A DNA stretch of 64,000 bases from Candidatus Latescibacterota bacterium. Lineage in GTDB: Bacteria; Latescibacterota; UBA2968; UBA8231. The notes below the pieces were generated by a model. That model was not told the DNA's origin, ran no database searches, and worked only from the letters and a program-made list of their open reading frames with translations. Location of the stretch: positions 2,528,001-2,592,000 of the forward strand of contig OZ242005.1 of the NCBI GenBank assembly GCA_965204725.1, in the 5' to 3' direction. Positions 1 through 64,000 of the stretch are shown here, in pieces. Within the stretch, counting starts at the first letter, position 1; each line of letters opens with the position of its first letter. The translations under genes were made by a program, and so were the position numbers.

Positions 1-471
1 GAGCGCGATTACCACAGCCAGCTGATGGCCGACTCCATGGTCGTCGCACTGGCCGACAGCCAAGTCGCGTCAATCGCCATCCCCGGCTCCGTCAGCGGCA
101 AAATTGCGGTAGGTGACCGCCACAGTTGGATTGAGGGGCGAGGCGGGCAAGTCTTTATGGCCGACGGGCGCTTGGAGCGGGTCGAAGTTCGTGCCGAGGC
201 TGACGTGACGCACCGCCGAGCCGCAAACGAAGCGATCAATCGCTTTCGCGGGCGGCAGATGACCCTGCACTTTGACGCGACCGGCTTGCGCCGGGCCTTG
301 GTCAAGGGCGAGGCCGAGTTGGTCTCGCGGATCCAAGACGACGACGCGATTGCCGTCAACGAGGTCGGCGGCGAAGAATTGGATATCCGCTTTGCCGATG
401 GGGTGCTGGCCGAGGTGGGCGTCGGGCCGGAGATTGAAGGCCGGTACTATCCGCCGGCCGAGGAGCCGTAA
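1..471 (+). CDS. LptA/OstA-like LPS transport periplasmic protein, 5'-partial
   Basis: Open frame from the window edge. Beta-jellyroll-like sequence ending 'GPEIEGRYYP', directly upstream of lptB-rpoN (conserved synteny). Confidence 0.6.
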   Translation, partial: ERDYHSQLMADSMVVALADSQVASIAIPGSVSGKIAVGDRHSWIEGRGGQVFMADGRLERVEVRAEADVTHRRAANEAINRFRGRQMTLHFDATGLRRALVKGEAELVSRIQDDDAIAVNEVGGEELDIRFADGVLAEVGVGPEIEGRYYPPAEEP

Positions 472-472
472 G

Positions 473-1204
473 GTGGCACTCGAAACGCACGCCTTGAGCA
501 AGCACTACGGGGGGCGGGCCGTCGTCGACGCGGTCAGCATCCGCGTTGAGCCGGGGGAGGTCGTCGGCTTGTTGGGGCCTAATGGCGCGGGCAAGACCAC
601 GACCTTTCACAGCATCGTCGGCTTTGCCACCCCGGACGAGGGCCACATCTTGCTCAACGGTGCGGACATTACCGAGCTGCCGATGTATCGCCGAGCGCAG
701 ATGGGCATTGGCTACCTGCCGCAGGAGACCTCCATTTTTCGCAAGCTGAGCGTGGCCGACAACATCCGCGCCGTATTGGAGGCGCGCGGGGTCGCCAAAG
801 CGCGCATCGCCGCTCGCCAACAGCAGCTACTGACCGAGCTGGACTTGCTCGCGCGCGCCGACCAACGCGCCGATACGCTTTCGGGCGGCGAGACGCGCCG
901 AGTTGAAATCGCCCGGGCCTTAGCCGGCGATCCGCACTACATGCTCCTCGACGAGCCTTTTGCCGGCATTGATCCGCGCACGGTCGAAGACATCCAAAAC
1001 ATCATCGCCGAACTAAGAAGCCGGGGCCTCGGCGTGTTGATTACCGATCACAACGTCCGCGAGACCTTGGAGATCGCCGAGCGGGCCTATATTCTAGTGG
1101 ACGGTAAAATTTTAACGGCGGGCACGGCCGAAGATCTCATTGCCAACGAACAGGTGCGGCGAATCTACCTCGGCGAGCGCTTTAGTTGGCGGGTCCATCG
1201 CTAG
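473..1204 (+). CDS. lptB: LPS export ABC transporter ATPase
   Basis: GTG at 473. Walker A GPNGAGKTT, GYLPQETSIFRKLSV, LSGGE, LLDEPFAGIDP, LITDHNVRETL. Confidence 0.95.
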   Translation: MALETHALSKHYGGRAVVDAVSIRVEPGEVVGLLGPNGAGKTTTFHSIVGFATPDEGHILLNGADITELPMYRRAQMGIGYLPQETSIFRKLSVADNIRAVLEARGVAKARIAARQQQLLTELDLLARADQRADTLSGGETRRVEIARALAGDPHYMLLDEPFAGIDPRTVEDIQNIIAELRSRGLGVLITDHNVRETLEIAERAYILVDGKILTAGTAEDLIANEQVRRIYLGERFSWRVHR

Positions 1205-1260
1205 GCCCGCGCCGCGCTTGCATCTTGACTTTTCTCTCTGCACGGGCTTGAATTTATCCA

Positions 1261-2730
1261 ATGCTTCGCCCCGAGCAAAATAACAGCTTGCGCCTCAATC
1301 AAAAGCTGGCACCGCAGCTCATCCAATCGCTGCGGGTGTTGCAGATGTCCGCCTTTGATTTGGCGCAGGAGGTCAAGAATCAGGTCAACTTCAATCCCTT
1401 GCTTGAAGAGGACATCGATCTGCGCGAAGAATGGGATGAGGACCTGCGCGAGCGAGAGGAGGGGCTCAAGGAAGAGGAGGAACTGCCCGAGGGCCTAGAG
1501 GATGTCAACTGGGACGCGCTGCTCAGCGACCAGTTCGACGCGGGCGCGTACAACAGCGAGCGCACGGAATACGATCCCCACTGGGAGAGCAATCGCGAGC
1601 CACAGGCAAACCGCATCACCGCTATGCCGCCCTTCTTAGAGCCGCTTTACGAGCAGTTGTTGTTCAGCGACCTAGGACCGGAAGAGCGCATCATTGCCGA
1701 GTACATCCTCGGCAACATGGATGAGCGCGGGTACATTGGCTGTTCGCCCGCCGCGATCGCCGCCGATCTAGAGATTGAGGTCGCGACCGTAAAAAAGGTG
1801 CTGCGCGTCATTCAGACGTTTGAGCCGCCTGGGGTCGGCGCCCGCGATTTGCGCGAGTGCCTGATAATTCAGTTGGGCCGGCGCGACGACCCGCTCAGCA
1901 AGCTGGCCATCCGGGTGGTGCGCGACCACTTAGATGACTTGGCCCGGCGGCGTTTGCGGCGCATCACCCGCGCCTTGAACATCTCCGACGAGAAGCTCAA
2001 AGAGGTGGTGCAGGTGATTGAGGACTTACAGCCGCAGCCGGTCCTGTCGGCGAGCAGCGACTACGACAAGCTCCTGACGCTCAATACCGAGGTCTCGTAC
2101 ATCACGCCGGACTTGATCGTCAGAAAAATTGGCGCGGAGTGGGTTGTCTCGCTGGCCGATGGGTCCACGCCGTCCTTAAAGATCAATTCTGCGTACCAGC
2201 ATCTGGTCAGCAACTCCCGTGGCGTCAGCAAGGACGCGGACTTGGACGCCTACGTGGCCAAAAATCTCGACGACGCCCGCTGGTTCATCACCGCCATTGA
2301 CCAGCGCCGCACGACCATGCTCAAGGTCGCCAATTACCTCTTGCAGGCGCAGTCGCCCTTTTTCGAGGAGGGGCCGACGCGGCTGCGGCCCATGGTCTTG
2401 CAGGACTTGGCCGACGCCGTGGGAATGCACGTATCGACGATTAGCCGCGTCAGCAACGGCAAGTACATCGAGACGCCGCACGGGGTTTTTGAACTGAAGT
2501 ACTTCTTCGACAACAAGCTCAACACAGACGCTGGCGAAGCGGTGTCGGTGCGCTCGGTGAAGGAGAAAATTTCCCAGCTCGTCGCGGCCGAGGACAAGGG
2601 CCAGCCGCTTTCGGACCAACAGCTCGTCGAGGAATTGAGCAAAGGCGGGTTAAAAATTGCGCGGCGGACGGTCGCCAAATACCGCGATCAGCTAAAAATC
2701 CCTGCCCAGCGATACCGCAGAGCACTGTAG
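1261..2730 (+). CDS. rpoN: RNA polymerase sigma-54 factor
   Basis: Q/L-rich region I, PPGVGARDLRECL, HVSTISRVSNGKY, RpoN box ARRTVAKYR. Confidence 0.97.
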   Translation: MLRPEQNNSLRLNQKLAPQLIQSLRVLQMSAFDLAQEVKNQVNFNPLLEEDIDLREEWDEDLREREEGLKEEEELPEGLEDVNWDALLSDQFDAGAYNSERTEYDPHWESNREPQANRITAMPPFLEPLYEQLLFSDLGPEERIIAEYILGNMDERGYIGCSPAAIAADLEIEVATVKKVLRVIQTFEPPGVGARDLRECLIIQLGRRDDPLSKLAIRVVRDHLDDLARRRLRRITRALNISDEKLKEVVQVIEDLQPQPVLSASSDYDKLLTLNTEVSYITPDLIVRKIGAEWVVSLADGSTPSLKINSAYQHLVSNSRGVSKDADLDAYVAKNLDDARWFITAIDQRRTTMLKVANYLLQAQSPFFEEGPTRLRPMVLQDLADAVGMHVSTISRVSNGKYIETPHGVFELKYFFDNKLNTDAGEAVSVRSVKEKISQLVAAEDKGQPLSDQQLVEELSKGGLKIARRTVAKYRDQLKIPAQRYRRAL

Positions 2731-2826
2731 AGAGCCGAGCCAGAAATTCGCGTCACCCGCCGTATCGATCTCCTCCTTTATTCTTCATTATAGCACCATG
2801 GACACATCGTACTTGAATAAGGACGC

Positions 2827-5709
2827 ATGACGATGACAAACACACGGCAAAATTGGCCTTACCCCGGGTCGCGCTGGTGGAAGTTCGACTTCCACACGCA
2901 TACGCCGGCGTCCGCCGATACCTACTGGACTCAACAGGGTATCGACCTATCGCCGCAAGAATGGCTGCTCCGATACATGGCCGCCGAAATCGATTGTGTG
3001 GCGATCACGGACCACAATAGTGGTGGTTGGGTTGATCGCCTTAAAGCCGCTTACGAGGAGATGAAGGGGCAAGCCGATGCGGGATCGCCACCGGAAGGGT
3101 TTCGAGAACTGACGCTGTTCCCGGGAGCCGAGATTTCGGTGCAGGGAGGATTCCACCTGCTCGCCATCCTAGATCCCGATACCACTACAAGCGACATCGA
3201 TACGTTGCTGGGGCAGGTGGATTACCACGGAACCAAGGGGCGCAGCGACGGAGTGACCCGCAAGGGCGCAGCCGATGTGGTTTGTGAAATTAGGGACGCC
3301 GGAGGCATTCCGATTCCAGCCCATGCCGACCGACAAGGTGAAAATGGCAACGGCAAGGGCCTGCTCGCTGTACGTGCAGATACTCGTGAGTGCCAACTCG
3401 ACGCCAATACGGTTCGCCAAGTGCTTGACACCGAATGTTTGCTGGCGATGGAGTGGGAAGACATGGGGCATCTACTTCCTAAGTCCGTTGAGAAGCAGGT
3501 CAAAAAGTTAGCGCGGGTGCTCGGCAGTGACTGCCACAGCTTCCGAGGAACGGGTATTCCCGGATCCCGTTTCACTTGGGTCAAAATGGCAAAACCTACA
3601 TTGGAAGGGCTGCGTCTCGCGTTGCTGGATGGCGGAGGCTTCTCCATCCGCCGCAGCGACAATCCCGAACCTTTTGCACCGTTCTCCCAGCCGAAACATT
3701 GTATCGAAGCCATCGAGATCGCCGATGCACGCTACATGGGAAACGGAACGCCGGTCCGCCTCGAATTCAATCCTTGGCTCAACGCCCTAATCGGCGGGCG
3801 CGGCACCGGGAAATCCACGATCATCCACGCCTTGAGGCTTGCGGCCAGACGCGCAAAAGAGATAGATCACTTGGAAGAGCGCAGCATACCTCGCTTGACC
3901 TTTGAAAGTTTCAACCAAGTGCCATCGGGACGCTCATACGCGAATGAAGGAGGTTTGACCCCCTCGACCGAGATATTATGGACCCTGAAACGCGACGAGG
4001 TCCGCCACCGCGTACGCTGGCGAGAAGACGGAAAAGGGACAGTGGTGGAAGACGAAGTGAACGGAAGTTCTTGGAAACCATCTTCTACTGAGATCGTTAC
4101 GCCGGAGCGTTTCCCTGTTCGGATCTTCAGTCAAGGACAGATCGCCGCGTTGGCCGGCGAAAATCAGCAAGCACTATTGCAGGTGATCGATGAGGCGGCA
4201 GGAGTGGCCGCAAACCAAAGAGCGCTGATCGAAGCTCGCGATGTATTCTATGCATCGAAAGCGAAAATTCGAGCACTAGATGGCAAGCTGGCACGTCAAA
4301 CGGATCTCGAAGTCGAGTTGGAAGACGTACGTCGCAAATTAAAAAAATTCGAGGATGCGGGGCATTCATCGGCCCTCACCATTTACCGCCGGCGCGGTCG
4401 CCAACGCGAAGAAGCGAACCGGCAATTCGACTCGACAGAAGCCATGGCCAAGAGAATCGAAACGACCGCGGACGATTTGCAAATTGAAAACCCGCTCGAA
4501 AAATTGTTCGACGAAGCCTCCGTGGATGAACGCCCTATCGCAGAAAGCCTGAAGGCACTGGCCGAGGCTGTGGGTGTTGCAACCCGAGACCTGAAAAGCG
4601 TCGCCCAGCGTCTGCGAGAAAGTGTCGCGACACAGCGCCAAACATTGGGAGAGAGCGTTTGGAGCACGGCCGTCAAGCAAGCGGAGGACGACTACGCGGC
4701 CTTCGTTGAAAGGTTGAAATCGGAAGGGGTCGCTGATCCGAACGAGTACAGCCACTTGGCGCAGGACCGGCAGCGGCTCCAAAGTGAACTCGCGAACTTA
4801 AACTCCATCCGGGAAGAGCAGAGCAAACTGATAGAAGAATCGCAGCAGTATCTCCAAAAAGTTCTCGAATGTCGGCGAGCCGTAAGCGAAAGGCGAGAGG
4901 CCTTCTTGTCGCAGGCGTTGTCTGAGAACCGCTTCGTGCGCATCCGCAATCGCAGGTATGGCGACAACCCACGAGTCATTGAGCTTTCCTTTCGCGAAGC
5001 ACTAGGCGATTTCGACCACTTTGAGAGATATATCCTCAGTATGGAGAGCGGTAGTCCTAAGGGTATCGTCGCTCAACTGATCGAAAACTTGCCGGAGAAT
5101 CCAACCGAGCGGTATCGGGAAATCGAAAACCGCATTGATCATCTGAAACAACGCATCGCTGCCGCATGCGGGGGAAAAGGAGATTTCGGTGGACCATTGA
5201 ATAACTATCTCCAGCGAAATTTCGAGCGAGTGCCGGAATTTCTCGACAAGTTGCTGGCTTGGTTTCCCGACGACAGCTTGATCGTGGAGTACAGCCGTCG
5301 GGGCGACGGAGCTGACTTCCAGCCCATTGCTCAAGCCTCGGCCGGGCAACGGTCAGCGGCGATGCTGGCTTTCCTGCTGGCCCACGGCGAGGAGCCCCTA
5401 GTACTCGATCAACCTGAAGACGATCTGGACAACCACCTAATCTACGACTTGGTTGTGCGCCAAATACGGGCGAACAAGCTCAGACGGCAGATCATCGTGG
5501 TAACGCACAACCCCAATATCGTCGTGAACGGAGATGCCGACATGCTCCACGCCTTGGATTTCAAAGTCGGACAATGCAGGGTTATCCAGTCGGGATCGCT
5601 GCAAGAAGAATCCATCCGCGAAGAAGTCTGCCGGATCATGGAAGGCGGCCGAGAGGCGTTCGAGCGTCGTTACCGCAGGCTGCGATCGGAGTCGAGGCAT
5701 GTTCGATAG
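2827..5709 (+). CDS. PHP phosphoesterase fused to SMC/AAA-like ATPase (TrlF/Ppl-like defence protein)
   Basis: N-terminal KFDFHTHTPAS, AITDHN, AHAD, GSDCH. Walker A GGRGTGKST, long coiled coil, SAGQRSAA signature, LDQPEDDLDN, IVVTHNPN. Confidence 0.85.
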   Translation: MTMTNTRQNWPYPGSRWWKFDFHTHTPASADTYWTQQGIDLSPQEWLLRYMAAEIDCVAITDHNSGGWVDRLKAAYEEMKGQADAGSPPEGFRELTLFPGAEISVQGGFHLLAILDPDTTTSDIDTLLGQVDYHGTKGRSDGVTRKGAADVVCEIRDAGGIPIPAHADRQGENGNGKGLLAVRADTRECQLDANTVRQVLDTECLLAMEWEDMGHLLPKSVEKQVKKLARVLGSDCHSFRGTGIPGSRFTWVKMAKPTLEGLRLALLDGGGFSIRRSDNPEPFAPFSQPKHCIEAIEIADARYMGNGTPVRLEFNPWLNALIGGRGTGKSTIIHALRLAARRAKEIDHLEERSIPRLTFESFNQVPSGRSYANEGGLTPSTEILWTLKRDEVRHRVRWREDGKGTVVEDEVNGSSWKPSSTEIVTPERFPVRIFSQGQIAALAGENQQALLQVIDEAAGVAANQRALIEARDVFYASKAKIRALDGKLARQTDLEVELEDVRRKLKKFEDAGHSSALTIYRRRGRQREEANRQFDSTEAMAKRIETTADDLQIENPLEKLFDEASVDERPIAESLKALAEAVGVATRDLKSVAQRLRESVATQRQTLGESVWSTAVKQAEDDYAAFVERLKSEGVADPNEYSHLAQDRQRLQSELANLNSIREEQSKLIEESQQYLQKVLECRRAVSERREAFLSQALSENRFVRIRNRRYGDNPRVIELSFREALGDFDHFERYILSMESGSPKGIVAQLIENLPENPTERYREIENRIDHLKQRIAAACGGKGDFGGPLNNYLQRNFERVPEFLDKLLAWFPDDSLIVEYSRRGDGADFQPIAQASAGQRSAAMLAFLLAHGEEPLVLDQPEDDLDNHLIYDLVVRQIRANKLRRQIIVVTHNPNIVVNGDADMLHALDFKVGQCRVIQSGSLQEESIREEVCRIMEGGREAFERRYRRLRSESRHVR

Positions 5710-6955
5710 CAAGAAGGAATTACTCGACAAAATTCGCCTTGGCGAAGACTCGTTCATTGAGTTCAAGGAGGTGCGCTTCGCCGGGCAAAGGCTTACCGCA
5801 CCGCACCGGAATTCGCTTGCGGACGAACTCGCCTCCTTCGCCAACAGTCGCGGCGGCGTCCTCGTCCTAGGCGTCCAAGATAAATCGCACGAGATTCTGG
5901 GTATCGCTCTCAGCGATCTCAGTAGCGCCGAGCTTGCCGTCCGAGAGATTTGCCGCGATGCGATCGAGCCACCGCTGGCTCCCGTAATAGAGCGACTCTG
6001 GCTGCCAACAACCAGCGAGGATGTAGCCGTCATCAAGATTGATGTGGCCCAAAGTTTGTTCGTCCATCAAAGCCCCGGAGGGTTTATCCACCGAATCGGC
6101 AGCGAGAAACGTCGCATGTCGATCGAATATATCACCCGATTAATATCGCAGCGTTCGCAGACGCGAATGATTCGCTTCGACGAAGATGTCGTTGCCAGAA
6201 GTACGCTGAACGATTTGCAGCCCGATCTATTTGAACGATTTCGCACCGACCGATCGGCCAGCGACCTTCGGCGCTTCTTGTCCAATTTGCATCTGGTGCG
6301 CTCGGACGAAAAAGGTGAACTCAGACCAACCGTAGCCGGCGTACTGATCGGCGCGTCCGATGCGCGACCTTGGTTCCCTAATGCATACATCCAAGCGGTT
6401 GCCTATCGAGGAACAAAAATCAGGGCGGGATCGGACGATCCGTACCAAATCGATGCGGAAGATATGGTCGGCCCCTTAGATCGGCAAATTGAGGACGCTT
6501 GCCGGTTCGTCGCAAAGAACATGAAGACGGCCGCTTTCAAAAACATGGGGAGATCGGACAGACCGCAGTTCGATATGTCGGCGGTCTTTGAAGCAGTCGT
6601 CAACGCAGTAGCGCACCGTGATTACTCAATCTACGGCTCAAAAATCCGAATGCGACTTTTCGAGAATCGCCTAGAACTTTATTCTCCCGGTTCGATCCCA
6701 AATTCCATGTCCGTAGAAGCTCTAAGCGATATCCAAGCGACGAGAAACGAAGTGGTCGCGAGCTTACTGGCCAAAATTCCAGTCCCGGATCGACCTTGGC
6801 TGACCACGGACCGCTCAACACTGATGGACCGGCGGGGCGAAGGTGTAAGCGTCATCTTGGACAACAGCGAGCGACTCTCTGGGAAGACGCCGGAGTATCG
6901 AATGATCGGCGGCGAAGAACTCCTTCTGACAATCTGGGCCGCAGATATATCGTAA
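5699..6955 (+). CDS. Schlafen/AlbA_2 domain plus ATP-binding (HATPase_c_4 / RecG C-term-like) protein
   Basis: ATG at 5699 overlaps the upstream gene by 11 nt. GEDSFIEFKE, ASFANSRGGVLVLGV, EAVVNAVAHRDY, SPGSIP, RNEVVA, MDRRGEG. Confidence 0.85.
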   Translation: MFDSKKELLDKIRLGEDSFIEFKEVRFAGQRLTAPHRNSLADELASFANSRGGVLVLGVQDKSHEILGIALSDLSSAELAVREICRDAIEPPLAPVIERLWLPTTSEDVAVIKIDVAQSLFVHQSPGGFIHRIGSEKRRMSIEYITRLISQRSQTRMIRFDEDVVARSTLNDLQPDLFERFRTDRSASDLRRFLSNLHLVRSDEKGELRPTVAGVLIGASDARPWFPNAYIQAVAYRGTKIRAGSDDPYQIDAEDMVGPLDRQIEDACRFVAKNMKTAAFKNMGRSDRPQFDMSAVFEAVVNAVAHRDYSIYGSKIRMRLFENRLELYSPGSIPNSMSVEALSDIQATRNEVVASLLAKIPVPDRPWLTTDRSTLMDRRGEGVSVILDNSERLSGKTPEYRMIGGEELLLTIWAADIS

Positions 6956-7058
6956 TTCAATTATCGAAAGCCGATGTGCCAGATGCGTTGCTCAAGGCGT
7001 TATTGGAGTAATCCGGCTGTCACGGCTTAGGGGTGATGTGATGTAGGCTAGCCGCGCC

Positions 7059-8303
7059 CTAGCGCAATCGCCCGGCGTCGTCAAAAGCCATCTCGGTTAG
7101 GGCGCCGGTTTGCGCTAGGTCGGGATGGTCGCCGAATTCTCGCAGCAGGCTGGCGGACAGTTGGATGTGACCGAGGTCGAGGGTGTTTTTGATGCGGACG
7201 ACGTGCGCCTGTTCGGGGTGGGCGAGGTTTTGCACCGCCAGCGCGGCCTCAATGGCGGCGCGGTCGGTTTCCATGACGACCGGGACGTACGCGCGGTTGA
7301 GGAAGGTGGTGGTGAATGCGTTGGCGTACGTGGCCTCGAAGTCAATGCGCTCGTACAGGCGGCGGGTGATGATGTCGGCGAGGCCGACGCCGTTGGCGTT
7401 GCCGTGCGTCTCGTCGGTCAGGTCGAGCACCACGATGCGGGCCGTGCCCGGCACCTCTGGCTCTTTGACGCCGGGCAGGAGCATGCGGCCGACGACGTTG
7501 GTGTCCATGCCCGTGCCCGAGATATTCTTGCCGATTTGCTCAATGATTAGCAGGTCAATGCCTTGGACCAAGAGGCGGGGCATGGCCTGCCGCGCTGCTG
7601 CCAAAAGCTGGGGCTCGCGGCTTTGGAACTGCTCGGGGCGCAGGGCCTCAACGCAGAGGGTCTCTTCATAAGCGTTTTCGACGAGGGCCACCCCGAGGAG
7701 GATCGGCACTTGGTCGAGGATGCAGCGGCCCCAAGCTGGAATCAGGCGGGCGAGGCGGTCGGCACCCCCGGCGTGGGCGATGGTCGCGCCGCGATGGCTG
7801 CCCAAGCCAATGGTCATCATCTTCATCAGGCCGCTTTCAAACGAGCCACGGAAGGAGGTGTGCGGCTTGACGCGATTGATGAGCACCACGCCATCGGCTT
7901 CGGTGGCGAGGCGGTTGAGCAGCACCGGGGTGCCGTCGCTGAGTTGACCTACTTCGACGACGTCCATGGTCGCCTCGACCGGGCAGCCCATGCTCGCGGC
8001 GTCGAGACCGTAGCTAGCTAGCACCTGCTTTTGGCCTGCGGCCGTGGCGCCGCCGTGGCTGCCCATGGCCGGCAGCAGGAAGGGCCGCCCGCCCGCCTCC
8101 TTGACCCAGTCGACGACGGTGCGGGTGATGAGCTGGATATGGGCGATGCCGCGGCTGCCGCCGGTAACGGCAATCCGGGCGTTAGGGGCGATGGCGTCGG
8201 CTAGGCCGGTGCGCGCTAGCTGGCGACGGACCTCGCCAGCCACGTCGGCGAGCGAGTCGCTGGCAAAGCGTTGCTCGACCGGGGCCATTTGCGGTAGTTG
8301 CAC
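7059..8303 (-). CDS. Lactate racemase-domain (LarA-like / DUF362-DUF2088) protein
   Basis: GTG at 8303. GSRGIA, PAMGSHGGATAAGQ, NRVKPHTSF, GKNISGTGMDTNVVGR, GNANGVGLAD. Confidence 0.8.
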   Translation of the reverse strand: MQLPQMAPVEQRFASDSLADVAGEVRRQLARTGLADAIAPNARIAVTGGSRGIAHIQLITRTVVDWVKEAGGRPFLLPAMGSHGGATAAGQKQVLASYGLDAASMGCPVEATMDVVEVGQLSDGTPVLLNRLATEADGVVLINRVKPHTSFRGSFESGLMKMMTIGLGSHRGATIAHAGGADRLARLIPAWGRCILDQVPILLGVALVENAYEETLCVEALRPEQFQSREPQLLAAARQAMPRLLVQGIDLLIIEQIGKNISGTGMDTNVVGRMLLPGVKEPEVPGTARIVVLDLTDETHGNANGVGLADIITRRLYERIDFEATYANAFTTTFLNRAYVPVVMETDRAAIEAALAVQNLAHPEQAHVVRIKNTLDLGHIQLSASLLREFGDHPDLAQTGALTEMAFDDAGRLR

Positions 8304-8313
8304 GGTGAGACCT

Positions 8314-8883
8314 CTATTCCTCGCCGACCAAGGCCGTGCGCAAACGCTGGGCGCGCTCGAGAATTGGCCGGGCCGGTTTGGGCACCGGCTCGGTCGCTGG
8401 GGCGATTTTCCAGATAAAGACGACCGGGCCTTCTTCCACAAAGTGCTGGTCGAGCTGGGCGTCGAAGTCGTCGCTGGTGTGGATGGTATAGACGCGCTGG
8501 AGGCCGGCCCCGCGGCAGATTTGCTCGTAGTCGATAAAGGCCGCGCCGGGCACGGGCTGGCTGCCGGTTACTTCGTACGTGCCGTTTTCAGTGATGACGA
8601 GGGTTAGGTTCGGGGCCGGGCGCTGGGCCAAGGTGACGAGGACGCCCAGCGACATGAGGGTGCTGCCGTCGCCGTTGAGGCACAAGACCCGGCGCTCGGG
8701 TTGGGCGATGGCCAAGCCCAGCGCAAAGTCGGCCGCGTGGCCCATGGCGCTTTCGACGTGGGCAAAGTCTAGCGGGCCGTCGGAGTGCTCGGCCCAAGGC
8801 ATGGCCACGCTCATGGTGGTGACCACGACTTCGTCCGTGCGCTGGGCGGCCAGTTTTTTGAGGCAGGTGTATTTGTCGAGCAT
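8314..8883 (-). CDS. TPP-dependent enzyme C-terminal subunit (ComE/phosphonopyruvate decarboxylase beta-like)
   Basis: AMGHA, TPP motif GDGSTLMSLG...ENGTYEVTGSQP. Confidence 0.85.
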   Translation of the reverse strand: MLDKYTCLKKLAAQRTDEVVVTTMSVAMPWAEHSDGPLDFAHVESAMGHAADFALGLAIAQPERRVLCLNGDGSTLMSLGVLVTLAQRPAPNLTLVITENGTYEVTGSQPVPGAAFIDYEQICRGAGLQRVYTIHTSDDFDAQLDQHFVEEGPVVFIWKIAPATEPVPKPARPILERAQRLRTALVGEE

Positions 8884-8884
8884 C

Positions 8885-9379
8885 TCACGCAGTCTCCGCG
8901 ACTAGCAACACAGCGGTTGGCAACGAGGTCGCTTGGGCCTTGGCAAAAGCGGCGTCGATCTGGCCGCAATCGTCGTCAGTGTGCATGGCGGTGTAGGGGA
9001 TGTTCCAAGCCTTGAGGGTCGGCTCGAAGAAGGTGGCGGCCGTATCGACCCGGGGGCTTGCTGGGGCCATGGTCGCATAGCCGCGGTAGCCGACGAGCAT
9101 GACTAGGGGAATGCCCATGTTGTAGGCCGTGCCGCGGAAGGCGTCGCCGGCCTCCAAAAAGCCCGTGTTCTGGATCAGCACCAGCGGCTGGGCCCCGCCC
9201 AAATACAGGCCGGAGGCCAAGCCGTAGGCCTCGCCCTCGCGGCTGGTCAGGATCACTTCGATTGTGTCGTGGCGCCACAGGCGCTCGTACAGGACGCACG
9301 AGCCGTTGTCTGGGACGCCTAGCACGTGCGTGACGCCGTGCCGTTCGAGGGCGGCGATGATTTTGGCGGCGCGAATCAC
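8885..9379 (-). CDS. TPP-dependent enzyme N-terminal subunit (ComD-like)
   Basis: GVPD, REGEAYGLASGLYLGG, LIQNTG, IPLVMLVGYRG. Start GTG at 9379 is inferred. Confidence 0.85.
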   Translation of the reverse strand: MIRAAKIIAALERHGVTHVLGVPDNGSCVLYERLWRHDTIEVILTSREGEAYGLASGLYLGGAQPLVLIQNTGFLEAGDAFRGTAYNMGIPLVMLVGYRGYATMAPASPRVDTAATFFEPTLKAWNIPYTAMHTDDDCGQIDAAFAKAQATSLPTAVLLVAETA

Positions 9380-9383
9380 GGGC

Positions 9384-10580
9384 TTACTCGGCGAAGATCG
9401 CACGGGAGGAGATGCCGCTCTGGTGGCCTTCTTGCTGGATGCCGCCGATAAACTGGGCGGTGCGGCCAGCCGGGGCAGTGCCGACGTAGTACGCGCTGAA
9501 GGACTCGTTGAAGGCGGCTAGCGCGGCGCGATTTAGCGCGGAGTCGGCACCGGCCACGATGTAGGCGTTGTTGAAGACGCCGTCCTCTTTGAGGCCGGCA
9601 CCGCCAGCTTCCCTAATCCGGGCATCGAGCGTGCCGAGCTGCTCGCTGGCGTCGCGGCCGCCCACAGCCGAGAGGTGAACTTCGCACACGCCGTGGTGGC
9701 GCAAGCCCGCCCAAGTCGAGAAGCCGTCCTCTAACTGCCCCGAGCGCACGATTTCGACTTCGCCGGATACTACCCGCGGCTGCGGCTCGAGTATCCCGTC
9801 GAGATTGGGGATCCGCGACACCGGGTAGATCAAGCCGGCCGGGCGGTCGTCGCCGTAGTAGTCTGCAAAGACTTGGCGGGTGATCTCGACGCGCTCCCAC
9901 GTTTTGTCTGGAGCGTCATCTACGGCCACGAGGATCTCCATAAATACGGTCTGCTTTTTGAAGTCAATGCCTTGTTCGGCAAAGGGCTTGGCGTATTGCT
10001 CGTCGAGGATAAACCGCATTTCTTCGGCCAAGTCGGAGCCGAGCGTGGTGATGGTTTCGCCATCTCGCTGGTGCATGACCGACGCACCCGAGGGCTGGTG
10101 ATCGACCCACGTGCCGTAGTCGATTTTGCCGCTGCTGACGGAGACGGTCTCGCCCGCACAGGCCTTGATTTGCACCTCGAAGAGCGCCGCCGGATCCGGG
10201 AAGCCCTCGGGGTGCGTGAAGCGGGCCATGCGGTTGGAGCGCAAGGGGCCGCCGGTGACGGCCGCGATCATGGCCCCGTAGCAGGCGTTGAAGTCGTTTT
10301 TGCGCTGGTCGCATTCGCGGCGGTCCGCAGAAGGGGTGGTCCACAAGACGTCGGTCTTGTACACGTCAGACCAGTGGACGCCGCAAATTTCGAGGCCCTT
10401 GTTGAGGTTTTCGATGGTGCCGAACCACTCCGAGCCGACGTCGTTGGCGTATTGGGTGCCGACATTGCCCGAAGGCTCAACTAGGCGCACGACGTGGCCG
10501 TTGTCGTCGGTGATGAGTACTTCCGTGGGGTTGGAAAAGATGGCGATGGGGTTGTGGCGGACGATGTTGACTTGGGCCAT
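9384..10580 (-). CDS. Hypothetical protein with three apparent RidA/YjgF-like repeats
   Basis: ATG at 10580. Three segments resemble the YjgF pattern 'L..aG....dv.k..v......f..fN..y..ff....P.R......p....vEi...A'. Confidence 0.5.
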   Translation of the reverse strand: MAQVNIVRHNPIAIFSNPTEVLITDDNGHVVRLVEPSGNVGTQYANDVGSEWFGTIENLNKGLEICGVHWSDVYKTDVLWTTPSADRRECDQRKNDFNACYGAMIAAVTGGPLRSNRMARFTHPEGFPDPAALFEVQIKACAGETVSVSSGKIDYGTWVDHQPSGASVMHQRDGETITTLGSDLAEEMRFILDEQYAKPFAEQGIDFKKQTVFMEILVAVDDAPDKTWERVEITRQVFADYYGDDRPAGLIYPVSRIPNLDGILEPQPRVVSGEVEIVRSGQLEDGFSTWAGLRHHGVCEVHLSAVGGRDASEQLGTLDARIREAGGAGLKEDGVFNNAYIVAGADSALNRAALAAFNESFSAYYVGTAPAGRTAQFIGGIQQEGHQSGISSRAIFAE

Positions 10581-10673
10581 GAGCTCCTCGGCTGATTTGT
10601 GATTGTGAAGGGTTGCGCGAATTATATGCAGAAAATAGGCGGTCGGCCGACGATAGACAATAGGGAGGAATAG

Positions 10674-11354
10674 ATGGCTACCTGCGCGGTACTCTTTGCC
10701 AAAAAACCAGCCCCCGGAGCGGTCAAAACCCGGCTCCAGAGCCAGTTGAGTGCCTCTGAAGCGGCGCGCCTGTACGAGGCCCTGCTGCTCGATTGCGCCA
10801 CGGCACTGTCTGCGACCCAAGCCGCGGCCAAGCTGGTGGCCTTTGCCCCGGCCCATGCCGAAGACGCCCTGCGCGCCCTGCTGGCCCCGATTGGCGAATT
10901 CGAGTACGTGCCGCAGATAGAAGCCGATCTAGGGCAGCGGATGGAGGCCCTAATGCAGTGGGCCTTTGCGCGCGGGGCCGAGCGAGTCGTCCTCGTCGGC
11001 TCAGACAGCCCTTCTCTGCCAGCCGCGTACATCGACGAAGGGCTGGAACTCTTGCGCGAGAAGGAAGTGGTCTTAGGCCCCAGCACGGACGGCGGCTACT
11101 ACTTGGTGGGCCGGCGAAAAGGGGATAGCCGGATATTCCAAGACGTGGCTTGGAGCACCGGAATGGTATTAGAGCAAACCCTAACGCGCTTGGGGACGCA
11201 GACCCTCGGCCTGCTGCCGCCTTGGTACGATGTGGATACGCCGGCCGAGGCCGGGTTCCTCAAGGTACACCTCGAAGCCTTGGCGCGGGCGGGCAGCACC
11301 CAAGGGCGGCACAGCTTGGCCGTGCTGCGCGACCTCGCGCTGCCGCGGCCCTAG
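10674..11354 (+). CDS. DUF2064/TIGR04282-family glycosyltransferase-like (CofC-like) protein
   Basis: FAKKPAPGAVKTRL, QIEADLGQRM, GSDSPSL, VLGPSTDGGYYLVG, WYDVDTP. Confidence 0.88.
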   Translation: MATCAVLFAKKPAPGAVKTRLQSQLSASEAARLYEALLLDCATALSATQAAAKLVAFAPAHAEDALRALLAPIGEFEYVPQIEADLGQRMEALMQWAFARGAERVVLVGSDSPSLPAAYIDEGLELLREKEVVLGPSTDGGYYLVGRRKGDSRIFQDVAWSTGMVLEQTLTRLGTQTLGLLPPWYDVDTPAEAGFLKVHLEALARAGSTQGRHSLAVLRDLALPRP

Positions 11355-11881
11355 CGGTCGGCTCTTCTGCGGAACAAGGCTTCCCAGCGATCGAGTTCGC
11401 CCGGGTCGAGGGACGGGTGCGATTCAGTGCCGTCGCAGGTCGGCGCAGGGGGGTTCGACGCTTGGACAGGTCCGGTCAGTTCGTCGAGAAAATCCTCCGA
11501 ACCGGTCCAGCGGATCCGATGGCGCTCGGCACTGCGCTGCACGGCGCGGTCGGAGCTGATGACCCGCAGCCACTTGGCACCGTGTTTTTTTGCCACCGCC
11601 TGCGCGATCAGGTCGTCGGCCTGCTGAGGGTAGCGCGAGAATTCTATGGTCAGGTGGGAGCTGCTTGGTTCTGCCGCACGCGGCGCGGTGCCGGTGCCGT
11701 CGTAGTACAGGGTAATGCGCTTGTTGGCGCGGCGGGCGTAGGCGGCGAGATCCTGCTGCAAGCGGCCCCGCGCTTGGTTTAGCGCGTCGCCGTGGCCTTG
11801 GAACAACCCGCTCGATTTGATGAGGTTGTAGCCGTCTATGAGCAGATGCTCTCTTTTGGCGTCCACCGCGGCCATCCTCAC
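11351..11881 (-). CDS. NYN/YacP-like ribonuclease domain protein
   Basis: LLIDGYNLI, YYDG, ADDLI, VISSDRAVQ, SEDF. Confidence 0.85.
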   Translation of the reverse strand: MRMAAVDAKREHLLIDGYNLIKSSGLFQGHGDALNQARGRLQQDLAAYARRANKRITLYYDGTGTAPRAAEPSSSHLTIEFSRYPQQADDLIAQAVAKKHGAKWLRVISSDRAVQRSAERHRIRWTGSEDFLDELTGPVQASNPPAPTCDGTESHPSLDPGELDRWEALFRRRADR

Positions 11882-13725
11882 GCGAACTGAATGCCTTGGG
11901 CGTTTAGCTGATAGGCGACTACGCTGCTTTTGGCAAAGGCCGCGCGTTGGCGCAACGTGTCGAGCCGAGCGCGCAATGCGGCCGCTTGCCCCTCGGCCGC
12001 GATGAGGAGCGCAAAGCCACCGCCGCCCGCCCCGGTGATCAGCCCGCCCTCGGTCAGGTCGGTGATCTGCGGATTTTCAAAAAGGTGTTGCAAGGCGTCG
12101 TTGGTGGCTTGGGGGTCGAGGATGCAGCGCAACCGCCAGTAGCGGTCAGCCAGCTGCCCCAGATCGGCGTACGCGCCCGCGCACAACGCGGCCACCATGT
12201 CGTCGTGAATGGCCAGCGACTCGCGGATGGCCGCATAGCGCGAGTGATCCCGCGACAGATAGACATCGAGAACGACATTGAGGCCGCGGGTGGCCGACCG
12301 CGACACCCCCGTGTCGAAGAGCACGACCCGCTCGGTGAACAAGCCCTCTTCTACCTCGGTGAGGAACGTGCGCTCGGGCGCGGGCAGGCCGTCGGTCGGG
12401 GGAGCGTAGAAGTTCTTGATGGCCGAAGGGCCGCCGCTGGCGCCGCGCGCGTCCTGCCAACCGCTGTTGAGGCCGAGGCTTTGTTCGAGCATGAGGCTTT
12501 GGTCGTACAGGCTGGGGTACTCGCACGCCGGCGCGGCATAGGGGTGGCCGGAGAGGTGGTAGAGCATTTTGAGGATCGCGGCGGACAAGATGCCGCTGGT
12601 TCCGAGTCCCGACCCTTGTGGCACCTTGCTACTAGTGGTGATTTCCAAGCCGCCGCCGCCAGCAAAGGCCGCGATGTCTTCAATGACGTCTGGGGAGTTT
12701 GGCCGCACGATGCCGGCGTGTACCAGCCCTTGCTTGACCAAGCGCAGGGCTTCGTCGCCGCTGCGGCGGTAGGCAAAAAATAACTCGCTGACGGTCGCGG
12801 CCGCGCTGTGTTGGTTGGCCTCAAAGTCGGCCTTGAAGTCCTGCGAGCGGGAGCGGAGGATGAGCTGGGGTTCGGCCAGCCTGCGGGCGGTAACTTCCAA
12901 CGGCGGCTGGGCGCGCTCTTGTCCGCCCTGTTGCAGGTTGACGGCGATATTGAGCGTCTTGCCGCCCTGTTCCTTGCTGCGCAGGTGATTGTCCGAGGCA
13001 TTGGCGCTGGAGATGCCCAAGCGCAGGGGCGATTGGATGCAAAAGGTTTGCTCGTAGGCCGATTCGATCATCCTCGGCCCGGTCGTGCGGCCCTTGCGGT
13101 CGAGGGCGGCCAAACTGCGCTGGAGGTCCATGCTCTGCAACTGGTTGATCCGCGCCTCGTAGGCCGCGGCCAGCTCGTCGATACGCTTGGCTTCTTTGAG
13201 TTGGACGAGGGCTGGGCCGTCAATGCAGCAGGGCGGCAGCGCACGCCGCCAAGCCCGCGACTCAGCGGCGAGCATCCGGTAGATGTCGGCCATGATGCGG
13301 GCGACGCGCATGCCGCGCATGCCGCGGACCGCGACATCGCATTCTTCTAGATAGGCATTGAGGCGTTTGAGCACCTGCAAGAGGGTCTTGGAGGGTTGGG
13401 ACGGTCGCAGCCGCAGCAATTGGCGGTGATCGAGATCGACCAAACCATCGACTACATCAACCATGAGTTGGGGCAGCTCTTTGGCGACCGCAGCGCCGAA
13501 GAGCGCGTCCCACTCGCGGGGCGTGGTCGCCGCTAGGAGCGCGTTGATGGCGGCCGGGGTCTCTAGGCTGGACAAAAGCACCCGGTTGAAGAGCAGGGCG
13601 CGGAGGAAGCGGTGCTTTTCTTCGGGTTTGCCGCCGGACCGCGCCCCATCGAGGATGTGATCGATGAGCGATTGGACTTCGCGCAAATCAGCGGCTTGTT
13701 CGAGACGTGCGAGGAATGCTTTCAT
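11878..13725 (-). CDS. GHMP-family sugar kinase (fucokinase-like C-terminus) with long N-terminal extension
   Basis: SPLRLG, VPQGSGLGTSG, EQSLGLNSGWQD, GAGGGGF. Confidence 0.75.
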   Translation of the reverse strand: MKAFLARLEQAADLREVQSLIDHILDGARSGGKPEEKHRFLRALLFNRVLLSSLETPAAINALLAATTPREWDALFGAAVAKELPQLMVDVVDGLVDLDHRQLLRLRPSQPSKTLLQVLKRLNAYLEECDVAVRGMRGMRVARIMADIYRMLAAESRAWRRALPPCCIDGPALVQLKEAKRIDELAAAYEARINQLQSMDLQRSLAALDRKGRTTGPRMIESAYEQTFCIQSPLRLGISSANASDNHLRSKEQGGKTLNIAVNLQQGGQERAQPPLEVTARRLAEPQLILRSRSQDFKADFEANQHSAAATVSELFFAYRRSGDEALRLVKQGLVHAGIVRPNSPDVIEDIAAFAGGGGLEITTSSKVPQGSGLGTSGILSAAILKMLYHLSGHPYAAPACEYPSLYDQSLMLEQSLGLNSGWQDARGASGGPSAIKNFYAPPTDGLPAPERTFLTEVEEGLFTERVVLFDTGVSRSATRGLNVVLDVYLSRDHSRYAAIRESLAIHDDMVAALCAGAYADLGQLADRYWRLRCILDPQATNDALQHLFENPQITDLTEGGLITGAGGGGFALLIAAEGQAAALRARLDTLRQRAAFAKSSVVAYQLNAQGIQFA

Positions 13726-13782
13726 GCGGCTCAGGGGGCGCGGGTGCGCTGAAAATTATACGCAAAAAACGCGCATCGCGCA

Positions 13783-14388
13783 TCAGCGGGGGGCGGCAGC
13801 GGGCCTTAGCTCGCCGGCTTCCACGGCAAAATCGAGGTGGTTTTGTCGCGGGGGCAGCGGGCAAATATAGGTGGGATTGTACGCGCAGTATGGATTATAA
13901 GCATTGTTGAAATCAAGGACGTACAGGCCATCGTCCGCCCGCGTCAGGCGCGCGTAGCGTCCGCCCTGATAGGTGGTATGGCCGTTGGTTGGATCCTTAA
14001 AGAAAACCTCTGCTTCGCCGGTTTGCGGGCTGCGGTACACCTCCAGCCAAAAATCGTTCTCGCCAAAGGCCGCGACAAAGCGCCCAAAGCGCTCGAGCTC
14101 GGTGGTAGTGCCGTCGGTATTGGGGAGTTCGACGATGCGCTGGCGGCCGTAAATATGCAACTCGCCCTTCACGCGATAGCGCAGGTCAATGGGATAGTAC
14201 GCAAGCCGCTCAAAGCGAGCGCGCTGCGCGGGCAGCAGCGGCGAATCCTCGCTTTTGAGCAGGCTATCCTTGTCGGCGCGAAGGGCTTCGATCTGGGCGC
14301 GGATGGCGTCGTCCGCCGAAGCCGGGCCAAAGGACGGGCACAGATAGCAGGCGATGCAGGCGATGATAATGAATAGGCTCACAGGCAT
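13783..14388 (-). CDS. DUF1684 family exported protein
   Basis: Signal peptide. FKDPTNGHTTYQGGRY, LDFNNAYNPYCAYNPTYICPLPP, VEAGE. Confidence 0.9.
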   Translation of the reverse strand: MPVSLFIIIACIACYLCPSFGPASADDAIRAQIEALRADKDSLLKSEDSPLLPAQRARFERLAYYPIDLRYRVKGELHIYGRQRIVELPNTDGTTTELERFGRFVAAFGENDFWLEVYRSPQTGEAEVFFKDPTNGHTTYQGGRYARLTRADDGLYVLDFNNAYNPYCAYNPTYICPLPPRQNHLDFAVEAGELRPAAAPR

Positions 14389-14564
14389 GACAAATTCTCC
14401 GCTCGATCTATTTTAGCGTCAACCTGCGGCCGCATCAAATTTGTCCCTCCTTTCTGGCCGCCCTACCTTTCTGCGACAAACAGGAGGAAAACCATGCGTC
14501 ACCGGAGGAAGTTCGGGACGGCACTGCCTATGGCTGGGGGTTGGTTCGCGCCGGTCTTTTAGCC

Positions 14565-15395
14565 ATGGGCGAAGGTTGGTCCATCGTCGAAGCGAGCCGC
14601 GTCGGGGGCAGGTCGCGGTTGACGTCCTGCTTGGCCGTCGCGCCGCTGAAAATTTTCAGCCCCAAACCCGAGGCCGATTACACCGCCGCCGTGCTTTCGA
14701 GCTATGGCGGCGGCTTGGTCGCCGGCGATTCCACCCGGCTGCGCGTGCGCTGCGGCCGCGAGGCCAAGCTCTTTTTGGGCACCCAAGCCTTTACCAAAGT
14801 GTACAAAGCCACCGACGGGCAGGTCGCGCACCAAACGCTCGCCGGGCGCGTCGAATCCGGTGCTTGCGTAGTATCGCTGCCCGACCCGGTGGTGCCCTAT
14901 GCCGACAGCGTCTTTGTACAGGAGCAGGTCTGGCATCTCGACGCGAAAGCCTTGCTGGTCTTGCTCGACAGCGGCACTGCCGGCCGGGGCGCACGAGGCG
15001 AGCGGTTCCACTATCGCTCTTATACCTCTAATACGTCCATCTACTGGGCAAGCGAATTGGTGCTGGCGGAACGCTTGAGTTTGCAGCCCCAGCGGCAGTG
15101 CCCCGACCGCATTGGAGCTTTCGGCCAATACACTGCCTTCGCCAACGCCTTTATCGTCGGTGGCCCAGCCCGCGCTGCCATCGAGCAAGTGCTGCGCCGT
15201 GTTCTAGCGCCGATGCTCACCCGCCAGCGGAGCGGGGCCACTCTGGTCTCACTCGCCACACCTCGTCCCGGAGTGCTCGCGCTCCGCGCCTTGGGGCGTA
15301 CCCATGGCGATCTAGCCGACATCTTGCACGCGCTGGCCACCGCCGTATCGCTCCCCCAAGTCCTAGGCGAAAACCCACTGCGCCGAAAGTACTGA
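14565..15395 (+). CDS. ureD: Urease accessory protein UreD
   Basis: PLKIFSP, SYGGGLVAGD, LGTQAFTKVYK, LPDPVVPYADS, GRGARGERF. Adjacent to the urea operon; start at 14541 or 14565. Confidence 0.88.
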   Translation: MGEGWSIVEASRVGGRSRLTSCLAVAPLKIFSPKPEADYTAAVLSSYGGGLVAGDSTRLRVRCGREAKLFLGTQAFTKVYKATDGQVAHQTLAGRVESGACVVSLPDPVVPYADSVFVQEQVWHLDAKALLVLLDSGTAGRGARGERFHYRSYTSNTSIYWASELVLAERLSLQPQRQCPDRIGAFGQYTAFANAFIVGGPARAAIEQVLRRVLAPMLTRQRSGATLVSLATPRPGVLALRALGRTHGDLADILHALATAVSLPQVLGENPLRRKY

Positions 15396-15710
15396 TCGCT
15401 TCAGCAGCCAACCCACAAAACACCACACTTTTGTCTTTTTTACGTATTCCCCCTAGCCGCAGCGTACTGCGGATGGTCAATTCGTCCCACCACAAGGCGT
15501 CTAAAAACGACATATATGTCTTTTGTAAATTCACAAAATAGCATTTTTGTCGTCAATCCATTGGAAAAACCAAGCAGCAAATCGCCAAAAATGCCATTTA
15601 CGTAGAAAAATTAAACAAAATTACAAATCGCGTATCTCTTTGGTACATAAAGATATAGTACCAAAAATGTTCCCTCCTGTTCCGTATCTGGGCTGCTGCG
15701 GCCGCCGTTC

Positions 15711-15726
15711 TGGTATCCTTTTTGCA
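15711..15726 (+). promoter_or_regulatory. Sigma-54 -24/-12 promoter of the urt-ure operon
   Basis: TGGTATCCTTTTTGCA = exact GG-N10-GC spacing with TTGCA, about 90 bp upstream of urtA. Confidence 0.75.
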
Positions 15727-15815
15727 ATAAGGGTGCAGCATCGGTCAGAGCGGACTACCGGAACGGTGCGTTCAGACCGCTTAACACCACAACCACCACA
15801 TCTTGGAGGGATTCA

Positions 15816-17090
15816 ATGGGAAGACCAAATACGTTCTGGATTGCATTTGTCGCCTTAGTGCTCATCGTCGTCGGAACGCATTCGAGCGCGAAGGCAGAGG
15901 AGGCGGTCAAAGTAGGCGTCCTGCATTCGCTCAGCGGCACGATGGCTATCTCGGAGGTATCGCTGCGCGACGCCGTGCTGATGGCGGTCGAGGAAATCAA
16001 TTCCAACGGCGGCGTTCTGGGGCGCAAAATTGAGCCGGTGGTCGTCGATCCGGCGTCCGACTGGGACCTATTCGCCGAAAAGTCCAAAGAGCTGTTGCTA
16101 GAGCACGAGGTGGCATCCGTCTTCGGCTGCTGGACCTCGGTGTCGCGCAAGTCGGTGCTGCCGGTTTTTGAAGAAAACGGGGGGTTGCTGTTCTATCCGG
16201 TCCAGTACGAAGGCGAGGAGTGTTCGCGCAACATCATCTATACAGGGGCCACTCCCAACCAGCAGTTAATCCCGGCCGCCCAGTATCTGATGAGCGAGGA
16301 AGGCGGCGGGTACGAGAAGTTCTACCTGCTCGGCACGGACTACGTATTCCCGCGCACGGCCAACAAAATCCTGCGGGCCTATCTCCTCGATCAAGGAGTG
16401 CCCGAGGCGAACATCATGGAGGAGTACACGCCCTTCCACCATCAGGATTACCAGACCATCGTGCAGAAGATCAAGCGCTTCGCCGCCGATGGTACGGCCG
16501 CGGTATTGAGTACGATCAACGGCGATTCCAACGTGCCCTTCTACAAGGAATTTGCCAATCAGGGGCTGACTTCGGCGCTGTGCCCGATCATGGCCTTTTC
16601 AGTGGCCGAAGACGAGCTGCGGGCGATGGATACCGAGTTTCTGGTCGGCCATCTGGCGGCTTGGAACTACTTCCAGTCGGTCGCCAGCAAAGAAAACCGG
16701 GATTTCGTCAAGAGCTTCAAGCAGTACTGCGAGGCCAACGGCTTGCCCGGCGGGCTAAGGCGCGTCACCGATGACCCGATTCTCTGGGCCTATACGGGGG
16801 TCTATTTGTGGAAGGGTGCGGTCGAAAAAGCCGGTTCCTTCGACGTGGAAAAGGTGCGGCCGGCGCTGTATGGGCTGGCGTTTGATTCGCCGGGCGGCCC
16901 CGTGATGATGGACGAGCGCAATCACCATCTGCACAAGCCCGTCTATATCGGCGAGATCAAAAAGAACGGCCAGTTCAAGATCGTCTATGAATCGGATGGC
17001 CTAGTAGCCCCTGATCCATGGGACGACATCACCAGTGCCGACAAGGACTGCGACCACGTCAATTACATGGGTACTTATACCCTAGAGTAA
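15816..17090 (+). CDS. urtA: Urea ABC transporter substrate-binding protein
   Basis: KVGVLHSLSGTMAISE, FGCWTSVSRKSVLP, FYPVQYEGEECS, GTDYVFPRTAN. Confidence 0.96.
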   Translation: MGRPNTFWIAFVALVLIVVGTHSSAKAEEAVKVGVLHSLSGTMAISEVSLRDAVLMAVEEINSNGGVLGRKIEPVVVDPASDWDLFAEKSKELLLEHEVASVFGCWTSVSRKSVLPVFEENGGLLFYPVQYEGEECSRNIIYTGATPNQQLIPAAQYLMSEEGGGYEKFYLLGTDYVFPRTANKILRAYLLDQGVPEANIMEEYTPFHHQDYQTIVQKIKRFAADGTAAVLSTINGDSNVPFYKEFANQGLTSALCPIMAFSVAEDELRAMDTEFLVGHLAAWNYFQSVASKENRDFVKSFKQYCEANGLPGGLRRVTDDPILWAYTGVYLWKGAVEKAGSFDVEKVRPALYGLAFDSPGGPVMMDERNHHLHKPVYIGEIKKNGQFKIVYESDGLVAPDPWDDITSADKDCDHVNYMGTYTLE

Positions 17091-17121
17091 TACTCTATCT
17101 AGCGCAGAAGGACACAAACCA

Positions 17122-18066
17122 ATGAACAAGAAAGTTGCAGCACTCGCACTGGCGATTTTTGCCGCCCAGACAGTATCCGCCGAGGTCACATTCTCTGGGT
17201 TTGTCGATATGAGCGCGTTCAGCGACGATGGAAACGCGAGCATGTCGCTGGACCAGTTTGAGTTGGATGTCTCGACGGACCTCGGGGGCGGGATCTCCAT
17301 GAGGGCGGATGTCAATGCCCTCGGGCCGACCGCCCCGGTCGAGCTAGAGCAGGCCTTCATCGCGTACGACACCGGCGCGGGCTTGGCGCTCACTGTGGGC
17401 AAGTTTCTTAGCTGCACCGGCTTTGAAGCGGCTGAACCCACGGGGTTGTATCAGTATTCGTATTCTGCCACCTTGGTGTACGGCGGCTATCAGAATGGGA
17501 TCGCGGCCTCTTATAGCTCGGATAAGTTCGGCCTGTATGGGGCGGTTGTTTCCAGCGTCTGGGATGGCGCGGAGACCGACCTCTCAGGGGATGATTTCGG
17601 TATAGAGGTCCAAGCAACGCTTACTCCCATCAGTGGCTTGACCGCCAAAGCCGCGCTCGCATGGGAGGGCGGTTTTGAGCACGCGACGCAGACCGAGCCT
17701 TTTGACCGGGCACTGCTCAACATCTGGGCGGCCTACGCGACCGGCCCGCTGACTTTGGCGGTTGAACTGAACGGGCTGGGCAACTGGGAAGGCGGCACTA
17801 TGCTTTACGAATCCGGTGGTGGGCTACTGGCGATGGCCAATTATGGGATCAGCGACAAAGTGGGCGTGACCGGCCGAATTTCCGGGATGACCTTGACGGA
17901 TGCCGTCGTCAAAGACGCGGCCGATTACGAGCTCAGCGAACTCACCATCGCCCCGAGCTACGCGGTCTCCGACAACTGGAGCCTCATCGGCGAGGTCAAG
18001 TGGCTCACCGAGGGCGACGCCGACGCTGTGACGCAAATCGCGCTGGAGTCGCTGCTAACGTTTTAG
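17122..18066 (+). CDS. Outer-membrane beta-barrel porin (BBP2/DUF1597-like)
   Basis: Signal peptide, VTFSGFVD, LEQAFIAY, TVGKF..GFE, alternating beta strands, C-terminal F. Confidence 0.8.
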   Translation: MNKKVAALALAIFAAQTVSAEVTFSGFVDMSAFSDDGNASMSLDQFELDVSTDLGGGISMRADVNALGPTAPVELEQAFIAYDTGAGLALTVGKFLSCTGFEAAEPTGLYQYSYSATLVYGGYQNGIAASYSSDKFGLYGAVVSSVWDGAETDLSGDDFGIEVQATLTPISGLTAKAALAWEGGFEHATQTEPFDRALLNIWAAYATGPLTLAVELNGLGNWEGGTMLYESGGGLLAMANYGISDKVGVTGRISGMTLTDAVVKDAADYELSELTIAPSYAVSDNWSLIGEVKWLTEGDADAVTQIALESLLTF

Positions 18067-18071
18067 GGGGT

Positions 18072-18170
18072 GGAGCGGAGACGGCCGCTTCGTAGTTTAG
18101 CAACTGGTACGGTAAAAGGTAAAAATAAAGGTAAAGGTACATGGTAACTAGGCCGTCTCCGCTCCGTTTT
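18072..18170 (+). promoter_or_regulatory. Intercistronic stem-loop (perfect 15-bp inverted repeat)
   Basis: GGAGCGGAGACGGCC (18072-18086) / GGCCGTCTCCGCTCC (18151-18165), followed by GTTTT. Confidence 0.6.
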
Positions 18171-18194
18171 ACGGGGCGGAGTTCAATTTTGTCC

Positions 18195-19868
18195 ATGGGA
18201 ATTCTAAAGGTGCTGGCGGTGTGGGTCTTAGCGGCTGGAGCGGCTGGAGCAGGTCCGTGGGACGAGGAGCAGTTTGCGCGGCTGGCCAGCGGCGATGGCG
18301 AGGCGATTCAACAGGCCGCAACCGCGTTGGCCGCTCGCTACGACCAAGCCCATTACGCATTGATGCAGGGGTTGTTCAGCGGGGCGGTCTATTGCTGGAG
18401 TGAGCGCGCCGAGCAGAGCGGCTTGGTGCTCATCGGCGACGAGGAAATGGACGAGTACGGCGATTCGATCGCGCCGCTCTTTACGGCCTATCCCGAGCGC
18501 GTCCCCATCCTCGCCGAGGATGGTACGCCCGTCAAAATTTCGCTTTACGACCTAGCGGAGGTCGAGACCAATCGGAAGATCCGGGCGCTGACCCAGCCCT
18601 ACTTGCTACAGATGGAACTGGTCCACCCGGACGCCGACAAACGGCGGATTGCCGCTGAAAATATCGGCAATAAAGGCACGGCCGCGGCCATTCCAGCGTT
18701 GCTCCGCTCCATCGAGCCGGAGACGGACGGGTCGATACGGCGGTTGAAGCGCGTGTCGTTGGCCAAGCTGCAATTGGCCGACGCACAGGCCGGGGTGCGC
18801 TTGTCGGCGGTGGCCGCCTTGAAGGAACTGCGTAGTCCGTTGGCTATACCCGTCTTGGAGGAACTCCTGAGTACAGACGAGTCCGGGGCCTTTGCCGAAC
18901 CGGACGAGCGGGTGCGGGAGCGGGCGGTCGCGGCCCTGACTAGCTTGCGGCGTTTTAGTTCCTTCATGCAGGCGCTACAGACGATTTTCATTGGTCTGAG
19001 CTTGGGGTCCATCCTAGTCTTGATGTCGCTGGGGCTGGCGATTATTTACGGCCAGATGGGGGTGATTAACATGGCGCACGGCGAGTTTATGATGATCGGC
19101 GCCTACACTACTTTCGTGGTGCAGAACCTGTGCTTGGGCGTGCTGCCGCCGGAGTACGGCGACCTCTTTTTCGCCCTCTCCTTTCCGCTGGCCTTCCTAG
19201 TCGCTGGCGGCGTCGGGTTCCTGCTCGAAGCGTCGATTATCTGCCGGCTATACAGCCGACCGCTTGAAAGCCTGCTCGCCACTTGGGGCATCAGTCTGGT
19301 GCTGATCCAGGCGGCGCGCAGCGTCTTTGGCGATCTGACGGCGGTGAAATTGCCGCAGCTTCTGAGCGGCGGCTGGGAAATGGCGCCCCAAGTGGTGTTG
19401 CCCTATAACCGCATGTTCATCATGGCGCTGGCCGCGGCGATTGTCGGGCTGCTTTTGGCGCTTTTTTTTCGTACGCGCTTTGGCCTCAAGCTGCGGGCTA
19501 CCACCCAAAACCGGGCGATGAGTGCCTGCGTCGGCGTGCCGGTGCGGCGCATTGACTCCATGGCTTTTGCCTTGGGTACGGGGATTGCCGGCGTGGCCGG
19601 TTGGGCGATGACCTTGGTGGGCAATGTCGTACCCAACATGGGCCAGACCTACATCGTCGATTCGTTCCTCGTAGTCGTCACGGGCGGAGTCGGCAAGTTG
19701 GTCGGCACGATCAGTGCCGGGCTGGGGATCGGCATTTTCAACAAGATGCTCGAGCCGCTCTTTGAAGCCGTGTACGGCAAGGTCATCCTGCTAGGCTTGA
19801 TCATCGTCTTTTTGCAGTCGCGTCCGACCGGCCTCTTCCCGGCCAAAGGACGGAGCGCGGAACTATGA
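18195..19868 (+). CDS. urtB: Urea ABC transporter permease with N-terminal HEAT-repeat domain
   Basis: GLSLGSILVLMSLGLAIIYGQMGVINMAHGEF, RPLESLLATWG, YIVDSFLVVVTGGVG. Start at 18141 or 18195. Confidence 0.93.
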   Translation: MGILKVLAVWVLAAGAAGAGPWDEEQFARLASGDGEAIQQAATALAARYDQAHYALMQGLFSGAVYCWSERAEQSGLVLIGDEEMDEYGDSIAPLFTAYPERVPILAEDGTPVKISLYDLAEVETNRKIRALTQPYLLQMELVHPDADKRRIAAENIGNKGTAAAIPALLRSIEPETDGSIRRLKRVSLAKLQLADAQAGVRLSAVAALKELRSPLAIPVLEELLSTDESGAFAEPDERVRERAVAALTSLRRFSSFMQALQTIFIGLSLGSILVLMSLGLAIIYGQMGVINMAHGEFMMIGAYTTFVVQNLCLGVLPPEYGDLFFALSFPLAFLVAGGVGFLLEASIICRLYSRPLESLLATWGISLVLIQAARSVFGDLTAVKLPQLLSGGWEMAPQVVLPYNRMFIMALAAAIVGLLLALFFRTRFGLKLRATTQNRAMSACVGVPVRRIDSMAFALGTGIAGVAGWAMTLVGNVVPNMGQTYIVDSFLVVVTGGVGKLVGTISAGLGIGIFNKMLEPLFEAVYGKVILLGLIIVFLQSRPTGLFPAKGRSAEL

Positions 19869-20923
19869 CCCCATCTAAGCACCACCTCATCGCTGGTTCG
19901 CTGTTCGCCTTTTTTGGGGTGCTAGTCCCCTTGCTCAACCATCTCGGCCTAGTCGCCGATACGACCCTGAACCTGTGGGGGCGCTATTTTTGTTTCGCTA
20001 TCGTCGCCTTGGGGATGGACCTGATTTGGGGATTTACCGGCATTCTGTCGCTGTGCCAAGCGTTTTTCTTTTGCTTGGGTGGCTACGCCATGGGGATGCA
20101 TCTGCTGCTCAAGACCGGGACTCAGGGCGTGTACGGCAGCGCCTTGCCCGACTTCATGGTCTGGAATCGGGTCGAGGAGCTGCCGCTTTTTTGGCAGCCG
20201 TTTCACAGTTTGCCGCTAACCTTAATCCTCGGGCTGCTGGTGCCGGGATTGGCCGCGCTGGTCTTTGGTTTTCTCGCCTTCCGCAGCCGCATCAAGGGCG
20301 TGTATTTGGCCATTATCACCCAAGCACTGGCACTGGCGATGTGGCTGCTTTTCTTGCGCAACGAGACCATGTTGGGAGGGACCAACGGGCTGACGGATTT
20401 CAAGACCCTGCTGGGGTTTGAATTGGCCGCGCCCGCGACCAAGCGCGGGCTCTACGTGGTGGCCTGTGCCGCGCTCGTGGGGGCGTATTATCTCTGCCGC
20501 TATATCGTCGGCTCCAAGTTGGGCAAATTGCTCGTCGCCATCCGCGACAGCGAACACCGCCTGCGCTTTATCGGCTACCCCATCACCCGCTACAAGCTCT
20601 TCGTCTTTGTCGTCGCCAGCGCCTTGGCCGGCTTGGGGGGGATGCTCTACGTGCCGCAGACCGGCATTATCACCCCGGGGCGGATGGACGTTCAGGCTTC
20701 GATTGAGATCGTGGTGTGGACGGCGGTCGGCGGCCGAGGGACGTTGGTGGGCGCGATCGTCGGGGCCGTGCTGGTCAACTTGCTCTACAGCTTCCTCACC
20801 GGCGCGTTCCCCGGCACTTGGCTCTACTTTCTCGGGGCACTTTTTGTCGGGGTGGTGCTGTTCTTTCCCGACGGCGTCGCCGGCCTAGTCGGGCGTTTGC
20901 GCCGGCCGCCAAAGACCGCGTAA
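19865..20923 (+). CDS. urtC: Urea ABC transporter permease
   Basis: LPDFMVWN..ELP.FW, FRSRIKGVY, GGTNGLTDF, YVPQTGIITP. Confidence 0.95.
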   Translation: MTPSKHHLIAGSLFAFFGVLVPLLNHLGLVADTTLNLWGRYFCFAIVALGMDLIWGFTGILSLCQAFFFCLGGYAMGMHLLLKTGTQGVYGSALPDFMVWNRVEELPLFWQPFHSLPLTLILGLLVPGLAALVFGFLAFRSRIKGVYLAIITQALALAMWLLFLRNETMLGGTNGLTDFKTLLGFELAAPATKRGLYVVACAALVGAYYLCRYIVGSKLGKLLVAIRDSEHRLRFIGYPITRYKLFVFVVASALAGLGGMLYVPQTGIITPGRMDVQASIEIVVWTAVGGRGTLVGAIVGAVLVNLLYSFLTGAFPGTWLYFLGALFVGVVLFFPDGVAGLVGRLRRPPKTA

Positions 20924-20936
20924 CGAGGGGTGAGCC

Positions 20937-21698
20937 ATGGACCACCTATACGTGCAGAAGTTGAGTGTGTCGTTCGACGGCTTCAAGGCGCTGGATATCG
21001 ACATCTTTGAGGTGGCCCAAAACGAGCTGCGGGTGGTCATTGGTCCCAACGGCGCGGGCAAGACGACCCTGCTCGACGTGCTCTGCGGCCGGGCTAGGCC
21101 CGATGTCGGACACGCCTATTTCAAGGATCAAGACCTGACCAAGCTAAGCGAAGACGAGATCGTCGCGCTCGGGGTGGGGCGCAAGTTCCAAACGCCGACG
21201 GTTTTTACTTCCCTGACCGTCGCCGACAATTTGCTGCTGGCCGTCAAGGCCAACCGAGGGGTATTCGCCTCCCTGTTCCACCGGCTCCAAGCGACCGAGC
21301 GTCGCCGGATTGAGGAGGTGGCCGAGCGCACCGGGCTGGAGGATGCGCTGGACGAGGTCGCTGGGACGCTGTCGCACGGGCAGAAGCAGTGGTTGGAGAT
21401 CGCCATGGTCATCTTGCAGGACCCCACGCTCTTTTTGGTCGATGAGCCCGCCGCGGGCATGACCGACCAAGAGGCTTTCCGCACCGGGGAGATTCTCCAA
21501 GGGCTCGCCGAAGATCACGCCCTGATCGTCATTGAGCACGACATGGAATTTGTGCGGCAAATCGCTCGCAAAGTAACCGTGCTACACGAGGGCAAAATCC
21601 TAGTTGAGGGGCCGATGGCCGCGGTGCAGAGCGATCCGCGCGTCATTGAGTGCTATCTGGGAACGGCCATGGAACGGGAGGAACCCAGTGCCCGTTGA
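20937..21698 (+). CDS. urtD: Urea ABC transporter ATPase
   Basis: SFDGFKAL, GPNGAGKTT, GRKFQTP, LSHGQKQWLEI. Confidence 0.95.
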   Translation: MDHLYVQKLSVSFDGFKALDIDIFEVAQNELRVVIGPNGAGKTTLLDVLCGRARPDVGHAYFKDQDLTKLSEDEIVALGVGRKFQTPTVFTSLTVADNLLLAVKANRGVFASLFHRLQATERRRIEEVAERTGLEDALDEVAGTLSHGQKQWLEIAMVILQDPTLFLVDEPAAGMTDQEAFRTGEILQGLAEDHALIVIEHDMEFVRQIARKVTVLHEGKILVEGPMAAVQSDPRVIECYLGTAMEREEPSAR

Positions 21699-22395
21699 AA
21701 CCGTGCTGGCGGTGGAAAACTTAGAAGTCCACTACGGGGGCAGCCGCATCTTGCGGGACATTAGCTTGCAGGTTCCCAGCGGCTCGATTGTGGCGGTGAT
21801 GGGGCGCAACGGCGTTGGCAAAACGACGCTGCTCAAGGCGATCATGGGGCTGTTGACGCCGAGCAAGGGGCGGGTGTTTTTCGCCAGCGAGGACGTCACG
21901 TTGCTGACGGCGGACGAGCGCACTCGGCGGGGGTTGGGGTACGTGCCGCAGGGCCGCGAGATTTTTCCGCAGTTGACGGTGCGGGAAAACTTGGAAATCG
22001 GCCTAGCGGCGTGCGCGGGTGCTGGTCGGGTTCCCGAAGAGGTCTTCGCGCTCTTTCCGGTGTTGGCGGACATGCAGGAGCGGCTGGGCGGCAATTTGAG
22101 CGGCGGCCAGCAACAGCAGTTGGCCATTGCGCGGGCGCTGGTCGGCCAACCCAAGGTCCTGATGCTCGACGAACCGACCGAAGGGATTCAGCCGTCGATC
22201 ATCTTGGCCATAGAAAAGGTGTTGCTCCAGCTCAAGGAGCGGGGCGAATTCGCCATCGTCCTAGTCGAGCAATACTTCGACTTCGCGCGGCAGATCGCCG
22301 ATTACTTCTTTCTCATGGACCGCGGCCGTATCTTGTTGCAGGGGACAGCCGCCGAGCTGTCGGACGAAAGCATCAAGACCCATCTGACGTTTTGA
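21688..22395 (+). CDS. urtE: Urea ABC transporter ATPase
   Basis: GTG at 21688. [40 protein letters not shown]. Confidence 0.95.
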
Positions 22396-22405
22396 AGGAG
22401 GATTC

Positions 22406-23161
22406 ATGCGACTTTCCCCGCGGGAAATCGACAAGCTAGTGCTGCACAACGCCGGGTTTGTCGCGCAAAAGCGCTATGCCCGCGGCCTGCGGCTCAACTA
22501 TCCAGAGGCGACCGCGCTGATCGCGGCGCAGTTGCTCGAGTTTATCCGCGATGGCGAGCGGGTCGCCACCTTGATGGACAAGGGCAAGCAATTGCTCGGG
22601 ATTGAAGAGGTGCTGCCGGGGGTGCCGGAGCTGGTCCACGAGGTGCAGGTCGAGGGTACGTTCCCCGACGGCACCAAGCTGGTGACGGTCCATCAGCCGA
22701 TCTGCCGGGAGCGCGGCAACGCCGAGTTGGCGCTCTATGGGTCGGGGCTGGTGCGCGAGGGGCCGACGTGGTCGCCGGACAATGCGTCCCGCGCGGCCGT
22801 TGGGGAAACGCTGGTGGCGGCTGACGAGCTCGCGCTCAATACAGGCCGCGAAAGGGTCGCGCTCGAAGTGGTCAACACGGGCGACCGCCCCGTGCAGGTG
22901 GGGTCGCACTTTCCCTTTTTTGAGGCCAACGCCGAGCTGCGTTTCGACCGCGCCCGAGCCTATGGTTTTCGCCTCGACATTCCCTCGGGAACGGCGGTGC
23001 GTTTCGAGCCGGGAGAGACCCAGACGGTGACGCTGGTCGCTGTCGCGGGCCAGCGCGTCGTCCAAGGCGGCAGCGGTTTGATTGGCGGGGCCTTGAGCGA
23101 TTCCAACAAGCAGGCGGCACTAGCCCGTGCGAAAGAGCGCGGCTTTTTGGGAGTGGAGTAG
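22406..23161 (+). CDS. ureAB: Urease gamma/beta fused subunit
   Basis: [11 protein letters not shown]...[17 protein letters not shown] (gamma), then [13 protein letters not shown]...[15 protein letters not shown] (beta). Confidence 0.96.
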
Positions 23162-23163
23162 CT

Positions 23164-24867
23164 ATGCGGATGGATCGACGCGCTTATGCGGATATGTACG
23201 GCCCCACCACCGGCGACCGGGTGCGGCTGGGCGACACGGATTTGGTCGTCGAGGTGGAAAAGGATCACACCGTATATGGCGAGGAGTGCAAGTTTGGCGG
23301 CGGCAAAGTGTTGCGCGACGGCATGGGGCAGCAGAGCGGCGCGAGCCAAAAAGAAGCGCTGGACTTGGTAATCACCAACGCGCTGGTGCTCGACTACACG
23401 GGCATCTACAAAGCCGATCTCGGCGTCAAGGACGGGCGTATCGCCGGGATTGGCAAGGCGGGCAACCCAGACATCATGCCGGGGGTGACCGAGCGGATGA
23501 TCGTCGGCGCGACCACCGAAGTGGTGGCCGGAGAAAAGCTGATTTTGACGGCCGGCGCACTGGACGTCCACGTCCACTTCATCTGCCCGCAGCAAGTGGA
23601 AGAGGCCATCGCCTCGGGCATCACCACGATGCTCGGCGGCGGCACCGGCCCGGCGACCGGAACGAATGCCACCACTTGTACCCCCGGTGCTTTTTACATC
23701 CGCACGATGCTACAGGCGGCCGATGCTTGGCCGCTCAACTTTGGCTTTTTGGGCAAGGGCAATTCGTCGGCGCGCCCAGGGCTGGCGGCGCAAATTGAGG
23801 CGGGGGCCTGCGGGCTCAAGCTGCACGAGGACTGGGGCACGACGCCAGCGACCATTGATGCGTGTCTGGCCGTCGCCGAAGAATTTGACGTGCAGGTTTG
23901 CATCCACACCGACACGCTCAACGAGTCCGGCTTTGTCGAGGCGTCGCGGGCGGCGTTCAAAAACCGGACGATTCACACCTACCACACCGAGGGGGCCGGC
24001 GGCGGCCACGCGCCCGACATTATGCGGCTTTGCGGCGAGGCCAATGTGCTGCCCTCCTCGACCAACCCGACGCGGCCCTTCACGGTCAACACGATCGACG
24101 AACACTTGGACATGCTGATGGTCTGTCACCACCTCGACAAGAACATTCCCGAGGACGTGGCGTTTGCCGAGAGCCGGATCCGCCAAGAGACCATCGCGGC
24201 CGAAGACGTTTTGCACGACTTGGGTGCGCTGTCGATTATCGCCTCGGACAGCCAAGCCATGGGCCGCGTGGGGGAGGTGGTGTGCCGAACTTGGCAGACG
24301 GCGCACAAGATGAGCCAACAGCGGGGCCGGTTGCCCCAAGACCCGGGCGGCAGCGACAACTATCGCGCCCGCCGCTACATCGCCAAATACACCATCAACC
24401 CGGCCCTCGCCCACGGGCTCTCGCCCCACATCGGCTCGGTGGAGACGGGCAAGCTGGCCGATCTGGTGTTGTGGCAGCCGGCTTTTTTCGGGGTCAAGCC
24501 CGAGCTCGTGATCAAAGGCGGGGTAATCGCCTACGCGCAAATGGGCGACGCCAATGCGTCCATCCCCACGCCGCAGCCCGTGTATCCGCGCCCCATGTTC
24601 GGCTCCTACGGCAACGCGGTGGGGCCGACCGGTCTGGCGTTTGTTTCACAGGCGTCGTGCGAGCAGGTGGGGGAGTACGGGTTGGCCAAAGAGATCGTGC
24701 CGGTTGCACATTGCCGCGACATTGGCAAGGCCGATATGCGGCTCAACGACGCCATGCCCAACCTAGAAGTGGACCCAGAGACCTATAAGGTGCGCATCGA
24801 TGGCCGAGAGATTACCTGCGCCCCGGCGGAAAAACTGCCGCTGGCGCAATTGTATCACCTGTTCTAA
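23164..24867 (+). CDS. ureC: Urease alpha (catalytic) subunit
   Basis: [59 protein letters not shown]. Confidence 0.98.
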
Positions 24868-24868
24868 G

Positions 24869-25521
24869 ATGAATCGCCTCTATCCGCTAATGCACCTCGC
24901 CGACAGCGCACTGCCGGCCGGCGGTTATGCCTTTTCCAATGGCTTGGAAGGGGCCTATCAGTTGGGCTTGCTCAATGCGTGCGGGGCGCTTGAAGAGTTC
25001 GTGCGCTCAGCACTAATGGCCGCGGCTTACGGCGAGATGCCCTTCATCCATTCCTGTTATGCCGAATCCGACGACGAGGCCCTAGCGGACATGCTGCATT
25101 TCTACGACGCGCTCATCGCGGCCCCAGCCATGCGCCGAGCGAGCTTGGTTTTGGGCAAGAACTGGTTGCGGCTGATGGCTGGCTTGTACCCGGAGGTCGA
25201 GTTTACAACCTTGCGGCCGGCCCCAGCGCATTATACGGTGGTTTTTGGGCTGGCGTTGAAGGCCACGGGCTTTGCCCAAGCCGACGCCCAGCGGCTTTAC
25301 ATGTTTCAGGTTCTCAGGGATCAACTGAGTGCTGCGGTGCGTCTCGGGGTCGTCGGGCCGCTGGAGGCCACGCGCAAGCAGTGGGGCCTGTATGGGCATT
25401 GCGAGGAATTGCTGGCGGAAGTGGCGGGCCGACCCTACGCCCAAGCGACGCGCTGTGCGCCCCAGCTCGACATCGCCCAGAGCACCCACGACGACCTCTA
25501 CTCGCGCCTTTTCCAAAGTTG

Positions 25522-25522
<1 letters not shown>
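24869..25522 (+). CDS. ureF: Urease accessory protein UreF
   Basis: [30 protein letters not shown]-terminal YSRLFQS. Confidence 0.93.
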
Positions 25523-26226
<704 letters not shown>

Positions 26227-26629
26227 GCCACACCACCTATCCGCTTGGCGCAACCGATTGAAGGAAGCGGAGCAGCGGCTGCAAGACGCCCAAGCGCAAG
26301 GCGACAACCCGGCGGTCTTATTGGCGCAGTACAAGGTCTCCAATCTAAAGCACCGAATCGGCCAATGGCCGTTGCCGTACTGGGAGCCGAAGGACTTCAG
26401 CCCCCGACGGCTAAAGCCGACCAGCGGCGATTTTGCGGTATGTCTTGGCCTGTCCCGCGGTGTTGGAAAGCCCTAGTATAAACCCAATCGGAGATTTTTT
26501 GGGCGGGATAGTAGCGGCTTTTGTGCGGATTGGCTTTTTGTGCGTTCAATAGTTCATTCACGGAGGAGATGAAGGGGGCTGCTGCGTCAGTATGGTGGCC
26601 GCCAGTGAACGGATCGGAAAGGACCGGCT

Positions 26630-27424
26630 ATGCGTGAAGCGTCACAGCCTCTCAACGCTTTGCCGCAAGGTTATCGGCTACAAGAATACGAACTGGTACG
26701 CGTGTTGGGCTTTGGCGGCTTCGGCATGACCTATTTGGGCTTTGACCACAACTTGGACAAGCCCGTCGCTATCAAGGAATATCTGCCGTCGGATATTGCT
26801 ACTCGCACTGCCGACCGTAGTGTCGCCGCGCAAGCCAGCGAGGTTCGGGGCGATTTTCAATGGGGGCTGGAGCGGTTCGTGGACGAGGCGCGTACCTTAG
26901 CTCGCTTTGATCATCGCCACATTATCAAGGTGCATCGTTTTTTTGAGGCGCATGGTACGGCCTATATCGTGATGGAATATGCCGAGGGCGAGACCTTATC
27001 GGCATATCTTGAGCGCAAGGGGTCGCTGAGCGAAGCGGAACTCAAAGCGATTCTGTATCCGCTGTTGGATGGGTTGGCGGTGGTGCATGGGGCGGACTTT
27101 CTGCACCGGGACATTAAGCCGGGCAACATCGTCTTGCGGGATGTGGATGGTTCGCCCGTGCTGTTGGACTTTGGGGCAGTACGTCAGGCGATTGGGGCGA
27201 AGAGTCGGTCGGTCACGTCTATCGTGACGCCCGGGTATGCGCCGATTGAACAGTATTCGACTCGGGGGCGTCAAGGGGCGTGGACGGATATATATGCGTT
27301 GGGGGGCGTGTGCTATCGGGCGTTGACGGGGGATGTGCCGGAGGATGCGACGGATGTTGGCATGGGTTGGTGTGTCGGACCGCTCAGGGGGTGTCTGGGG
27401 GGACGACAGGGCGGTGGTGGTTGA
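26630..27424 (+). pseudogene. Hanks-type Ser/Thr kinase, truncated shortly after subdomain IX
   Basis: GFGGFG, VAIKE, HRDIKPGN, DFG, APIEQ, DIYALG. Kinase-like sequence ends at GDVPEDATD (~27355) and runs into unrelated sequence. Confidence 0.8.
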
Positions 27425-27551
27425 GTTCATGACGAGCTTGGGGGTTGGCTTATCAGAAAAGGTCTCCGGGGCACCTTTTTGTGTCGATTGTGGTTTTTGT
27501 GTCTTTTTTCGTGGTTTTTGTGCTAAAAATCTTAACGTAGGAGGAGTGGTT

Positions 27552-27914
27552 ATGGTTGGTATGAGCAAGTCGGATGCGCGGGCGGAGTTGGATAGTCTGG
27601 GTATCGACTATACGGACGTGGATAAGTTTTTTGATTTGTTGGAGGAGGGCGCCTTAGCGCTTGGGGGGGCGGGCAACTTCGCGGTTGTCAAGCTGTTTGT
27701 GGTGGCGGGGATGGATGTGGACGCGAAGGACAGGGACGGCGGTACGGCGTTGCACTGGGCGGCGGATAGGGGTCGTTTGGATATAGTCAAGTTTTTGAAG
27801 TGTGCGGGAGCGAGTCTGCGAGATAGGGATGACGCTGGCTTGACGCCTCGGGGTAGGGCGGTAAGGAGGGGCCATACGGCGGTGGTGGATTATTTGGAGT
27901 CTGTGGGCGGGTAG
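27552..27914 (+). CDS. Short ankyrin-repeat protein
   Basis: RBS GGAGGAG, ATG at 27552. GGTALHWAADRGRLDIVKFL. Shares the ARAELDSLGIDYT N-cap with the next gene. Confidence 0.75.
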   Translation: MVGMSKSDARAELDSLGIDYTDVDKFFDLLEEGALALGGAGNFAVVKLFVVAGMDVDAKDRDGGTALHWAADRGRLDIVKFLKCAGASLRDRDDAGLTPRGRAVRRGHTAVVDYLESVGG

Positions 27915-28265
27915 GCTATCAGGGTCTTTCTACCGCTTGCGCGGACGGCTTGGTTGGTGTGTTGCTACATAGGTTGGGATGCAGGACCGCTTAGGAGGCG
28001 ACCTGGGGCGCGTGGGGGCGAGCGGGAGTTATCCACACGCTTCGAGTGACGGGGGGCGGGGGGGATCGGAAAGTGAATCGGCCTTGTGGGTGGAGATCGG
28101 ATGGCGGCGTTGGGTGTTTTTCGCGCAGGACTTCGGGTCAGGGTCGGGCGGGTTTGAATTTTTGAAAAAGTTATTTTTGGGGAAATTGTGTTTTTTGTGC
28201 GAATTGTGTCTTTTGTGCATTTTCGGCAGTCATTCATTGATCACTTCATACAGGGAGATTTAGTA

Positions 28266-29999
28266 ATGCGCTTTTTGCTGATGGTGTTGGTTGGCTTCGT
28301 GCTCAGTTGTGGCGATGGGGATCGGTCTGTTCAGGGACCGTCTGGTAAGGTGTCGGCGGATTGTTCGTTGGTGGAGATTTTTTCTGGTAAAGAGGGGTGT
28401 CAAGCGGATCCTTCATTAGATGAGGTGCCGGAGGGGTATGTGGCTCCAGTGGACAGCACGGAGACCGCGGATGCGGACAGTACGGCGGCTGGGTCTGAGA
28501 CTGAGACCGCGCCTTCGGACAGCACGGGTACTGAGACGGGTACTGCGCCTTCGGATACGACTGGGACTGAGACAGCACCCGCGGACAGCACTGAGCCTGC
28601 GGCTGAGACGCCTTCGGATACGTCTGGTTCTGATCCTGTGGTTCCTGAGCCTGTGATTATTCATGTGCCTGTGGAGGAGGAGCCTGATCCCGAAACGGCG
28701 CGGTCTGAGGCGGAGCCTGAGGACGAATCGTTGACGGCTGAACAAGCGCGGGCGCAGTTGGATAGTCTGGGTATTGCTTATACGGGCGCGGCGTTTCGTT
28801 TGGCGGCTCAGTCTGGCAACCTAGAGGTTGTTCAACTGTTCGTACAGGCGGGTATGTCTCTTGAGGAGGTGGATGACTACGACTGGACGGCGTTGTCCGA
28901 GGCGGCGTATGCAGGTCGCTTGGAGACCGTCAAGTATCTCGTGGGTCAAGGGGCGAATATCGAGGCCCGTGACGAGGACGGCTGGACGGTGTTGATGAAT
29001 GCGGCAGGCATAACGAACAACTTGTCGGTGGTTCGTTTTCTCGTGGAGTCTGGCGCGGATGTGCTCGCGGTTGGCGATGACCAACGGACGACCGCTTGGT
29101 CTGTGGCAATGACGGTGGGTAATACGGCGATTGCGGACTACTTGAAATCGCTGACCAACGCGGGAGATTCGGTTCCTCTATCGCGGGAAGAGGCCCGTGC
29201 GGAGTTGAGGCGGCTGGGTATTGATTATTCGGAAAATACGTTTTTTAGAGCGGCTGCGGGTGACGTATTAAACGCTTATGGTCAAGGTGTTAGTGGGGCT
29301 TATGGTTACGTTGGTGGGGCGAGCAATTTAGATGTTGTCAAATTGTTCGTGTGGGCCGGTTGGTCGGCAGATTATAGGGGCAGCAACTACGGCGAGACGG
29401 CGTTGCACAACGCGGCGGCGGGTGGTCATTTGGCGGCGGTTCGTTATCTCGTTGAGCAGGGGGCGGACCTTGAGGCTACGCGCTACGATGACTATACGGC
29501 GTTGCACAACGCGGCGGCGGGTGGTCATTTGGCGGTGGTTCGTTATCTCGTTGAGCAGGGGGCGGACCTTGAGGCTAAGAGCCGTTATGACTTTACGGCG
29601 TTGCTCTCTGCGGCGTATAGGGGTCATTGGGAGGTTGTAAAATTCTTAGTGGGTGCGGGTGCGGACCTTGAGGCTGCGTACTCCAGAGATTTGAGAAGCC
29701 GCAATGGTTTTACGGCGTTGCTCTTTGCGGTGGTGGGTGGTCGCTTGGATATGGTCAAGGTGTTAGTGGGTGCGGGGGCGGACGTGAATGTTAGGGCCAG
29801 AGAGTGGCCCTACTATCCGGCGTTGCATTATGCGGCGGTGGGTGGTCGCTTGGATATGGTCAAGGTGTTAGTGGGTGCGGGGGCGGACGTGAAAGCTACG
29901 ACCCACGTTGACAATACGGCGCGGGACGTGGCGAGGTCGAGTGGTCATACGGCGGTAGTGAATTATTTTGATTCGCTGGACGAGGACGATGACGAGTAG
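28266..29999 (+). CDS. Ankyrin-repeat lipoprotein with Ser/Thr/Asp-rich linker and acidic tail
   Basis: Lipobox-like VLSC. Two N-cap+ankyrin blocks, with near-exact 99-bp (29397/29496) and 105-bp (29732/29837) internal duplications. Ends DEDDDE. Confidence 0.88.
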   Translation: MRFLLMVLVGFVLSCGDGDRSVQGPSGKVSADCSLVEIFSGKEGCQADPSLDEVPEGYVAPVDSTETADADSTAAGSETETAPSDSTGTETGTAPSDTTGTETAPADSTEPAAETPSDTSGSDPVVPEPVIIHVPVEEEPDPETARSEAEPEDESLTAEQARAQLDSLGIAYTGAAFRLAAQSGNLEVVQLFVQAGMSLEEVDDYDWTALSEAAYAGRLETVKYLVGQGANIEARDEDGWTVLMNAAGITNNLSVVRFLVESGADVLAVGDDQRTTAWSVAMTVGNTAIADYLKSLTNAGDSVPLSREEARAELRRLGIDYSENTFFRAAAGDVLNAYGQGVSGAYGYVGGASNLDVVKLFVWAGWSADYRGSNYGETALHNAAAGGHLAAVRYLVEQGADLEATRYDDYTALHNAAAGGHLAVVRYLVEQGADLEAKSRYDFTALLSAAYRGHWEVVKFLVGAGADLEAAYSRDLRSRNGFTALLFAVVGGRLDMVKVLVGAGADVNVRAREWPYYPALHYAAVGGRLDMVKVLVGAGADVKATTHVDNTARDVARSSGHTAVVNYFDSLDEDDDE

Positions 30000-30031
30000 G
30001 TCTGTTTGTCTTATTCGTTGGTAGTTTCGGT

Positions 30032-30074
30032 ATAGGTCGGTGCTCGGTGGTATGGGGTGCCGACCTATTTTTTT
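30032..30074 (+). terminator. Intrinsic terminator
   Basis: ATAGGTCGGTGCTC...GGGGTGCCGACCTAT followed by a T run. Confidence 0.7.
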
Positions 30075-30436
30075 GCTTGTTTTGTGCGTTTTGTGCATAT
30101 CTAGGCAAATTTTTGTATGTCGGAAATGGAAAGTTTTCCAAATCCGACACGGATTGAGGCTGTTTGAGGCTGTAAAAAACTGTTTTTTATGGTGTGGGTC
30201 GGGTGAAAACTCGGTTTTTTTTTGTACCGATTCGTTTTTGCAGTGGGACATGGTGTCAACGGTTGTGCGGGCTGGCGGGGGGGGCTTTATCGGGTGCTCG
30301 ACTAGGCGACTAGGCGAATTGTGGCTTTTGTGCGAATTGTGCGTCTTGTGCGTCTTGGGTCTGTTGCGCGGTCAGGAACGTGTTTACAATTATGGTTCGA
30401 TTGTATCTCAATAATTTTACACAAAGGAGTGTTGCG

Positions 30437-31705
30437 GTGAAATCGCTATTGGGAATTTTGGCGTGTCTGTCGGTGTTGGTGATTGGTTGCGGTGAGGATA
30501 CGAAGCGGTCGGTGGGACCGTCAGCGGCGAAGGTGGCAAGTTCGACGCCTGAAACGGTGTGGACCAGTCTGAAGGCCGATGGCAAGTACACTACCGCAGG
30601 GTCGGCACTTGCGGCGTTTATCATGGCGGCGGCGGCGGGCGATCTGGCGGCGGTCAAGTTGTTTGTACAGGCTGGGGTCGATAAAGAGGGGCAATCTATT
30701 GTCAACATAGCGGGTATTGGTCGGTCACGGACTGCGCTTCATGCGGCGGCTCGTGGCGGTCATCGCGCTGTGGTTACGTACCTTCTTGGTCAGGGTGCGA
30801 GCGTTTCGTCCACGGACGGGTATGAGGACACGCCGCTTCATTCGGCGGTTGAGGCAGGAAATTTTTTGATGGTGCGGGAGCTTGTCGGTCAAGGGGCGAG
30901 TGTCGATGCTAAGAACACAGCGAGCGAGACCCCGTTGCATGTCGCGGTGGGCTATGGGCACTTGATGATTGTGAAGTATCTGGAAGGGCAAGGTGCCGAT
31001 CTTACAATCGCCTCCAGTGACGGCTTGACGCCCTGGGAGTTGGCGAAGCTTTGGGATAGTAGTACGGCGATAGTGACGTTCTTGGATTCGACGACGGCGC
31101 GGGCGTTTGTTGATTCGGCTGGGGCGGGCAACTTAGAAGTTGTCAAGTCATTGGTAACGGCGGGTATGCCGGTTGAGACTAAGGTCGAATACTATGACGG
31201 GCGCGATAGTCCAAGCTGGACGGCACTGCTTAGGGCGGCGTGGAAGGGTCATCTGGCTGTGGTTGAGTATCTGATCGGGAAGGAGGCGGATGTGGATGAG
31301 GTGGTCGGGTTCTTCCGTGCTGACGGTTCATATATTGCTACCTCTTATGGCGAGACAGCTCTGTACTTGGCGGCGGCGGGTGGTCATACGGCGGTGGCGA
31401 AGGCGTTGTTGGCTGCGGGTGCGACGGTGGATGCTAGGACCTATTTTTCCTATACCCCTTTGCACCTAGCGGCGTGGAATGGTCATCTGGCTATCGTCCA
31501 GTATCTGATTAGTTACGGGGCGGATGTGAATACTCCGACCGGCGGCACTGGCAGGACGCCTCGTTACTTCGCGGAGGATTGCATAAGGCAGGATGCGGCT
31601 ATGCTTCCCGACAAAGCTGCCCGTTGCCGGTTGGTGGTGGCTTATTTAGACACGCTGCTGCCCGATGACGATGACGATGACGACGACGATGACGACGACG
31701 AGTAG
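30437..31705 (+). CDS. Ankyrin-repeat lipoprotein with poly-Asp tail
   Basis: RBS AAGGAG, GTG at 30437. Lipobox LVIGC, TALHAAARGGH / TPLH repeats, ends D11E. Confidence 0.88.
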   Translation: MKSLLGILACLSVLVIGCGEDTKRSVGPSAAKVASSTPETVWTSLKADGKYTTAGSALAAFIMAAAAGDLAAVKLFVQAGVDKEGQSIVNIAGIGRSRTALHAAARGGHRAVVTYLLGQGASVSSTDGYEDTPLHSAVEAGNFLMVRELVGQGASVDAKNTASETPLHVAVGYGHLMIVKYLEGQGADLTIASSDGLTPWELAKLWDSSTAIVTFLDSTTARAFVDSAGAGNLEVVKSLVTAGMPVETKVEYYDGRDSPSWTALLRAAWKGHLAVVEYLIGKEADVDEVVGFFRADGSYIATSYGETALYLAAAGGHTAVAKALLAAGATVDARTYFSYTPLHLAAWNGHLAIVQYLISYGADVNTPTGGTGRTPRYFAEDCIRQDAAMLPDKAARCRLVVAYLDTLLPDDDDDDDDDDDDE

Positions 31706-31739
31706 GTTAGTCTGTCTTATTCGTTGGTAGGTTAGGTTT

Positions 31740-31779
31740 AGGTCGGCACTCGATGTTTATCGGGTGTCGGCTTTTTTTT
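31740..31779 (+). terminator. Intrinsic terminator, homologous to 30032-30074
   Basis: AGGTCGGCACTCGAT-GTTT-ATCGGGTGTCGGCT followed by a T run. Confidence 0.75.
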
Positions 31780-32160
31780 GTTTTGGCGGAAGGACATGCA
31801 GGGGACCTTGATTTTTGAGGGGCGGCGACCAAAGTCTGTTGGCCAACGGAGTTTGGTCGATGGATTGTGCTTTTTGTGCATCTGAGGGGGGATTCGGCTT
31901 GCGGCGTCATTATTGATTGATCTGCATAATTATCGGCGGTTTTTTCATCGAGGATCGCCGGTCTACCGTGGTTTGGCCCTTTTTAAGAATAATTATCAAT
32001 TTTTTGTGGTTGAGGGGGCGTGTTAAAGGCTCTGTCCAAATGGACGGGGCTTTTTTGTGTCTTAGGTCTTTTTTCAAAAAAGAGGACGGCATTTCTGTTT
32101 TTTGGGCTGCTTTTTCGTATTTCTCTCAGTATAGCTTTTTTAGTGCTCTCACCAAGGAGG

Positions 32161-32508
32161 ATGACGATGACGATGAAAACGCCTCGATTAGATAAGGCCA
32201 TCGCCCATCTCGACCGCAAGGCGCGTTTTTGGGGTGCTTTGCAGCGGGAGGTGGCGGTGGAGCCGTTGCCGGGCTTGTCGGCGGCTGATATGCCTGCGCG
32301 CCAGTATTGTCAGCGGCACAAGGATTCGGATGGGGCGTACTGGCATTTACACGAATCGCTTTTGACGGCGGTGCTCATGGATATACTGGAGCACTCGCCT
32401 CAAGGATTAGACGAGCGGACCTTGAGTACTCGCAGTCGGGTTATTTTGCAGGCTCGCTTGGGGTTGACGGATGCGTTTGTGAACTGTCCGATGCCGGGGT
32501 CTGGTTGA
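32161..32508 (+). CDS. Hypothetical protein
   Basis: RBS AAGGAGG with ATGs at 32161/32167/32173. No recognised motif. Confidence 0.5.
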   Translation: MTMTMKTPRLDKAIAHLDRKARFWGALQREVAVEPLPGLSAADMPARQYCQRHKDSDGAYWHLHESLLTAVLMDILEHSPQGLDERTLSTRSRVILQARLGLTDAFVNCPMPGSG

Positions 32509-32817
32509 TGGCGAGTTATTGGGCGGTGGCACGGAAGGTGCATAGTACGGGCGGTTCGAGTTCGAGTTCGGGGGGCACGGAACCGACACGGGTGGACGAT
32601 CACGCGCCGCAGCTTCGGCGCGGGCGGCGCGTCATGCGTTGCTGTTGCGTTGGGCGGATGGTTCGGGGTGAGGCGCGGCGTTGGGGTTTGGCGGTCTGGT
32701 CTCTGATCCAGTAATCGTTGAGTGCGGCCGCGGTCAATGGGGGGCCGCAATCGGGGTTGGCGCGTGATCGTTCAGCGGGCCGGATTGTGTGAATTGTGCG
32801 TATTTGAGCGGCGTTCT

Positions 32818-33102
32818 ATGAAGGCTGTCTTGTTCTTGCTATTCGCCTTGCTCCCGTTCTCAGCCCCTATGCAAGCGCATGGGGCGACGATTGAGGAGAC
32901 ACTGGCCTTGTGCCGTGCGAAGGGGGCGGCGGAGCGGTTGGCTTGCTATGGCGAGTTGGCGCGGGCGGCGGCTGAGGGTGTTTCGCTGCCGTCGTTGCCG
33001 GACGCGGGTATAGGCAAATGGATACTTGACCAAGAGTTGGACCCGATTGATGACACGCTGAACATATTCGCTATATTTGGTTCGCGTATCGTCCATCCGT
33101 AA
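32818..33102 (+). pseudogene. Exported-protein fragment resembling the N-terminus of VasI/TagO-type proteins
   Basis: Signal peptide, C...ERLACY, GKW....DPIDD, then an abrupt end. Confidence 0.4.
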
Positions 33103-33117
33103 TCCCAAGGTGCTGCA

Positions 33118-34101
33118 ATGGCCGAATACGATACCATTTCCAAACACCTGATCCAAACCTACCCCGACGACTTCGTCCGCTTCACCCTCCAACGCGACGA
33201 TGTGGCGGTCTGCGAAGTCCTAGACCCGGTGCAACCCACCGTTGAATCCCACCAAACCGATAGCCTCCTGCTCGTCCAGATCGCCGGCGAGGAGGCGTTG
33301 GTGCATCACGAATTCCAAACCACCGACCACCCGCTCATGCCGCTCCGCATGGCCAGCTATATCATCCGCGCCATTGAGCACCATCGCCAGCCGGTCTATT
33401 CCAGCGTGATCTACCTGCGGCCTGATGCCGGTCGGCGCGATCCGGGCTACTACGCCCAAGACCTGCCCGGCCACCGCATCTTGGTACAATACAAGGTCCT
33501 TCGGTTGAGCGAGATCGACGGGCAAGCGCTGGTCCAAGGCGGTCCGTCGGGCTTGCTTCCGTTCACGCCCTTGATGAAGCCGCCAGCGGGCATGGCCGCG
33601 GAAGCGTGGTTGCGCCAGTGCATTCAGGCGACCCAAGCCGTGCCGTTGGACCCGGCGGTCAAGGTTGACTTTTTGGGCGGCTTGGCGATACTGAGTGGGT
33701 TAGCGTACGAGTGGACCACCATTCAACGTATTATTTCTCAGGAGGGTCTTATGGACACGATCATGCGCGAATCATCCTTTGCCCAATACCTCACCCAACA
33801 GGGCCTTGAGCAGGGCATTAAGCAGGGCCTTGAGCAGGGCCTTGAACAGGGCCTTGAGCAGGGCCTTGAACAGGGTATTGAGCAGGGCCTTGAGCAGGGC
33901 CTTGAGCAGGGAGGCCGACAACGCGCCATTGAAGATATTCTTGACGTGTTGGAGATTCGCTTTGGGCCGGCCTCCGCCCATTCATTGGCCGCCCGCATTG
34001 CCGCGCTGGACGATTTGCACCGGCTCAAGCAGTTGCATCGCACAGCGGTGCAAGCCGCCGATCTGGCGACCTTTCAGCGGCACTTGGATAGCACCGAGTG
34101 A
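33118..34101 (+). CDS. Rpn/YhgA-like PD-(D/E)XK recombination-promoting nuclease / putative transposase
   Basis: YDTISKHL...P.DF, HHEFQT, MPLRMASY, VIYL, LLPFTPLM, GLEQ repeats, LEIRFG C-terminal domain. Confidence 0.8.
   Translation: MAEYDTISKHLIQTYPDDFVRFTLQRDDVAVCEVLDPVQPTVESHQTDSLLLVQIAGEEALVHHEFQTTDHPLMPLRMASYIIRAIEHHRQPVYSSVIYLRPDAGRRDPGYYAQDLPGHRILVQYKVLRLSEIDGQALVQGGPSGLLPFTPLMKPPAGMAAEAWLRQCIQATQAVPLDPAVKVDFLGGLAILSGLAYEWTTIQRIISQEGLMDTIMRESSFAQYLTQQGLEQGIKQGLEQGLEQGLEQGLEQGIEQGLEQGLEQGGRQRAIEDILDVLEIRFGPASAHSLAARIAALDDLHRLKQLHRTAVQAADLATFQRHLDSTE
33799..33911 (+). repeat. 12-bp tandem repeat (CAGGGCCTTGAG x9) encoding QGLE
   Basis: Nine full units read directly, with minor variants. 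Confidence 0.95.
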
Positions 34102-34152
34102 CGCGAGGGGGCACAACACACCTCATTTTCAGAATAAGCAAAAGGAGGAAGA

Positions 34153-34386
34153 ATGCCTTCCATTTCAAAGAGTAAATTGAAAGCCAATATGCTGCGCATC
34201 TTTCGCGATATTGAAGAAACAGGCGAAGAATGGGTCGTCACCGATCACAATCGCCCGGTCTTGCGCATTCAGCCGATTGGGCAAAAAAAGACTGTGGAAG
34301 AGGTATTCGGAGCGATTCAGGGCAAAGTCATCTATCGCGAAGACATCAATGCGCCGACCACCGCCGAATGGGGCATGCTGTCGTGA
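34153..34386 (+). CDS. Phd/YefM-family antitoxin
   Basis: ISKSKLKANML..FR.IEETGEE.VVTDHNRPVL.I.P. Confidence 0.85.
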   Translation: MPSISKSKLKANMLRIFRDIEETGEEWVVTDHNRPVLRIQPIGQKKTVEEVFGAIQGKVIYREDINAPTTAEWGMLS

Positions 34387-34523
34387 TCGTCTTGGACACT
34401 TCAGCCCTCGTATTCTGGACCCTAGATCGGGATCGACTATCGCAAACCGCAGCACGAGCCATCGCAGACGCCGACCGCATTGCCCTTAGTTCCAATCAAC
34501 CCGCCATACCCACTCTGATATAA
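34383..34523 (+). pseudogene. VapC/PIN toxin, truncated
   Basis: GTG overlaps the antitoxin stop. IVLDTSALVFWTL...LS..AARAI; only about 46 aa before the island end. Confidence 0.8.
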
Positions 34524-34567
34524 TCCGACGCATTGTCGAGCAGCTTTTCGCGGTTTTCGTAATAGTG

Positions 34568-34674
34568 CTTCGCCTGCATCAAGGACCGGGAGGGCCTCGC
34601 GGCGATTGTCGAGCACATTCTCAGGGCGTGGGCGACGGCCATCTGTCGGGGGTGAGCCACACCTATCCGCTTGG
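34568..34674 (+). repeat. Right copy of the ureG 3'-end direct repeat
   Basis: CTTCGCCTGCATCAAGGACCG...CCTATCCGCTTGG matches 26139-26248. Confidence 0.92.
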
Positions 34675-34675
34675 G

Positions 34676-35089
34676 TCAGCCGATCACCCCGAACGCGAAA
34701 TACCGGCGGCCACGTCTAATGCGATAGATGGCGAAATCCTTGCGATCAACAGTGAAAATCGTCCGCAGGTTGCGGCTTTCCGCCACGGCGACGAGCGAGG
34801 CATCGGCGAGGTCCATTGGCGCATCGCGGTATTGAACCATGAGTTCAAGAGCGCGTCTGAGTAGTTGATCATCGAGGAAGAGTACCTCAATGCCACCGCC
34901 GGTAATAAAGTCTATTAGGCACTGCGTCCCGATACTCCCCGGCTGCAATAAGTGAACGGCCTCGGTCAGGACGGGGAGCGTCGTACCTATCGGTTCGGAA
35001 ATGGCCTTGAGCACCTCAATGCACCTTGCATGTGCCTCGTCTCTGGGATCAAACAGGGCGACCAGCGGGCCGGTGTCCACTAGAATCAC
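34676..35089 (-). CDS. VapC/PIN-domain toxin
   Basis: ILVDTGPLVAL, VLTEA, MDLADASLV, IFTVD..DF. Confidence 0.9.
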   Translation of the reverse strand: MILVDTGPLVALFDPRDEAHARCIEVLKAISEPIGTTLPVLTEAVHLLQPGSIGTQCLIDFITGGGIEVLFLDDQLLRRALELMVQYRDAPMDLADASLVAVAESRNLRTIFTVDRKDFAIYRIRRGRRYFAFGVIG

Positions 35090-35349
35090 TGCCGATGTTT
35101 CTTTCTAATGGCCTCGGTCGTGGCCTTCTTGGCACTCTTGGCCGAGGCAATGGCATAGCCACCCGGTCCCAAATCGAGACGGCTAAAGACTTGGTATGGC
35201 GTTTCGGCGGTTGGCACCTTGGGAGACAACGCCGCATACGCTTGGAGGCCGCGCTTGAGCACCTCTGAGATGGAAAGGCCGGTCTGGTTGCACAAGACGG
35301 ACAAGGTAGCTTCGGCATCGTCGTCGAGTTGGATCGTTCTAGTACCCAT
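35086..35349 (-). CDS. RHH/CopG-like antitoxin
   Basis: ATG at 35349. TRTIQLDDDAE..L..L...GLSISEVLKRGL; 4-nt overlap with the PIN gene. Confidence 0.75.
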   Translation of the reverse strand: MGTRTIQLDDDAEATLSVLCNQTGLSISEVLKRGLQAYAALSPKVPTAETPYQVFSRLDLGPGGYAIASAKSAKKATTEAIRKKHRQ

Positions 35350-35443
35350 CGGAAACTCCCATTGTTGGCTGTAAAACCGTTTTTGAAGTTTGTGTAATAG
35401 CATTCCTCTTGATGTTTTCCTTTTCAAAGATAGACGCATCTTC

Positions 35444-36619
35444 TCAATGGTGAAAAAGCCGCACCCCCGAATGAATCATGAGCATTCCGTATTCGTCTGC
35501 TGCCTCAATTACCCGATCGTCCCGCGTTGACCCACCAGCTTGGACCAAGTACTCAACGCCTGAACGCTGCGCCCGGTCGATGTTGTCGCGGAAGGGGAAA
35601 AAGGCGTCTGAACTCAGCACTACGCCTTGGAGGCGGTCCAGCCACGCCCGTTTCTCTGCGGCGCTGAGCCGTTCTGGAACCGCACGGAAATTGGCTTCCC
35701 AAGCCCGGAGTTCGGCTGGGGTGACGTCGTCTTGCAGATAGATGTCGATGGCGTTGATTTTTTCCGGGCGCTTGAGGCCCTTGGCGAATTTCATGCCCAA
35801 CACTTTGGGGTGTAGGCGCAGATACCAATTGTCGGCCTTGGCGCAGGCCAAGCGCACGCAGTGGATGCGCGACTGCTGGCCGGCGCCGATGCCGATGACT
35901 TGGCCGTCGCGAGCTAGACACACCGAGTTGGATTGGGTGTACTTGAGGGCGATGGTCGCCACCGTTAGGTCGCGACGCGCACTCGCCGGCAAGTTTTTGC
36001 GGGCCGTGACGATGGGGCGGAAAAAGGCGTCGTCGGGAATAAAATCGTTGCGTTGTTGCGCGAGTTGGACGCCGAATATCTGACGTTGCTCGGTCGCCTT
36101 CGGCGCGTAGTCTGGGTCAATTTGCAGGATGCGGTACTGACCGCCCTTTTTCTTTTTTAGAATCGCTAAGGCCTCCCGCTCGTAGCCCGGGGCGATGATC
36201 CCATCGGAAACCTCAGCGCGGATGAGCTCGGCCGTAGGGACATCGACCACGTCGCTCAGGGCGATCCAGTCGCCAAAGGAGGCGAGGCGGTCGGCACCGC
36301 GCGCCCGGGCGTATGCTGTGGCCAGCGGGCTGAGGGCGCGGTTGGCGACGAAGTAGGACGCGCTCAGGGCCTCGTCGAGCGGTGCCGCCACGGCCGCACC
36401 CGCCGGAGAGACGTGTTTGAACGAAGCGGCCGCCGGCCGGCCGAGGGCGCGCTTGAGGTCGCGGACGAGCTGCCAAGCGTTGAGCGCGTCCATGAGATTG
36501 ATGTAGCTGGGGGCGTCGTTGAGCGGCTCGATGGGCAGGGCGCGGCCATCGGCCATGAAGCAGCGGGCCGCTGCTTGGTGGGGGTTGCATCCGTAGCGCA
36601 TGTCGATTGTAGCGGGCAC
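35444..36619 (-). CDS. purH: AICAR formyltransferase (stand-alone, lacking the IMP cyclohydrolase domain)
   Basis: [57 protein letters not shown]. Confidence 0.9.
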
Positions 36620-36740
36620 AGTTTCTCCCCGACGAGATCATTTGACAAAGGTTGGGGTGGCATATTATGTTCGGCAATCGCGGCGAAAAGACAATCGCCA
36701 ATCCACTCCCTTTTGACAAGCAAGGCGAGGTAAAGCGACC

Positions 36741-37775
36741 ATGTTCAAAGGTTGTAGCACAGCCCTAGTGACGCCCATGAGCGCAGACGGCAGCATTGAC
36801 TACGGCGGCTTGGAGCAACTCGTGGAATTCCAAATTGCCAACAACATCCAAGCCGTGCTCGCGGTCGGCACGACCGGCGAAAGCCCGACCCTGTTGTGGG
36901 AGGAGCACAACGAAGTCATCGACCGCACGGTCGCGCTGGCCAAAGGCCGCACCCTAGCCATTGCCGGCACGGGCAGCAACTCCACCAAGGAGACCTTGGC
37001 CGGCAGCGAGCACGCCGCCCACATTGGCGCGGACGCCGTGCTTTTGGTCGATCCCTACTACAATGGCCCCAGCTCCTTGGAGATTCGGCGCGAATACATC
37101 GAGCCGGTGGCACGCGCTTTTCCCAATTTGCAGATCATTCCCTATGTCATCCCCGGGCGCACCGGCTGCATGATGCAGGTGGAGGATTTGGCCATCCTCG
37201 CCCACCAATACCCCAACGTGGCCCAAGTCAAAGAGGCGACCGGCGACTTGGACAACATGGCCAAGACGCGCCGGCTCTGCGGCGACGATTTTACCATCCT
37301 CTCGGGCGACGACGACAAGACTGTGGCGATGATGAAGAGCGAGGACATCCGGGCCGCGGGCGTGATCTCGGTGATGTCCAACGTCATTCCGGGTCCCATC
37401 CAGCGGCTCACCGAGCTGCTCAACGCCGGTCGAGAGGACGAGGCCGATGGTTTGGCTGAAAAACTGGCACCGCTTTTTGGCATCGTCGGCGTTACGACCA
37501 CGGAGCAAAGCATGTACGGCCCGGTCGAGTGCAAGGCGCGCAACCCCGTGCCGATTAAGACGCTGATGAATATCCTCGGCATGCCGGCCGGGCCAGTGCG
37601 GCAGCCGCTGGGCAAGATGACAGCCACGGGCGCGCAAACGGTGCTGGAGGCCGCGCGCCAAGTACACGCAAACGACCCAACGGCTTTCGCGCCGGTCGCC
37701 GAGTTCTTCGGGGTGGATGTGGAAGCGCGTCTGCACGACGCCTCGCTGGTCGAGCGCGTATATCCATCGTATTAA
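36741..37775 (+). CDS. dapA: 4-hydroxy-tetrahydrodipicolinate synthase
   Basis: TALVTP, GTTGESPTL, AGTGSNST, PYYN, VKEATG, LSGDD; next to dapB. Confidence 0.92.
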   Translation: MFKGCSTALVTPMSADGSIDYGGLEQLVEFQIANNIQAVLAVGTTGESPTLLWEEHNEVIDRTVALAKGRTLAIAGTGSNSTKETLAGSEHAAHIGADAVLLVDPYYNGPSSLEIRREYIEPVARAFPNLQIIPYVIPGRTGCMMQVEDLAILAHQYPNVAQVKEATGDLDNMAKTRRLCGDDFTILSGDDDKTVAMMKSEDIRAAGVISVMSNVIPGPIQRLTELLNAGREDEADGLAEKLAPLFGIVGVTTTEQSMYGPVECKARNPVPIKTLMNILGMPAGPVRQPLGKMTATGAQTVLEAARQVHANDPTAFAPVAEFFGVDVEARLHDASLVERVYPSY

Positions 37776-37789
37776 CCGAGGCTAGCGCG

Positions 37790-38593
37790 ATGACTAAAAT
37801 CGTACTCTGCGGAGTGGCCGGGCGCATGGGCCAGCGGCTGGCTCACTTGACGTTGGCGGCCCCTGATTTGGAGCTATGCGGCGGCAAGGAACACCCGGCT
37901 CACGAGGCTGTGGGGCGCGACATCGGCGAAGTGGTCGGCACCCGGCACCTCGATTTGCCCATCAGCGACACGCTGGCGGGCATCGTCGAGCCGGACCGAG
38001 TAGTAATCAATTTTACGACCCCGGAGGCGACCCTTGAAGACGCGGCTCTCTGCGCGGTGCGCGGGGTGCCCATGGTGGTCGGGACCACGGGTTTTAACCC
38101 GGAGCAACTCGCGGAATTCAAGCGCACGGTAGCAGACACTACCTGCGTGTTTGCGTCGAATTTTAGCACCGCCATGAACGTGCTCTTCAAGCTGGTCGAA
38201 GAGGCCGCCCGGATCTTGGGCGACGACTACGATGTGGAAATCATTGAAGCGCATCACCGGCACAAGGTCGATGCGCCCTCTGGGTCGGCGCTGACGCTGG
38301 CTGAGCGGGCGGCGGGCGGGTTGGGTCGCACCTTGCGCGAGGTGGCCGTACACGGGCGGTCGGGCGTGGTCGGCGAGCGTTCTCGCCAAGAGATTGGCCT
38401 ACACGCGGTCCGCGCTGGCGACTTGGCGGGCGAACACTCAGTGCTCTGCGCGGCCCCGGGCGAATGCCTAGAGCTGCGGCACCGCGCCACGAGCCGCGAC
38501 TGCTTTGCCTTGGGCGCGTTGCGCGCCGCTCGTTTTGCCGCGCAGGCCGCGCCGGGGATGTACTCGATGGGAGATGTGTTGGGGCTGGGTTGA
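37790..38593 (+). CDS. dapB: 4-hydroxy-tetrahydrodipicolinate reductase
   Basis: GVAGRMG, VGTTG, ASNFS, EAHHRHKVDAPSG, HAVRAG. Confidence 0.95.
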   Translation: MTKIVLCGVAGRMGQRLAHLTLAAPDLELCGGKEHPAHEAVGRDIGEVVGTRHLDLPISDTLAGIVEPDRVVINFTTPEATLEDAALCAVRGVPMVVGTTGFNPEQLAEFKRTVADTTCVFASNFSTAMNVLFKLVEEAARILGDDYDVEIIEAHHRHKVDAPSGSALTLAERAAGGLGRTLREVAVHGRSGVVGERSRQEIGLHAVRAGDLAGEHSVLCAAPGECLELRHRATSRDCFALGALRAARFAAQAAPGMYSMGDVLGLG

Positions 38594-38597
38594 TCGC

Positions 38598-39365
38598 TCA
38601 GCGCTGGGGGCGGAGGAGATGCTGAGGCCCTGGCCACAGGGTCTGAATTTTGTCGCGGAGCCGCGCGGCTTCCTCAAAGTTTTCCGCCTCCACGGCCACC
38701 TGTAAGTCGCGCTCTAATTGCTCGCGCCGCGACAGCGGCCGCTCCTGCTCTAATTCCTCGTACCACTCGCGCAAAAAGGAAATCTCGGGCAAGTCCTCGT
38801 CTGGCTCGGATTCCCATTCCTCGACAAAGCCCTCAATGTGGGCAATGCCTTCTTCCACGGCGTGCATGGCCGCTGGATAGTCGTCGTTTTGCAGGGCTAG
38901 CATGGCGTGCGCCCGGGTCTGCATCATAACCGCGTGTGGATAGTACTGCTCAAAGTACCAGCGGATCTCGTCGTTGGGCGAATGCAGATCGACCAATTCA
39001 AAAATCTGTAGCGTGTGCTCGGTATCGGCGATGACCCCTTCGTAGTCCTCTAGGTTGAACAGACTTAAATAGCGGTGATAGTACTGCCAAGCCTCTTGGA
39101 AGAGTTCTTCACACTCTCCCTCCTTTAGCGCGAAGCCTTGCGGGGTGCCGCGTGATTCGATGAGTTCTTGGTAGTAGTCAAGCAGCGAGGGGCAACCGTG
39201 CGGTTGTTGGCCGTCGGGACGACCATCCAATTCGAGCTGAAGGAGCCCCATGTCAATGCGGATTTGAAGTTTTTCCTCGCCCTTGCTGGTGCGGATGCGC
39301 CGGGCGAGAAATTCGTCGGGCTTGAACTCCCAACCGTTGAGCAAGTCGCCGATATCGTAATTCAT
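38598..39365 (-). CDS. UvrB/UvrC-motif-containing protein
   Basis: ATG at 39365. QIRIDMGLLQLELDGRPDG; C-terminal AVEAENFEEAARLRDKI. Confidence 0.8.
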   Translation of the reverse strand: MNYDIGDLLNGWEFKPDEFLARRIRTSKGEEKLQIRIDMGLLQLELDGRPDGQQPHGCPSLLDYYQELIESRGTPQGFALKEGECEELFQEAWQYYHRYLSLFNLEDYEGVIADTEHTLQIFELVDLHSPNDEIRWYFEQYYPHAVMMQTRAHAMLALQNDDYPAAMHAVEEGIAHIEGFVEEWESEPDEDLPEISFLREWYEELEQERPLSRREQLERDLQVAVEAENFEEAARLRDKIQTLWPGPQHLLRPQR

Positions 39366-39559
39366 GGGCGCGCTCTCTGCGAAAATAGAATGAAGAAACC
39401 AGCCCCAAGGAGGTTGGGGAACGCAGGGGACAATATACGGCAGAACTGGGTACTGCGCTACTAGCACCGCCATTAATATATAATATACGAAAAAAGAAAG
39501 AGAGTGTCCAGTAAATTTATTTAAGTGGAATATAAATAACAGGTTATAAAAATTTTATC

Positions 39560-39588
39560 TTGACACTGACTGCCGTCTAATCTACCTT
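39560..39588 (+). promoter_or_regulatory. Sigma-70 promoter
   Basis: TTGACA-N17-TACCTT with an AT-rich upstream region. Confidence 0.6.
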
Positions 39589-39637
39589 AAAACCGCCCCC
39601 AATTTCCAACTCATTCCATATACCTACAGGAGGACCG

Positions 39638-40396
39638 ATGTCCCAGCACGAGCACAATGCGCTGCAAGTGCAGGGCGACCGAGTGGTGCTAGGGGAGTGG
39701 TCGGGCGATCTGGAGGAATTGATTGCCAAGAACGTCGCCTTGCGTCAGATGCTGCGCGAAGGGCGCGCCGACGAGGCCCATGCGCTGCTCAAGGCGCAGG
39801 TGGTTGAGGAACAAGCCGCGTTGGTGGCTATAGACGAAAACCCCGAGGAGGTACTCTCCCTGACCGGCATGGACGCCAAAGGCCGCCCGGGGTACTTGCC
39901 CGCCGTCGTCGATAAGCTGCCGTCGGAGATCATCGCCGAGTTAGTCGCCCCCAGCGAGTACAAGCTGGCGCGGTTCAACACCGCGCTTTTGCAAACCATG
40001 TCGGCGGAGTCGTTTGCCCGCGCCGTAGAGGACGCGCTCGACCCAATTTATTACCACGGCAACCGCACTCAGGTATCGTGGGAATGGCTCGAAGCGGTTG
40101 CCGCGCTCGACGATCACAACAAGCGCGCCGCGCTCTTGTACAAGGTGGACCAGAGCCTGTTAGAGGAAGCCTTCCTCGACAAGGTCGATGGCATCGACAT
40201 GCATGCCCAAGTCGGAATCGAGAAACCCGTTTCGGCTTTTCGCCTGTTGTCGGAATCGGGCCAAGCCGTGGTGTTGCCGCCGATCGGCGACCCAGAGATC
40301 GCCGAGGTCATCCACGCCTTGCACCAAGCCGCGCCCGACCTGCTGGCAGCGGTGCTGCGCGCCGCTTGGGAACGAGCCAGCCGAGGGGCGTCGTGA
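39638..40396 (+). CDS. Hypothetical protein
   Basis: RBS AGGAGG, coding-like composition, helical and acidic. Confidence 0.75.
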   Translation: MSQHEHNALQVQGDRVVLGEWSGDLEELIAKNVALRQMLREGRADEAHALLKAQVVEEQAALVAIDENPEEVLSLTGMDAKGRPGYLPAVVDKLPSEIIAELVAPSEYKLARFNTALLQTMSAESFARAVEDALDPIYYHGNRTQVSWEWLEAVAALDDHNKRAALLYKVDQSLLEEAFLDKVDGIDMHAQVGIEKPVSAFRLLSESGQAVVLPPIGDPEIAEVIHALHQAAPDLLAAVLRAAWERASRGAS

Positions 40397-41289
40397 GCCA
40401 GCTAGCGCACGTCGATCTCAACCAAGTCCCACTCGACCGCCATAGTTTCATCGGCCAAGCGGTCGCGGCCGGCCTCGAATACGAGCAGTTGCCGCCGCAC
40501 TTTATGGATTCGCTGCGGGCTTACCTGCGGATTCGCGGGTTGGGCTTTGCCCAGCGCCAGCGCACGGGCATCGCCCTCGGCCGCGACCTGTTGCGCCAAG
40601 GCATGGAGCGGGGCTTGGCCTGCATGGACTTGGCGCTAGAAGAAGCAAGCGGCGGCGACCTCAACGCAGCCGTCGCCCAGCTCAAGAGCGACCCATTTGA
40701 CGCGCTCTACAAGCGGGGTTGGGAGTGCGCTTTCCAGTGCTTAAAGGCGATGCGCCAGCAGGCCCGCGCCTTGGTCGGCTGTCCCGAGCTGGGCTTCTGG
40801 CCCGAGCTACAGCCCAAAGTCGCGGTCTGGGCGCAGCTCGTCCCGGAGACTTGGGCCGGCCCCAGCGTCATCGACCTGCGTACCGACGGCCAGACGCTGC
40901 AAGAGCTAGCTGGCAAAGTGGCCTTTGTCCGCTCGTTGCCCAAGCCATCGGTCGCCGCTTTGCTCGAGCAGGTCGGGGTGGATTTCGCCGGGGTGCTACA
41001 CCGCGTCGTTTTGGCGTTGGCGTTGGGACGGACCGAGCTCGTGGCCAGCGAGGCGCACGTGGCGCGCTTTCGCGCCGAGTGCTTTGCCGCGGGGAGGCTG
41101 CGTCCGCAGGTGCGTCGGCAGGTGTTGGAGCAGGTCGCCGGGCACTTGGAGAACGAGGTAGAAGCCCCGGCGGTCCGGGCCAAAATTGCCGCTGAGTTGG
41201 GCACGGAAATCGCCGTGCTAGAGCGGGCCGCGGTGCGCGACGACCTAGCGGCGTTCTTTTTGTCGCCTTTTTCCGCTCGGGGAATTTGA
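40393..41289 (+). CDS. Hypothetical protein
   Basis: GTG at 40393 overlaps the upstream TGA (GTGA coupling). Confidence 0.7.
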   Translation: MSQLAHVDLNQVPLDRHSFIGQAVAAGLEYEQLPPHFMDSLRAYLRIRGLGFAQRQRTGIALGRDLLRQGMERGLACMDLALEEASGGDLNAAVAQLKSDPFDALYKRGWECAFQCLKAMRQQARALVGCPELGFWPELQPKVAVWAQLVPETWAGPSVIDLRTDGQTLQELAGKVAFVRSLPKPSVAALLEQVGVDFAGVLHRVVLALALGRTELVASEAHVARFRAECFAAGRLRPQVRRQVLEQVAGHLENEVEAPAVRAKIAAELGTEIAVLERAAVRDDLAAFFLSPFSARGI

Positions 41290-41339
41290 GTAGCTTTGCA
41301 AGTCTACTTCCCATGCACTCCCACCTTCTCCGAGGTCTT

Positions 41340-42260
41340 ATGGCTCATCACCAATTCACTCCCACCCACTACCACACGACCATCGGCTGGCACGAGCCGG
41401 TGCTGGCCATCGCCCCGGGCGACGCGGTCTCTACCACGACCGTTGACGCCCGCGGCCAAGACCAGCACGGCGAGCGGGTCACCGAGCGCGGCAACCCCAT
41501 GACCGGCCCTTTCTACGTAGAGGGGGCCGAGCCGGGCGATACGCTGGTCGTTCACTTCGACAAGCTCTATCCCAACCGCGATTGGGGCTGGACGGGCAAG
41601 AGCATCGCTCCCAACGTGCTAGACCCGGGTTTTGCAACCGGGATTGAGCGCGGCGACCCACCGCTCCGGTGGCCGATTGACCTCGCCGCGGGCACGGCAA
41701 CCCAGCCGGAGGTCCTGCCGGGCTTGGTGCTGCCCCTCAGCCCGATGCTGGGCTGTTTTGGAGTGGCCCCGCCGCGCGGTCAGGCCATTTCCACGGCCAC
41801 CTCTTCGACCCACGGCGGCAACATGGACTACCGAGGCTTTGTCGCGGGCGCGACCGTCTATTTGCCGGTTGAGGCCCCGGGGGGCCTCTTCCACCTAGGC
41901 GACGGGCACGCCATCCAAGGCGACGGCGAAATAGTCGGCACGGGCGTGGAAATCTCCTTTGACGCGACGTTTACTGTCGAGGTGATCAAGGGCCGGTCGA
42001 TCGGCTGGCCCCGCGCTGAAAACGCCACCCACATCCTCGCCGTCGGCAATGCGCGTCCCTTAGACCAATGCGTCCAGCACGCCACCAGCGAGCTGGTGAA
42101 TTGGCTCACCCAAGACTACGCGCTTACCGAGTTGAGTGCGCACGCGCTATTGGGACAGTGTGTGGAATACGATCTGGGGAACGTGTACGACCCGGCGTAC
42201 ACCATGGTTTGCAAGGTCGCCAAGGCGCGGCTGGCGGCTCTGGGCGTCGAGCGTTCATAG
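41340..42260 (+). CDS. Acetamidase/formamidase family protein
   Basis: NPMTGPFYVEGAEPGD, PMLGCFGVAP, HGGNMD, GDGHAIQGDGE. Confidence 0.92.
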   Translation: MAHHQFTPTHYHTTIGWHEPVLAIAPGDAVSTTTVDARGQDQHGERVTERGNPMTGPFYVEGAEPGDTLVVHFDKLYPNRDWGWTGKSIAPNVLDPGFATGIERGDPPLRWPIDLAAGTATQPEVLPGLVLPLSPMLGCFGVAPPRGQAISTATSSTHGGNMDYRGFVAGATVYLPVEAPGGLFHLGDGHAIQGDGEIVGTGVEISFDATFTVEVIKGRSIGWPRAENATHILAVGNARPLDQCVQHATSELVNWLTQDYALTELSAHALLGQCVEYDLGNVYDPAYTMVCKVAKARLAALGVERS

Positions 42261-43751
42261 GTCGGCGATGGAGTCGAGGCCCTCGGGCTGCGGCAGGACA
42301 TAGCGGACGGGCTGGATGGTGCCGTCGCGGCGGCGCACCTGTTCGACCCGCTTGCACTTGATGACCGAGTGTTCTATTAGCAGGTCGTCGTCGATTTGGC
42401 AGCCGTAGAGGTAGCTGGTGCCCTTGATAGTTACGCGCTCGCCCACGCGCATGGGGTGCTCGTCGCTGCCGGTCAGGAGCACGCCCGACTCAATGCGGCT
42501 GTGCGCTCCAATCCGCAGGTTTCCCTTGATGATATTGCGGCTGAGTACTTCGACGCGCTCGCCCAGAGCGAGGGTTTGTGCGGGATAAGCACTCAGCTCG
42601 ACGCCGACGCCAATTTGCACCCCCTCGCCGAGCACCACGTGGCCGCTCAGGTGGCTGCGGTCCCCAATGGCGACTCGGCGGTTGAGCTGGACTTGGGGGC
42701 CGATGTAAGTGCCCTTGCCGATGACGATGTCCAAGGGGCCACGCTCTGCATCTAGACTGAGGATCTGTTCAATGACCTCGTCGGCGATGAAGAAGTCCTC
42801 CTCGTCGGCGATGGTGATGGTGTCCTTGAGTCTGTCGTAGGCCCAGCGGCGGGCGATGGCCTCCATCTGCCGCCAGACGCTTTTGACGTTGAAGGCGAGG
42901 AGCGCCTCTTCGCTGTCGGCCGTGGCGGCCCGCACCACGAGCTGGTGCCGATTGAAAATTTGCACCAAGTCGGTCAGCAGCAGCTCGCCTTGGGCATTGT
43001 CGGTGTCGAGGTGCGGGATGTACGTCCGCAGCGCGCTTTCTCTGAAGGCGACGCCGCCGGTGTTGATCTCGCGCGTTTCCAACAACTCTTGGCGGGTAAA
43101 GGTGTAGGTGCGGCCATTGTAGATGGCCTCGTAGGGCGTTGTTGCATCGAGGCTGAGGATGTCCTTGTGCTCCCGGATTTCAATGACCTTGTCGCGGTCG
43201 GCACCCGCTGGCTGTCCCTCGGCGTCGGTGGCTGGGACGCGCACGATGCGGCCATAGAAGTTGGTCTCGGCCGGGCCGCTGTACAGGCAGGTGAGCACCA
43301 TCATGTCGCAGTCGGCGTTTTCAAAGTGGGCGCGGAAGTGGGCTACGACTTGCCCGGTCAACAAGCCCATGTCCCCCAAAAAGATGTACACGTCGCGGTC
43401 GGTCGCCGGCGCCGGGAAGGCTTGGAGGCCGACGCGCACGGCGTCGCCGGTGCCGGCTGGCCGGCCGAGGACCGGGTTTTCTTGGTACGCGAAAAGCCGG
43501 CCCGGCTGGGGGCCGGCCGCGCGGGCGACGTCCTCGCCCTTGATGCCCACGACGATGACCTGATTGGGGCTGTCGAGGCCCTGTTGCACGGCGCGGGCCA
43601 CGCGCACGGCCGTCGGCTGGCCCCAAATCTCGTGCAGCATCTTGGAGGTCTCCGAGCGGATGCGCTTGCCGTGCCCAGCCGCCAAAACGATGCCGATGCG
43701 ATGGATGTCGTCTAAAATGGGCGAACTAATTTTTGCGAGCAGGTCGTGCAT
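42255..43751 (-). CDS. GlmU-like sugar-nucleotidyltransferase with hexapeptide (LbH) C-terminus
   Basis: VLAAGHGKRIRS..SKMLHEI, GTGDAV, GD, YGRIVR, EINTG, NAQGELLLTD. Confidence 0.8.
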   Translation of the reverse strand: MHDLLAKISSPILDDIHRIGIVLAAGHGKRIRSETSKMLHEIWGQPTAVRVARAVQQGLDSPNQVIVVGIKGEDVARAAGPQPGRLFAYQENPVLGRPAGTGDAVRVGLQAFPAPATDRDVYIFLGDMGLLTGQVVAHFRAHFENADCDMMVLTCLYSGPAETNFYGRIVRVPATDAEGQPAGADRDKVIEIREHKDILSLDATTPYEAIYNGRTYTFTRQELLETREINTGGVAFRESALRTYIPHLDTDNAQGELLLTDLVQIFNRHQLVVRAATADSEEALLAFNVKSVWRQMEAIARRWAYDRLKDTITIADEEDFFIADEVIEQILSLDAERGPLDIVIGKGTYIGPQVQLNRRVAIGDRSHLSGHVVLGEGVQIGVGVELSAYPAQTLALGERVEVLSRNIIKGNLRIGAHSRIESGVLLTGSDEHPMRVGERVTIKGTSYLYGCQIDDDLLIEHSVIKCKRVEQVRRRDGTIQPVRYVLPQPEGLDSIADL

Positions 43752-43767
43752 TGTTCTCCTTTCCGGT

Positions 43768-45852
43768 TCACGCGCCCTCTAAGGCGTCGAGGTCCTCGCC
43801 GAGGGCCGCGCGCATGAGTACCTCCTGCATACTATGGCTGGAAACGCCGCGCTCGGGCTGGCGGCGGAGGTACGTGCCGTCTGGGCGCATCTGCCGCGAT
43901 TTGGTGCGATCGGCCAGCGCCAGCGCCAGCAACTCGCGATAGATGCGCCGCTTCAGGCCCGGGTCCAAGATGGGGAAGACGACTTCGACCCGGCCACGCA
44001 GGTTGCGATTCATCCAGTCCGCGCTGCCGAGCCAGACTTCCTCGTCGCCGCCGTTGGCAAAGTAAAAGACCCGGCTGTGTTCTAAGAAGCGGCCAATGAT
44101 GCTGTACACGCGGATGTTTTCGCTGATGCCGTCGAGCCCGGCGCGCAAGCAGCATATCCCGCGCACGATTAGATCGATTTCCACGCCGGCCTGCGAGGCC
44201 GCGTACAAGGCGTTGATGATGGCCGGATCCATGAGGCCGTTCATCTTGGCAATGATGGCGGCCGGCCGATCGGCGCGGGCGTGTTGGCTCTCGCGCTCAA
44301 TGCGGTCGAGCATGCCCTGCATCAGGCCGGCCGGGGCGACTAGCAGTTTTTTGAATTGGCTGGCGCGGTTGTGGGCGGTGAGTAGGTTGAAGACCTCGGC
44401 CACCTCGGCGGTGATCGTCGGCTCCGCGGTGATCAGCCCCAGATCCGTGTAGAGCCGAGCGGTGGTATGGTTGTAATTGCCGGTCCCCAAGTGGGCGTAG
44501 CGGCGCAGGCGATCTTGGTCGCGGCGCACCAGCATGGAGAGCTTGCAATGGGTCTTCAGGCCCATGATGCCATAGACCACGTGGATGCCGCTGTCTTCGA
44601 GCCGCTTGGCCCACTCGATATTGGCCTCTTCGTCGCCGCGGGCCTTTAGCTCGACGAGCACGGTCACCTCCTTGCGGCGCTCGGCCGCGTCGATGAGGGC
44701 CTGTCCCACCTCTGAATCGTCGCCCGTGCGGTAGATGGTCTGCTTGATCGCCAGCACTTTGGGATCGTTGGCCGCCATGCGGATGAATTCAGTGACCGTG
44801 GCAAACGACTCGTAGGGGTGGTGCAGGAGGACGTCGCCGGCGCGAATGGACGCGAAGAACGCCTCCGGCTCTTGGGGGAGGTCGCGTTTGACTGGCGAGA
44901 AGGGGGCGTCCTTGAGCTTGGGGCGCGGGACGAGGCCGTACAGGGTCATGACTCGGTGGAGATTGACCGGCCCGGCCACCCGAAACACGAGGCGGTCGTC
45001 GAGGTCGAACTCCTGTTGCAAAAGCGATACCAACCGATCGGGCGCACCGGCGGCGATTTCCAGCCGCACCGCGTCGGCTTGACGCTGCTTGGTTACTTGC
45101 TCGGCAATTTCTTCGAGCAGGTTGTCGGCGTCTTCTTCGTTGACGTACAGCTCGCTGTTGCGGGTGATGCGGAACGGGGCCGAGCCGAGGACCTCGTAGC
45201 CGCGGAACAGCGCTCTGACTTGCAGGTCCATGATCCCGGCCAAGGTCACAAAGTGGTGGTCGGAGCCTTGGCCGGGCAGGCGCAGGATGCGCGGCAATAC
45301 GCGCGGCACGGTCGCCACGCCCATCACCGACTGGCCCTGTCCTTCGAGCAAAGCCCCGATGCACAGGGCCTTGTTGAGCACGCGGGGGAAGGGATGAGCC
45401 GGATCGACGATGATGGGCGTGAGGATGGGTTCGAGCTCTTCTTCCCAGTATTGATGCACAAAGTCGAGGTGCTCGCCTTTGAGCTGGCGCGCTTCCCACA
45501 GATAGATGCCCTCGGCCGCCAGTGCCGGAATGAGGTCCTCGTTCCAGCAGCGATACTGCTCGGCAACCTGCTCGTGGGCCTGTTGGGCGATGCGCTCTAG
45601 CTGCTCGGCCGGGGTCATCCCGTCGGGGCGGCTGGGGTTGGCCCCCGACTCGTGTAATTGCAACAAGCCAGCGACCCGGATTTCGTAGAACTCGTCGAGG
45701 TTGCTGGCGACGATGGCCATGAACTTGACGCGCTCCAACAGGGGGTTGCGCTCGTCTTGGGCTTCTTCGAGCACCCGGGCGTTAAAGTCGAGCCAAGACA
45801 GCTCGCGGTTGATGTAGAGCGAGGGATGGCCTATTGAGTCTTTAGCCGACAT
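43768..45852 (-). CDS. ppk1: Polyphosphate kinase 1
   Basis: NRELSWLDFNARVL, LLHHPYESF, KTHCK, GTGNYN, GRFLEHSR, GSADWM.RNL. Confidence 0.97.
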   Translation of the reverse strand: MSAKDSIGHPSLYINRELSWLDFNARVLEEAQDERNPLLERVKFMAIVASNLDEFYEIRVAGLLQLHESGANPSRPDGMTPAEQLERIAQQAHEQVAEQYRCWNEDLIPALAAEGIYLWEARQLKGEHLDFVHQYWEEELEPILTPIIVDPAHPFPRVLNKALCIGALLEGQGQSVMGVATVPRVLPRILRLPGQGSDHHFVTLAGIMDLQVRALFRGYEVLGSAPFRITRNSELYVNEEDADNLLEEIAEQVTKQRQADAVRLEIAAGAPDRLVSLLQQEFDLDDRLVFRVAGPVNLHRVMTLYGLVPRPKLKDAPFSPVKRDLPQEPEAFFASIRAGDVLLHHPYESFATVTEFIRMAANDPKVLAIKQTIYRTGDDSEVGQALIDAAERRKEVTVLVELKARGDEEANIEWAKRLEDSGIHVVYGIMGLKTHCKLSMLVRRDQDRLRRYAHLGTGNYNHTTARLYTDLGLITAEPTITAEVAEVFNLLTAHNRASQFKKLLVAPAGLMQGMLDRIERESQHARADRPAAIIAKMNGLMDPAIINALYAASQAGVEIDLIVRGICCLRAGLDGISENIRVYSIIGRFLEHSRVFYFANGGDEEVWLGSADWMNRNLRGRVEVVFPILDPGLKRRIYRELLALALADRTKSRQMRPDGTYLRRQPERGVSSHSMQEVLMRAALGEDLDALEGA

Positions 45853-45858
45853 GAGGCC

Positions 45859-46662
45859 CTAGCCGAGCGCGGCGATGGTTGCGCGCACGAATTCCACCGA
45901 TTTTCTGAGTGCTTCCCGGCGCTCGCCGGCAATGCCGCACTCGTAGGCCAGATACCCGCTAAAGCCGATGTCCTTGAGGGCCTGTAAGCCGGCTCGCCAA
46001 TCGATGTCGCCAGTGCCCGGCTGTAGGCGCGTGTTGTCTGCCAAATGGACGTGGGCTACGTGCTTGCCGGCTTGGCGGAAGGCGGCGGGCGTGTCGGTCT
46101 CTTCGATGTGCATGTGGAAGAAGTCGCTGAGCAGGGCCACGCCTTGGGGGCTGCCGGCGCGCTCGATGATTTCGACGCCATCGGCTTGGCGGCGCAAGAG
46201 GTGTTGCTCGTAGCGGTTGAGCGGTTCGAGCAAGAGCAGGGTGCCCTTGCTGGCGGCCCAAGCGGCGAGCTCTTTTACCAACTCGACGAGCAGGGCCTTC
46301 TCTAGGGAAATGGCGTCTTGCAGCGGCGACAGGTCGGGGATGCGCGGCGGCCCAAAGATGGGCGGGACGATCTGGCCGACCGCTTGGAAGTGCCCGCAGG
46401 CGGTGAGTTGGCGGCGCGTCTCGGCGAGGCTGTTGGCGCGCTTGCGCGGGTCGGGGTCGAGCCAGTCAAAGGTCTCTTGGCCGCATATAGAAGCAATCTT
46501 AATAGAGCGACCAGCGAGGGCCTTTTCGTACTTTTCAATGTGGTCGTACAGGCGCGTGCCGCCGCTGACCTCTAGCCCTTCAATGGCGAGCGATTCGGCG
46601 AAGTCGAGCTTTTCGGCGAGGCTTTCTCCGGGCAGTAGCCCTTCCTGTAAGGCAATTTTCAT
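45859..46662 (-). CDS. Sugar-phosphate isomerase/epimerase (xylose-isomerase-like TIM barrel)
   Basis: LEPLNRYE, DFFHM.IEE, HVHLAD.TR..PGTGDID, YEC. Confidence 0.9.
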   Translation of the reverse strand: MKIALQEGLLPGESLAEKLDFAESLAIEGLEVSGGTRLYDHIEKYEKALAGRSIKIASICGQETFDWLDPDPRKRANSLAETRRQLTACGHFQAVGQIVPPIFGPPRIPDLSPLQDAISLEKALLVELVKELAAWAASKGTLLLLEPLNRYEQHLLRRQADGVEIIERAGSPQGVALLSDFFHMHIEETDTPAAFRQAGKHVAHVHLADNTRLQPGTGDIDWRAGLQALKDIGFSGYLAYECGIAGERREALRKSVEFVRATIAALG

Positions 46663-46775
46663 GGCGTCCTTTCTCGCGGCGTCTCAGCATTAAAACTGGA
46701 CGCCGCGCTTGACGTTAAGTTCGTTTTTAAGGTTTATAGCGAGCCAAAATATACACTGCCAAAGGAGGATATGCC

Positions 46776-47738
46776 ATGCCAGAACGCGTACAGATCGTAG
46801 TGCCCGGCGACAATCCCACTCAGATCGCCGGTTCGCCGCATTTGCAGCGGCTCGCGCCCTACGGGGACGTCACCCTGTTTGCGGATACGCCGCAAAGCGC
46901 GGGCGAGAAAATCGCCCGGGCCGAGGGGGCCCAAATCATCATCAACTCGCGCGGGGTCGTCACGTGGCGCGAGGAAATGCGCCGCTTGCCCGCGCTCAAA
47001 ATGATCGCCACCTGCTCCATCGGCACGGACATGATCGACTTGGCGATTGCCAAGGAGTGCGGAATCGTGGTGTCGAACCAGCCCGGCCGCACCGCGCCCG
47101 TGGTGGCCGAACACATGTTCGGGCTGATGTTTGCCCTGTCCAAGCGCGCTTATTTTCAGACGGCCGAGCTCAAGGCGGGGCGCTGGACGCGCAAGATGAA
47201 CACCATGCTACAGGGCAAGGTGCTGGGCGTGGTCGGCACGGGGCCGATTGGCGCGGAGATGGCGCGGTTGGGGCGGGCTATCGGCATGGAGGTCATCGCG
47301 TGGACCTTTCATCCGTCGCCGCAGCGTGCGGCCGAATACGGGGTGCGCTTCGTCGCGCTCGACGAGCTGTTGCAGACAGCGGACGTGGTCAGCCTGCACG
47401 TGCGGCTGACCGAGGATACTCGGCACTTGCTCGGGGCGCGCGAGTTTGGCCTAATGAAGGAGGGGGCGCTGGTGTTGAACGGCGCGCGCGGCGATGTGCT
47501 CGACATCCATGCCTTACGCACGGCCCTGTTGTCCGGGCATTTGGGCGGCGCCGGGCTCGACGTATTTTCACAGGAGCCGCTGCCGAGCGACGACCCCATT
47601 CTCGATTGCGAGCAGGTGGTGCTGACGCCGCATGCCGCGGATCAAACGCCTGAGGGAGTGGATTTGTTGAACGAGGGCGCGGTAGATAATGTGATTGCGT
47701 TTTTGCAGGGGCGGCCGCAAAACAACGTGGCCGTGTGA
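46776..47738 (+). CDS. D-2-hydroxyacid dehydrogenase (SerA/glycerate DH-like)
   Basis: VAEH, GVVGTGPIG, DVVSLH, N.ARG, AGLDVF..EP, LTPH. Confidence 0.92.
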   Translation: MPERVQIVVPGDNPTQIAGSPHLQRLAPYGDVTLFADTPQSAGEKIARAEGAQIIINSRGVVTWREEMRRLPALKMIATCSIGTDMIDLAIAKECGIVVSNQPGRTAPVVAEHMFGLMFALSKRAYFQTAELKAGRWTRKMNTMLQGKVLGVVGTGPIGAEMARLGRAIGMEVIAWTFHPSPQRAAEYGVRFVALDELLQTADVVSLHVRLTEDTRHLLGAREFGLMKEGALVLNGARGDVLDIHALRTALLSGHLGGAGLDVFSQEPLPSDDPILDCEQVVLTPHAADQTPEGVDLLNEGAVDNVIAFLQGRPQNNVAV

Positions 47739-47772
47739 GTGCGAGATACGACGGCCATAATTAGGAGAGGCT

Positions 47773-48483
47773 ATGAATGACGAAAAGCAGCTAGAACGAG
47801 AAAACAAGAAATTTGTCGCGGCCTTGGGGCGCGAGCCGTCCTTGGAAGCAGTGGACGATGCGAAGCGGACGGATCTGCACCATGCAGCCGCATTGAACCT
47901 GCCCGCCCTTTCTACCTTCCTGCTGCACGGCGGGGCCGATGTCAACGCCAAGGACGAGGAAGGGATGATACCGCTGCACAGCGCGTCAATGAAGGATGCG
48001 CTTGAGGTCGCGAGGATTTTGCTGGACCGCGACACAGATGTCAACGCCAAGGACAAGGACGGCCTGACGCCCCTGCATGTTGCGACCGCACGGAATGCGC
48101 TGACGGTGGCGGAGTTTCTGCTCGAAAACGGCGCGGATATCAACGCCAAAAACTACTACAATGGCCTGACGCCTTTGCACCTTGCAACCGCGCGGAATGA
48201 GGTGGCGGTGGCGGAGTTTCTGCTCGAAAACGGCGCGGATGCCAACGCCAAGAACTACCACGACGGCCTGACGCCCCTGCACATTGCGACGATGCGGAAT
48301 GTTTTTCGGGTAGCCGAAATTTTGCTCGACAACGGCGCAGATGTCAACGCCAAGACGCGCGACGGCTGGACGCCGCTGTTTCTTGCCAAGCACAAAAAAG
48401 ACACGGTCGGGTTGGTGCTTCGCTTCTTTGGGATGGAGACGAGTATGGTTCGTTTGTTGCGCTGGCACGGGGGCGAGGAATAA
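47773..48483 (+). CDS. Ankyrin-repeat protein (no N-terminal anchor)
   Basis: About six GLTPLH...LLENGADVNAK repeats. Confidence 0.9.
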   Translation: MNDEKQLERENKKFVAALGREPSLEAVDDAKRTDLHHAAALNLPALSTFLLHGGADVNAKDEEGMIPLHSASMKDALEVARILLDRDTDVNAKDKDGLTPLHVATARNALTVAEFLLENGADINAKNYYNGLTPLHLATARNEVAVAEFLLENGADANAKNYHDGLTPLHIATMRNVFRVAEILLDNGADVNAKTRDGWTPLFLAKHKKDTVGLVLRFFGMETSMVRLLRWHGGEE

Positions 48484-48517
48484 ACAGTTGGGAGCACGTC
48501 AAACGAAAGGAAAACCC

Positions 48518-49546
48518 ATGAAAAACGTCGAGCAGGATGCGCCGCCACTAAAGCAGCCTAAGCAGCCCCGACCTAAGCGGCTTGCCCTAGCCTTGGGCGT
48601 GGCGGCGGTCTTGGTGGGGGGCATAATGTGTGGTGGACAGGACTCGGAGATGGACCCCGCAGAAAACGAGAGCTGGACGCTACTGCATCACGCGGCGTGG
48701 AAGGATTCTTCTGCGACAGCGAAGATGCTGCTGGAAAACGGAGCAGACCCAAACGCAAAAGACGACGAGGACCGGACGCCCCTGCACTGGGCGGCGTCGG
48801 GTCGTGCCATTGCGACGACGACGATGCTGCTCGAAAACGGAGCAGACGCAAGAGCAAAAGACAGCGAGGGCAAGACATCGCTGCACTGGGCGGCGTCTTC
48901 TAATGCCGATATGGTAACAACGATGTTGCTGGAAAACGGGGCGGACGTAAACGCAAAAGACGACGAGGACCGGACGCCCCTGCACTGGGCGATATCTTTT
49001 GGTGCCGTTGCGACCGCAAAGGTGTTGCTGGAAAGCGGCGCAGACGTAAACGCAAAAAACAACCACAGCCGGACGCCCCTGCACGAAACGGCGTGGCAGA
49101 AAGCGGCGGCGGCGGCGAGGATATTGCTGGAAAACGGCGCGGATGCAAACGTCAAAAGCAGCAAAGGCCGGACGCCCCTGCACGAAACGGCGGCGACGGA
49201 TGCGGCGGCGGTGGCGATGCTGCTGCTGGAGAACGGCGCAGACGTAAACGTCCGAGAAAACGAGGGCAGAACGCCGCTGCACGAAGCGGCGGGGAAGGAT
49301 GCCGTTGCGACCGCGAAGGTGTTGTTAGAAAATGGAGCGGATGTAAACGCCAAGAGCAACAAGGGCCGGACGCCCCTGCACTGGGCGGTGGTAGTGGATG
49401 CGGCGGCGACAACAAAAGTGTTGCTGGAAAACGGAGCACACGTAAACGCCCAGGACAACGAAGGCTGGACGCCGCTAATCTGGGCGGAGTTTAAGAATGC
49501 CGCTGCGGCAACGGAGGTATTGCACCAGTACGGTGCGCGCAAGTGA
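48518..49546 (+). CDS. Membrane-anchored ankyrin protein, 9 repeats
   Basis: Leader MKNVEQDAPP...LALALGVAAVLVGG, ankyrin repeats, C-cap ...YGARK. Confidence 0.92.
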   Translation: MKNVEQDAPPLKQPKQPRPKRLALALGVAAVLVGGIMCGGQDSEMDPAENESWTLLHHAAWKDSSATAKMLLENGADPNAKDDEDRTPLHWAASGRAIATTTMLLENGADARAKDSEGKTSLHWAASSNADMVTTMLLENGADVNAKDDEDRTPLHWAISFGAVATAKVLLESGADVNAKNNHSRTPLHETAWQKAAAAARILLENGADANVKSSKGRTPLHETAATDAAAVAMLLLENGADVNVRENEGRTPLHEAAGKDAVATAKVLLENGADVNAKSNKGRTPLHWAVVVDAAATTKVLLENGAHVNAQDNEGWTPLIWAEFKNAAAATEVLHQYGARK

Positions 49547-49577
49547 AAGGCTCAGTTTCCAATGGCAAGGAAAACCC

Positions 49578-50291
49578 ATGAAAAGCGTTGAGCCGGACGC
49601 GCCGCCACGGGAGCGGCCTGAGAAGACCCGATTTAAGCAGCTTGCCGTAGCCTTGGGCGTGGCGGCTGTCTTGGTTGGGGGCCTATCCCTATTCACCGCC
49701 AAAAACGACGCCGGACGGACACCCCTGCACGAAGCGGCGAGAGCAGATGCTACGGCGACCGCGAAGATGCTGCTCGAAAACGGAGCACACGTAAACGCAA
49801 AAGACAACAGGGGCCGGACGCCCCTACAAAGAGCGGCGGGGGTGGATGGGGCGGCGACCGCGAAGATGCTGCTCGAAAACGGGGCGCACGTAAACGCAAA
49901 GGACAACGACGGCTGGACACCGCTGCACGGAGCGGCGTTTGCGGATGGGGCGGCGACCGCGAAGATGCTGCTGGAAAACGGAGCACACGTAAACGCAAAA
50001 GACAACAAGAGCCGGACACCGCTACACGAAGCGGCGTTTGCGGATGCGGCGGCGACCGCGAAGATATTGTTGGAAAACGGGGCGCACGTAAACGCAAAAA
50101 GCAACAAGGGCCGGACGCCCCTGCACTGGGCGGTGGTAGTCGATGCGGCGGCAACAACAAAAGTGTTGCTGGAAAACGGAGCACACGTAAACGCAAAAGA
50201 CAACGAGGGCTGGACGCCCCTGATCTGGGCGGAGTTTAAGAATGCTGATGCGGCAACGGAGGTGTTGCACCAGTACGGTGCGCGCAAGTGA
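49578..50291 (+). CDS. Membrane-anchored ankyrin protein, 6 repeats
   Basis: Same leader and C-cap; RBS AAGGA. Confidence 0.92.
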   Translation: MKSVEPDAPPRERPEKTRFKQLAVALGVAAVLVGGLSLFTAKNDAGRTPLHEAARADATATAKMLLENGAHVNAKDNRGRTPLQRAAGVDGAATAKMLLENGAHVNAKDNDGWTPLHGAAFADGAATAKMLLENGAHVNAKDNKSRTPLHEAAFADAAATAKILLENGAHVNAKSNKGRTPLHWAVVVDAAATTKVLLENGAHVNAKDNEGWTPLIWAEFKNADAATEVLHQYGARK

Positions 50292-50329
50292 AAGGCTCAG
50301 TTTCCAATGGAGCTTGGCAAGGAAAACCT

Positions 50330-51244
50330 ATGAAAAACGTTGAGCCGGATGCGCCGCCACGGGAGCGGCCTGAGAAAACCCGATTTAAGCGGCTTGCCGT
50401 AGCCTTGGGCGTGGCGGCTGTCTTGGTTGGGGGCCTATCCCTGCTCACGGCCAAAAACGACGAAGGCGGGACGCCCCTGCACGAAGCGGCGAAGGCGGAT
50501 GCGGCGGCGACGGCAAAGATACTGCTGGAAAACGGAGCAGACGTAAATGCCCAAGACGATAAAGGCCGGACGCCGCTACACCGGGCGGCGAGGAAGGATG
50601 CCGTTGCAACAGCGAAGATACTGCTGGAAAACGGAGCAGACGTAAACGCAAAAAACAACAAGAGCCGGACACCCCTGCACGAAGCGGCGACAACAGATGC
50701 TGCTACGACGGCGAAGCTACTGCTAGAAAACGGCATAGCGGTAAACGCAAAAGGCAACAACGACCGGACACCCCTGCACGAAGCGGCGAGGACAGATGCT
50801 GCTACGACCGTGAAGATGCTGCTAGAAAACGGGGCAGACGTAAACGCAAAAAATAACGGAGGCCGGAGGCCGCTGGACCACGCGGCGGCGAATGATGCCG
50901 TTGCGACGGCGAAGCTACTGCTGGATAACGGAGCAGACGTAAACGCAAAAGACTACAACGGCTGGACACCGCTGCACTGGGCGGCGTTTGCGGATGCCGT
51001 TGCGACGGCGAAGATGCTGCTGGATAACGGAGCGCACACAAACGCAAAAGACAACGAAGGCTGGACGCCCCTGCACGAAGCGGCGAAGGCGGATGCGGCG
51101 GCAACAGCGAAGATACTGCTGGAAAACGGGGCAGACGTAAACGCAAAAGACAACGAAGGCTGGACGCCCCTGCACTGGGCGGAAGTTAAGAGTGCCGCTG
51201 CGACAGTGGAGGTGTTGCGCCGGTACGGGGGCGTTGGAGGCTAG
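50330..51244 (+). CDS. Membrane-anchored ankyrin protein, 8 repeats
   Basis: Same leader; C-cap WAEVKSAAATVEVLRRYG. Confidence 0.92.
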   Translation: MKNVEPDAPPRERPEKTRFKRLAVALGVAAVLVGGLSLLTAKNDEGGTPLHEAAKADAAATAKILLENGADVNAQDDKGRTPLHRAARKDAVATAKILLENGADVNAKNNKSRTPLHEAATTDAATTAKLLLENGIAVNAKGNNDRTPLHEAARTDAATTVKMLLENGADVNAKNNGGRRPLDHAAANDAVATAKLLLDNGADVNAKDYNGWTPLHWAAFADAVATAKMLLDNGAHTNAKDNEGWTPLHEAAKADAAATAKILLENGADVNAKDNEGWTPLHWAEVKSAAATVEVLRRYGGVGG

Positions 51245-51258
51245 TGTCGTGTAGTAAG

Positions 51259-51382
51259 GGCAGGACCTATCGGGGCTTTGACCACAGTTTGAATAAGCCC
51301 GTCGCCATCAAGGAATACCGGCCCACCGACATTGCCACCCGCACCGCAAGCCAGCGACTTTCACAGCGACTTCCCATGGGGC
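51259..51382 (+). pseudogene. Ser/Thr kinase remnant (subdomains I-II to DF.WG)
   Basis: TYRGFDHSLNKPVAIKEYRPTDIATRT aligns with the kinase at ~26723-26866, with an internal deletion. Confidence 0.85.
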
Positions 51383-51386
51383 ACCA

Positions 51387-52001
51387 ATGAAAAGCGTTGA
51401 GCCGGATGCGCCGCCACGGGAGCGGCCTGAGAAGACCCGATTTAAGTGGCTTGCCGCAGCCTTGGGCGTGGTTGCCCTCTTGGTTGGGGGCCTATCCCTG
51501 CTCACCGCCAAAGACGACAGAGACCGGACGCCCCTGCACTACGCAGCGAGGAAAGATGCCGTTGCAACAGCGAAGCTACTGCTGGAAAACGGAGCAGACG
51601 TAAACGCAAAAGCCAATAGAGGCCAGACGCCCCTGCACGAAACGGCGTGGATGGATGCGGCGGCGACCGCGAAGCTATTGCTGGAAAACGGGGCAGACGT
51701 AAATGCAAAAAACAACCACAGCCGGACGCCCCTGCACTACGCGGCGTGGAAGGATGCCGTTGCAACAGCGAAGGTGTTACTGGAAAACGGGGCAGACGTA
51801 AATGCCCAAGACGACAAAGGCTGGACGCCCCTGCACAAAACGTCGTGGATGGATGCGGCGGCGACCGCGAAGCTATTGCTGGAAAACGGGGCAGACGTAA
51901 ATGCCAAGGACAACGAGGGCTGGACGCCCCTGATCTGGACGGAGTTTAAGAATGCCGATGCGACAACGGAGGTGTTGCACCGGTACGGTGCGCGAAAGTG
52001 A
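51387..52001 (+). CDS. Membrane-anchored ankyrin protein, 5 repeats
   Basis: Same leader and C-cap. Confidence 0.9.
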   Translation: MKSVEPDAPPRERPEKTRFKWLAAALGVVALLVGGLSLLTAKDDRDRTPLHYAARKDAVATAKLLLENGADVNAKANRGQTPLHETAWMDAAATAKLLLENGADVNAKNNHSRTPLHYAAWKDAVATAKVLLENGADVNAQDDKGWTPLHKTSWMDAAATAKLLLENGADVNAKDNEGWTPLIWTEFKNADATTEVLHRYGARK

Positions 52002-52039
52002 AAGGCTCGACTTCCCATGGGGCTTGGCAAGGAAAACCA

Positions 52040-53083
52040 ATGAAAAGCGTTGAGCCGGATGCGCCGCCGCTAGAGCCGCCTAAGAAGCCCCGATTTAAGC
52101 GGCTTGCCGCAGCCTTGGGCGCGGTTGCCCTCTTGGTTGGGGGCATAATGTATGTTGGCTCCCTGCTCACATCGGGCGCGGACGTAAACACCCAAGACAA
52201 CAACGAATGGACGCCCCTGCACGAAGCGGCGTGGAAGGATGATTCTGCGACCGCAACGGTGTTGCTGGAGAACGGGGCGCACGTAAACGCAAAAGAAAAG
52301 AACGGCTGGACACCCCTGCATGAAGCAGCGAGGGCGGATGCCGTTGCAACAGTGAAGGTGCTGCTCGAAAACGGAGCAGACGTAAACGCAAAAAACAACG
52401 AGGGCAAGGTGCCCCTGCACTACGCGGCGGGGGCGGATGCCGCTGCGACCGCAAAGGTGTTGCTCGAAAACGGGGCGCACGTAAACACAAAAGACAACAA
52501 CGAGGGCAAGGCCCCCCTACACTACGCGGCGATAGTGGCTACTGCTGCGACCGCAAAGGTGTTGCTGGAGAACGGAGCGCACGTAAACACCCAAGACAAC
52601 AACGAATGGACACCCCTGCACGAAGCAGCGAAGACGGATGCCGCTGTAATAGCGGAGGTGCTGCTCGAAAATGGCGCAGACATAAACGCAAAAGACTACA
52701 ACGGCTGGACGCCCCTGCACGAAGCGGCGTGGAAGGATGCCGTTGCGACTGCGGAGGTGTTGCTCAAAAACGGCGCAGACGTAAACACCCAAGACAGCAG
52801 GGGCTGGACGCCCCTGCACTGGGCGGCGTCTTACGATGTCTCTGCGGCAGCGAAGCTGTTGCTAGATAACGGAGCGGACGCAAACGCAAAAACCAATAAG
52901 GGCCGGACGCCCCTGCACCGGGCGGCGTGGAATGATGCTGCGGCGACCGCGGAGGTGTTGCTCGAAAACGGCGCAGACGTAAACGCCAAAAACAACCATG
53001 GCTGGACGCCCCTGCACTGGGCGGAGGTTAAGAATGCCGCGGCAACAGCGGAGGTACTGCGCCGGTACGGTGCGCGAAAGTGA
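52040..53083 (+). CDS. Membrane-anchored ankyrin protein, 9 repeats
   Basis: Same leader; C-cap WAEVKNAAATAEVLRRYGARK. Confidence 0.92.
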   Translation: MKSVEPDAPPLEPPKKPRFKRLAAALGAVALLVGGIMYVGSLLTSGADVNTQDNNEWTPLHEAAWKDDSATATVLLENGAHVNAKEKNGWTPLHEAARADAVATVKVLLENGADVNAKNNEGKVPLHYAAGADAAATAKVLLENGAHVNTKDNNEGKAPLHYAAIVATAATAKVLLENGAHVNTQDNNEWTPLHEAAKTDAAVIAEVLLENGADINAKDYNGWTPLHEAAWKDAVATAEVLLKNGADVNTQDSRGWTPLHWAASYDVSAAAKLLLDNGADANAKTNKGRTPLHRAAWNDAAATAEVLLENGADVNAKNNHGWTPLHWAEVKNAAATAEVLRRYGARK

Positions 53084-53141
53084 AAGGCGCGGACCGGCGA
53101 TGTCAGGTGATTCGGTTGATCGGGTTGGATGGCGAGACGTA

Positions 53142-53251
53142 TTCGCGGCCGATTTCCAATGGGGCTTGGAGCGATTCTTGGACGAAGCCCGCACCTTGGC
53201 GCGGTTCCAGCACCCCAACATCGTCCGCGTCCTTCACTTCTTTGAAGCGCA
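53142..53251 (+). pseudogene. Ser/Thr kinase remnant (subdomains III-IV)
   Basis: DFQWGLERFLDEARTLARFQHPNIVRVLHFFEA aligns with the kinase at ~26844-26952. Confidence 0.85.
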
Positions 53252-53303
53252 ATTGCAGGGCGAACCAACCCGCACCGTCACCAACCAACGCAAAGGAGAA
53301 GCT

Positions 53304-54149
53304 ATGTTTCGCTCACTATCGCCGGGGGCCATCGGCGCAAGCGTAGAAAACCTCGCCGACGGGCTTGATTTGGCCGCACGGCACGGGTTCGCTGGGTATC
53401 ACTTTAGCATCGGCGAAGTCGCGACCATGGGCGCGGAAGAGGCCCTCGCGTTGGCCGAGCGCAAGGGCGTGCGCCTGTCGGCGTGGGGATTCCCCGTCGA
53501 TTTTCGCGGGGCGGAGGCCGCATACCAAGCGAGCTTGGCGCAGTTGCCGACCTTGGCCAAAGTAGCCGCGGCCTTGGGGGTGCGGCGGACGGCGACTTGG
53601 ATCATGCCGGCCTCGGACGAGTTGACCTATCAAGAGAACTTCGCCTTTCACGTTGAGCGGCTGCGGCCGGCCGCGGCCATACTCGCCGACGAAGGCGTGT
53701 GGTTGGGCTTGGAATACGTCGCGCCGAAAACCTCGCGGGCGAGCAAGCAATACGAGTTTGTCCACACGATGGCGCAAATGGCGGAACTGGGCCAAGCCGT
53801 AGGCGAGAACGTGGGCTTTCTGCTCGATAGCTGGCATTGGTACACGGCCAGCGAAACCGCGGCGGATGTGCGCCGCCTGCGCGCTCAGCAAGTGGTCGAT
53901 GTTCACGTCAACGACGCACCGGCCGGCGTGGAAATTGACGACCAACTCGACAACGTGCGCGACTTGCCTGGGGCGACCGGCGCAATCGACATTGCGGCGT
54001 TCCTCAGCGCCTTACAGCACATTGGCTACGACGGCCCGGTCATGGTCGAGCCGTTCAGCCAGCGCGTGCGCGCCATGGAGCGGGAAGAAGCGGTGGCAGC
54101 TACGACCGCCGCGCTGGGCCGCGTGTGGGAGCAAGCCGGACTCAGCTAA
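53304..54149 (+). CDS. Sugar-phosphate isomerase/epimerase family protein
   Basis: RBS AAGGAG, ATG at 53304. GLEY, LDSWHWY, VHVND, LPGATG.ID, YDGPVMVEPFS. Confidence 0.88.
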   Translation: MFRSLSPGAIGASVENLADGLDLAARHGFAGYHFSIGEVATMGAEEALALAERKGVRLSAWGFPVDFRGAEAAYQASLAQLPTLAKVAAALGVRRTATWIMPASDELTYQENFAFHVERLRPAAAILADEGVWLGLEYVAPKTSRASKQYEFVHTMAQMAELGQAVGENVGFLLDSWHWYTASETAADVRRLRAQQVVDVHVNDAPAGVEIDDQLDNVRDLPGATGAIDIAAFLSALQHIGYDGPVMVEPFSQRVRAMEREEAVAATTAALGRVWEQAGLS

Positions 54150-54150
54150 C

Positions 54151-55905
54151 GTGGAAACCCGCACCATTGAATGCGACGTCTTGGTCTTGGGCGGCGGCTT
54201 GGGGGGCGTGGCCGCGGCCGTGCGCGCCGCCCGCTTGGGCTATCGAGTTTGCCTGACCGAAGAGAACCCGTGGATCGGCGGCCAAGCCACCAGCCAAGGC
54301 GTAGCCGCCTTAGACGAGCATCCGCACATAGAGCGCTTTGGCGGCACGGCCCTCTACGGCGAATTCCGCGCCGGCATCCGCGCGTACTATCGCCGCAAAT
54401 ACCAACTGAAAAACCCAGACGATCCGCACTTCAACCCCGGGGCCGGCTGGGTCTCGGCCCTGTGCTTTGAGCCGCGCGCCGGCCTAACGGCCCTGCTGTC
54501 GTTAGTCGTACCCCAAGTCGAAGCCGGCCGCCTGACGCTCTTTTACCGCGCCCGGGCGTCGGCGGCCCACGTCCAAGGCCAGTCCATCCGCACCGTGGAC
54601 GTCGTCCAAGACGGTGGTACGCACGTCTTGCGCTTTGTTCCCACGTATGTGCTCGACGCCACCGAGCTAGGCGACCTGCTCCCCCTGCTGCCCGTCCCCT
54701 ACGTCTCAGGCGCTGAAAGCCGCGACCAAACCGGCGAGCCGCACGCCCGCGCGGCCGGCCCCGCGCCGCATTTGACCCAGTCTTTTACCTGCCCGTTTGC
54801 GGTCGATTTCTGCCCGGGTCGAGACCACACCATTCCCCGCCCGCCTAACTACGAGCACCACCGCGACCAGCAGCCCTTCACCTTGACCTTGCAGTACGCC
54901 CGCGGCTGGCGCACGTACCGATTCTTCGAGACCGCTGGCGACCTACCCGGCTCCTTTTGGGCCTACCGCCGCTTGTTGTGCGCCGATCAATTCGCCGAAG
55001 GGCAGGTGCCCGGGGACGTGGCGTTGATCAACTGGCCGGGCAACGACTACACCGGCGGCACCCTCATCGACGTATCGCCGACCGAGCAAGCGCAGCAGAT
55101 AGCGGCGGCCAAGGAACTGAGCTTGGGCTTGCTGTACTGGCTACAAACCGAGGTGCTGCGCGACGACGGGCGAGGCCGCGGCTATCCCGAGCTGCGGCTG
55201 CGCCCCGACATCATGGGGACTGCCGATGGCTTCTCCCAGCACCCGTACATCCGCGAATCCCGGCGCATAGAAGCGCACAAGACCATTGTCGAGCAAGAGG
55301 TGGCCGCTTCGCACCAGCCCAATGCGCGCGCCGCTCCTTTTGGCGACAGCGTCGGCGTGGGTTGGTATGCCATCGACATCCACGGCCAAGCTACGGACGT
55401 GGTGTACATCGCGCCGACCAAGCCCTTCCAGATCCCGCTGAGCGCGCTCGTGTCGCGGCACTTGGACAACTTGCTAGCGGCCGGCAAAAACATCGGCACT
55501 ACGCACATCACCAATGGCTGCTACCGCCTGCATCCCGTGGAGTGGAACATCGGCGAGGCCGCGGGTGCTTTGGCTGCTTTTTGCCTCGGCCAGCGACGAA
55601 CTCCAGCGACAGTGTGCCGCAACGTGGCGGTGTGCCGCCAGTACCAGCAGACCTTGCTGGCAGCCGGTGTGCCGCTGTATTGGTATGAGGATGTGCCGCT
55701 AGGGCATCCGGCCTTTGCGGCCGTACAGAGGCTGGCGGTGGCGGGGCTATGGCCGGGCCGGGCCGATCATTTGCGCTTCGACCCCGATGCCCTAGTCGAC
55801 GCGCCGGCCGAGCACCTGCGGGCCGCTGGCCTGTCGCCGGACTTGGCCGGCCGCGATCCCATGACGCGCGGGGACTTGGCTCGTCGGATGGCCCAGCATT
55901 TGTAA
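54151..55905 (+). CDS. FAD-dependent oxidoreductase
   Basis: DVLVLGGGLGG, WIGGQATSQGV, DATELGDL, PYIRESRRI, FQIPL, THITNGCYRLHPVEW. Confidence 0.9.
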   Translation: METRTIECDVLVLGGGLGGVAAAVRAARLGYRVCLTEENPWIGGQATSQGVAALDEHPHIERFGGTALYGEFRAGIRAYYRRKYQLKNPDDPHFNPGAGWVSALCFEPRAGLTALLSLVVPQVEAGRLTLFYRARASAAHVQGQSIRTVDVVQDGGTHVLRFVPTYVLDATELGDLLPLLPVPYVSGAESRDQTGEPHARAAGPAPHLTQSFTCPFAVDFCPGRDHTIPRPPNYEHHRDQQPFTLTLQYARGWRTYRFFETAGDLPGSFWAYRRLLCADQFAEGQVPGDVALINWPGNDYTGGTLIDVSPTEQAQQIAAAKELSLGLLYWLQTEVLRDDGRGRGYPELRLRPDIMGTADGFSQHPYIRESRRIEAHKTIVEQEVAASHQPNARAAPFGDSVGVGWYAIDIHGQATDVVYIAPTKPFQIPLSALVSRHLDNLLAAGKNIGTTHITNGCYRLHPVEWNIGEAAGALAAFCLGQRRTPATVCRNVAVCRQYQQTLLAAGVPLYWYEDVPLGHPAFAAVQRLAVAGLWPGRADHLRFDPDALVDAPAEHLRAAGLSPDLAGRDPMTRGDLARRMAQHL

Positions 55906-55928
55906 AGGAATACCCGAAGGCGTATAAT
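55900..55928 (+). promoter_or_regulatory. Sigma-70 promoter of tRNA-Thr
   Basis: TTGTAA-N17-TATAAT, 10 nt upstream of the tRNA. Confidence 0.75.
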
Positions 55929-55938
55929 CTGAAGGTGA

Positions 55939-56014
<76 letters not shown>

Positions 56015-56138
56015 ATTTTTTTTGTGGACTTACACAAAAAAATGAAAAATGAACTTTTTGGAGGTTTCTATGGTCGGCCAATCCGCGTGGATAGGGGCGC
56101 TTGGCCGGTCGCCTCTACATAAAGGAGGATAACCAGCC

Positions 56139-56408
56139 ATGCAAACCTACATCGTCTCTTACGATAGGGCTCGGGGAGGCGATTACAACGCCCTCCACAA
56201 AGCCATCAAGGGCTACGGTACTTGGGCCCATATTACCGAGTCAACATGGGCAGTGGTGGCAGGGCCCGAATATAGCGCGGAGACGATTCGCGATCACTTG
56301 AGCGGATACCTGCCTGATGAAAGCAGTCTTTTCGTCGTCAAGTCGGGCATTGAAGCAGCTTGGCGAAATGTGTTCTGTCGCAGCAAATGGCTAAAAAGGA
56401 GCCTTTAG
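56139..56408 (+). CDS. Cas2/VapD-like ferredoxin-fold small protein (copy 1)
   Basis: YIVSYD, Y..L...I..YG, HITESTW, IRDHL...L.....LFV. Confidence 0.65.
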   Translation: MQTYIVSYDRARGGDYNALHKAIKGYGTWAHITESTWAVVAGPEYSAETIRDHLSGYLPDESSLFVVKSGIEAAWRNVFCRSKWLKRSL

Positions 56409-56410
56409 CC

Positions 56411-56797
56411 ATGTCCCAGTCGGAAGATAGTACCCAAGAGCAAAACGGTGGCAAGAGATACATAGAGATTCGGCGAGGCACAGTTGATTCGCTGTTGGTG
56501 TGCGAAATTACAGAGTATGAATGGGATAGTCTAAAAAGAGGAACGTCTGAAAGTATCTTCCTAAACTTGGGTATTGCCTTATTGTCCATTAGCTGCTCTT
56601 TTCTCATCGCCCTTCTCACAACAAAAATAGATTCTCGCGTCTTTATTGTATTTACCGTAATTGTTTCCACCTTTGCCATCAGTGGTCTCATATTGATGTG
56701 TTTGTGGTGGCGTGAGCGGAAGTCAACCAACCCATTGATTAAAGAGATCGATCGCAGATTTAGCAGAGCAGGTGCCCAAGGCAAGGATGCAGAATAA
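56411..56797 (+). CDS. Small two-transmembrane protein
   Basis: ATG 2 nt after the upstream stop. Hydrophobic segments IFLNLGIALLSISCSFLIALL and VFIVFTVIVSTFAISGLILMCLWW; AT-richer than the flanks. Confidence 0.8.
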   Translation: MSQSEDSTQEQNGGKRYIEIRRGTVDSLLVCEITEYEWDSLKRGTSESIFLNLGIALLSISCSFLIALLTTKIDSRVFIVFTVIVSTFAISGLILMCLWWRERKSTNPLIKEIDRRFSRAGAQGKDAE

Positions 56798-56870
56798 GGC
56801 AAGGCTTAGGCTCACCAGACTCCCGGCCCCATCCGAGATTGAGCAAGCTATTTCAGAAGGATAACCAGCC

Positions 56871-57188
56871 ATGCAAACCTATATCGTCTCTTACGATATG
56901 GCTTGGGGAGGTGATTACAACGCCCTCCACGAAGCTATCCAAAGTTATTCGGCTTGTGCGCCTATTACCGAATCAACATGGGCAGTATTGACCGAATACA
57001 GCGCGGAAATGATTCGCGATCACTTGAGCGAGTACCTGCCCGATGGAAGCCGTCTTTTCGTCGTCCGCTCGGGCGATGAAGCGGCGTGGCAATACCTGAA
57101 CAGCTCCTCCGAATGGTTGGAAGCCATCCTGTTGCAAGATGCAGGCCGCCTCAATAAACTGCACTCAACCATGCAACTTGATTCGTAA
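56871..57188 (+). CDS. Cas2/VapD-like small protein (copy 2)
   Basis: Paralog of 56139-56408, with the same leader AGGATAACCAGCCATGCAAACCTA. Confidence 0.65.
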   Translation: MQTYIVSYDMAWGGDYNALHEAIQSYSACAPITESTWAVLTEYSAEMIRDHLSEYLPDGSRLFVVRSGDEAAWQYLNSSSEWLEAILLQDAGRLNKLHSTMQLDS

Positions 57189-57211
57189 AATATCGCACCG
57201 CTAGCGCACCC

Positions 57212-58300
57212 CTACTTAGCCAATCCCCGCTCGACCTTGCGCTCAAAGTCGCGCATCTCATCCGCCCCGTCTAACACGCCGATTTCCATGTTGAACTCGC
57301 GCACCTCGCCCGGCTCGATGTACTGCAAAGTCCCGTGCTTGCGGTTCCAAGCGCGGCCGAGCACCGAGCAGTTGCCCGGCTCAATACCGGTGACGTAAGT
57401 CCCTTTGTGGAAGTGCTGCCAGTGGTTGACGATGGGAATCTCGCTGTGCTTGAACTGCCAATACAAGCCCAAGCCCAACTTGTCGTTGAGGAGGCCGATG
57501 TGGACGCGCCCTTGGCGGTCGGTGCGGGGCCGATGCACGTACACATCGTCGTAAGCCCGCGGCTGCGGCCCCTTGGCCACGGCGTAGTCCTCGGGACCGA
57601 CGGGGCTGTCGTCGATCCACTCGGTGCTCGTGCGGCTGTGGAGGACGAGGCGGGTCCCTTCGTCGAGGAGGGGGAAGCCGGGGTTGCAGTGGTACACAAA
57701 CATGAGCGGCGAGCGGTCGGCCGCGAGATTTTCAATGCGGTCGCGGATGTGGATGCTCCGCTGGCCGAGCACGGTCGAGATCTCGCGCGACAGCTCTAAG
57801 TTTTCGGCAAAGACCTCGGCTTGGCGCATCTGGCCGCGGATGCGCACGACGTAATCTCCGCCTTCCCAGCCAGCCTCAATGCCGACGTTCTTAGCCGGTA
57901 TGTACGAGAGGCGACCGTGTAGCGGCATCTCGGCGTTTTCCTCTTCGGGATCGACTTCGGGGTGGCCGACAAAGTCGAGGCCGCAAGAGGTTACGAGCCC
58001 ACCGAACCAGCCGCGCCCCCATTTGAAGCCCTCTGGCTCGTAGAAGGCCGGCCCAACGTCGCCGGGGGCGGAGCGAAAGCACAGCGACTGGCCCTTGTAG
58101 TGGGCCGAGGCAATGTCGAGGGCGCGGCCGGGCAAGACGGAAAACCCCAAGCCCGAAGCGTTGAATACGTCGATGAGGTCGGCACCGCGCTCAAAGCCTT
58201 CGCTGCGCTCGGCGCGGCGGGCGTAGATGAGCTGGCTGATGTCGCCGACGCGATTGAGCAGTTGGCGACGGGTGAAGTTGCGGCCGAAGAGCTTGGGCAT
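57212..58300 (-). CDS. Aldose 1-epimerase-like (DUF4432) protein
   Basis: VLPGRALDI, GGLVTSCGL..VG.P, LHGR, YHCNPGFPLL, YVTGIEPGN. Confidence 0.88.
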   Translation of the reverse strand: MPKLFGRNFTRRQLLNRVGDISQLIYARRAERSEGFERGADLIDVFNASGLGFSVLPGRALDIASAHYKGQSLCFRSAPGDVGPAFYEPEGFKWGRGWFGGLVTSCGLDFVGHPEVDPEEENAEMPLHGRLSYIPAKNVGIEAGWEGGDYVVRIRGQMRQAEVFAENLELSREISTVLGQRSIHIRDRIENLAADRSPLMFVYHCNPGFPLLDEGTRLVLHSRTSTEWIDDSPVGPEDYAVAKGPQPRAYDDVYVHRPRTDRQGRVHIGLLNDKLGLGLYWQFKHSEIPIVNHWQHFHKGTYVTGIEPGNCSVLGRAWNRKHGTLQYIEPGEVREFNMEIGVLDGADEMRDFERKVERGLAK

Positions 58301-58385
58301 GAGGAATCTCCTAAGTCAAATGCTGAGCTGCGGTTGGGCTTTGTTGTGTTCGATGGCGGGAACGTCATGCCGCCGGCGGCCCCGG

Positions 58386-59375
58386 CTAGACGCTACGGTT
58401 GTAGATCCAACTAAACTGTAGCGGCGCGGCGTGGGTTTGTCGGCGCTCGTTGCGCTCGGCTAGCTTGGCGTAGCGCGGCCCGAGCGAGCATAGGTAATCT
58501 TGGGCGGCGGCCGCTTCACCGGTGAGGCCGGCGAGCGAATCCAACCCCCACTGGCGGACTAGGTGCTGGGTGATTTCGGAGTAATGCTGGGCCGTGTACA
58601 CCCCGAGCCGCTGGGCCACCATGGAGAAGCGTTCAAAGAGGTTGGGGCCTTGCCCGTCGGTCATCAGGTGAGCGGGCATAACGACTTGGCGTTTCATCAG
58701 GTCGCGGAAGGCCAATATCGCGCCGTTGGGATCGAGCTCGAAAATTTTCTTGATAAAGCTCGTGTACGCTTTTTCGTGGCGGGCTTCGTCGCCGGCCACG
58801 ACGCCGCAGATGGTCTTGAGGTTTGAATCGCCGGCCTTTTGCGCCAAGCGGGCCACGTTGCTGTGGGAGATGCGGGTCGCCCGCTCTTGGAAAGACGTAT
58901 AGACGAAGCCTTTGTAGGGATCTTGGGCGGCCTGCGGGTTGAAGCCGTTGCGCAACAGGTATTGGATCGTCTTCTCGATGGCGCGCATATCGACGCGGCC
59001 CGTGAGGAAGAGGTATTTGTTGAGCAGGTCGCCGTGGCGATTTTCTTCAGCCGTCCAACCGCGCGACCACTGGGCCCACGCGCTGGTATCCGTGCCGGTG
59101 GTGTCCGACACGCCTTCAAAGCTGTTGAGCAGGGTCTGATAGGTGGGCAGGGCTTCCTCGGTGATCATGTCGCCGACGAGGACGACGAGGACATCGTCGG
59201 GAAGCGCTTGGGCGCGGGTGCGGAATTCGCGGATGGAGTCTTCCCAGTTTTCCGCGACCATATTGGGGAGAAAATCGTCGGGCTGCCAACTCTCTTCTAC
59301 GGGTTTGAGCAACTGGAGCTGGTCGCTGACAAAATCCTCCATGCTCGCAATGACTTCTCTCTTGTGCGGATTCAA
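58386..59375 (-). CDS. Soluble acyl-ACP desaturase (di-iron)
   Basis: SWQP.DFLP, GDMITEEALPTY, WTAEENRHG, YTSFQERAT.ISH, DEARHE. Confidence 0.95.
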   Translation of the reverse strand: MNPHKREVIASMEDFVSDQLQLLKPVEESWQPDDFLPNMVAENWEDSIREFRTRAQALPDDVLVVLVGDMITEEALPTYQTLLNSFEGVSDTTGTDTSAWAQWSRGWTAEENRHGDLLNKYLFLTGRVDMRAIEKTIQYLLRNGFNPQAAQDPYKGFVYTSFQERATRISHSNVARLAQKAGDSNLKTICGVVAGDEARHEKAYTSFIKKIFELDPNGAILAFRDLMKRQVVMPAHLMTDGQGPNLFERFSMVAQRLGVYTAQHYSEITQHLVRQWGLDSLAGLTGEAAAAQDYLCSLGPRYAKLAERNERRQTHAAPLQFSWIYNRSV

Positions 59376-59653
59376 CGGAGTTTCTCCATCGCGGAGTGAT
59401 TGAAAGATACCCTGACCGGGTACGCGGGCGGCATGGAAGATACTATAAACTTACTCGTTTAGCCCGTCAACGAGCGAGCGGCTGGCGGCTCGCGCCAAAA
59501 GTGGCGAATGCCGCCATAGACGCGGGCGGCCCCCACGGTCCCCTTAAAACCCTATCTAATTGTCGGCAAATAAGTTATACTCAGCGCAAAACTGCGGTAC
59601 GCCCTTTGCTAATAACCGGGTAGTTCCCTTACCCCAACAAGGAGGATACCTCG

Positions 59654-59848
59654 GTGAACAAAGGATTTCGTAGGGAGCAAATCGAGCGCGTAGCGCGGAT
59701 GTATAAATGCAATCTGGACGCCAGTCGGGCACTGGGGATCACGATTCGCAGCTTTAGCCGGCTCTGTCGCAAATACGATATTGAATCGCCCTTTGCACGG
59801 CGGCAGCGCCAGCGCGGTCGGGCGGCCAAAAACACCAAACCCGAATAG
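59654..59848 (+). CDS. Small Fis-like HTH protein
   Basis: RBS AAGGAGG. DASRALGITIRSFSRLCRKYDI resembles an HTH. Confidence 0.7.
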   Translation: MNKGFRREQIERVARMYKCNLDASRALGITIRSFSRLCRKYDIESPFARRQRQRGRAAKNTKPE

Positions 59849-59858
59849 GAGGGCTATC

Positions 59859-60524
59859 ATGGGAGCAATAGAGCGGATCGCCGCCATCTGGAAGGCGAAC
59901 CTCAACGAGGTGCTGGACCGGATCGAGGATCCAGCGAAAATGGTGGATCAGATCGTCCGCGACGTAGAGCGCGCCGTTGACCAAGCCGTAGCCGCGCTGG
60001 TCAAGGCGCGCGCCACCAAGCGGCGTCTAGAGCGCGACCTCCAGCGCAACGCCGAGGATATGCAGATGTGGCAAGCAAAGGCCGCAGCCGCGGTGGAGGC
60101 CGGAAACGACGAAGGCGCCCGGCTCGCCTTGATCCAGAAGACCGAGCGGGAGCAAGCGCATGTCGGGCTGGAACCGGCTCTCGCAGATAGCTGCGATACC
60201 GTGGTCCAGCTAGAGGAGCAGGTCGAGGTCCTGCGTCAAAAGCTGCGCGATGTTCGGGCGCGGCGGGGCAAGCTGCTCGCCCGCTGTTCCGCCGAGCGCG
60301 ACCGCGGTGCAGCAGGCGGAGAAGACGCGACCGCGCTCCGCTTTGCCGCGATCGCGCAGCGGGTGCAGCAAAGCGAGTGCGAGCTGACGCGCTTTGAGGA
60401 ACAGGTAGATCGGGCCGTTGCTGAGGCCGAAGTGCTACGCGAATTGGCCGCTGAGTGCCGAGCCGAGCGCGACCGCAAGGTCGCAGAGGATCTGGCCGCG
60501 CTAAAAGCGGAAAAGGCATCGTAA
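59859..60524 (+). CDS. PspA/IM30 family protein
   Basis: RIAAIWKANLNEVLDRIEDPAKMVDQ, WQAKA..AV.AG.DEGAR.AL, coiled coil. Confidence 0.9.
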   Translation: MGAIERIAAIWKANLNEVLDRIEDPAKMVDQIVRDVERAVDQAVAALVKARATKRRLERDLQRNAEDMQMWQAKAAAAVEAGNDEGARLALIQKTEREQAHVGLEPALADSCDTVVQLEEQVEVLRQKLRDVRARRGKLLARCSAERDRGAAGGEDATALRFAAIAQRVQQSECELTRFEEQVDRAVAEAEVLRELAAECRAERDRKVAEDLAALKAEKAS

Positions 60525-60536
60525 AGGAGGTCTGTC

Positions 60537-60904
60537 ATGTTGGCCAGAATACTAGGTGCGATACTGCTAATTGGGGGCGTTATTTGGTCGATCAAGCTGA
60601 TCTGGCCGTGTTCGGCAACTTATTTGGCTTGCTCGGCGCGGTGGTGATCGGCCTCTTGGCTGCCGGGGCACTCTACGTGGGCCTGCGCTGGCTGCGCGGC
60701 GAGAGCATCTTGGGCCGGGTCGTCGGGGCCTTGGTTCTGCTCGCCGGTGTCGGGCTGGCCTTTAAGGCCGCGTGGAGCTTGGTGTCCGGCGTCCTTGGCT
60801 TCGCGTTTTTGCTGTTCCAAGTCGCTTTGGTGCTGGCGATGCTCTACGTGGGCTGGCGGTGGCTGGACAACGGCGAGTTTAGCCTGCGGCGCTGGAGGGT
60901 TTGA
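60537..60904 (+). pseudogene. Multi-pass membrane protein with an apparent frameshift near 60608 (or an assembly error)
   Basis: RBS AAGGAGG plus ATG at 60537 gives MLARILGAILLIGGVIWSIKLIW. The hydrophobic continuation VFGNLFGLLG... is in another frame. Confidence 0.65.
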
Positions 60905-60927
60905 GGGCCTAAAAGGGATTAAAGTGC

Positions 60928-60981
60928 TTGACAACTGCACTTGTGTTCAGTATATTGTTGGCTACTGAACACAAGTGCAGT
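60928..60981 (+). promoter_or_regulatory. Sigma-70 promoter overlapped by a perfect 19-bp inverted-repeat operator
   Basis: TTGACA(60928)-N17-TATATT. ACTGCACTTGTGTTCAGTA / TACTGAACACAAGTGCAGT. Confidence 0.8.
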
Positions 60982-61051
60982 AAGCCGTAAATAATTCCCC
61001 ACGTCCTCTCTGGCGCACCCCTGAGCGCCAGTACTCCCTTAGGAGGTTCCA

Positions 61052-61345
61052 ATGCACAGGCAGCGCGCATTCCCCACGTCCCCCTCGGTATCCCGTCTGG
61101 GCGGCGAGCTCAGCGCAGTCATCAATCGGGTGCGGAGTGCTTTCGGTCCCATTCCCATGCGCGGCTTAGCCGGCCGGCCCCAAGTTCAGCGGGCCGAGCA
61201 AGTCGTCGATCAAACCGCCCGTCAGCTCCTCCGCGGCCAAGCGGATTGGAGCGCGTGGTATCGGGTGCTGCGTCAGTACGAAGATGCTTGGATGCTAGAG
61301 TTGGAAAGGATGCGCAGCACCCGCGCCGAGCGCTGTGCGGCTTGA
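61052..61345 (+). CDS. Hypothetical protein
   Basis: RBS AGGAGG, downstream of the operator-overlapped promoter. Confidence 0.75.
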   Translation: MHRQRAFPTSPSVSRLGGELSAVINRVRSAFGPIPMRGLAGRPQVQRAEQVVDQTARQLLRGQADWSAWYRVLRQYEDAWMLELERMRSTRAERCAA

Positions 61346-61347
61346 GG

Positions 61348-61611
61348 CTAACCGAGGTGGATCTCATCCACTTTGCCGACGATGGCTGCATCCGTAGGCA
61401 GTGGAGGGGCAAAGGCATTGCAGGCTTCGCGGGCGACCTCGACGATCACGGCGTCGCCCTCGCGCAGGGCCGCCCAAGTCGCGCAGACCTCGGCCTCGCC
61501 TATTTGCTCTAGGTGCTCGTCAAGGTCTTGGGTCAGGTGCAATATCTGGCCGCGGAACGGCTCAATGCACTGCGAGAGCACTACCGTGCCCACCACCTTG
61601 GCCAACTTCAC
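61348..61611 (-). CDS. BMC pentamer shell protein (EutN/CcmL family)
   Basis: GTG at 61611. KLAKVVGTVV, GDAVIV, PTDAAIVGKVD. Confidence 0.85.
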   Translation of the reverse strand: MKLAKVVGTVVLSQCIEPFRGQILHLTQDLDEHLEQIGEAEVCATWAALREGDAVIVEVAREACNAFAPPLPTDAAIVGKVDEIHLG

Positions 61612-61868
61612 GCGGCCACCTCCTCGTCGATAATTCCCACGATCACACTCCTGCATGGGGGGTGCTTGGCCCCGGTCACCTCGGCCCCAGCAGCCCCAGA
61701 CTGAACGACCAACACTTTGCTGCCGATTCCCGCTTGGACTCCATCCACCGCCACCTGCAAAGCACCGCCTTCCTCGCCTTCGGGGCGCACCACCATGATC
61801 TTCTGCCCGGCGAGCAAGGGATGTTTGCTGCTGGCGACTACGTGGCCAACGACGCGGCAGACCCTCAT
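61608..61868 (-). CDS. BMC pentamer shell protein (EutN/CcmL family)
   Basis: RVVGHVVASSKH..L.G.KI, VAVDGVQAGIG, IVGIID. Confidence 0.9.
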   Translation of the reverse strand: MRVCRVVGHVVASSKHPLLAGQKIMVVRPEGEEGGALQVAVDGVQAGIGSKVLVVQSGAAGAEVTGAKHPPCRSVIVGIIDEEVAA

Positions 61869-62167
61869 GCGACTTGCTTTTCTAGGGCGCGTCCAAACGC
61901 CTGTAGCGAATCCACGATACCGATAATCAGCGCATCTACTGGCCTCTGATCCATGCCTGGGGCCTGCCGCGCCGAGCTGCCCTGCACGACGACCACCAGT
62001 TCGCCTTCGCCCGCTTGCACAGCGTCGATGCAGACGAGGTGTTTCTGGGTATGCTGCAAGCCCTCGGGCGTGGCGGCGAGGATTTCGACTATCAGTAGTT
62101 TCTCGCCCTCAAGGGCATCTACCTTGGCACTCGAAACCACGTGCCCTTTGACGAGGCCGAGTATCAC
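61865..62167 (-). CDS. BMC pentamer shell protein (EutN/CcmL family)
   Basis: VKGHVVSSAK...L.G.KLL, CIDAVQAGEGE.V, GSSAR, PVDALIIGIVD. Confidence 0.92.
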   Translation of the reverse strand: MILGLVKGHVVSSAKVDALEGEKLLIVEILAATPEGLQHTQKHLVCIDAVQAGEGELVVVVQGSSARQAPGMDQRPVDALIIGIVDSLQAFGRALEKQVA

Positions 62168-63459
62168 GGGCCGTCCTCAAAAAGTTGCAAGCGGGCGGCG
62201 TTGATTTCTTGTGCGCCGTACCCGTACAAGCCGGCGACCTTCTCCAATACTTGGTTCATGAGAATATCCGGGCAGGACGCGCCCGAGGTAATGACGAGCC
62301 GCACGGGCAGGGGGCGCGGCAGCCAGCCTTCGCTCTCGATTACTTTCTTCGCGTGGATGTCGAAATGGCGGATGCGCTGGGCCGATAGGATCTCGTCGCT
62401 GTTGGCAATGAGAAAGCTCGGCATGGATTGGAGGCATAGCTCGACTAAATGCGAGGTGTTCGAGCTATTGTAGCCGCCGACAATCAGCGCCAAATCGGCA
62501 CCCGAGCTTAACAGCGTGCGCGTGGCGTTCTGGTTTTGGTGGGTGGCGTAGCACAGGGTGTCGTTGGTGTCGGCGCAGTGGTAGTCGAGGTTTTCCGCGC
62601 CGTAGCGCTGGCGCATGGCACGGCGCAGAATGGCGGCCACTTCCTGTGTTTCCTCCGCGAGCATGGTCGTCTGGTTGACCACGGCCACCCGCTCTAAGTC
62701 CTTTTGTGGGTCGAAACCCTCTGAGCATTTGTCGGCAAAGGTGCGCTTGAAGTCGGCGAGCGACATCGCGCCCGTGATGTACGCGGCCACCTTTTCGGCT
62801 TCGGTCGCGTCGAACACCACGAGGGTCTTGGCGTGTGCCTCGGTGTGCGAATGAGTCGCTTGCGTCTCCGCGTGGTTGTACGTGCCGTGGATGATGATGG
62901 TATAGCCTTGGCGGCCTAGCTCCTCGCCGCGCTTCCACACCTTGGACACAAAGGGGCAGGTGGTATCGTAGTTTTCCCGGTACTCCTCGGACTCGGTGGC
63001 AATGCCGCTTTGACGGAGCGATTCCTCGACCTGCGTGGTGGTGCCAAAGGCCGGGATCAGGGCGATGTCTTCGCCGCTCAGTTCCTCCTCGGCGATCTGG
63101 CGGTCTCCCTTAGTGTCGTAGATGAAGCGGACGCCTTGCTTTTTGAGGTCGTTGTTGACTAGGGGGTTGTGGATGATCTCGCTGACGAGGTACGTGTTGC
63201 GACCCGGGTTTTCCTTTAAGGCCGAAAAGGCCATGTGAATGGCCCGCTCAACCCCGAAGCAAAAGCCAAAGTGCCGGGGGATTAAAACCTGTAGCTGGCC
63301 GATCGCTAGGAGCGTTGGGCACAGCGAACGCTTGCCGTTTTTCAGGCGGTAGTCCTTGACGCGCTGGATGATGGGGCCGGCGTAGTGATTGGGGACCCGG
63401 TCGAATTGCGAATACGCCATGCGAAGCTCCTCGTGGAATTCTATGTCTATGAAAGACAT
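62164..63459 (-). CDS. ispH: 4-hydroxy-3-methylbut-2-enyl diphosphate reductase
   Basis: FGFCFGVERA, EIIHNP, DTTCPFVSKV, NQTT, TLCYAT..NQ, GGYNSSNT, TSGASCP. Confidence 0.95.
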   Translation of the reverse strand: MSFIDIEFHEELRMAYSQFDRVPNHYAGPIIQRVKDYRLKNGKRSLCPTLLAIGQLQVLIPRHFGFCFGVERAIHMAFSALKENPGRNTYLVSEIIHNPLVNNDLKKQGVRFIYDTKGDRQIAEEELSGEDIALIPAFGTTTQVEESLRQSGIATESEEYRENYDTTCPFVSKVWKRGEELGRQGYTIIIHGTYNHAETQATHSHTEAHAKTLVVFDATEAEKVAAYITGAMSLADFKRTFADKCSEGFDPQKDLERVAVVNQTTMLAEETQEVAAILRRAMRQRYGAENLDYHCADTNDTLCYATHQNQNATRTLLSSGADLALIVGGYNSSNTSHLVELCLQSMPSFLIANSDEILSAQRIRHFDIHAKKVIESEGWLPRPLPVRLVITSGASCPDILMNQVLEKVAGLYGYGAQEINAARLQLFEDGP

Positions 63460-63558
63460 AGTACAGCATCCGATTAAACTGTCAATAGCGCGTCCTGCTT
63501 GGGGCCGGGCGATTGGTTATATTGCCCGATGCTGAATTCACCAAGGGAGTGTCAACCC

Positions 63559-64000
63559 ATGAAATTCGTCATTCGCGCCGGCGGGATCGGTACGCGGCTG
63601 TGGCCCTATAGCCGCGAGCGCAAGCCCAAACAGTTCCACAGCTTGGTCGGCGAGCAGACCATGCTCCAAGCCGCGGTCGCCCGCATCGGCGCGATTGCCG
63701 CGCCGACCGATGTGTATGTATCAACCGGCCGTCGGTTGCAGTCGCTGGTGCGCCAACAGGTGCCGACGCTGTCGCCCGAGCGGATCATCGTCGAGCCGGC
63801 CCTGCGCAACACCGGGCCGGCCATCGGCTTGGAGTGTGCGTTGTTGGAGGCGCACCATCCGGGCTGTACGGTCGCCAGCTTGGGATCGGATCACTACATA
63901 GGCCGGCCCGAGGAGTTCTGCCGCTTGTTGCAGGTCGCCGACCAAGCCCTAACCGACCGGCCCGACTACTTGTTCACGCTAGGGGTCCAGCCGACGCGCC
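63559..64000 (+). CDS. manC: Mannose-1-phosphate guanylyltransferase, 3'-partial
   Basis: ATG at 63559: MKFVIRAGGIGTRLWPYSRERKPKQF, EPALRNTGPAI, SDH, LGVQPT. Confidence 0.88.
   Translation, partial: MKFVIRAGGIGTRLWPYSRERKPKQFHSLVGEQTMLQAAVARIGAIAAPTDVYVSTGRRLQSLVRQQVPTLSPERIIVEPALRNTGPAIGLECALLEAHHPGCTVASLGSDHYIGRPEEFCRLLQVADQALTDRPDYLFTLGVQPTR

Follow-up and report, generated by a model that had tools for sequence, protein, structure and literature searches.

Ankyrin 'eukaryotic-like proteins' of sponge symbionts were reportedly described by Nguyen, Liu and Thomas in 2014 and by Reynolds and Thomas in 2016, and Siozios is said to have found in 2013 that Wolbachia ankyrin genes evolve rapidly. 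Among bacterial Hanks-type receptor Ser/Thr kinases, those of the PknB-PASTA type have their sensor domain outside the cytoplasm, and in plants the receptor-like kinases (RLKs) and kinase-less receptor-like proteins (RLPs) form tandem clusters that differ between close species. DARPin libraries, the work of Binz et al. in 2003, are reportedly randomised at repeat positions 2, 3, 5, 13, 14 and 33. Among published accounts, one describes single recombinant eukaryotic-like proteins, ankyrin ones included, with which cyanobacteria escape sponge phagocytosis, some such proteins also leading to accumulation of E. coli in amoebae (PMC13747020). Others report ankyrin eukaryotic-like proteins in sponge-associated Latescibacterota genomes (PMC12993501), list ankyrin repeats among the three associated domains that yeast/C. 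elegans kinases have in common with Planctomycetota kinases (PMC11032199), and describe hypervariable ankyrin, TPR and WD repeats in fungal NOD-like receptors (NLRs), where repeats classed as of high internal conservation (at least 85% amino-acid identity across 100 residues or more) are under positive selection and differ in number from isolate to isolate (PMC4986451).

The window analysed here, a stretch of 64,000 nucleotides, contains five tandem ankyrin genes, g1–g5. These share with the sponge-symbiont proteins an ankyrin-only composition, an N-terminal export or anchor signal, many copies and a bacterium from sponge metagenomes; they differ in forming a tandem array apparently derived from receptor-kinase genes, with an N-terminal segment homologous to a true membrane span. 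A full-text literature search yielded no publication that deals with kinase-TM-ankyrin proteins of sponge symbionts. While ankyrin eukaryotic-like proteins of sponge symbionts were already known, our best reading is that g1–g5 would be a kinase-less, inner-membrane-anchored, periplasm-facing form of them; what is new here is the apparent origin of the leader from the juxtamembrane/TM segment of a receptor kinase. Full-length paralogues follow the Hanks-type plan: the kinase is cytoplasmic, a single TM helix follows, and the C-terminal repeats lie across the membrane. In contrast, g1–g5 lack the kinase. The outer domain is of the ankyrin kind, with an E/R/K-rich stalk ahead of it in the full-length forms, and a sister form has TonB_C in its place. 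The likeness to plant RLK/RLP clusters (kinase-bearing and kinase-less single-pass receptors with a common repeat ectodomain, varying at solvent-exposed positions) is an analogy only, the repeats being ankyrin and not LRR and the setting the periplasm of a bacterium. Variable sites on the concave face, repeat numbers that differ between genomes and unit recombination or concerted evolution are shared with the fungal NLR and Wolbachia ankyrins; however, the within-gene mean identity of g1–g5 is 57–75%, compared to at least 85% for the fungal repeats, and dN/dS is not above 1.

Organization of the ankyrin array

The features of the region, all on the + strand, are:

46776..47738, +, left flank, D-2-hydroxyacid dehydrogenase gene (Pfam 2-Hacid_dh_C, 6e-55)
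47773..48483, +, g0, ankyrin protein of 236 aa without leader (Pfam Ank, 1.8e-40), directly upstream of g1
48518..49546, +, g1, leader/TM, 8 ankyrin units, C-cap type A, 342 aa
49547..49577, +, g1-g2 spacer, 31 nt, with a AAGGAAAACC motif ahead of the ATG
49578..50291, +, g2, leader/TM, 5 units, C-cap type A, 237 aa, the last two units 93–95% identical in nucleotides to those of g1
50330..51244, +, g3, leader/TM, 7 units, C-cap type B, 304 aa
51244..51333, +, protein-kinase remnant A, …GRTYRGFDHSLNKPVAIKEYRPTDI…, without an intact ORF
51387..52001, +, g4, leader/TM, 4 units, C-cap type A, 204 aa
52040..53083, +, g5, leader/TM, 8 units, C-cap type B, 347 aa
53121..53252, +, protein-kinase remnant B, …DFQWGLERFLDEARTLARFQHPNIVRVLHFFEA
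53304..55905, +, right flank, xylose-isomerase-like TIM-barrel gene, then FAD-dependent oxidoreductase gene (Pfam)

The array occupies positions 48518–53083, and all five ORFs (204–347 aa) are intact, with no frameshift or stop codon, each having its own start codon, leader and C-cap. The common domain order is a short charged N-terminus, one hydrophobic segment, ankyrin repeats and the C-cap, and all five match Pfam Ank families with E-values of 1e-35 to 1e-66. The initial annotation had recognised five consecutive leader-bearing ankyrin genes with 9, 6, 8, 5 and 9 repeats (37 in total), and both points agree with our ORF calls, Pfam matches and shared leader, the counts being those obtained on the TPLH register with the C-cap taken as a unit. 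Its leader consensus, MK[SN]VEPDAPP, describes a segment that is common to g1–g5, except that g1 reads MKNVEQDAPP. Its two C-cap types are also present, type A (IW[AT]EFKNA...VLH.YGARK) in g1, g2 and g4 and type B (HWAEVK...VLRRYG) in g3 and g5, with the amendment that the g4 cap has WTEFK. The 3′ end of g3 encodes …YGGVGG, compared to …YGARK in the other four genes, and remnant A starts at the g3 stop codon. The maximum hydrophobicity of g0 is merely 1.14, and it is conserved at this position in the genus, 7 of the 17 other genomes examined having an orthologue (68–84% amino-acid identity) directly 3′ of the dehydrogenase gene; g0 and the two kinase remnants were absent from the initial annotation.

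Spacers resembling that between g1 and g2 are found at 50292–50329 and 52002–52039, and the AAGGAAAACC motif precedes four of the five start codons; g4, which lacks this ribosome-binding motif, may be poorly translated. Because the spacers are short and a search for promoter-like sites on the + strand found none, we infer that g1–g5 are co-transcribed.

Origin of the leader and kinase remnants

The leader common to all five genes has a 19-residue Kyte-Doolittle maximum of 2.1–2.3 at residues 22–40, and the N-terminal flank of the hydrophobic segment carries a net charge of +2 to +4. In tblastn searches against the genome (G000) the leaders match the segment directly after the kinase domain in two long ORFs (599 and 798 aa, both with Pkinase and Ank in Pfam) at 61–67% identity over 33–39 aa, with E-values of 4e-8 and, for the g5 leader, 5.5e-12 and 1.1e-9. 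Alignment of the leaders with these kinase-fused paralogues gives a pattern common to all, VE.DAPP.E.P...FK.LA..LG..ALL.GG, with the stalk and N-cap deleted from g1–g5 and the TM segment joined to SLLT; in g5 the leader/TM runs into SLLTSGADVNTQ, which is what is left of the N-cap repeat. As judged by this comparison, the leader shares homology with the juxtamembrane/TM portion of proteins that have the layout Ser/Thr-kinase-TM-stalk-ankyrin and are encoded at other places in the genome. In the kinase-fused family the kinase comes first, then the juxtamembrane segment and a single TM helix, and after these the E/R/K-rich helical stalk and the ankyrin repeats, the kinases of the full-length paralogues having VAIK, HRD and DFG motifs. 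Both Pkinase and Ank are present in 114 of the 120 best database relatives of the 599-aa paralogue; its single-sequence structure model was poor (mean pLDDT 51).

The kinase remnants flank g4–g5, one inside the array and one at its end. Remnant A is 72–76% identical (tblastn against the genome) to four kinase copies, full-length or remnant, and its break point, IATRTA, is also that of the kinase remnant belonging to a kinase-less ankyrin gene at G000:C1 ~2658 kb. Remnant B is identical at 35/35 residues to the intact kinase at G000:C1:4484333, and its FQWGL codons (TTTCCAATGGGGCTTGG) recur in the spacers between ankyrin genes.

Membrane topology

Because the kinase must be cytoplasmic, the C-terminal domain of the fused proteins must lie on the far side of the membrane. 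In sister proteins the same kinase, TM segment and stalk are followed by a TonB_C domain (P0059, residues 494–568, E = 3.7e-14), a domain that is periplasmic in TonB, and an OmpL-like porin gene within the window suggests that the cell has an outer membrane. We infer that the ankyrin domains of g1–g5 are periplasmic and kept near the inner membrane. Their earlier description as surface receptors is doubtful, since in the kinase-fused homologues this domain is periplasmic and the cell probably has two membranes. How ankyrin repeats in the periplasm would reach host proteins is not obvious, which counts against the explanation that we favour below.

Repeat variation and mosaicism

Over the 32 full-length units, per-position entropy is high (1.4–3.1 bits) at positions 1–5, 10, 13 and 14, moderate at 17 and 22, and near zero at L8, L23, L24, G27, N26, A28 and N31, so that the fixed framework with variation in few positions is as initially reported, the variable positions being those of the concave face. 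Position 33, presumably randomised in DARPins, is K in 26 of these units. Substitution is non-uniform, nonsynonymous to synonymous changes numbering 84:17 at variable positions and 87:87 elsewhere (Fisher p = 2e-8). The dN/dS ratio is 1.0 at the variable positions, which were partly defined from the same data (1.16 against pooled dS, bootstrap interval 0.89–1.54), 0.76 at the DARPin positions, set in advance, and 0.22–0.32 in the framework. These ratios indicate a framework under purifying selection and concave-face positions that evolve at about the neutral rate; positive selection is not demonstrated, because variable-position dN/dS is about 1 (framework 0.2–0.3), a value also expected from relaxed constraint.

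The proposed DARPin-like pattern stands insofar as positions 2, 3, 5, 13 and 14, five of the six randomised in the libraries, are variable in g1–g5, but this is a generic ankyrin property and not specific to the locus; because any ankyrin family shows it, it is no pointer to a library-like mechanism. Unlike the libraries, g1–g5 have a conserved position 33, a variable position 10 and no N-cap, while N-to-C stacked consensus-like repeats and a C-cap are common to both (PMC8683736).

As reported initially, the WAVVVD unit occurs in two genes (g1r8 and g2r5, 94/99 nt identical), as does the AKNNHSRTPLH segment (g1 and g4, 33/33 nt). The 3′ ends of g1 and g2 are 93–95% identical, MaxChi places a significant g1/g2 boundary (reached in 0/500 permutations), and two leader types and two cap types occur in all four combinations; on these alignments the mosaicism is real. 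Short identical runs between units are not significant after correction for 666 pairs. Nucleotide identity among the repeats has a mean of 71% and a maximum of 95%, and the repeats appear to be old. No reverse transcriptase, recombinase, transposase or invertase domain was found among 56 window ORFs scanned, out of 62 picked (at least 100 aa); the other six were g0, the frames of g1, g3, g4 and g5 (Pfam-scanned separately) and a minus-strand frame across g2.

Occurrence in metagenome samples

The locus was found in sponge-metagenome runs (15 runs are listed with it, 0/15 on record as RNA), and, of the relatives that carry a name, those nearest to the g4 protein come from Candidatus Latescibacterota genomes assembled from metagenomes; the bacterium is probably sponge-associated and probably a Latescibacterota. 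Contigs from three other public runs are the same as the window, or almost so, over the parts of the locus that they span, two of these runs coming from different studies. The between-sample differences listed inside g1–g5 number 35, with 22 synonymous and 13 nonsynonymous, and one of the 13 falls at a variable surface position.

Function and mode of evolution

We lean, by somewhat more than an even chance, towards g1–g5 encoding membrane-anchored ankyrin binding proteins that descend from receptor-type Hanks Ser/Thr kinases but have neither kinase nor stalk. In a genome where the kinase-ankyrin family appears to have expanded, ancestral kinase-TM-stalk-ankyrin genes would have lost kinase and stalk, leaving anchored ankyrin modules with a cytoplasmic N-terminus and the ankyrin domain across the inner membrane, in the periplasm; the array would have grown by tandem duplication via unequal crossing-over, duplication of single 99-nt units and gene conversion. 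Each paralogue may bind a different protein ligand via the concave face, and the products could be decoys or co-receptors for the kinase-fused receptors, on the model of plant RLPs alongside RLKs, or envelope 'eukaryotic-like proteins' that meet host material on uptake by sponge cells. Intact ORFs, the AAGGAAAACC start context in 4/5 genes, framework constraint and mostly synonymous between-sample differences are signs of function.

It is possible, with distinctly lower probability, that the proteins are secreted eukaryotic-like effectors that disturb sponge phagocytosis, the leader being a cleavable Sec signal peptide and the route leading to the periplasm and then beyond it by a secretion system, vesicles or lysis. 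The positively charged N-region followed by a hydrophobic segment is in keeping with this, and LTA|K after that segment in g2–g4 could be a signal-peptidase site, which would favour it; but the LTA motif is absent in g1 and g5, the hydrophobic stretch of ~18–19 residues is long for a signal peptide, the homologous segment is necessarily membrane-spanning in the kinase-fused paralogues, and the juxtamembrane residues kept between fused and kinase-less forms are not needed for a mere export signal. Effectors would also suit the presence of the locus in sponge metagenomes, the recombinant ankyrin proteins with which cyanobacteria evade phagocytosis and those known in sponge-associated Latescibacterota (PMC13747020 and PMC12993501). 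Improbable, in our view, is that g1–g5 are decaying relics, the remains of degraded kinase-ankyrin genes without a function of their own: the kinase remnants, the lack of a ribosome-binding motif in g4, the near-neutral rate at variable positions and the missing N-cap repeat would all fit, but five long ORFs free of frameshift or stop, the low framework dN/dS, the start context kept in all but one gene, the mainly synonymous differences between samples and the persistence of the kinase-less layout in G046, G007 and G019 argue otherwise.

Of the repeat-shuffling receptor repertoire proposed in the initial annotation, the anchored, mosaic multigene set is retained, and the VLR-like programmed mechanism is not. 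We consider it very improbable that diversity is programmed, by a VLR-like system, gene conversion or phase variation, with units or cassettes shuffled within the population to give many receptor variants. Mosaic ends (the g1/g2 3′ tract and the four leader-cap combinations), the 33-nt identical β-turn tract of g1 and g4 and tandem units that are 100% identical in the closest species, G046, would be expected of it, as would a variant g5 tract in run X1 (17 differences in 292 nt), the listed g0, g1 and g3 pieces of that run being the same as the window. However, the X1 tract has 12/23 listed differences in common with run X13 and so has the look of an allele that was exchanged, runs X10 and X12 give pieces that do not differ from the window, and the sole apparent deletion joint (X12) is probably cross-mapping of the kinase-fused paralogue. 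Silent cassettes and incomplete acceptor genes are absent, g1–g5 all being complete, and the age of the repeats, the non-significant short runs and the lack of recombinase-type domains among the ORFs scanned also weigh against programmed shuffling. The best reading is that the array is a gene family evolving by birth-and-death.

Turnover across the genus

The dehydrogenase gene is 83–97% identical in 29 of 30 other genus genomes searched, while the TIM gene is present at 80–96% identity in 12 of the 17 regions compared (two as fragments only) and the oxidoreductase at 90–92% in 10 of the 17, the distance of these right-flank genes from the dehydrogenase varying among regions. Across 18 genomes of the genus, the dehydrogenase and TIM genes are as little as 57 bp and as much as >18 kb apart, with anything from nothing to at least five kinase genes in between. 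The array lies in a fast-changing spot, very unlike from one species of the genus to the next, and both content and repeat numbers vary in related genomes, the initial annotation having named an identical locus there among the observations that would speak against its proposal. G046 has four leader-ankyrin genes with 8, 12, 9 and 7 units, the count for the nine-unit gene (a3) taking in a 37-residue first unit missed by the motif scan. The flanking dehydrogenase gene is 93.6% identical in nucleotides between G000 and G046, and yet 34 of the 37 G000 units are closer to a sequence of G000 itself than to any in G046.

Organization of the ankyrin gene array

The description that best fits the sequence of the locus is a tandem family of ankyrin binding modules, kinase-less, anchored and probably periplasmic, that come from receptor Ser/Thr kinases and lie in a hypervariable interval. 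Its components are:

47773-48483: g0, a sixth ankyrin gene, directly upstream of g1 and without a leader
48518-53083, + strand: g1 to g5, five ORFs encoding a leader followed by ankyrin repeats
51244-51333: kinase remnant A, between g3 and g4, …KPVAIKEYRPTDI…, 30 residues
53121-53252: kinase remnant B, after g5, …DFQWGLERFLDEARTLARFQHPNIVRVLHFFEA, 44 residues

All five products match the Pfam ankyrin families PF00023/PF12796 above the gathering threshold (E = 1e-35 to 1e-66; Ank scores of 119-215 bits against a cut-off of 21.1), with tandem 33-residue TPLH…LL..GA..N units, and no Pfam family other than ankyrin exceeds its gathering score in any of them. Counted in the TPLH register, g1 to g5 contain 9, 6, 8, 5 and 9 units, each of 33 residues except for one of 34 and the C-caps (the last unit of each gene) of 30-31, which are of two types. 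The N-termini read MK[SN]VE[PQ]DAPP, after which come a basic stretch and, at residues 22-40, a hydrophobic segment with a 19-residue Kyte-Doolittle mean of 2.1-2.3 and an N-flank net charge of +2 to +4; the initial annotation had described these genes and repeats correctly apart from small details. The spacers between g1 and g2, g2 and g3, and g4 and g5 are 31-38 nt, and a AAGGAAAACC motif is located immediately 5′ of the ATG in g1, g2, g3 and g5 and is absent before g4 (window 51367-51389), which may be translated weakly or by coupling to another gene. A promoter scan of the locus found no promoter-like site on the + strand. On the minus strand, positions 48500-53000 contain 33 terminator-like matches against 11.7 expected, but we rejected these as repeat artefacts, as most are the reverse complement of repeated G-R-T-P-L codons.

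Relationship to kinase-fused paralogues

Searching the whole genome with the leaders (tblastn) gives two further sites, each about 800 nt 3′ of a protein-kinase N-lobe within the same ORF. ORFs with a Pkinase domain followed by ankyrin repeats are:

L073:11307-13106, + strand: 599 aa, intact Pkinase domain
L074:3382-5778, minus strand: 798 aa, intact Pkinase domain
L073:1118-2539: a third such ORF, 473 aa

The kinase of the ankyrin-fused paralogues retains the VAIK, HRD and DFG motifs, and an alignment (A2) reveals VE.DAPP.E.P…FK.LA..LG..ALL.GG as common to g1-g5 and the post-kinase segment of the paralogues. In these long forms the hydrophobic segment is followed by a stalk of E/R/K-rich 11-residue repeats and then by an N-cap repeat (…LNLPVL.RSLLTQGA..NA); in g1-g5 both stalk and N-cap repeat are deleted, with the hydrophobic segment fused to SLLT… (alignment A2). 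The stalk repeat, (EQAALEKQRRE)n in the 798-aa and 599-aa proteins, differs greatly in length among copies, and may form a single helix spanning the periplasm. There is no Pfam Pkinase match in g1-g5, so that none is a Hanks-type receptor kinase with an intact kinase domain in the same polypeptide. Kinase remnant B is identical at 35 of 35 residues to an intact kinase elsewhere in the genome, and FQWGL codons reappear in the spacers of the ankyrin genes. A kinase-less ankyrin gene at about 2658 kb starts GKP|MKSV…, and the kinase remnant upstream of it breaks at IATRTA, the same point as remnant A. We conclude from these sequence relationships that g1-g5 derive from kinase-TM-stalk-ankyrin genes; kinase and stalk would have been lost first, with tandem multiplication following.

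Several searches contributed little to this question. Residues 1-45 of g3 have no match at E <= 0.01 among database proteins of 167-532 aa, a query too short to be informative; a search with the whole of g3 was dropped as a guide to the family since generic ankyrin proteins (29-53% identity) dominated it; and a single-sequence AlphaFold2 model of the 599-aa paralogue was set aside (mean pLDDT 51, with odd secondary-structure calls in the ankyrin part). We also note that L073 (G000:C1:4483000-4498000) is a signalling cluster, with Pkinase-ankyrin, two trypsin-like-FHA, VWA, MotA/ExbB, FHA, PP2C phosphatase, multi-span Pkinase and Pkinase-TM-ankyrin genes.

The initial annotation placed the ankyrin domains on the cell surface, and the long forms point to a different location. 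These have one membrane span and a kinase that requires ATP, so their C-terminal domain should lie outside the cytoplasm, and the basic N-flank of g1-g5 agrees with an N-in orientation. Of the 120 top-ranking database relatives of the 599-aa paralogue, four have TonB_C in place of ankyrin. In one of them, P0059, the kinase, span and stalk are unchanged and TonB_C follows them at residues 494-568, so this receptor family can exchange its outer domain; the TonB_C domain of TonB is periplasmic. An OmpL-like porin gene in the window suggests an outer membrane. Given the kinase-side topology, the TonB_C sister protein and the porin, the ankyrin domains of g1-g5 are most likely periplasmic, held at the inner membrane rather than displayed on the surface. 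A putative cleavage point follows LTA in the g2, g3 and g4 leaders.

Variation and mosaicism among repeat units

With the units numbered in the DARPin register, the T of TPLH being position 6, the 32 full-length units show high entropy at positions 1-5, 10, 13 and 14, moderate entropy at 17 and 22, and almost none in the TPLH and LLENGA.VNA framework. By the Nei-Gojobori method over all pairs, dN/dS is 0.96 at positions 1, 2, 3, 5, 10, 13 and 14 and 0.21 in the framework; it is 0.76 at what we take to be the six randomised DARPin positions (2, 3, 5, 13, 14 and 33). Independent contrasts come from 16 disjoint nearest-neighbour pairs of units.

Substitutions in 16 disjoint nearest-neighbour pairs of units (nonsynonymous:synonymous)
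Variable (surface) positions: 84:17, dN/dS 1.00
All other positions: 87:87, dN/dS 0.32

Uniform substitution across codons had been named as evidence against the repertoire proposal, and substitution is instead strongly non-uniform, with a significant difference between the two classes (Fisher p = 2e-8). Purifying selection acts on the framework. At the surface positions, positive selection is not shown, as dN/dS against pooled dS is 1.16 with a bootstrap interval of 0.89-1.54, for a surface class chosen partly from the same data. A fixed framework with a variable surface is a general property of ankyrin repeats, and by itself is therefore no sign of a library mechanism.

The 37 units have a mean nucleotide identity of 71%, the most similar pair being g1r8 and g2r5 at 95%, and most units have their nearest neighbour within their own gene, a sign that single units were duplicated inside genes. 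Between genes, the leaders are 81-96% alike over the first 105 nt and the caps 80-95%, above the collinear internal units at 56-84% (leaving out the 95% penultimate unit of g1 and g2). The mosaicism looked for among these genes is real, and is of the kind that unequal crossing-over and gene conversion would produce within a tandem family. In g1 and g2 the final two units are 93-95% identical and the preceding four 70-76%, with a MaxChi breakpoint (chi-square 37.7) reached in none of 500 permutations. There are also two leader forms, …GGL-SLLT in g2, g3 and g4 and …GGIM… in g1 and g5, and all four combinations with the two cap types are present, requiring either recombination or convergence. 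Shuffling of short surface segments is only a suggestion from the sequence: the AKNNHSRTPLH segment is identical at 33 of 33 nt in g1 and g4, in units that are otherwise 77% alike (P = 0.011 by run-length simulation for that pair alone), and in a GENECONV-style test no short identical tract, this one included, keeps clear significance once 666 pairs are corrected for.

Turnover of the interval between genomes

The closest named matches of the g4 protein are in two Candidatus Latescibacterota metagenome-assembled genomes, and the bacterium itself probably belongs to the Latescibacterota. At E <= 1e-20 the g4 protein has matches in 18 of 24 sampled genomes of the genus and in 11 of 12 sampled from another genus in the class, with identity at or below 61% throughout. 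The left flank is a 2-hydroxyacid dehydrogenase gene, which 29 of the other 30 genus genomes searched carry at 83-97% identity. We compared the 20 kb downstream of this gene in 17 of the other genus genomes and the window; the right flank consists of a TIM-barrel gene and then an FAD oxidoreductase.

Distance from the dehydrogenase gene to the TIM-barrel gene in 18 genomes of the genus
57 bp: G009
0.8 kb: G045
2.6-3.4 kb: G002, G010, G022, G044
4.9 kb: G001
5.6 kb: G000 (the window)
9.7-17.4 kb: G005, G043, G004, G013, G023
>18 kb (TIM-barrel gene beyond the fetched region): G046, G011, G007, G019, G012

The locus is thus far from identical in related genomes, where an identical locus had been named in the initial annotation as evidence against its proposal, and the interval contains nothing, a single ankyrin gene, kinase-ankyrin fusions, or five or more kinase genes. 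Four genomes have kinase-less leader-ankyrin genes at this site, with five in G000, four in G046, and one each in G007 and G019. G046 is the closest species, with a dehydrogenase 97% identical in amino acid and 93.6% in nucleotide sequence, and its interval has g0, then four leader-ankyrin genes, then a truncated kinase. Unit numbers differ between these species, with 8, 12, 9 and 7 in G046 compared to 9, 6, 8, 5 and 9 here; the nine of the third G046 gene, a3 (L075 5047-6144), include a 37-residue first unit missed by the motif scan. Gene a3 has three tandem units that are 100% identical in nucleotide sequence, and a2 has two at 98%, so single-unit duplication has been recent there. No unit match between the two species exceeds 86%, and for 34 of the 37 units of G000 and 30 of the 35 of G046 the most similar unit lies in the same genome. 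This clustering, together with the variable interval, argues that birth-and-death and concerted evolution renew the array much more rapidly than the genes on either side of it.

Variation in public sequencing runs

All 15 of the listed public runs contain part of the locus, five of them labelled as sponge metagenomes, and three coded organisms also carry it; on these labels the bacterium encoding the array is probably sponge-associated. Variation within the species was seen through Logan short-read contigs from four runs, which break at repeats and cannot show the order or number of units. The listed pieces of runs X10 and X12 are identical to the window, and X10 may be its source sample; X12 is uncovered at 49610-50564 and 51520-52092, gaps that are not evidence of absence. 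Run X1 is identical over its listed g0, g1 and g3 pieces and has 17 differences in 292 nt of a g5 tract and six in another piece, and X13 differs by about 1-8% per piece. There are 40 listed between-sample differences (121 more are unlisted), 35 of which are in g1-g5, with 22 synonymous and 13 nonsynonymous; only one of the 13 is at a variable surface position. Among the listed differences, then, surface changes are rare: each paralogue has retained its surface from one sample to another, an argument that the specificities are stable.

An apparent joint in X12, 51454→52114, was rejected as a deletion of g4 and is probably cross-mapping of a kinase-fused paralogue. The loose end preceding it encodes kinase-linker sequence of a paralogue located near 4495 kb. 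On the g4 side, 50 of 56 nt agree with this paralogue and the 3-nt offset is correct; on the g5 side, 42 of 61 nt agree. The X13 contigs have an apparent joint at 50434→51493 (side 70).

Nature of the repertoire

Of the proposed DARPin-like, VLR-like receptor repertoire that shuffles its repeats, the idea of a repertoire has support on an evolutionary scale, but the VLR-like mechanism does not. A system of that kind has an incomplete acceptor and donor cassettes lacking their own start and ends, whereas g1-g5 are complete genes, each with its own ATG, leader and C-cap. Nor did a dedicated diversifying enzyme, as in VLR-like, diversity-generating retroelement or invertase systems, turn up nearby: no reverse transcriptase, recombinase, invertase, transposase or deaminase was found by Pfam at E <= 1e-5 among 56 scanned ORFs of at least 100 aa in the 64-kb window. 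These are 56 of the 62 ORFs picked, the others being g0, the g1, g3, g4 and g5 frames (scanned against Pfam separately) and a minus-strand frame across g2. Another comparison is with fungal NLRs, whose ankyrin repeats are strongly conserved internally, are polymorphic in number and show positive selection on their concave face (PMC4986451). Genes g1-g5 differ from this type in internal conservation, with a within-gene mean amino acid identity of 0.57-0.75 and a best pair of 0.88, compared to at least 85% over at least 100 residues in the fungal type. Positive selection on the binding face would appear as dN/dS above 1, and the surface values here are 1.00 over the 16 disjoint pairs, 1.16 (0.89-1.54) against pooled dS, and 0.76 at the six DARPin positions over all pairs. 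Repeat numbers differ here between species, and the contigs that represent variation within the species are short-read assemblies that break at repeats.

We consider it unlikely, though worth stating, that the dehydrogenase-TIM interval is a bacterial counterpart of the receptor-kinase/receptor-like-protein clusters of plants, a repertoire for host or phage recognition and signalling. By this analogy it would house receptor Ser/Thr kinases whose ankyrin ectodomains stand on E/R/K stalks in the periplasm, a repertoire evolving by birth-and-death in which the kinase-less paralogues serve as decoys or co-receptors, and through which the sponge symbiont would recognise host- or phage-derived proteins and signal across the inner membrane. 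If this were so, ankyrin repeats would be a bacterial extracytoplasmic recognition domain tied to eukaryote-type phosphosignalling.

Of the genomic features that mark sponge symbionts, ankyrin eukaryotic-like proteins are the best known. The description of the locus as anchored modules from receptor kinases suggests one route to them, in which ankyrin-ectodomain receptor kinases shed the kinase and multiply as anchored binding modules. Should the ankyrin domains be periplasmic sensors or partners of the kinase forms, they would be receivers of signals and not injected effectors, and the reading of ankyrin proteins in symbiont genomes would change; the array would then also offer a tractable set of natural ankyrin binders for ligand searches. 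Such proteins are reported from sponge-associated Latescibacterota genomes (PMC12993501), single recombinant eukaryotic-like proteins, ankyrin included, alter uptake by sponge cells (PMC13747020), and the ankyrin repeat domain is one of three associated domains common to yeast/C. elegans and Planctomycetota kinases (PMC11032199). Full-text searches, with subscription journals outside their coverage, turned up no paper that describes kinase-TM-ankyrin receptors from sponge symbionts.

Other features of the window

By Pfam content the window has genes for metabolism, transport, urease and housekeeping, along with another kinase/ankyrin cluster at 26.6-31.7 kb. A urease cluster (UreD, fused UreAB, UreC, UreF and UreG), a periplasmic binding-protein/ABC transporter set and the OmpL-like porin are located at 14541-26226. 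Two small paralogous ORFs (MQTYIVSYD…GGDYNALH…) at 56139-56408 and 56871-57188 are in a stretch of lower GC (0.548), and a Pfam scan of the latter gave no match. This other kinase/ankyrin cluster, at 26630-31705, consists of a truncated Pkinase ORF (26630-27424) and ankyrin ORFs at 27333-27914, 28188-29999 and 30380-31705, in a stretch with an unusually high GC skew of 0.26-0.32.

Follow-up and report, generated by a model that had tools for sequence, protein, structure and literature searches.

Two kinase remnants flank the last two genes of an ankyrin-gene array and a short kinase-like sequence recurs in its spacers, which raises the question of whether ankyrin cassettes were inserted at a specific site within a kinase gene, as the initial annotation had supposed, or whether a kinase–ankyrin gene family has simply turned over at this place. 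The window analysed, that is, the whole stretch of 64,000 nt from a Candidatus Latescibacterota genome, carries the features collected in Table 1. Judged by the homologies, kinase subtypes, flank identities, synteny and between-strain variants observed, the locus is probably a decayed tandem array of receptor-type Hanks Ser/Thr kinase/ankyrin paralogs in a hypervariable island.

Table 1. Features of the ankyrin array and of the island borders, in window positions.
Feature	Position	Strand	Evidence or content
D, 2-hydroxyacid dehydrogenase, left island border	46776..47738	+	Pfam 2-Hacid_dh_C E 6e-55
ank236, leaderless ankyrin gene, conserved first island gene	47773..48483	+	Pfam Ank E 1.8e-40
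A1, leader+TM+ankyrin gene	48518..49546	+	Pfam Ank E 7e-62; TM aa 22-40
J1 spacer	49547..49577	+	TGA + AAGGCTCAG + TTTCCAATGG (kinase patch minus 7 nt) + CAAGGAAAACCC
A2, leader+TM+ankyrin gene	49578..50291	+	Pfam Ank; TM prediction
J2 spacer	50292..50329	+	kinase patch TTCCAATGGAGCTTGG at 50302-50317
A3, leader+TM+ankyrin gene	50330..51244	+	Pfam Ank
Dispersed repeat element, 3′-terminal ~29 nt (GTTGGAGGCTAGTGTCGTGTAGTAAGGGC)	51233..51261	+	blastn-short
R1, subtype-A kinase stub	51259..51382	+	codons ~32-61, 20-nt deletion (frameshift), codons 67-79; ends DFPWG
A4, leader+TM+ankyrin gene	51387..52001	+	Pfam Ank; TM prediction
J4 spacer	52002..52039	+	kinase patch TTCCCATGGGGCTTGG at 52012-52027
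A5, leader+TM+ankyrin gene	52040..53083	+	Pfam Ank; TM prediction
Short spacer + ATG	53084..53103	+	weakly resembles the usual spacer from ankyrin stop to next kinase start
YhgA-like multi-copy gene fragment (codons KVIRLIALDGETY)	53104..53143	+	38/40 nt to C1:2656221-2656183
R2, subtype-B kinase vestige	53145..53251	+	codons 73-108; DFQWG at 53151-53165
T, native upstream region + CDS, xylose-isomerase-like TIM barrel, right island border	53275..54149	+	Pfam AP_endonuc_2 E 1e-28; start likely 53304

The ankyrin family was matched by each of the six genes between 47773 and 53083 (PF00023, E 2e-35 to 5e-66). Five of these are stand-alone leader+TM+ankyrin genes that each have a ribosome-binding site (AAGGA) and an ATG of their own. 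In 5/5 leader-bearing genes, residues 22-40 of the Pro/basic+TM leader form one hydrophobic 19-mer, and its N-terminal flank is positively charged. By tblastn, the 45-aa leader gave two matches just 3′ of kinase domains, one of 67% over 39 aa (E 1e-9) and one of 70% over 33 aa (E 3e-10). Full-length genes encoding kinase, linker, leader/TM, coiled coil and ankyrin repeats were found in relatives and, in this genome, at C1:4494306-4496105 and C1:2658381-2660777; the leader/TM end of the query (aa 337-342 of 342) was contiguous with the kinase match in 14 hits, which came from 12 other genomes. The search for full-length genes with the same leader thus bore out the suggestion that the leader is the juxtamembrane/TM part of receptor-type Hanks kinases. 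The product of 26630-27424 belongs to the Pkinase family (PF00069, E 2.6e-36, 125.8 bits versus a cut-off of 31.7), the full-length paralogs carry the HRDIKPGN and DFG motifs, and 7968 of 8000 scored candidate proteins fell within the family at E≤1e-20, mostly as Pkinase+Ank. Since the C-terminal domains differ among kinases of the same family, ectodomains have been exchanged over evolutionary time; this part of the idea of swappable ectodomains stood, whereas the insertion of cassettes at a specific site did not.

The 16-nt motif TTCCMATGGRGCTTGG occurs three times in the window (50302, 52012, and 53154), with any match in 0/100 shuffles, and four times in the 5.43-Mb genome, the additional copy, at C1:4492912, encoding the DFQWGL of a kinase paralog. 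Across the genome and the fetched loci, 13 of 15 distinct contexts were kinase FQWGLE codons, 12 reading DF[QP]WGLE and one (G011) VFQWGLE, and the other two were J2 and J4. The proposed kinase origin of the spacer motif was thereby confirmed, with full copies in J2 and J4 and a copy shortened by 7 nt in J1 (49556-49565), whose missing nucleotides (TGGGGCT) are present at the same place in a contig of run X5. J1, J2, and J4 share the frame TGAAAGGCTC...CAAGGAAAACCNATG, with stop-to-ATG spacers of 31, 38, and 38 nt, respectively, and their alignment is continuous through stop, spacer and leader; the region upstream of A1 (J0) carries no kinase patch. The units therefore form a tandem array: they run head to tail on the same strand, are homologous through the junctions and include recent within-genome duplicates. 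The leaders of A2, A3, and A4 are 90-93% nt identical to each other versus 70-83% to the genes of G046, the closest relative, so that these three are recent duplicates, and the A5 leader is nearest to G046 B1/B2 (86-87%). Contig joints that skip one cassette and end in leaders were also found (50434>51493 in X5, 51454>52114 in X4), although such joints, here with 44-nt and 70-nt sides, may be assembly artefacts of short-read contigs across a repeat array.

R1 and R2, of 48 and 36 codons, respectively, are fragments without catalytic motifs and are hence regarded as pseudogene remnants. Compared with the 26630 kinase, R1 matches aa 32-68 by tblastn (51259-51369) and codons 32-61 at the nucleotide level (51259-51347), and past its deletion codons 67-79, with DFPWG at 51368-51382, were read by eye from the sequences; R2 matches aa 74 onward from 53148 by tblastn and codons 73-112 at the nucleotide level (53145-53262). 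The remnants are therefore real, with robust homology overlapping only at about codons 73-79, but they do not look like pieces of one kinase as had been thought: R1 is of subtype A (85% nt identity, 76/89 nt, to K4494306 and K2660777 versus 70-74% to B-type genes) and R2 of subtype B (89-91% versus 73-79% to subtype A). Nor is there support for two cassettes lying inside one split kinase, given these subtypes and the native flanks that R2 keeps.

Those flanks are a 40-nt YhgA-like fragment and the native upstream region of T, collinear with the intact order in G046 (YhgA-like gene, B-type kinase, T); in G019, a YhgA-like gene lies directly 5′ of a B-type kinase. Loose contig ends at 53145 and 53251 mark the homology limits of R2, and those of paralog contigs begin exactly at 53143. 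The spacer at 53084-53103 shares 17/22 nt and the TGA+16 nt+ATG spacing with three other loci in a comparison made by eye. The name YhgA-like is no more than a lead: for the product of 33118-34101, the N-terminal 220 aa scored below the cut-off of PF04754, the family of Rpn/YhgA-like recombination-promoting nucleases (E 0.13, 12.2 bits; cut-off 21), and a PDB search returned no sequence match to this product. The left end of R1 abuts dispersed-repeat scrap, from which the final codons of A3 (GVGG*) also come, and the A4 ATG overlaps the TGA of the R1 stub ORF. The same repeat terminus ends 36/47 blastn-short rows, most of those flanks having an upstream palindromic core, and its presence within J3 makes J3 a patchwork of deletion scars. 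The R1 end has 16 nt, CGACTTCCCATGGGGC, in common with J4, and the R1 region (51146-51412) is spanned by X1 and X2 contigs with 0 differences.

The island is bordered by D, found in 30/30 other genus genomes with 83-97% identity, and by T, found in 29/30, the T upstream region being identical to that of G046 at 33/35 nt. Among the 26 genomes with a measurable gap, the D-T distance is 17-156 nt in six and 0.8 to ~33 kb in 20 others, and intervals of at least 3.2 kb hold mostly kinase, FHA, PP2C and protease genes with tandem kinase-ankyrin genes. Look-alikes of ank236 (MDxxKQLxKEKKxF...) are the first genes after D in G002, G042, G005, G043, G004, G019, G007, and G046. G046 has an orthologous array, whose junctions (TGAAAGG, then AAAACCAATG) are those of J4 without the 27 nt that lie between AAGG repeats. 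The start-context pattern with ≤2 mismatches detected ankyrin-array junctions, patch-free, only in G046 among the 30 other genus genomes, and no exact copy of the junction patterns was found in metagenome contigs or genome contigs (0 hits). Kinase-domain shedding is seen repeatedly, in at least five genomes with differing breakpoints, the kinase-less derivatives of G046, G019, G007, G044, and G011 having breakpoints other than those described here.

A sequence of losses from full-length genes probably connects these observations. The full form joins a cytoplasmic kinase through a Pro/basic linker and one TM helix to a predicted extracytoplasmic coiled coil with ankyrin repeats, and deletion of the kinase domains from the array in this genome has left the five stand-alone leader+TM+ankyrin genes. 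A founding rearrangement, which was a deletion or else a tandem duplication that had one of its ends in a kinase, would have fused a subtype-A kinase at codon ~80 (DFQWGL) to the 5′ region of a stand-alone ankyrin gene at about position -15, and we infer that the resulting kinase-stub junction was then copied by tandem duplication or unequal crossing-over. Small deletions would have eroded the copies unequally, to a 124-nt stub in J3, a 27-nt patch in J2 and J4, 20 nt in J1 and none in the sister genome, whose patch-free junction could instead be ancestral. R2 is probably separate from the founding event, as the in-situ vestige of the last subtype-B kinase of the island, shortened by two deletions.

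Some observations count against this decay. The founding junction had 0 exact hits in relatives or metagenome contigs. The left limit of robust homology in R2, at codon 73, falls only a few codons away from the right limit of R1, at codon 79, which the decay reading must take as a coincidence, of about 1 in 12 by a rough estimate. The last 15 nt of R1 (GACTTCC...GGGGC) resemble subtype B more closely than they resemble the subtype-A genes of this genome; in relatives, 4/14 A-type genes have GACTTCC and 1/14 has GGGGCTTGG.

The best surviving alternative, to which we would give a slim chance, is an internal deletion at microhomology, in which each stand-alone gene would derive from one kinase-TM-ankyrin gene that lost codons ~80-285 through slippage between TGGGGCTTGG (DFQWGL) and GGGGGCGTGG (VGAWRE, just past the kinase domain). 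The two sites match at 8/9 nt with a phase offset of one base, fitting the observed frameshift, and the patch read in the ATG frame gives GAWQGKPM, which resembles VGAWREAM of full-length genes. Under such a deletion the sequence right of the patch would be kinase linker, and the AAGGAAAACC..ATG stretch would be expected in full-length linkers; however, at the nucleotide level the linker is matched poorly past GGGGC.TGG, and AAGGAAAACCNATG with ~15-30 nt further 5′ also precedes patch-free stand-alone genes (J0, C1:2658016, and the first array gene of G046), so that this region looks like the genes' own 5′ region and not like linker. Less probable still is a lineage-specific gain of the 27-nt patch, by templated insertion of a short piece or by gene conversion from a kinase paralog, into a junction that at first was patch-free, as in G046, with later spread by duplication. 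Such a gain would agree with the patch-free G046 junctions and with a patch in frame with a GTG start overlapping the upstream stop codon, but J3 holds 124 nt of collinear kinase sequence ending in the same 16 nt as J4, erosion of a long stub to a short one is simpler than collinear extension of a 16-nt patch, and the 7-nt between-strain difference at J1 shows that erosion is ongoing.

An integron or gene-cassette array was rejected. The locus resembles one as a same-strand array of short genes with a recurring short sequence between them, but it has no intI, no attC-like fold, no cassette boundaries and no shared site flanking unrelated cassettes elsewhere, and its recurring sequence is pseudogene scrap. 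A Pfam scan of 33 window ORFs, of which 13 lie within or close to the two ankyrin clusters and 20 elsewhere in the window, returned no families but metabolic, ankyrin and kinase ones, with neither intI nor the trans-acting recombinase that had been suggested, and the array is bordered by the dehydrogenase and TIM-barrel genes; J1, J2, and J4, on both strands, gave folding z scores of +0.48 to +1.30 (general folding against 200 shuffles each). That an integron-like or site-specific system inserted or amplified cassettes at the kinase DFQWG-coding site (TTCCMATGGGGCTTGG), leaving R1 and R2 as target halves, is thus largely refuted and the least credible reading: the R1 end and the start of robust R2 homology do both fall within codons 73-79, the same 15-16 nt do recur at J2 and J4 (truncated at J1), and the multi-copy YhgA-like gene, with its weak Pfam Transposase_31 hit (E 0.13, below cut-off), does lie near several kinase-ankyrin loci, but the remnants differ in subtype, the left of R2 matches ancestral gene order and is no cassette end, no integrase or recombinase was found in the 33 ORFs, the 31-38-nt spacers fold no better than shuffles, the patch junction occurs in 0/30 other genus genomes, and kinase-less genes of relatives have other breakpoints. 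Tandem duplication plus small deletions account for J1-J4, the outcome named beforehand as refuting insertion at a specific site.

A decaying tandem array has parallels among the membrane Hanks-type kinases of Planctomycetota and Myxobacteria, for which the excerpted text of PMC11032199 describes a cytoplasmic Pkinase, one TM, C-terminal repeats predicted outside and side-by-side paralogs, in lineage-specific and tandem expansion like that seen here; for tandem duplicates, Perez et al. 2008 is cited there, and kinase-repeat architectures of this sort arose repeatedly. The external domain consists of ankyrin repeats here and of WD40 or TPR there, ankyrin being mentioned in that excerpt solely among the domains held in common with eukaryotic kinases (PMC11032199). 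Unlike those kinases, the present array is caught while losing its kinase domains.

The bacterium is sponge-associated, and the window sequence is present in runs labelled sponge metagenome. Work by Nguyen, Reynolds and Thomas reportedly showed that sponge-symbiont ankyrin proteins modulate host phagocytosis. A likeness to such 'eukaryotic-like proteins' is given by these runs and by the several ANK-domain genes noted for sponge-associated Latescibacterota MAGs in the excerpted text of PMC12993501. Neither descent of such ankyrin proteins as those encoded here from receptor kinases nor a membrane anchor was found in these excerpts or in searches of the literature.

The tempting reading as a new cassette-capture system is thus removed and ordinary gene-family turnover remains, in a case of birth-and-death evolution in which one intergenic site ranges from empty to ~33 kb across one genus, and receptor-type kinase/ankyrin genes at the D-T site duplicate, swap C-terminal domains and lose kinase halves. 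Two annotation traps follow from it, a spurious 383-aa ORF (52998-54149) that fuses kinase scrap to the TIM-barrel gene and a 48-aa pseudo-ORF (51244-51390). It is conceivable, though we consider it unlikely, that ankyrin-ectodomain receptor kinases of this sponge-associated lineage repeatedly shed the kinase domain to become anchored decoys or host-facing adhesins, with the D-T island as a generator of surface-ankyrin diversity and with the multi-copy YhgA-like genes beside several of the arrays as a source of RecA-independent breaks that drive turnover; the outward-facing topology and the function of the ankyrin proteins are here predicted from sequence. For sponge symbiosis, the locus means that bacterial receptor kinases are the source of some of the many ankyrin "eukaryotic-like" genes, whose proteins are probably membrane-anchored with their repeats facing outward.

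The five leader-bearing ankyrin genes (A1–A5) between a 2-hydroxyacid dehydrogenase gene (D) and a TIM-barrel gene (T) share an N-terminus consisting of a Pro/basic stretch and then a single hydrophobic helix, and the initial annotation had taken this leader for the juxtamembrane part of a receptor kinase. This reading was confirmed by full-length kinase-TM-ankyrin genes carrying the leader, both in this genome and in relatives. Two full-length kinase proteins of the genome, of 599 aa (C1:4494306-4496105; C1, genome contig) and 798 aa (C1:2658381-2660777), have the order Hanks kinase domain, linker, ...SV(R/K)RVEQ(D/E)A...LERPxK..F(K/R), TM helix, EQRREQAALEKQ coiled-coil repeats and ankyrin repeats. 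The 45-aa leader of A5 hits precisely these internal segments of both (E 1e-9 and 3e-10), and in relatives, 14 hits from 12 other genomes show the kinase match running on into the leader/TM end of the query. The kinase family is large; of 8000 candidates scored, 7968 proteins reached E<=1e-20, most of them Pkinase+Ank. Because the kinase requires ATP and should thus be cytoplasmic, and because a positively charged flank precedes the helix, the ankyrin repeats would lie outside the membrane. NCBIfam matches to Legionella Ank effector models were all far under the cut-offs and reflected generic ankyrin repeats. AT skew is strong (0.20-0.36) over the array (48001-54000), because the coding strand of ankyrin repeats is A-rich.

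Features of the D-T interval and related elements (window positions unless prefixed C1)
Feature	Position	Strand	Description
D	46776-47738	+	2-hydroxyacid dehydrogenase gene, left of the six ankyrin genes
Leaderless ankyrin gene	47773-48483	+	first of six same-strand ankyrin genes between D and T
A1	48518-49546	+	ankyrin gene, leader and helix at residues 22-40
A2	49578-50291	+	ankyrin gene, leader and helix at residues 22-40
A3	50330-51244	+	ankyrin gene, leader and helix at residues 22-40
A4	51387-52001	+	ankyrin gene, leader and helix at residues 22-40
A5	52040-53083	+	ankyrin gene, leader and helix at residues 22-40
T	likely start 53304	+	xylose-isomerase-like TIM-barrel gene, right of the ankyrin genes
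R1	51259-51382		kinase remnant in the A3/A4 junction (J3)
R2	53145-53251		kinase remnant after A5 (robust homology)
48-aa ORF	51244-51390		spurious; consists of the R1 stub
383-aa ORF	52998-54149		spurious; A5 3′ end, R2, T
YhgA-like family	33118-34101; fragment 53104-53143; C1:2655623-2656603; about 15 more		multi-copy gene

Both kinase remnants proved real by sequence homology to the kinase family. R1 holds codons ~32-61, a 20-nt deletion and then codons 67-79 with DFPWG at its end, and R2 corresponds to codons 73-108. Each lies in a spurious ORF, one whose TGA overlaps the A4 ATG and one that begins within the 3′ end of A5, crosses R2 and continues into T, whose real start is probably at 53304. 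The Hanks kinases of this genome fall into two subtypes, A (GFDHNLDKPVAIKEYLPSDIATRTA... and ...FDHRHIIKV) and B (GWNLALDIPVAIKEYLPGDLATREQ... and ...FQHPNIVRV). Of the three A-type genes, two are 85% and one is 81% identical to R1, against 70-74% for B; R2 shares 89-91% identity with B and 73-79% with A. The remnants had been regarded as pieces of a single split kinase; being of subtypes A and B, respectively, they are not halves of one gene.

The surroundings of R2 also differ from a cassette boundary. The 61 nt that separate it from the A5 stop are not cassette sequence, 53104-53143 being a fragment from the interior of a YhgA-like gene (38/40 nt) that is present in many copies; to its right, 53275-53303 is the native upstream region of T (33/35 nt to G046, a genome of the same genus). 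The intact order in G046 is YhgA-like gene, B-type kinase, T, and in another relative (G019) a YhgA-like gene stands directly upstream of a B-type kinase. Because its flanks reproduce this order, R2 is read as the island's last kinase, still in situ and shortened to a vestige by deletions on both sides. An R2 with its own start codon and codons ~60-72 was rejected, since gap-tolerant alignment gave scattered blocks and the stretch is mostly the other gene's fragment; what remains is a weak 17/22-nt likeness to the usual spacer. The idea that the island's final kinase had its 3′ terminus in 53252-53274 was not supported. Among the remaining kinase remnants of this genome, breaks fall at codons ~43, 61 and 242, and the right end of R2 is at 112; for the closeness of the R2 left limit to the R1 right limit the model gives no reason, and it is treated as coincidence. 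J3 is a patchwork, in which the last ~29 nt of a dispersed repeat (51233-51261) provide the aberrant last codons of A3. This repeat (~100-130 nt; palindromic core GGGATCGAGGGCGTCCCGCCCTCGACGAGGGCAAGATGCCCTCGATCC, terminus GGCTRGTGTCGTGTAGTAAG) recurs at many C1 sites (e.g. 1870278, 3680215 and 4744950), its terminus closes 36 of 47 blastn rows, and it resembles a MITE or REP-type element.

The recurring motif of the spacers was likewise substantiated: TTCCMATGGRGCTTGG occurs exactly at 50302, 52012 and 53154, with no match in shuffled sequence and a copy shorter by 7 nt at J1 (the A1/A2 junction; J2 and J4 are A2/A3 and A4/A5). Only one further copy is present in the 5.43-Mb genome, within a kinase paralog. 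Across the genome and the fetched loci the 16-mer was found in 15 distinct contexts, 13 being kinase codons and the remaining two J2 and J4, and it is present in R2 because most B-type kinases encode FQWGLE by it. The kinase sequence kept amounts to a 124-nt stub at J3, 27 nt at J4 and J2, and 20 nt at J1, and CGACTTCCCATGGGGC is common to J4 and R1. These junctions probably originated in one rearrangement that joined A-type kinase codon ~80 to the 5′ side of a stand-alone ankyrin gene, at about -15, either by tandem duplication with one end in the kinase or by deletion between the kinase and the next ankyrin gene; unequal crossing-over would then have copied the founding junction, and small deletions would have eroded the copies. 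The stand-alone ankyrin 5′ region (..CAC.TCA.ACG.AAGGAAAACCNATG) is also found without the kinase-like patch at J0 (upstream of A1), at C1:2658016 and in G046. A within-gene deletion by microhomology between DFQWGL and VGAWRE was demoted, given this same upstream region at patch-free genes.

The integron-like cassette insertion proposed in the initial annotation was not borne out. No recombinase was detected among the 33 window ORFs scanned, and the spacers folded no better than shuffles on either strand. Exact-pattern scans of two public collections, metagenome_contigs included, did not find the junction pattern, and of 30 other genomes of the genus only G046 had ankyrin-array junctions that matched the start-context pattern, and these were patch-free. 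The YhgA-like family has ~17 dispersed copies, an (EQGL)n repeat and a sub-threshold match to Pfam Transposase_31 (E 0.13); in G019 and G046 as well as in this genome, copies or fragments adjoin kinase-ankyrin loci, which offers a lead rather than evidence.

Among the A2, A3 and A4 leaders identity is 90-93%, and the A5 leader is nearest to G046 B1/B2 (86-87%); therefore, part of the array was duplicated recently in this lineage. The window was compared with short-read contigs of this repeat array from four runs of four studies, and its sequence occurs in runs labelled sponge metagenome, with no RNA dataset among the matches listed. J3 was reproduced with 0 differences by X1 (possibly the source sample) and X2; at J5, X1 showed 0 differences and X2, which spans it, 6 over a 691-nt piece. 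An X5 contig contains the 7 nt missing from J1, and the contig joints 50434>51493 (X5) and 51454>52114 (X4), whose ends all fall in leaders, each pass over one unit; in short-read contigs such joints are hints only.

Across the genus, the D-T gap is 17-156 nt in six genomes, ~0.85 kb in three and 2.5-32.7 kb in 17, was not assessable in three, and is 5.6 kb here; in G046, the closest relative by D (97% identity), D and T lie 118 kb apart on opposite strands. Intervals >=3.2 kb mostly hold protease, FHA, vWA and PP2C genes with A-/B-type kinases of varied C-terminal domains, often in tandem, including four consecutive full-length kinase-ankyrin genes in G019. This cluster, between D and T in relatives, is here at C1:4484117-4496250, ~1.9 Mb off, and large rearrangements seem to have a breakpoint in the island. 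The orthologous array of G046 consists of D, ank266, four leader-ankyrin genes and a B-type kinase; two of its junctions read TGAAAGG/AAAACCAATGAAAAGC, which is J4 minus 27 nt with AAGG repeats as bounds, and a third joins the usual ankyrin-to-kinase spacer straight to leader codons ERPKQTRFK. Kinase-less N-termini are MSEEQ/LKRQKKTRFK and MSEQQ/YNDDEQQRQEQAF in G019 and MGQKKTRFK in G007, ERKKRLAAIL is fused to kinase codons 1-36 in G044, and G011 holds a derivative with a different breakpoint. Since the breakpoints differ among relatives, these sequences argue that kinase loss is recurrent and not bound to one site. Kinases with a repeated codon 73-89 segment, seen in G011 and G007, were considered as a second case of the site. 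For G011 this was rejected; in its B-type gene (G011:C1:3175500-3176060, minus), codons ~63-88 are duplicated in tandem over ~90 nt, a local event that disrupts the kinase and leaves an in-frame stop.

Elsewhere in the window, a second cluster (26630-31705; GC skew unusually high, 0.26-0.32) holds an A-type kinase truncated after codon ~242 and then three ankyrin genes that are of another type and have acidic poly-D/E tails, just downstream of urease structural and accessory genes (gamma/beta fusion, alpha and UreG-like; 22406-26226). A kinase stub (codons 1-61) and a stand-alone ankyrin gene are separated by 170 nt at C1:2658017-2658185 (minus), and these contain another short dispersed repeat; 42 nt of it occur twice at 97.6% identity in the G007 island, and three further sites of this genome match it over a shorter length or less closely.

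The literature search found no description of this locus type, and the array belongs to known kinds. The two closest described systems are bacterial Ser/Thr kinases that span the membrane, carry periplasmic repeat arrays and have expanded through tandem duplication (PMC11032199) and the ankyrin "eukaryotic-like proteins" of sponge symbionts (PMC12993501). The value of the locus lies mainly in its clear record of repeated kinase loss together with a hypervariable island.
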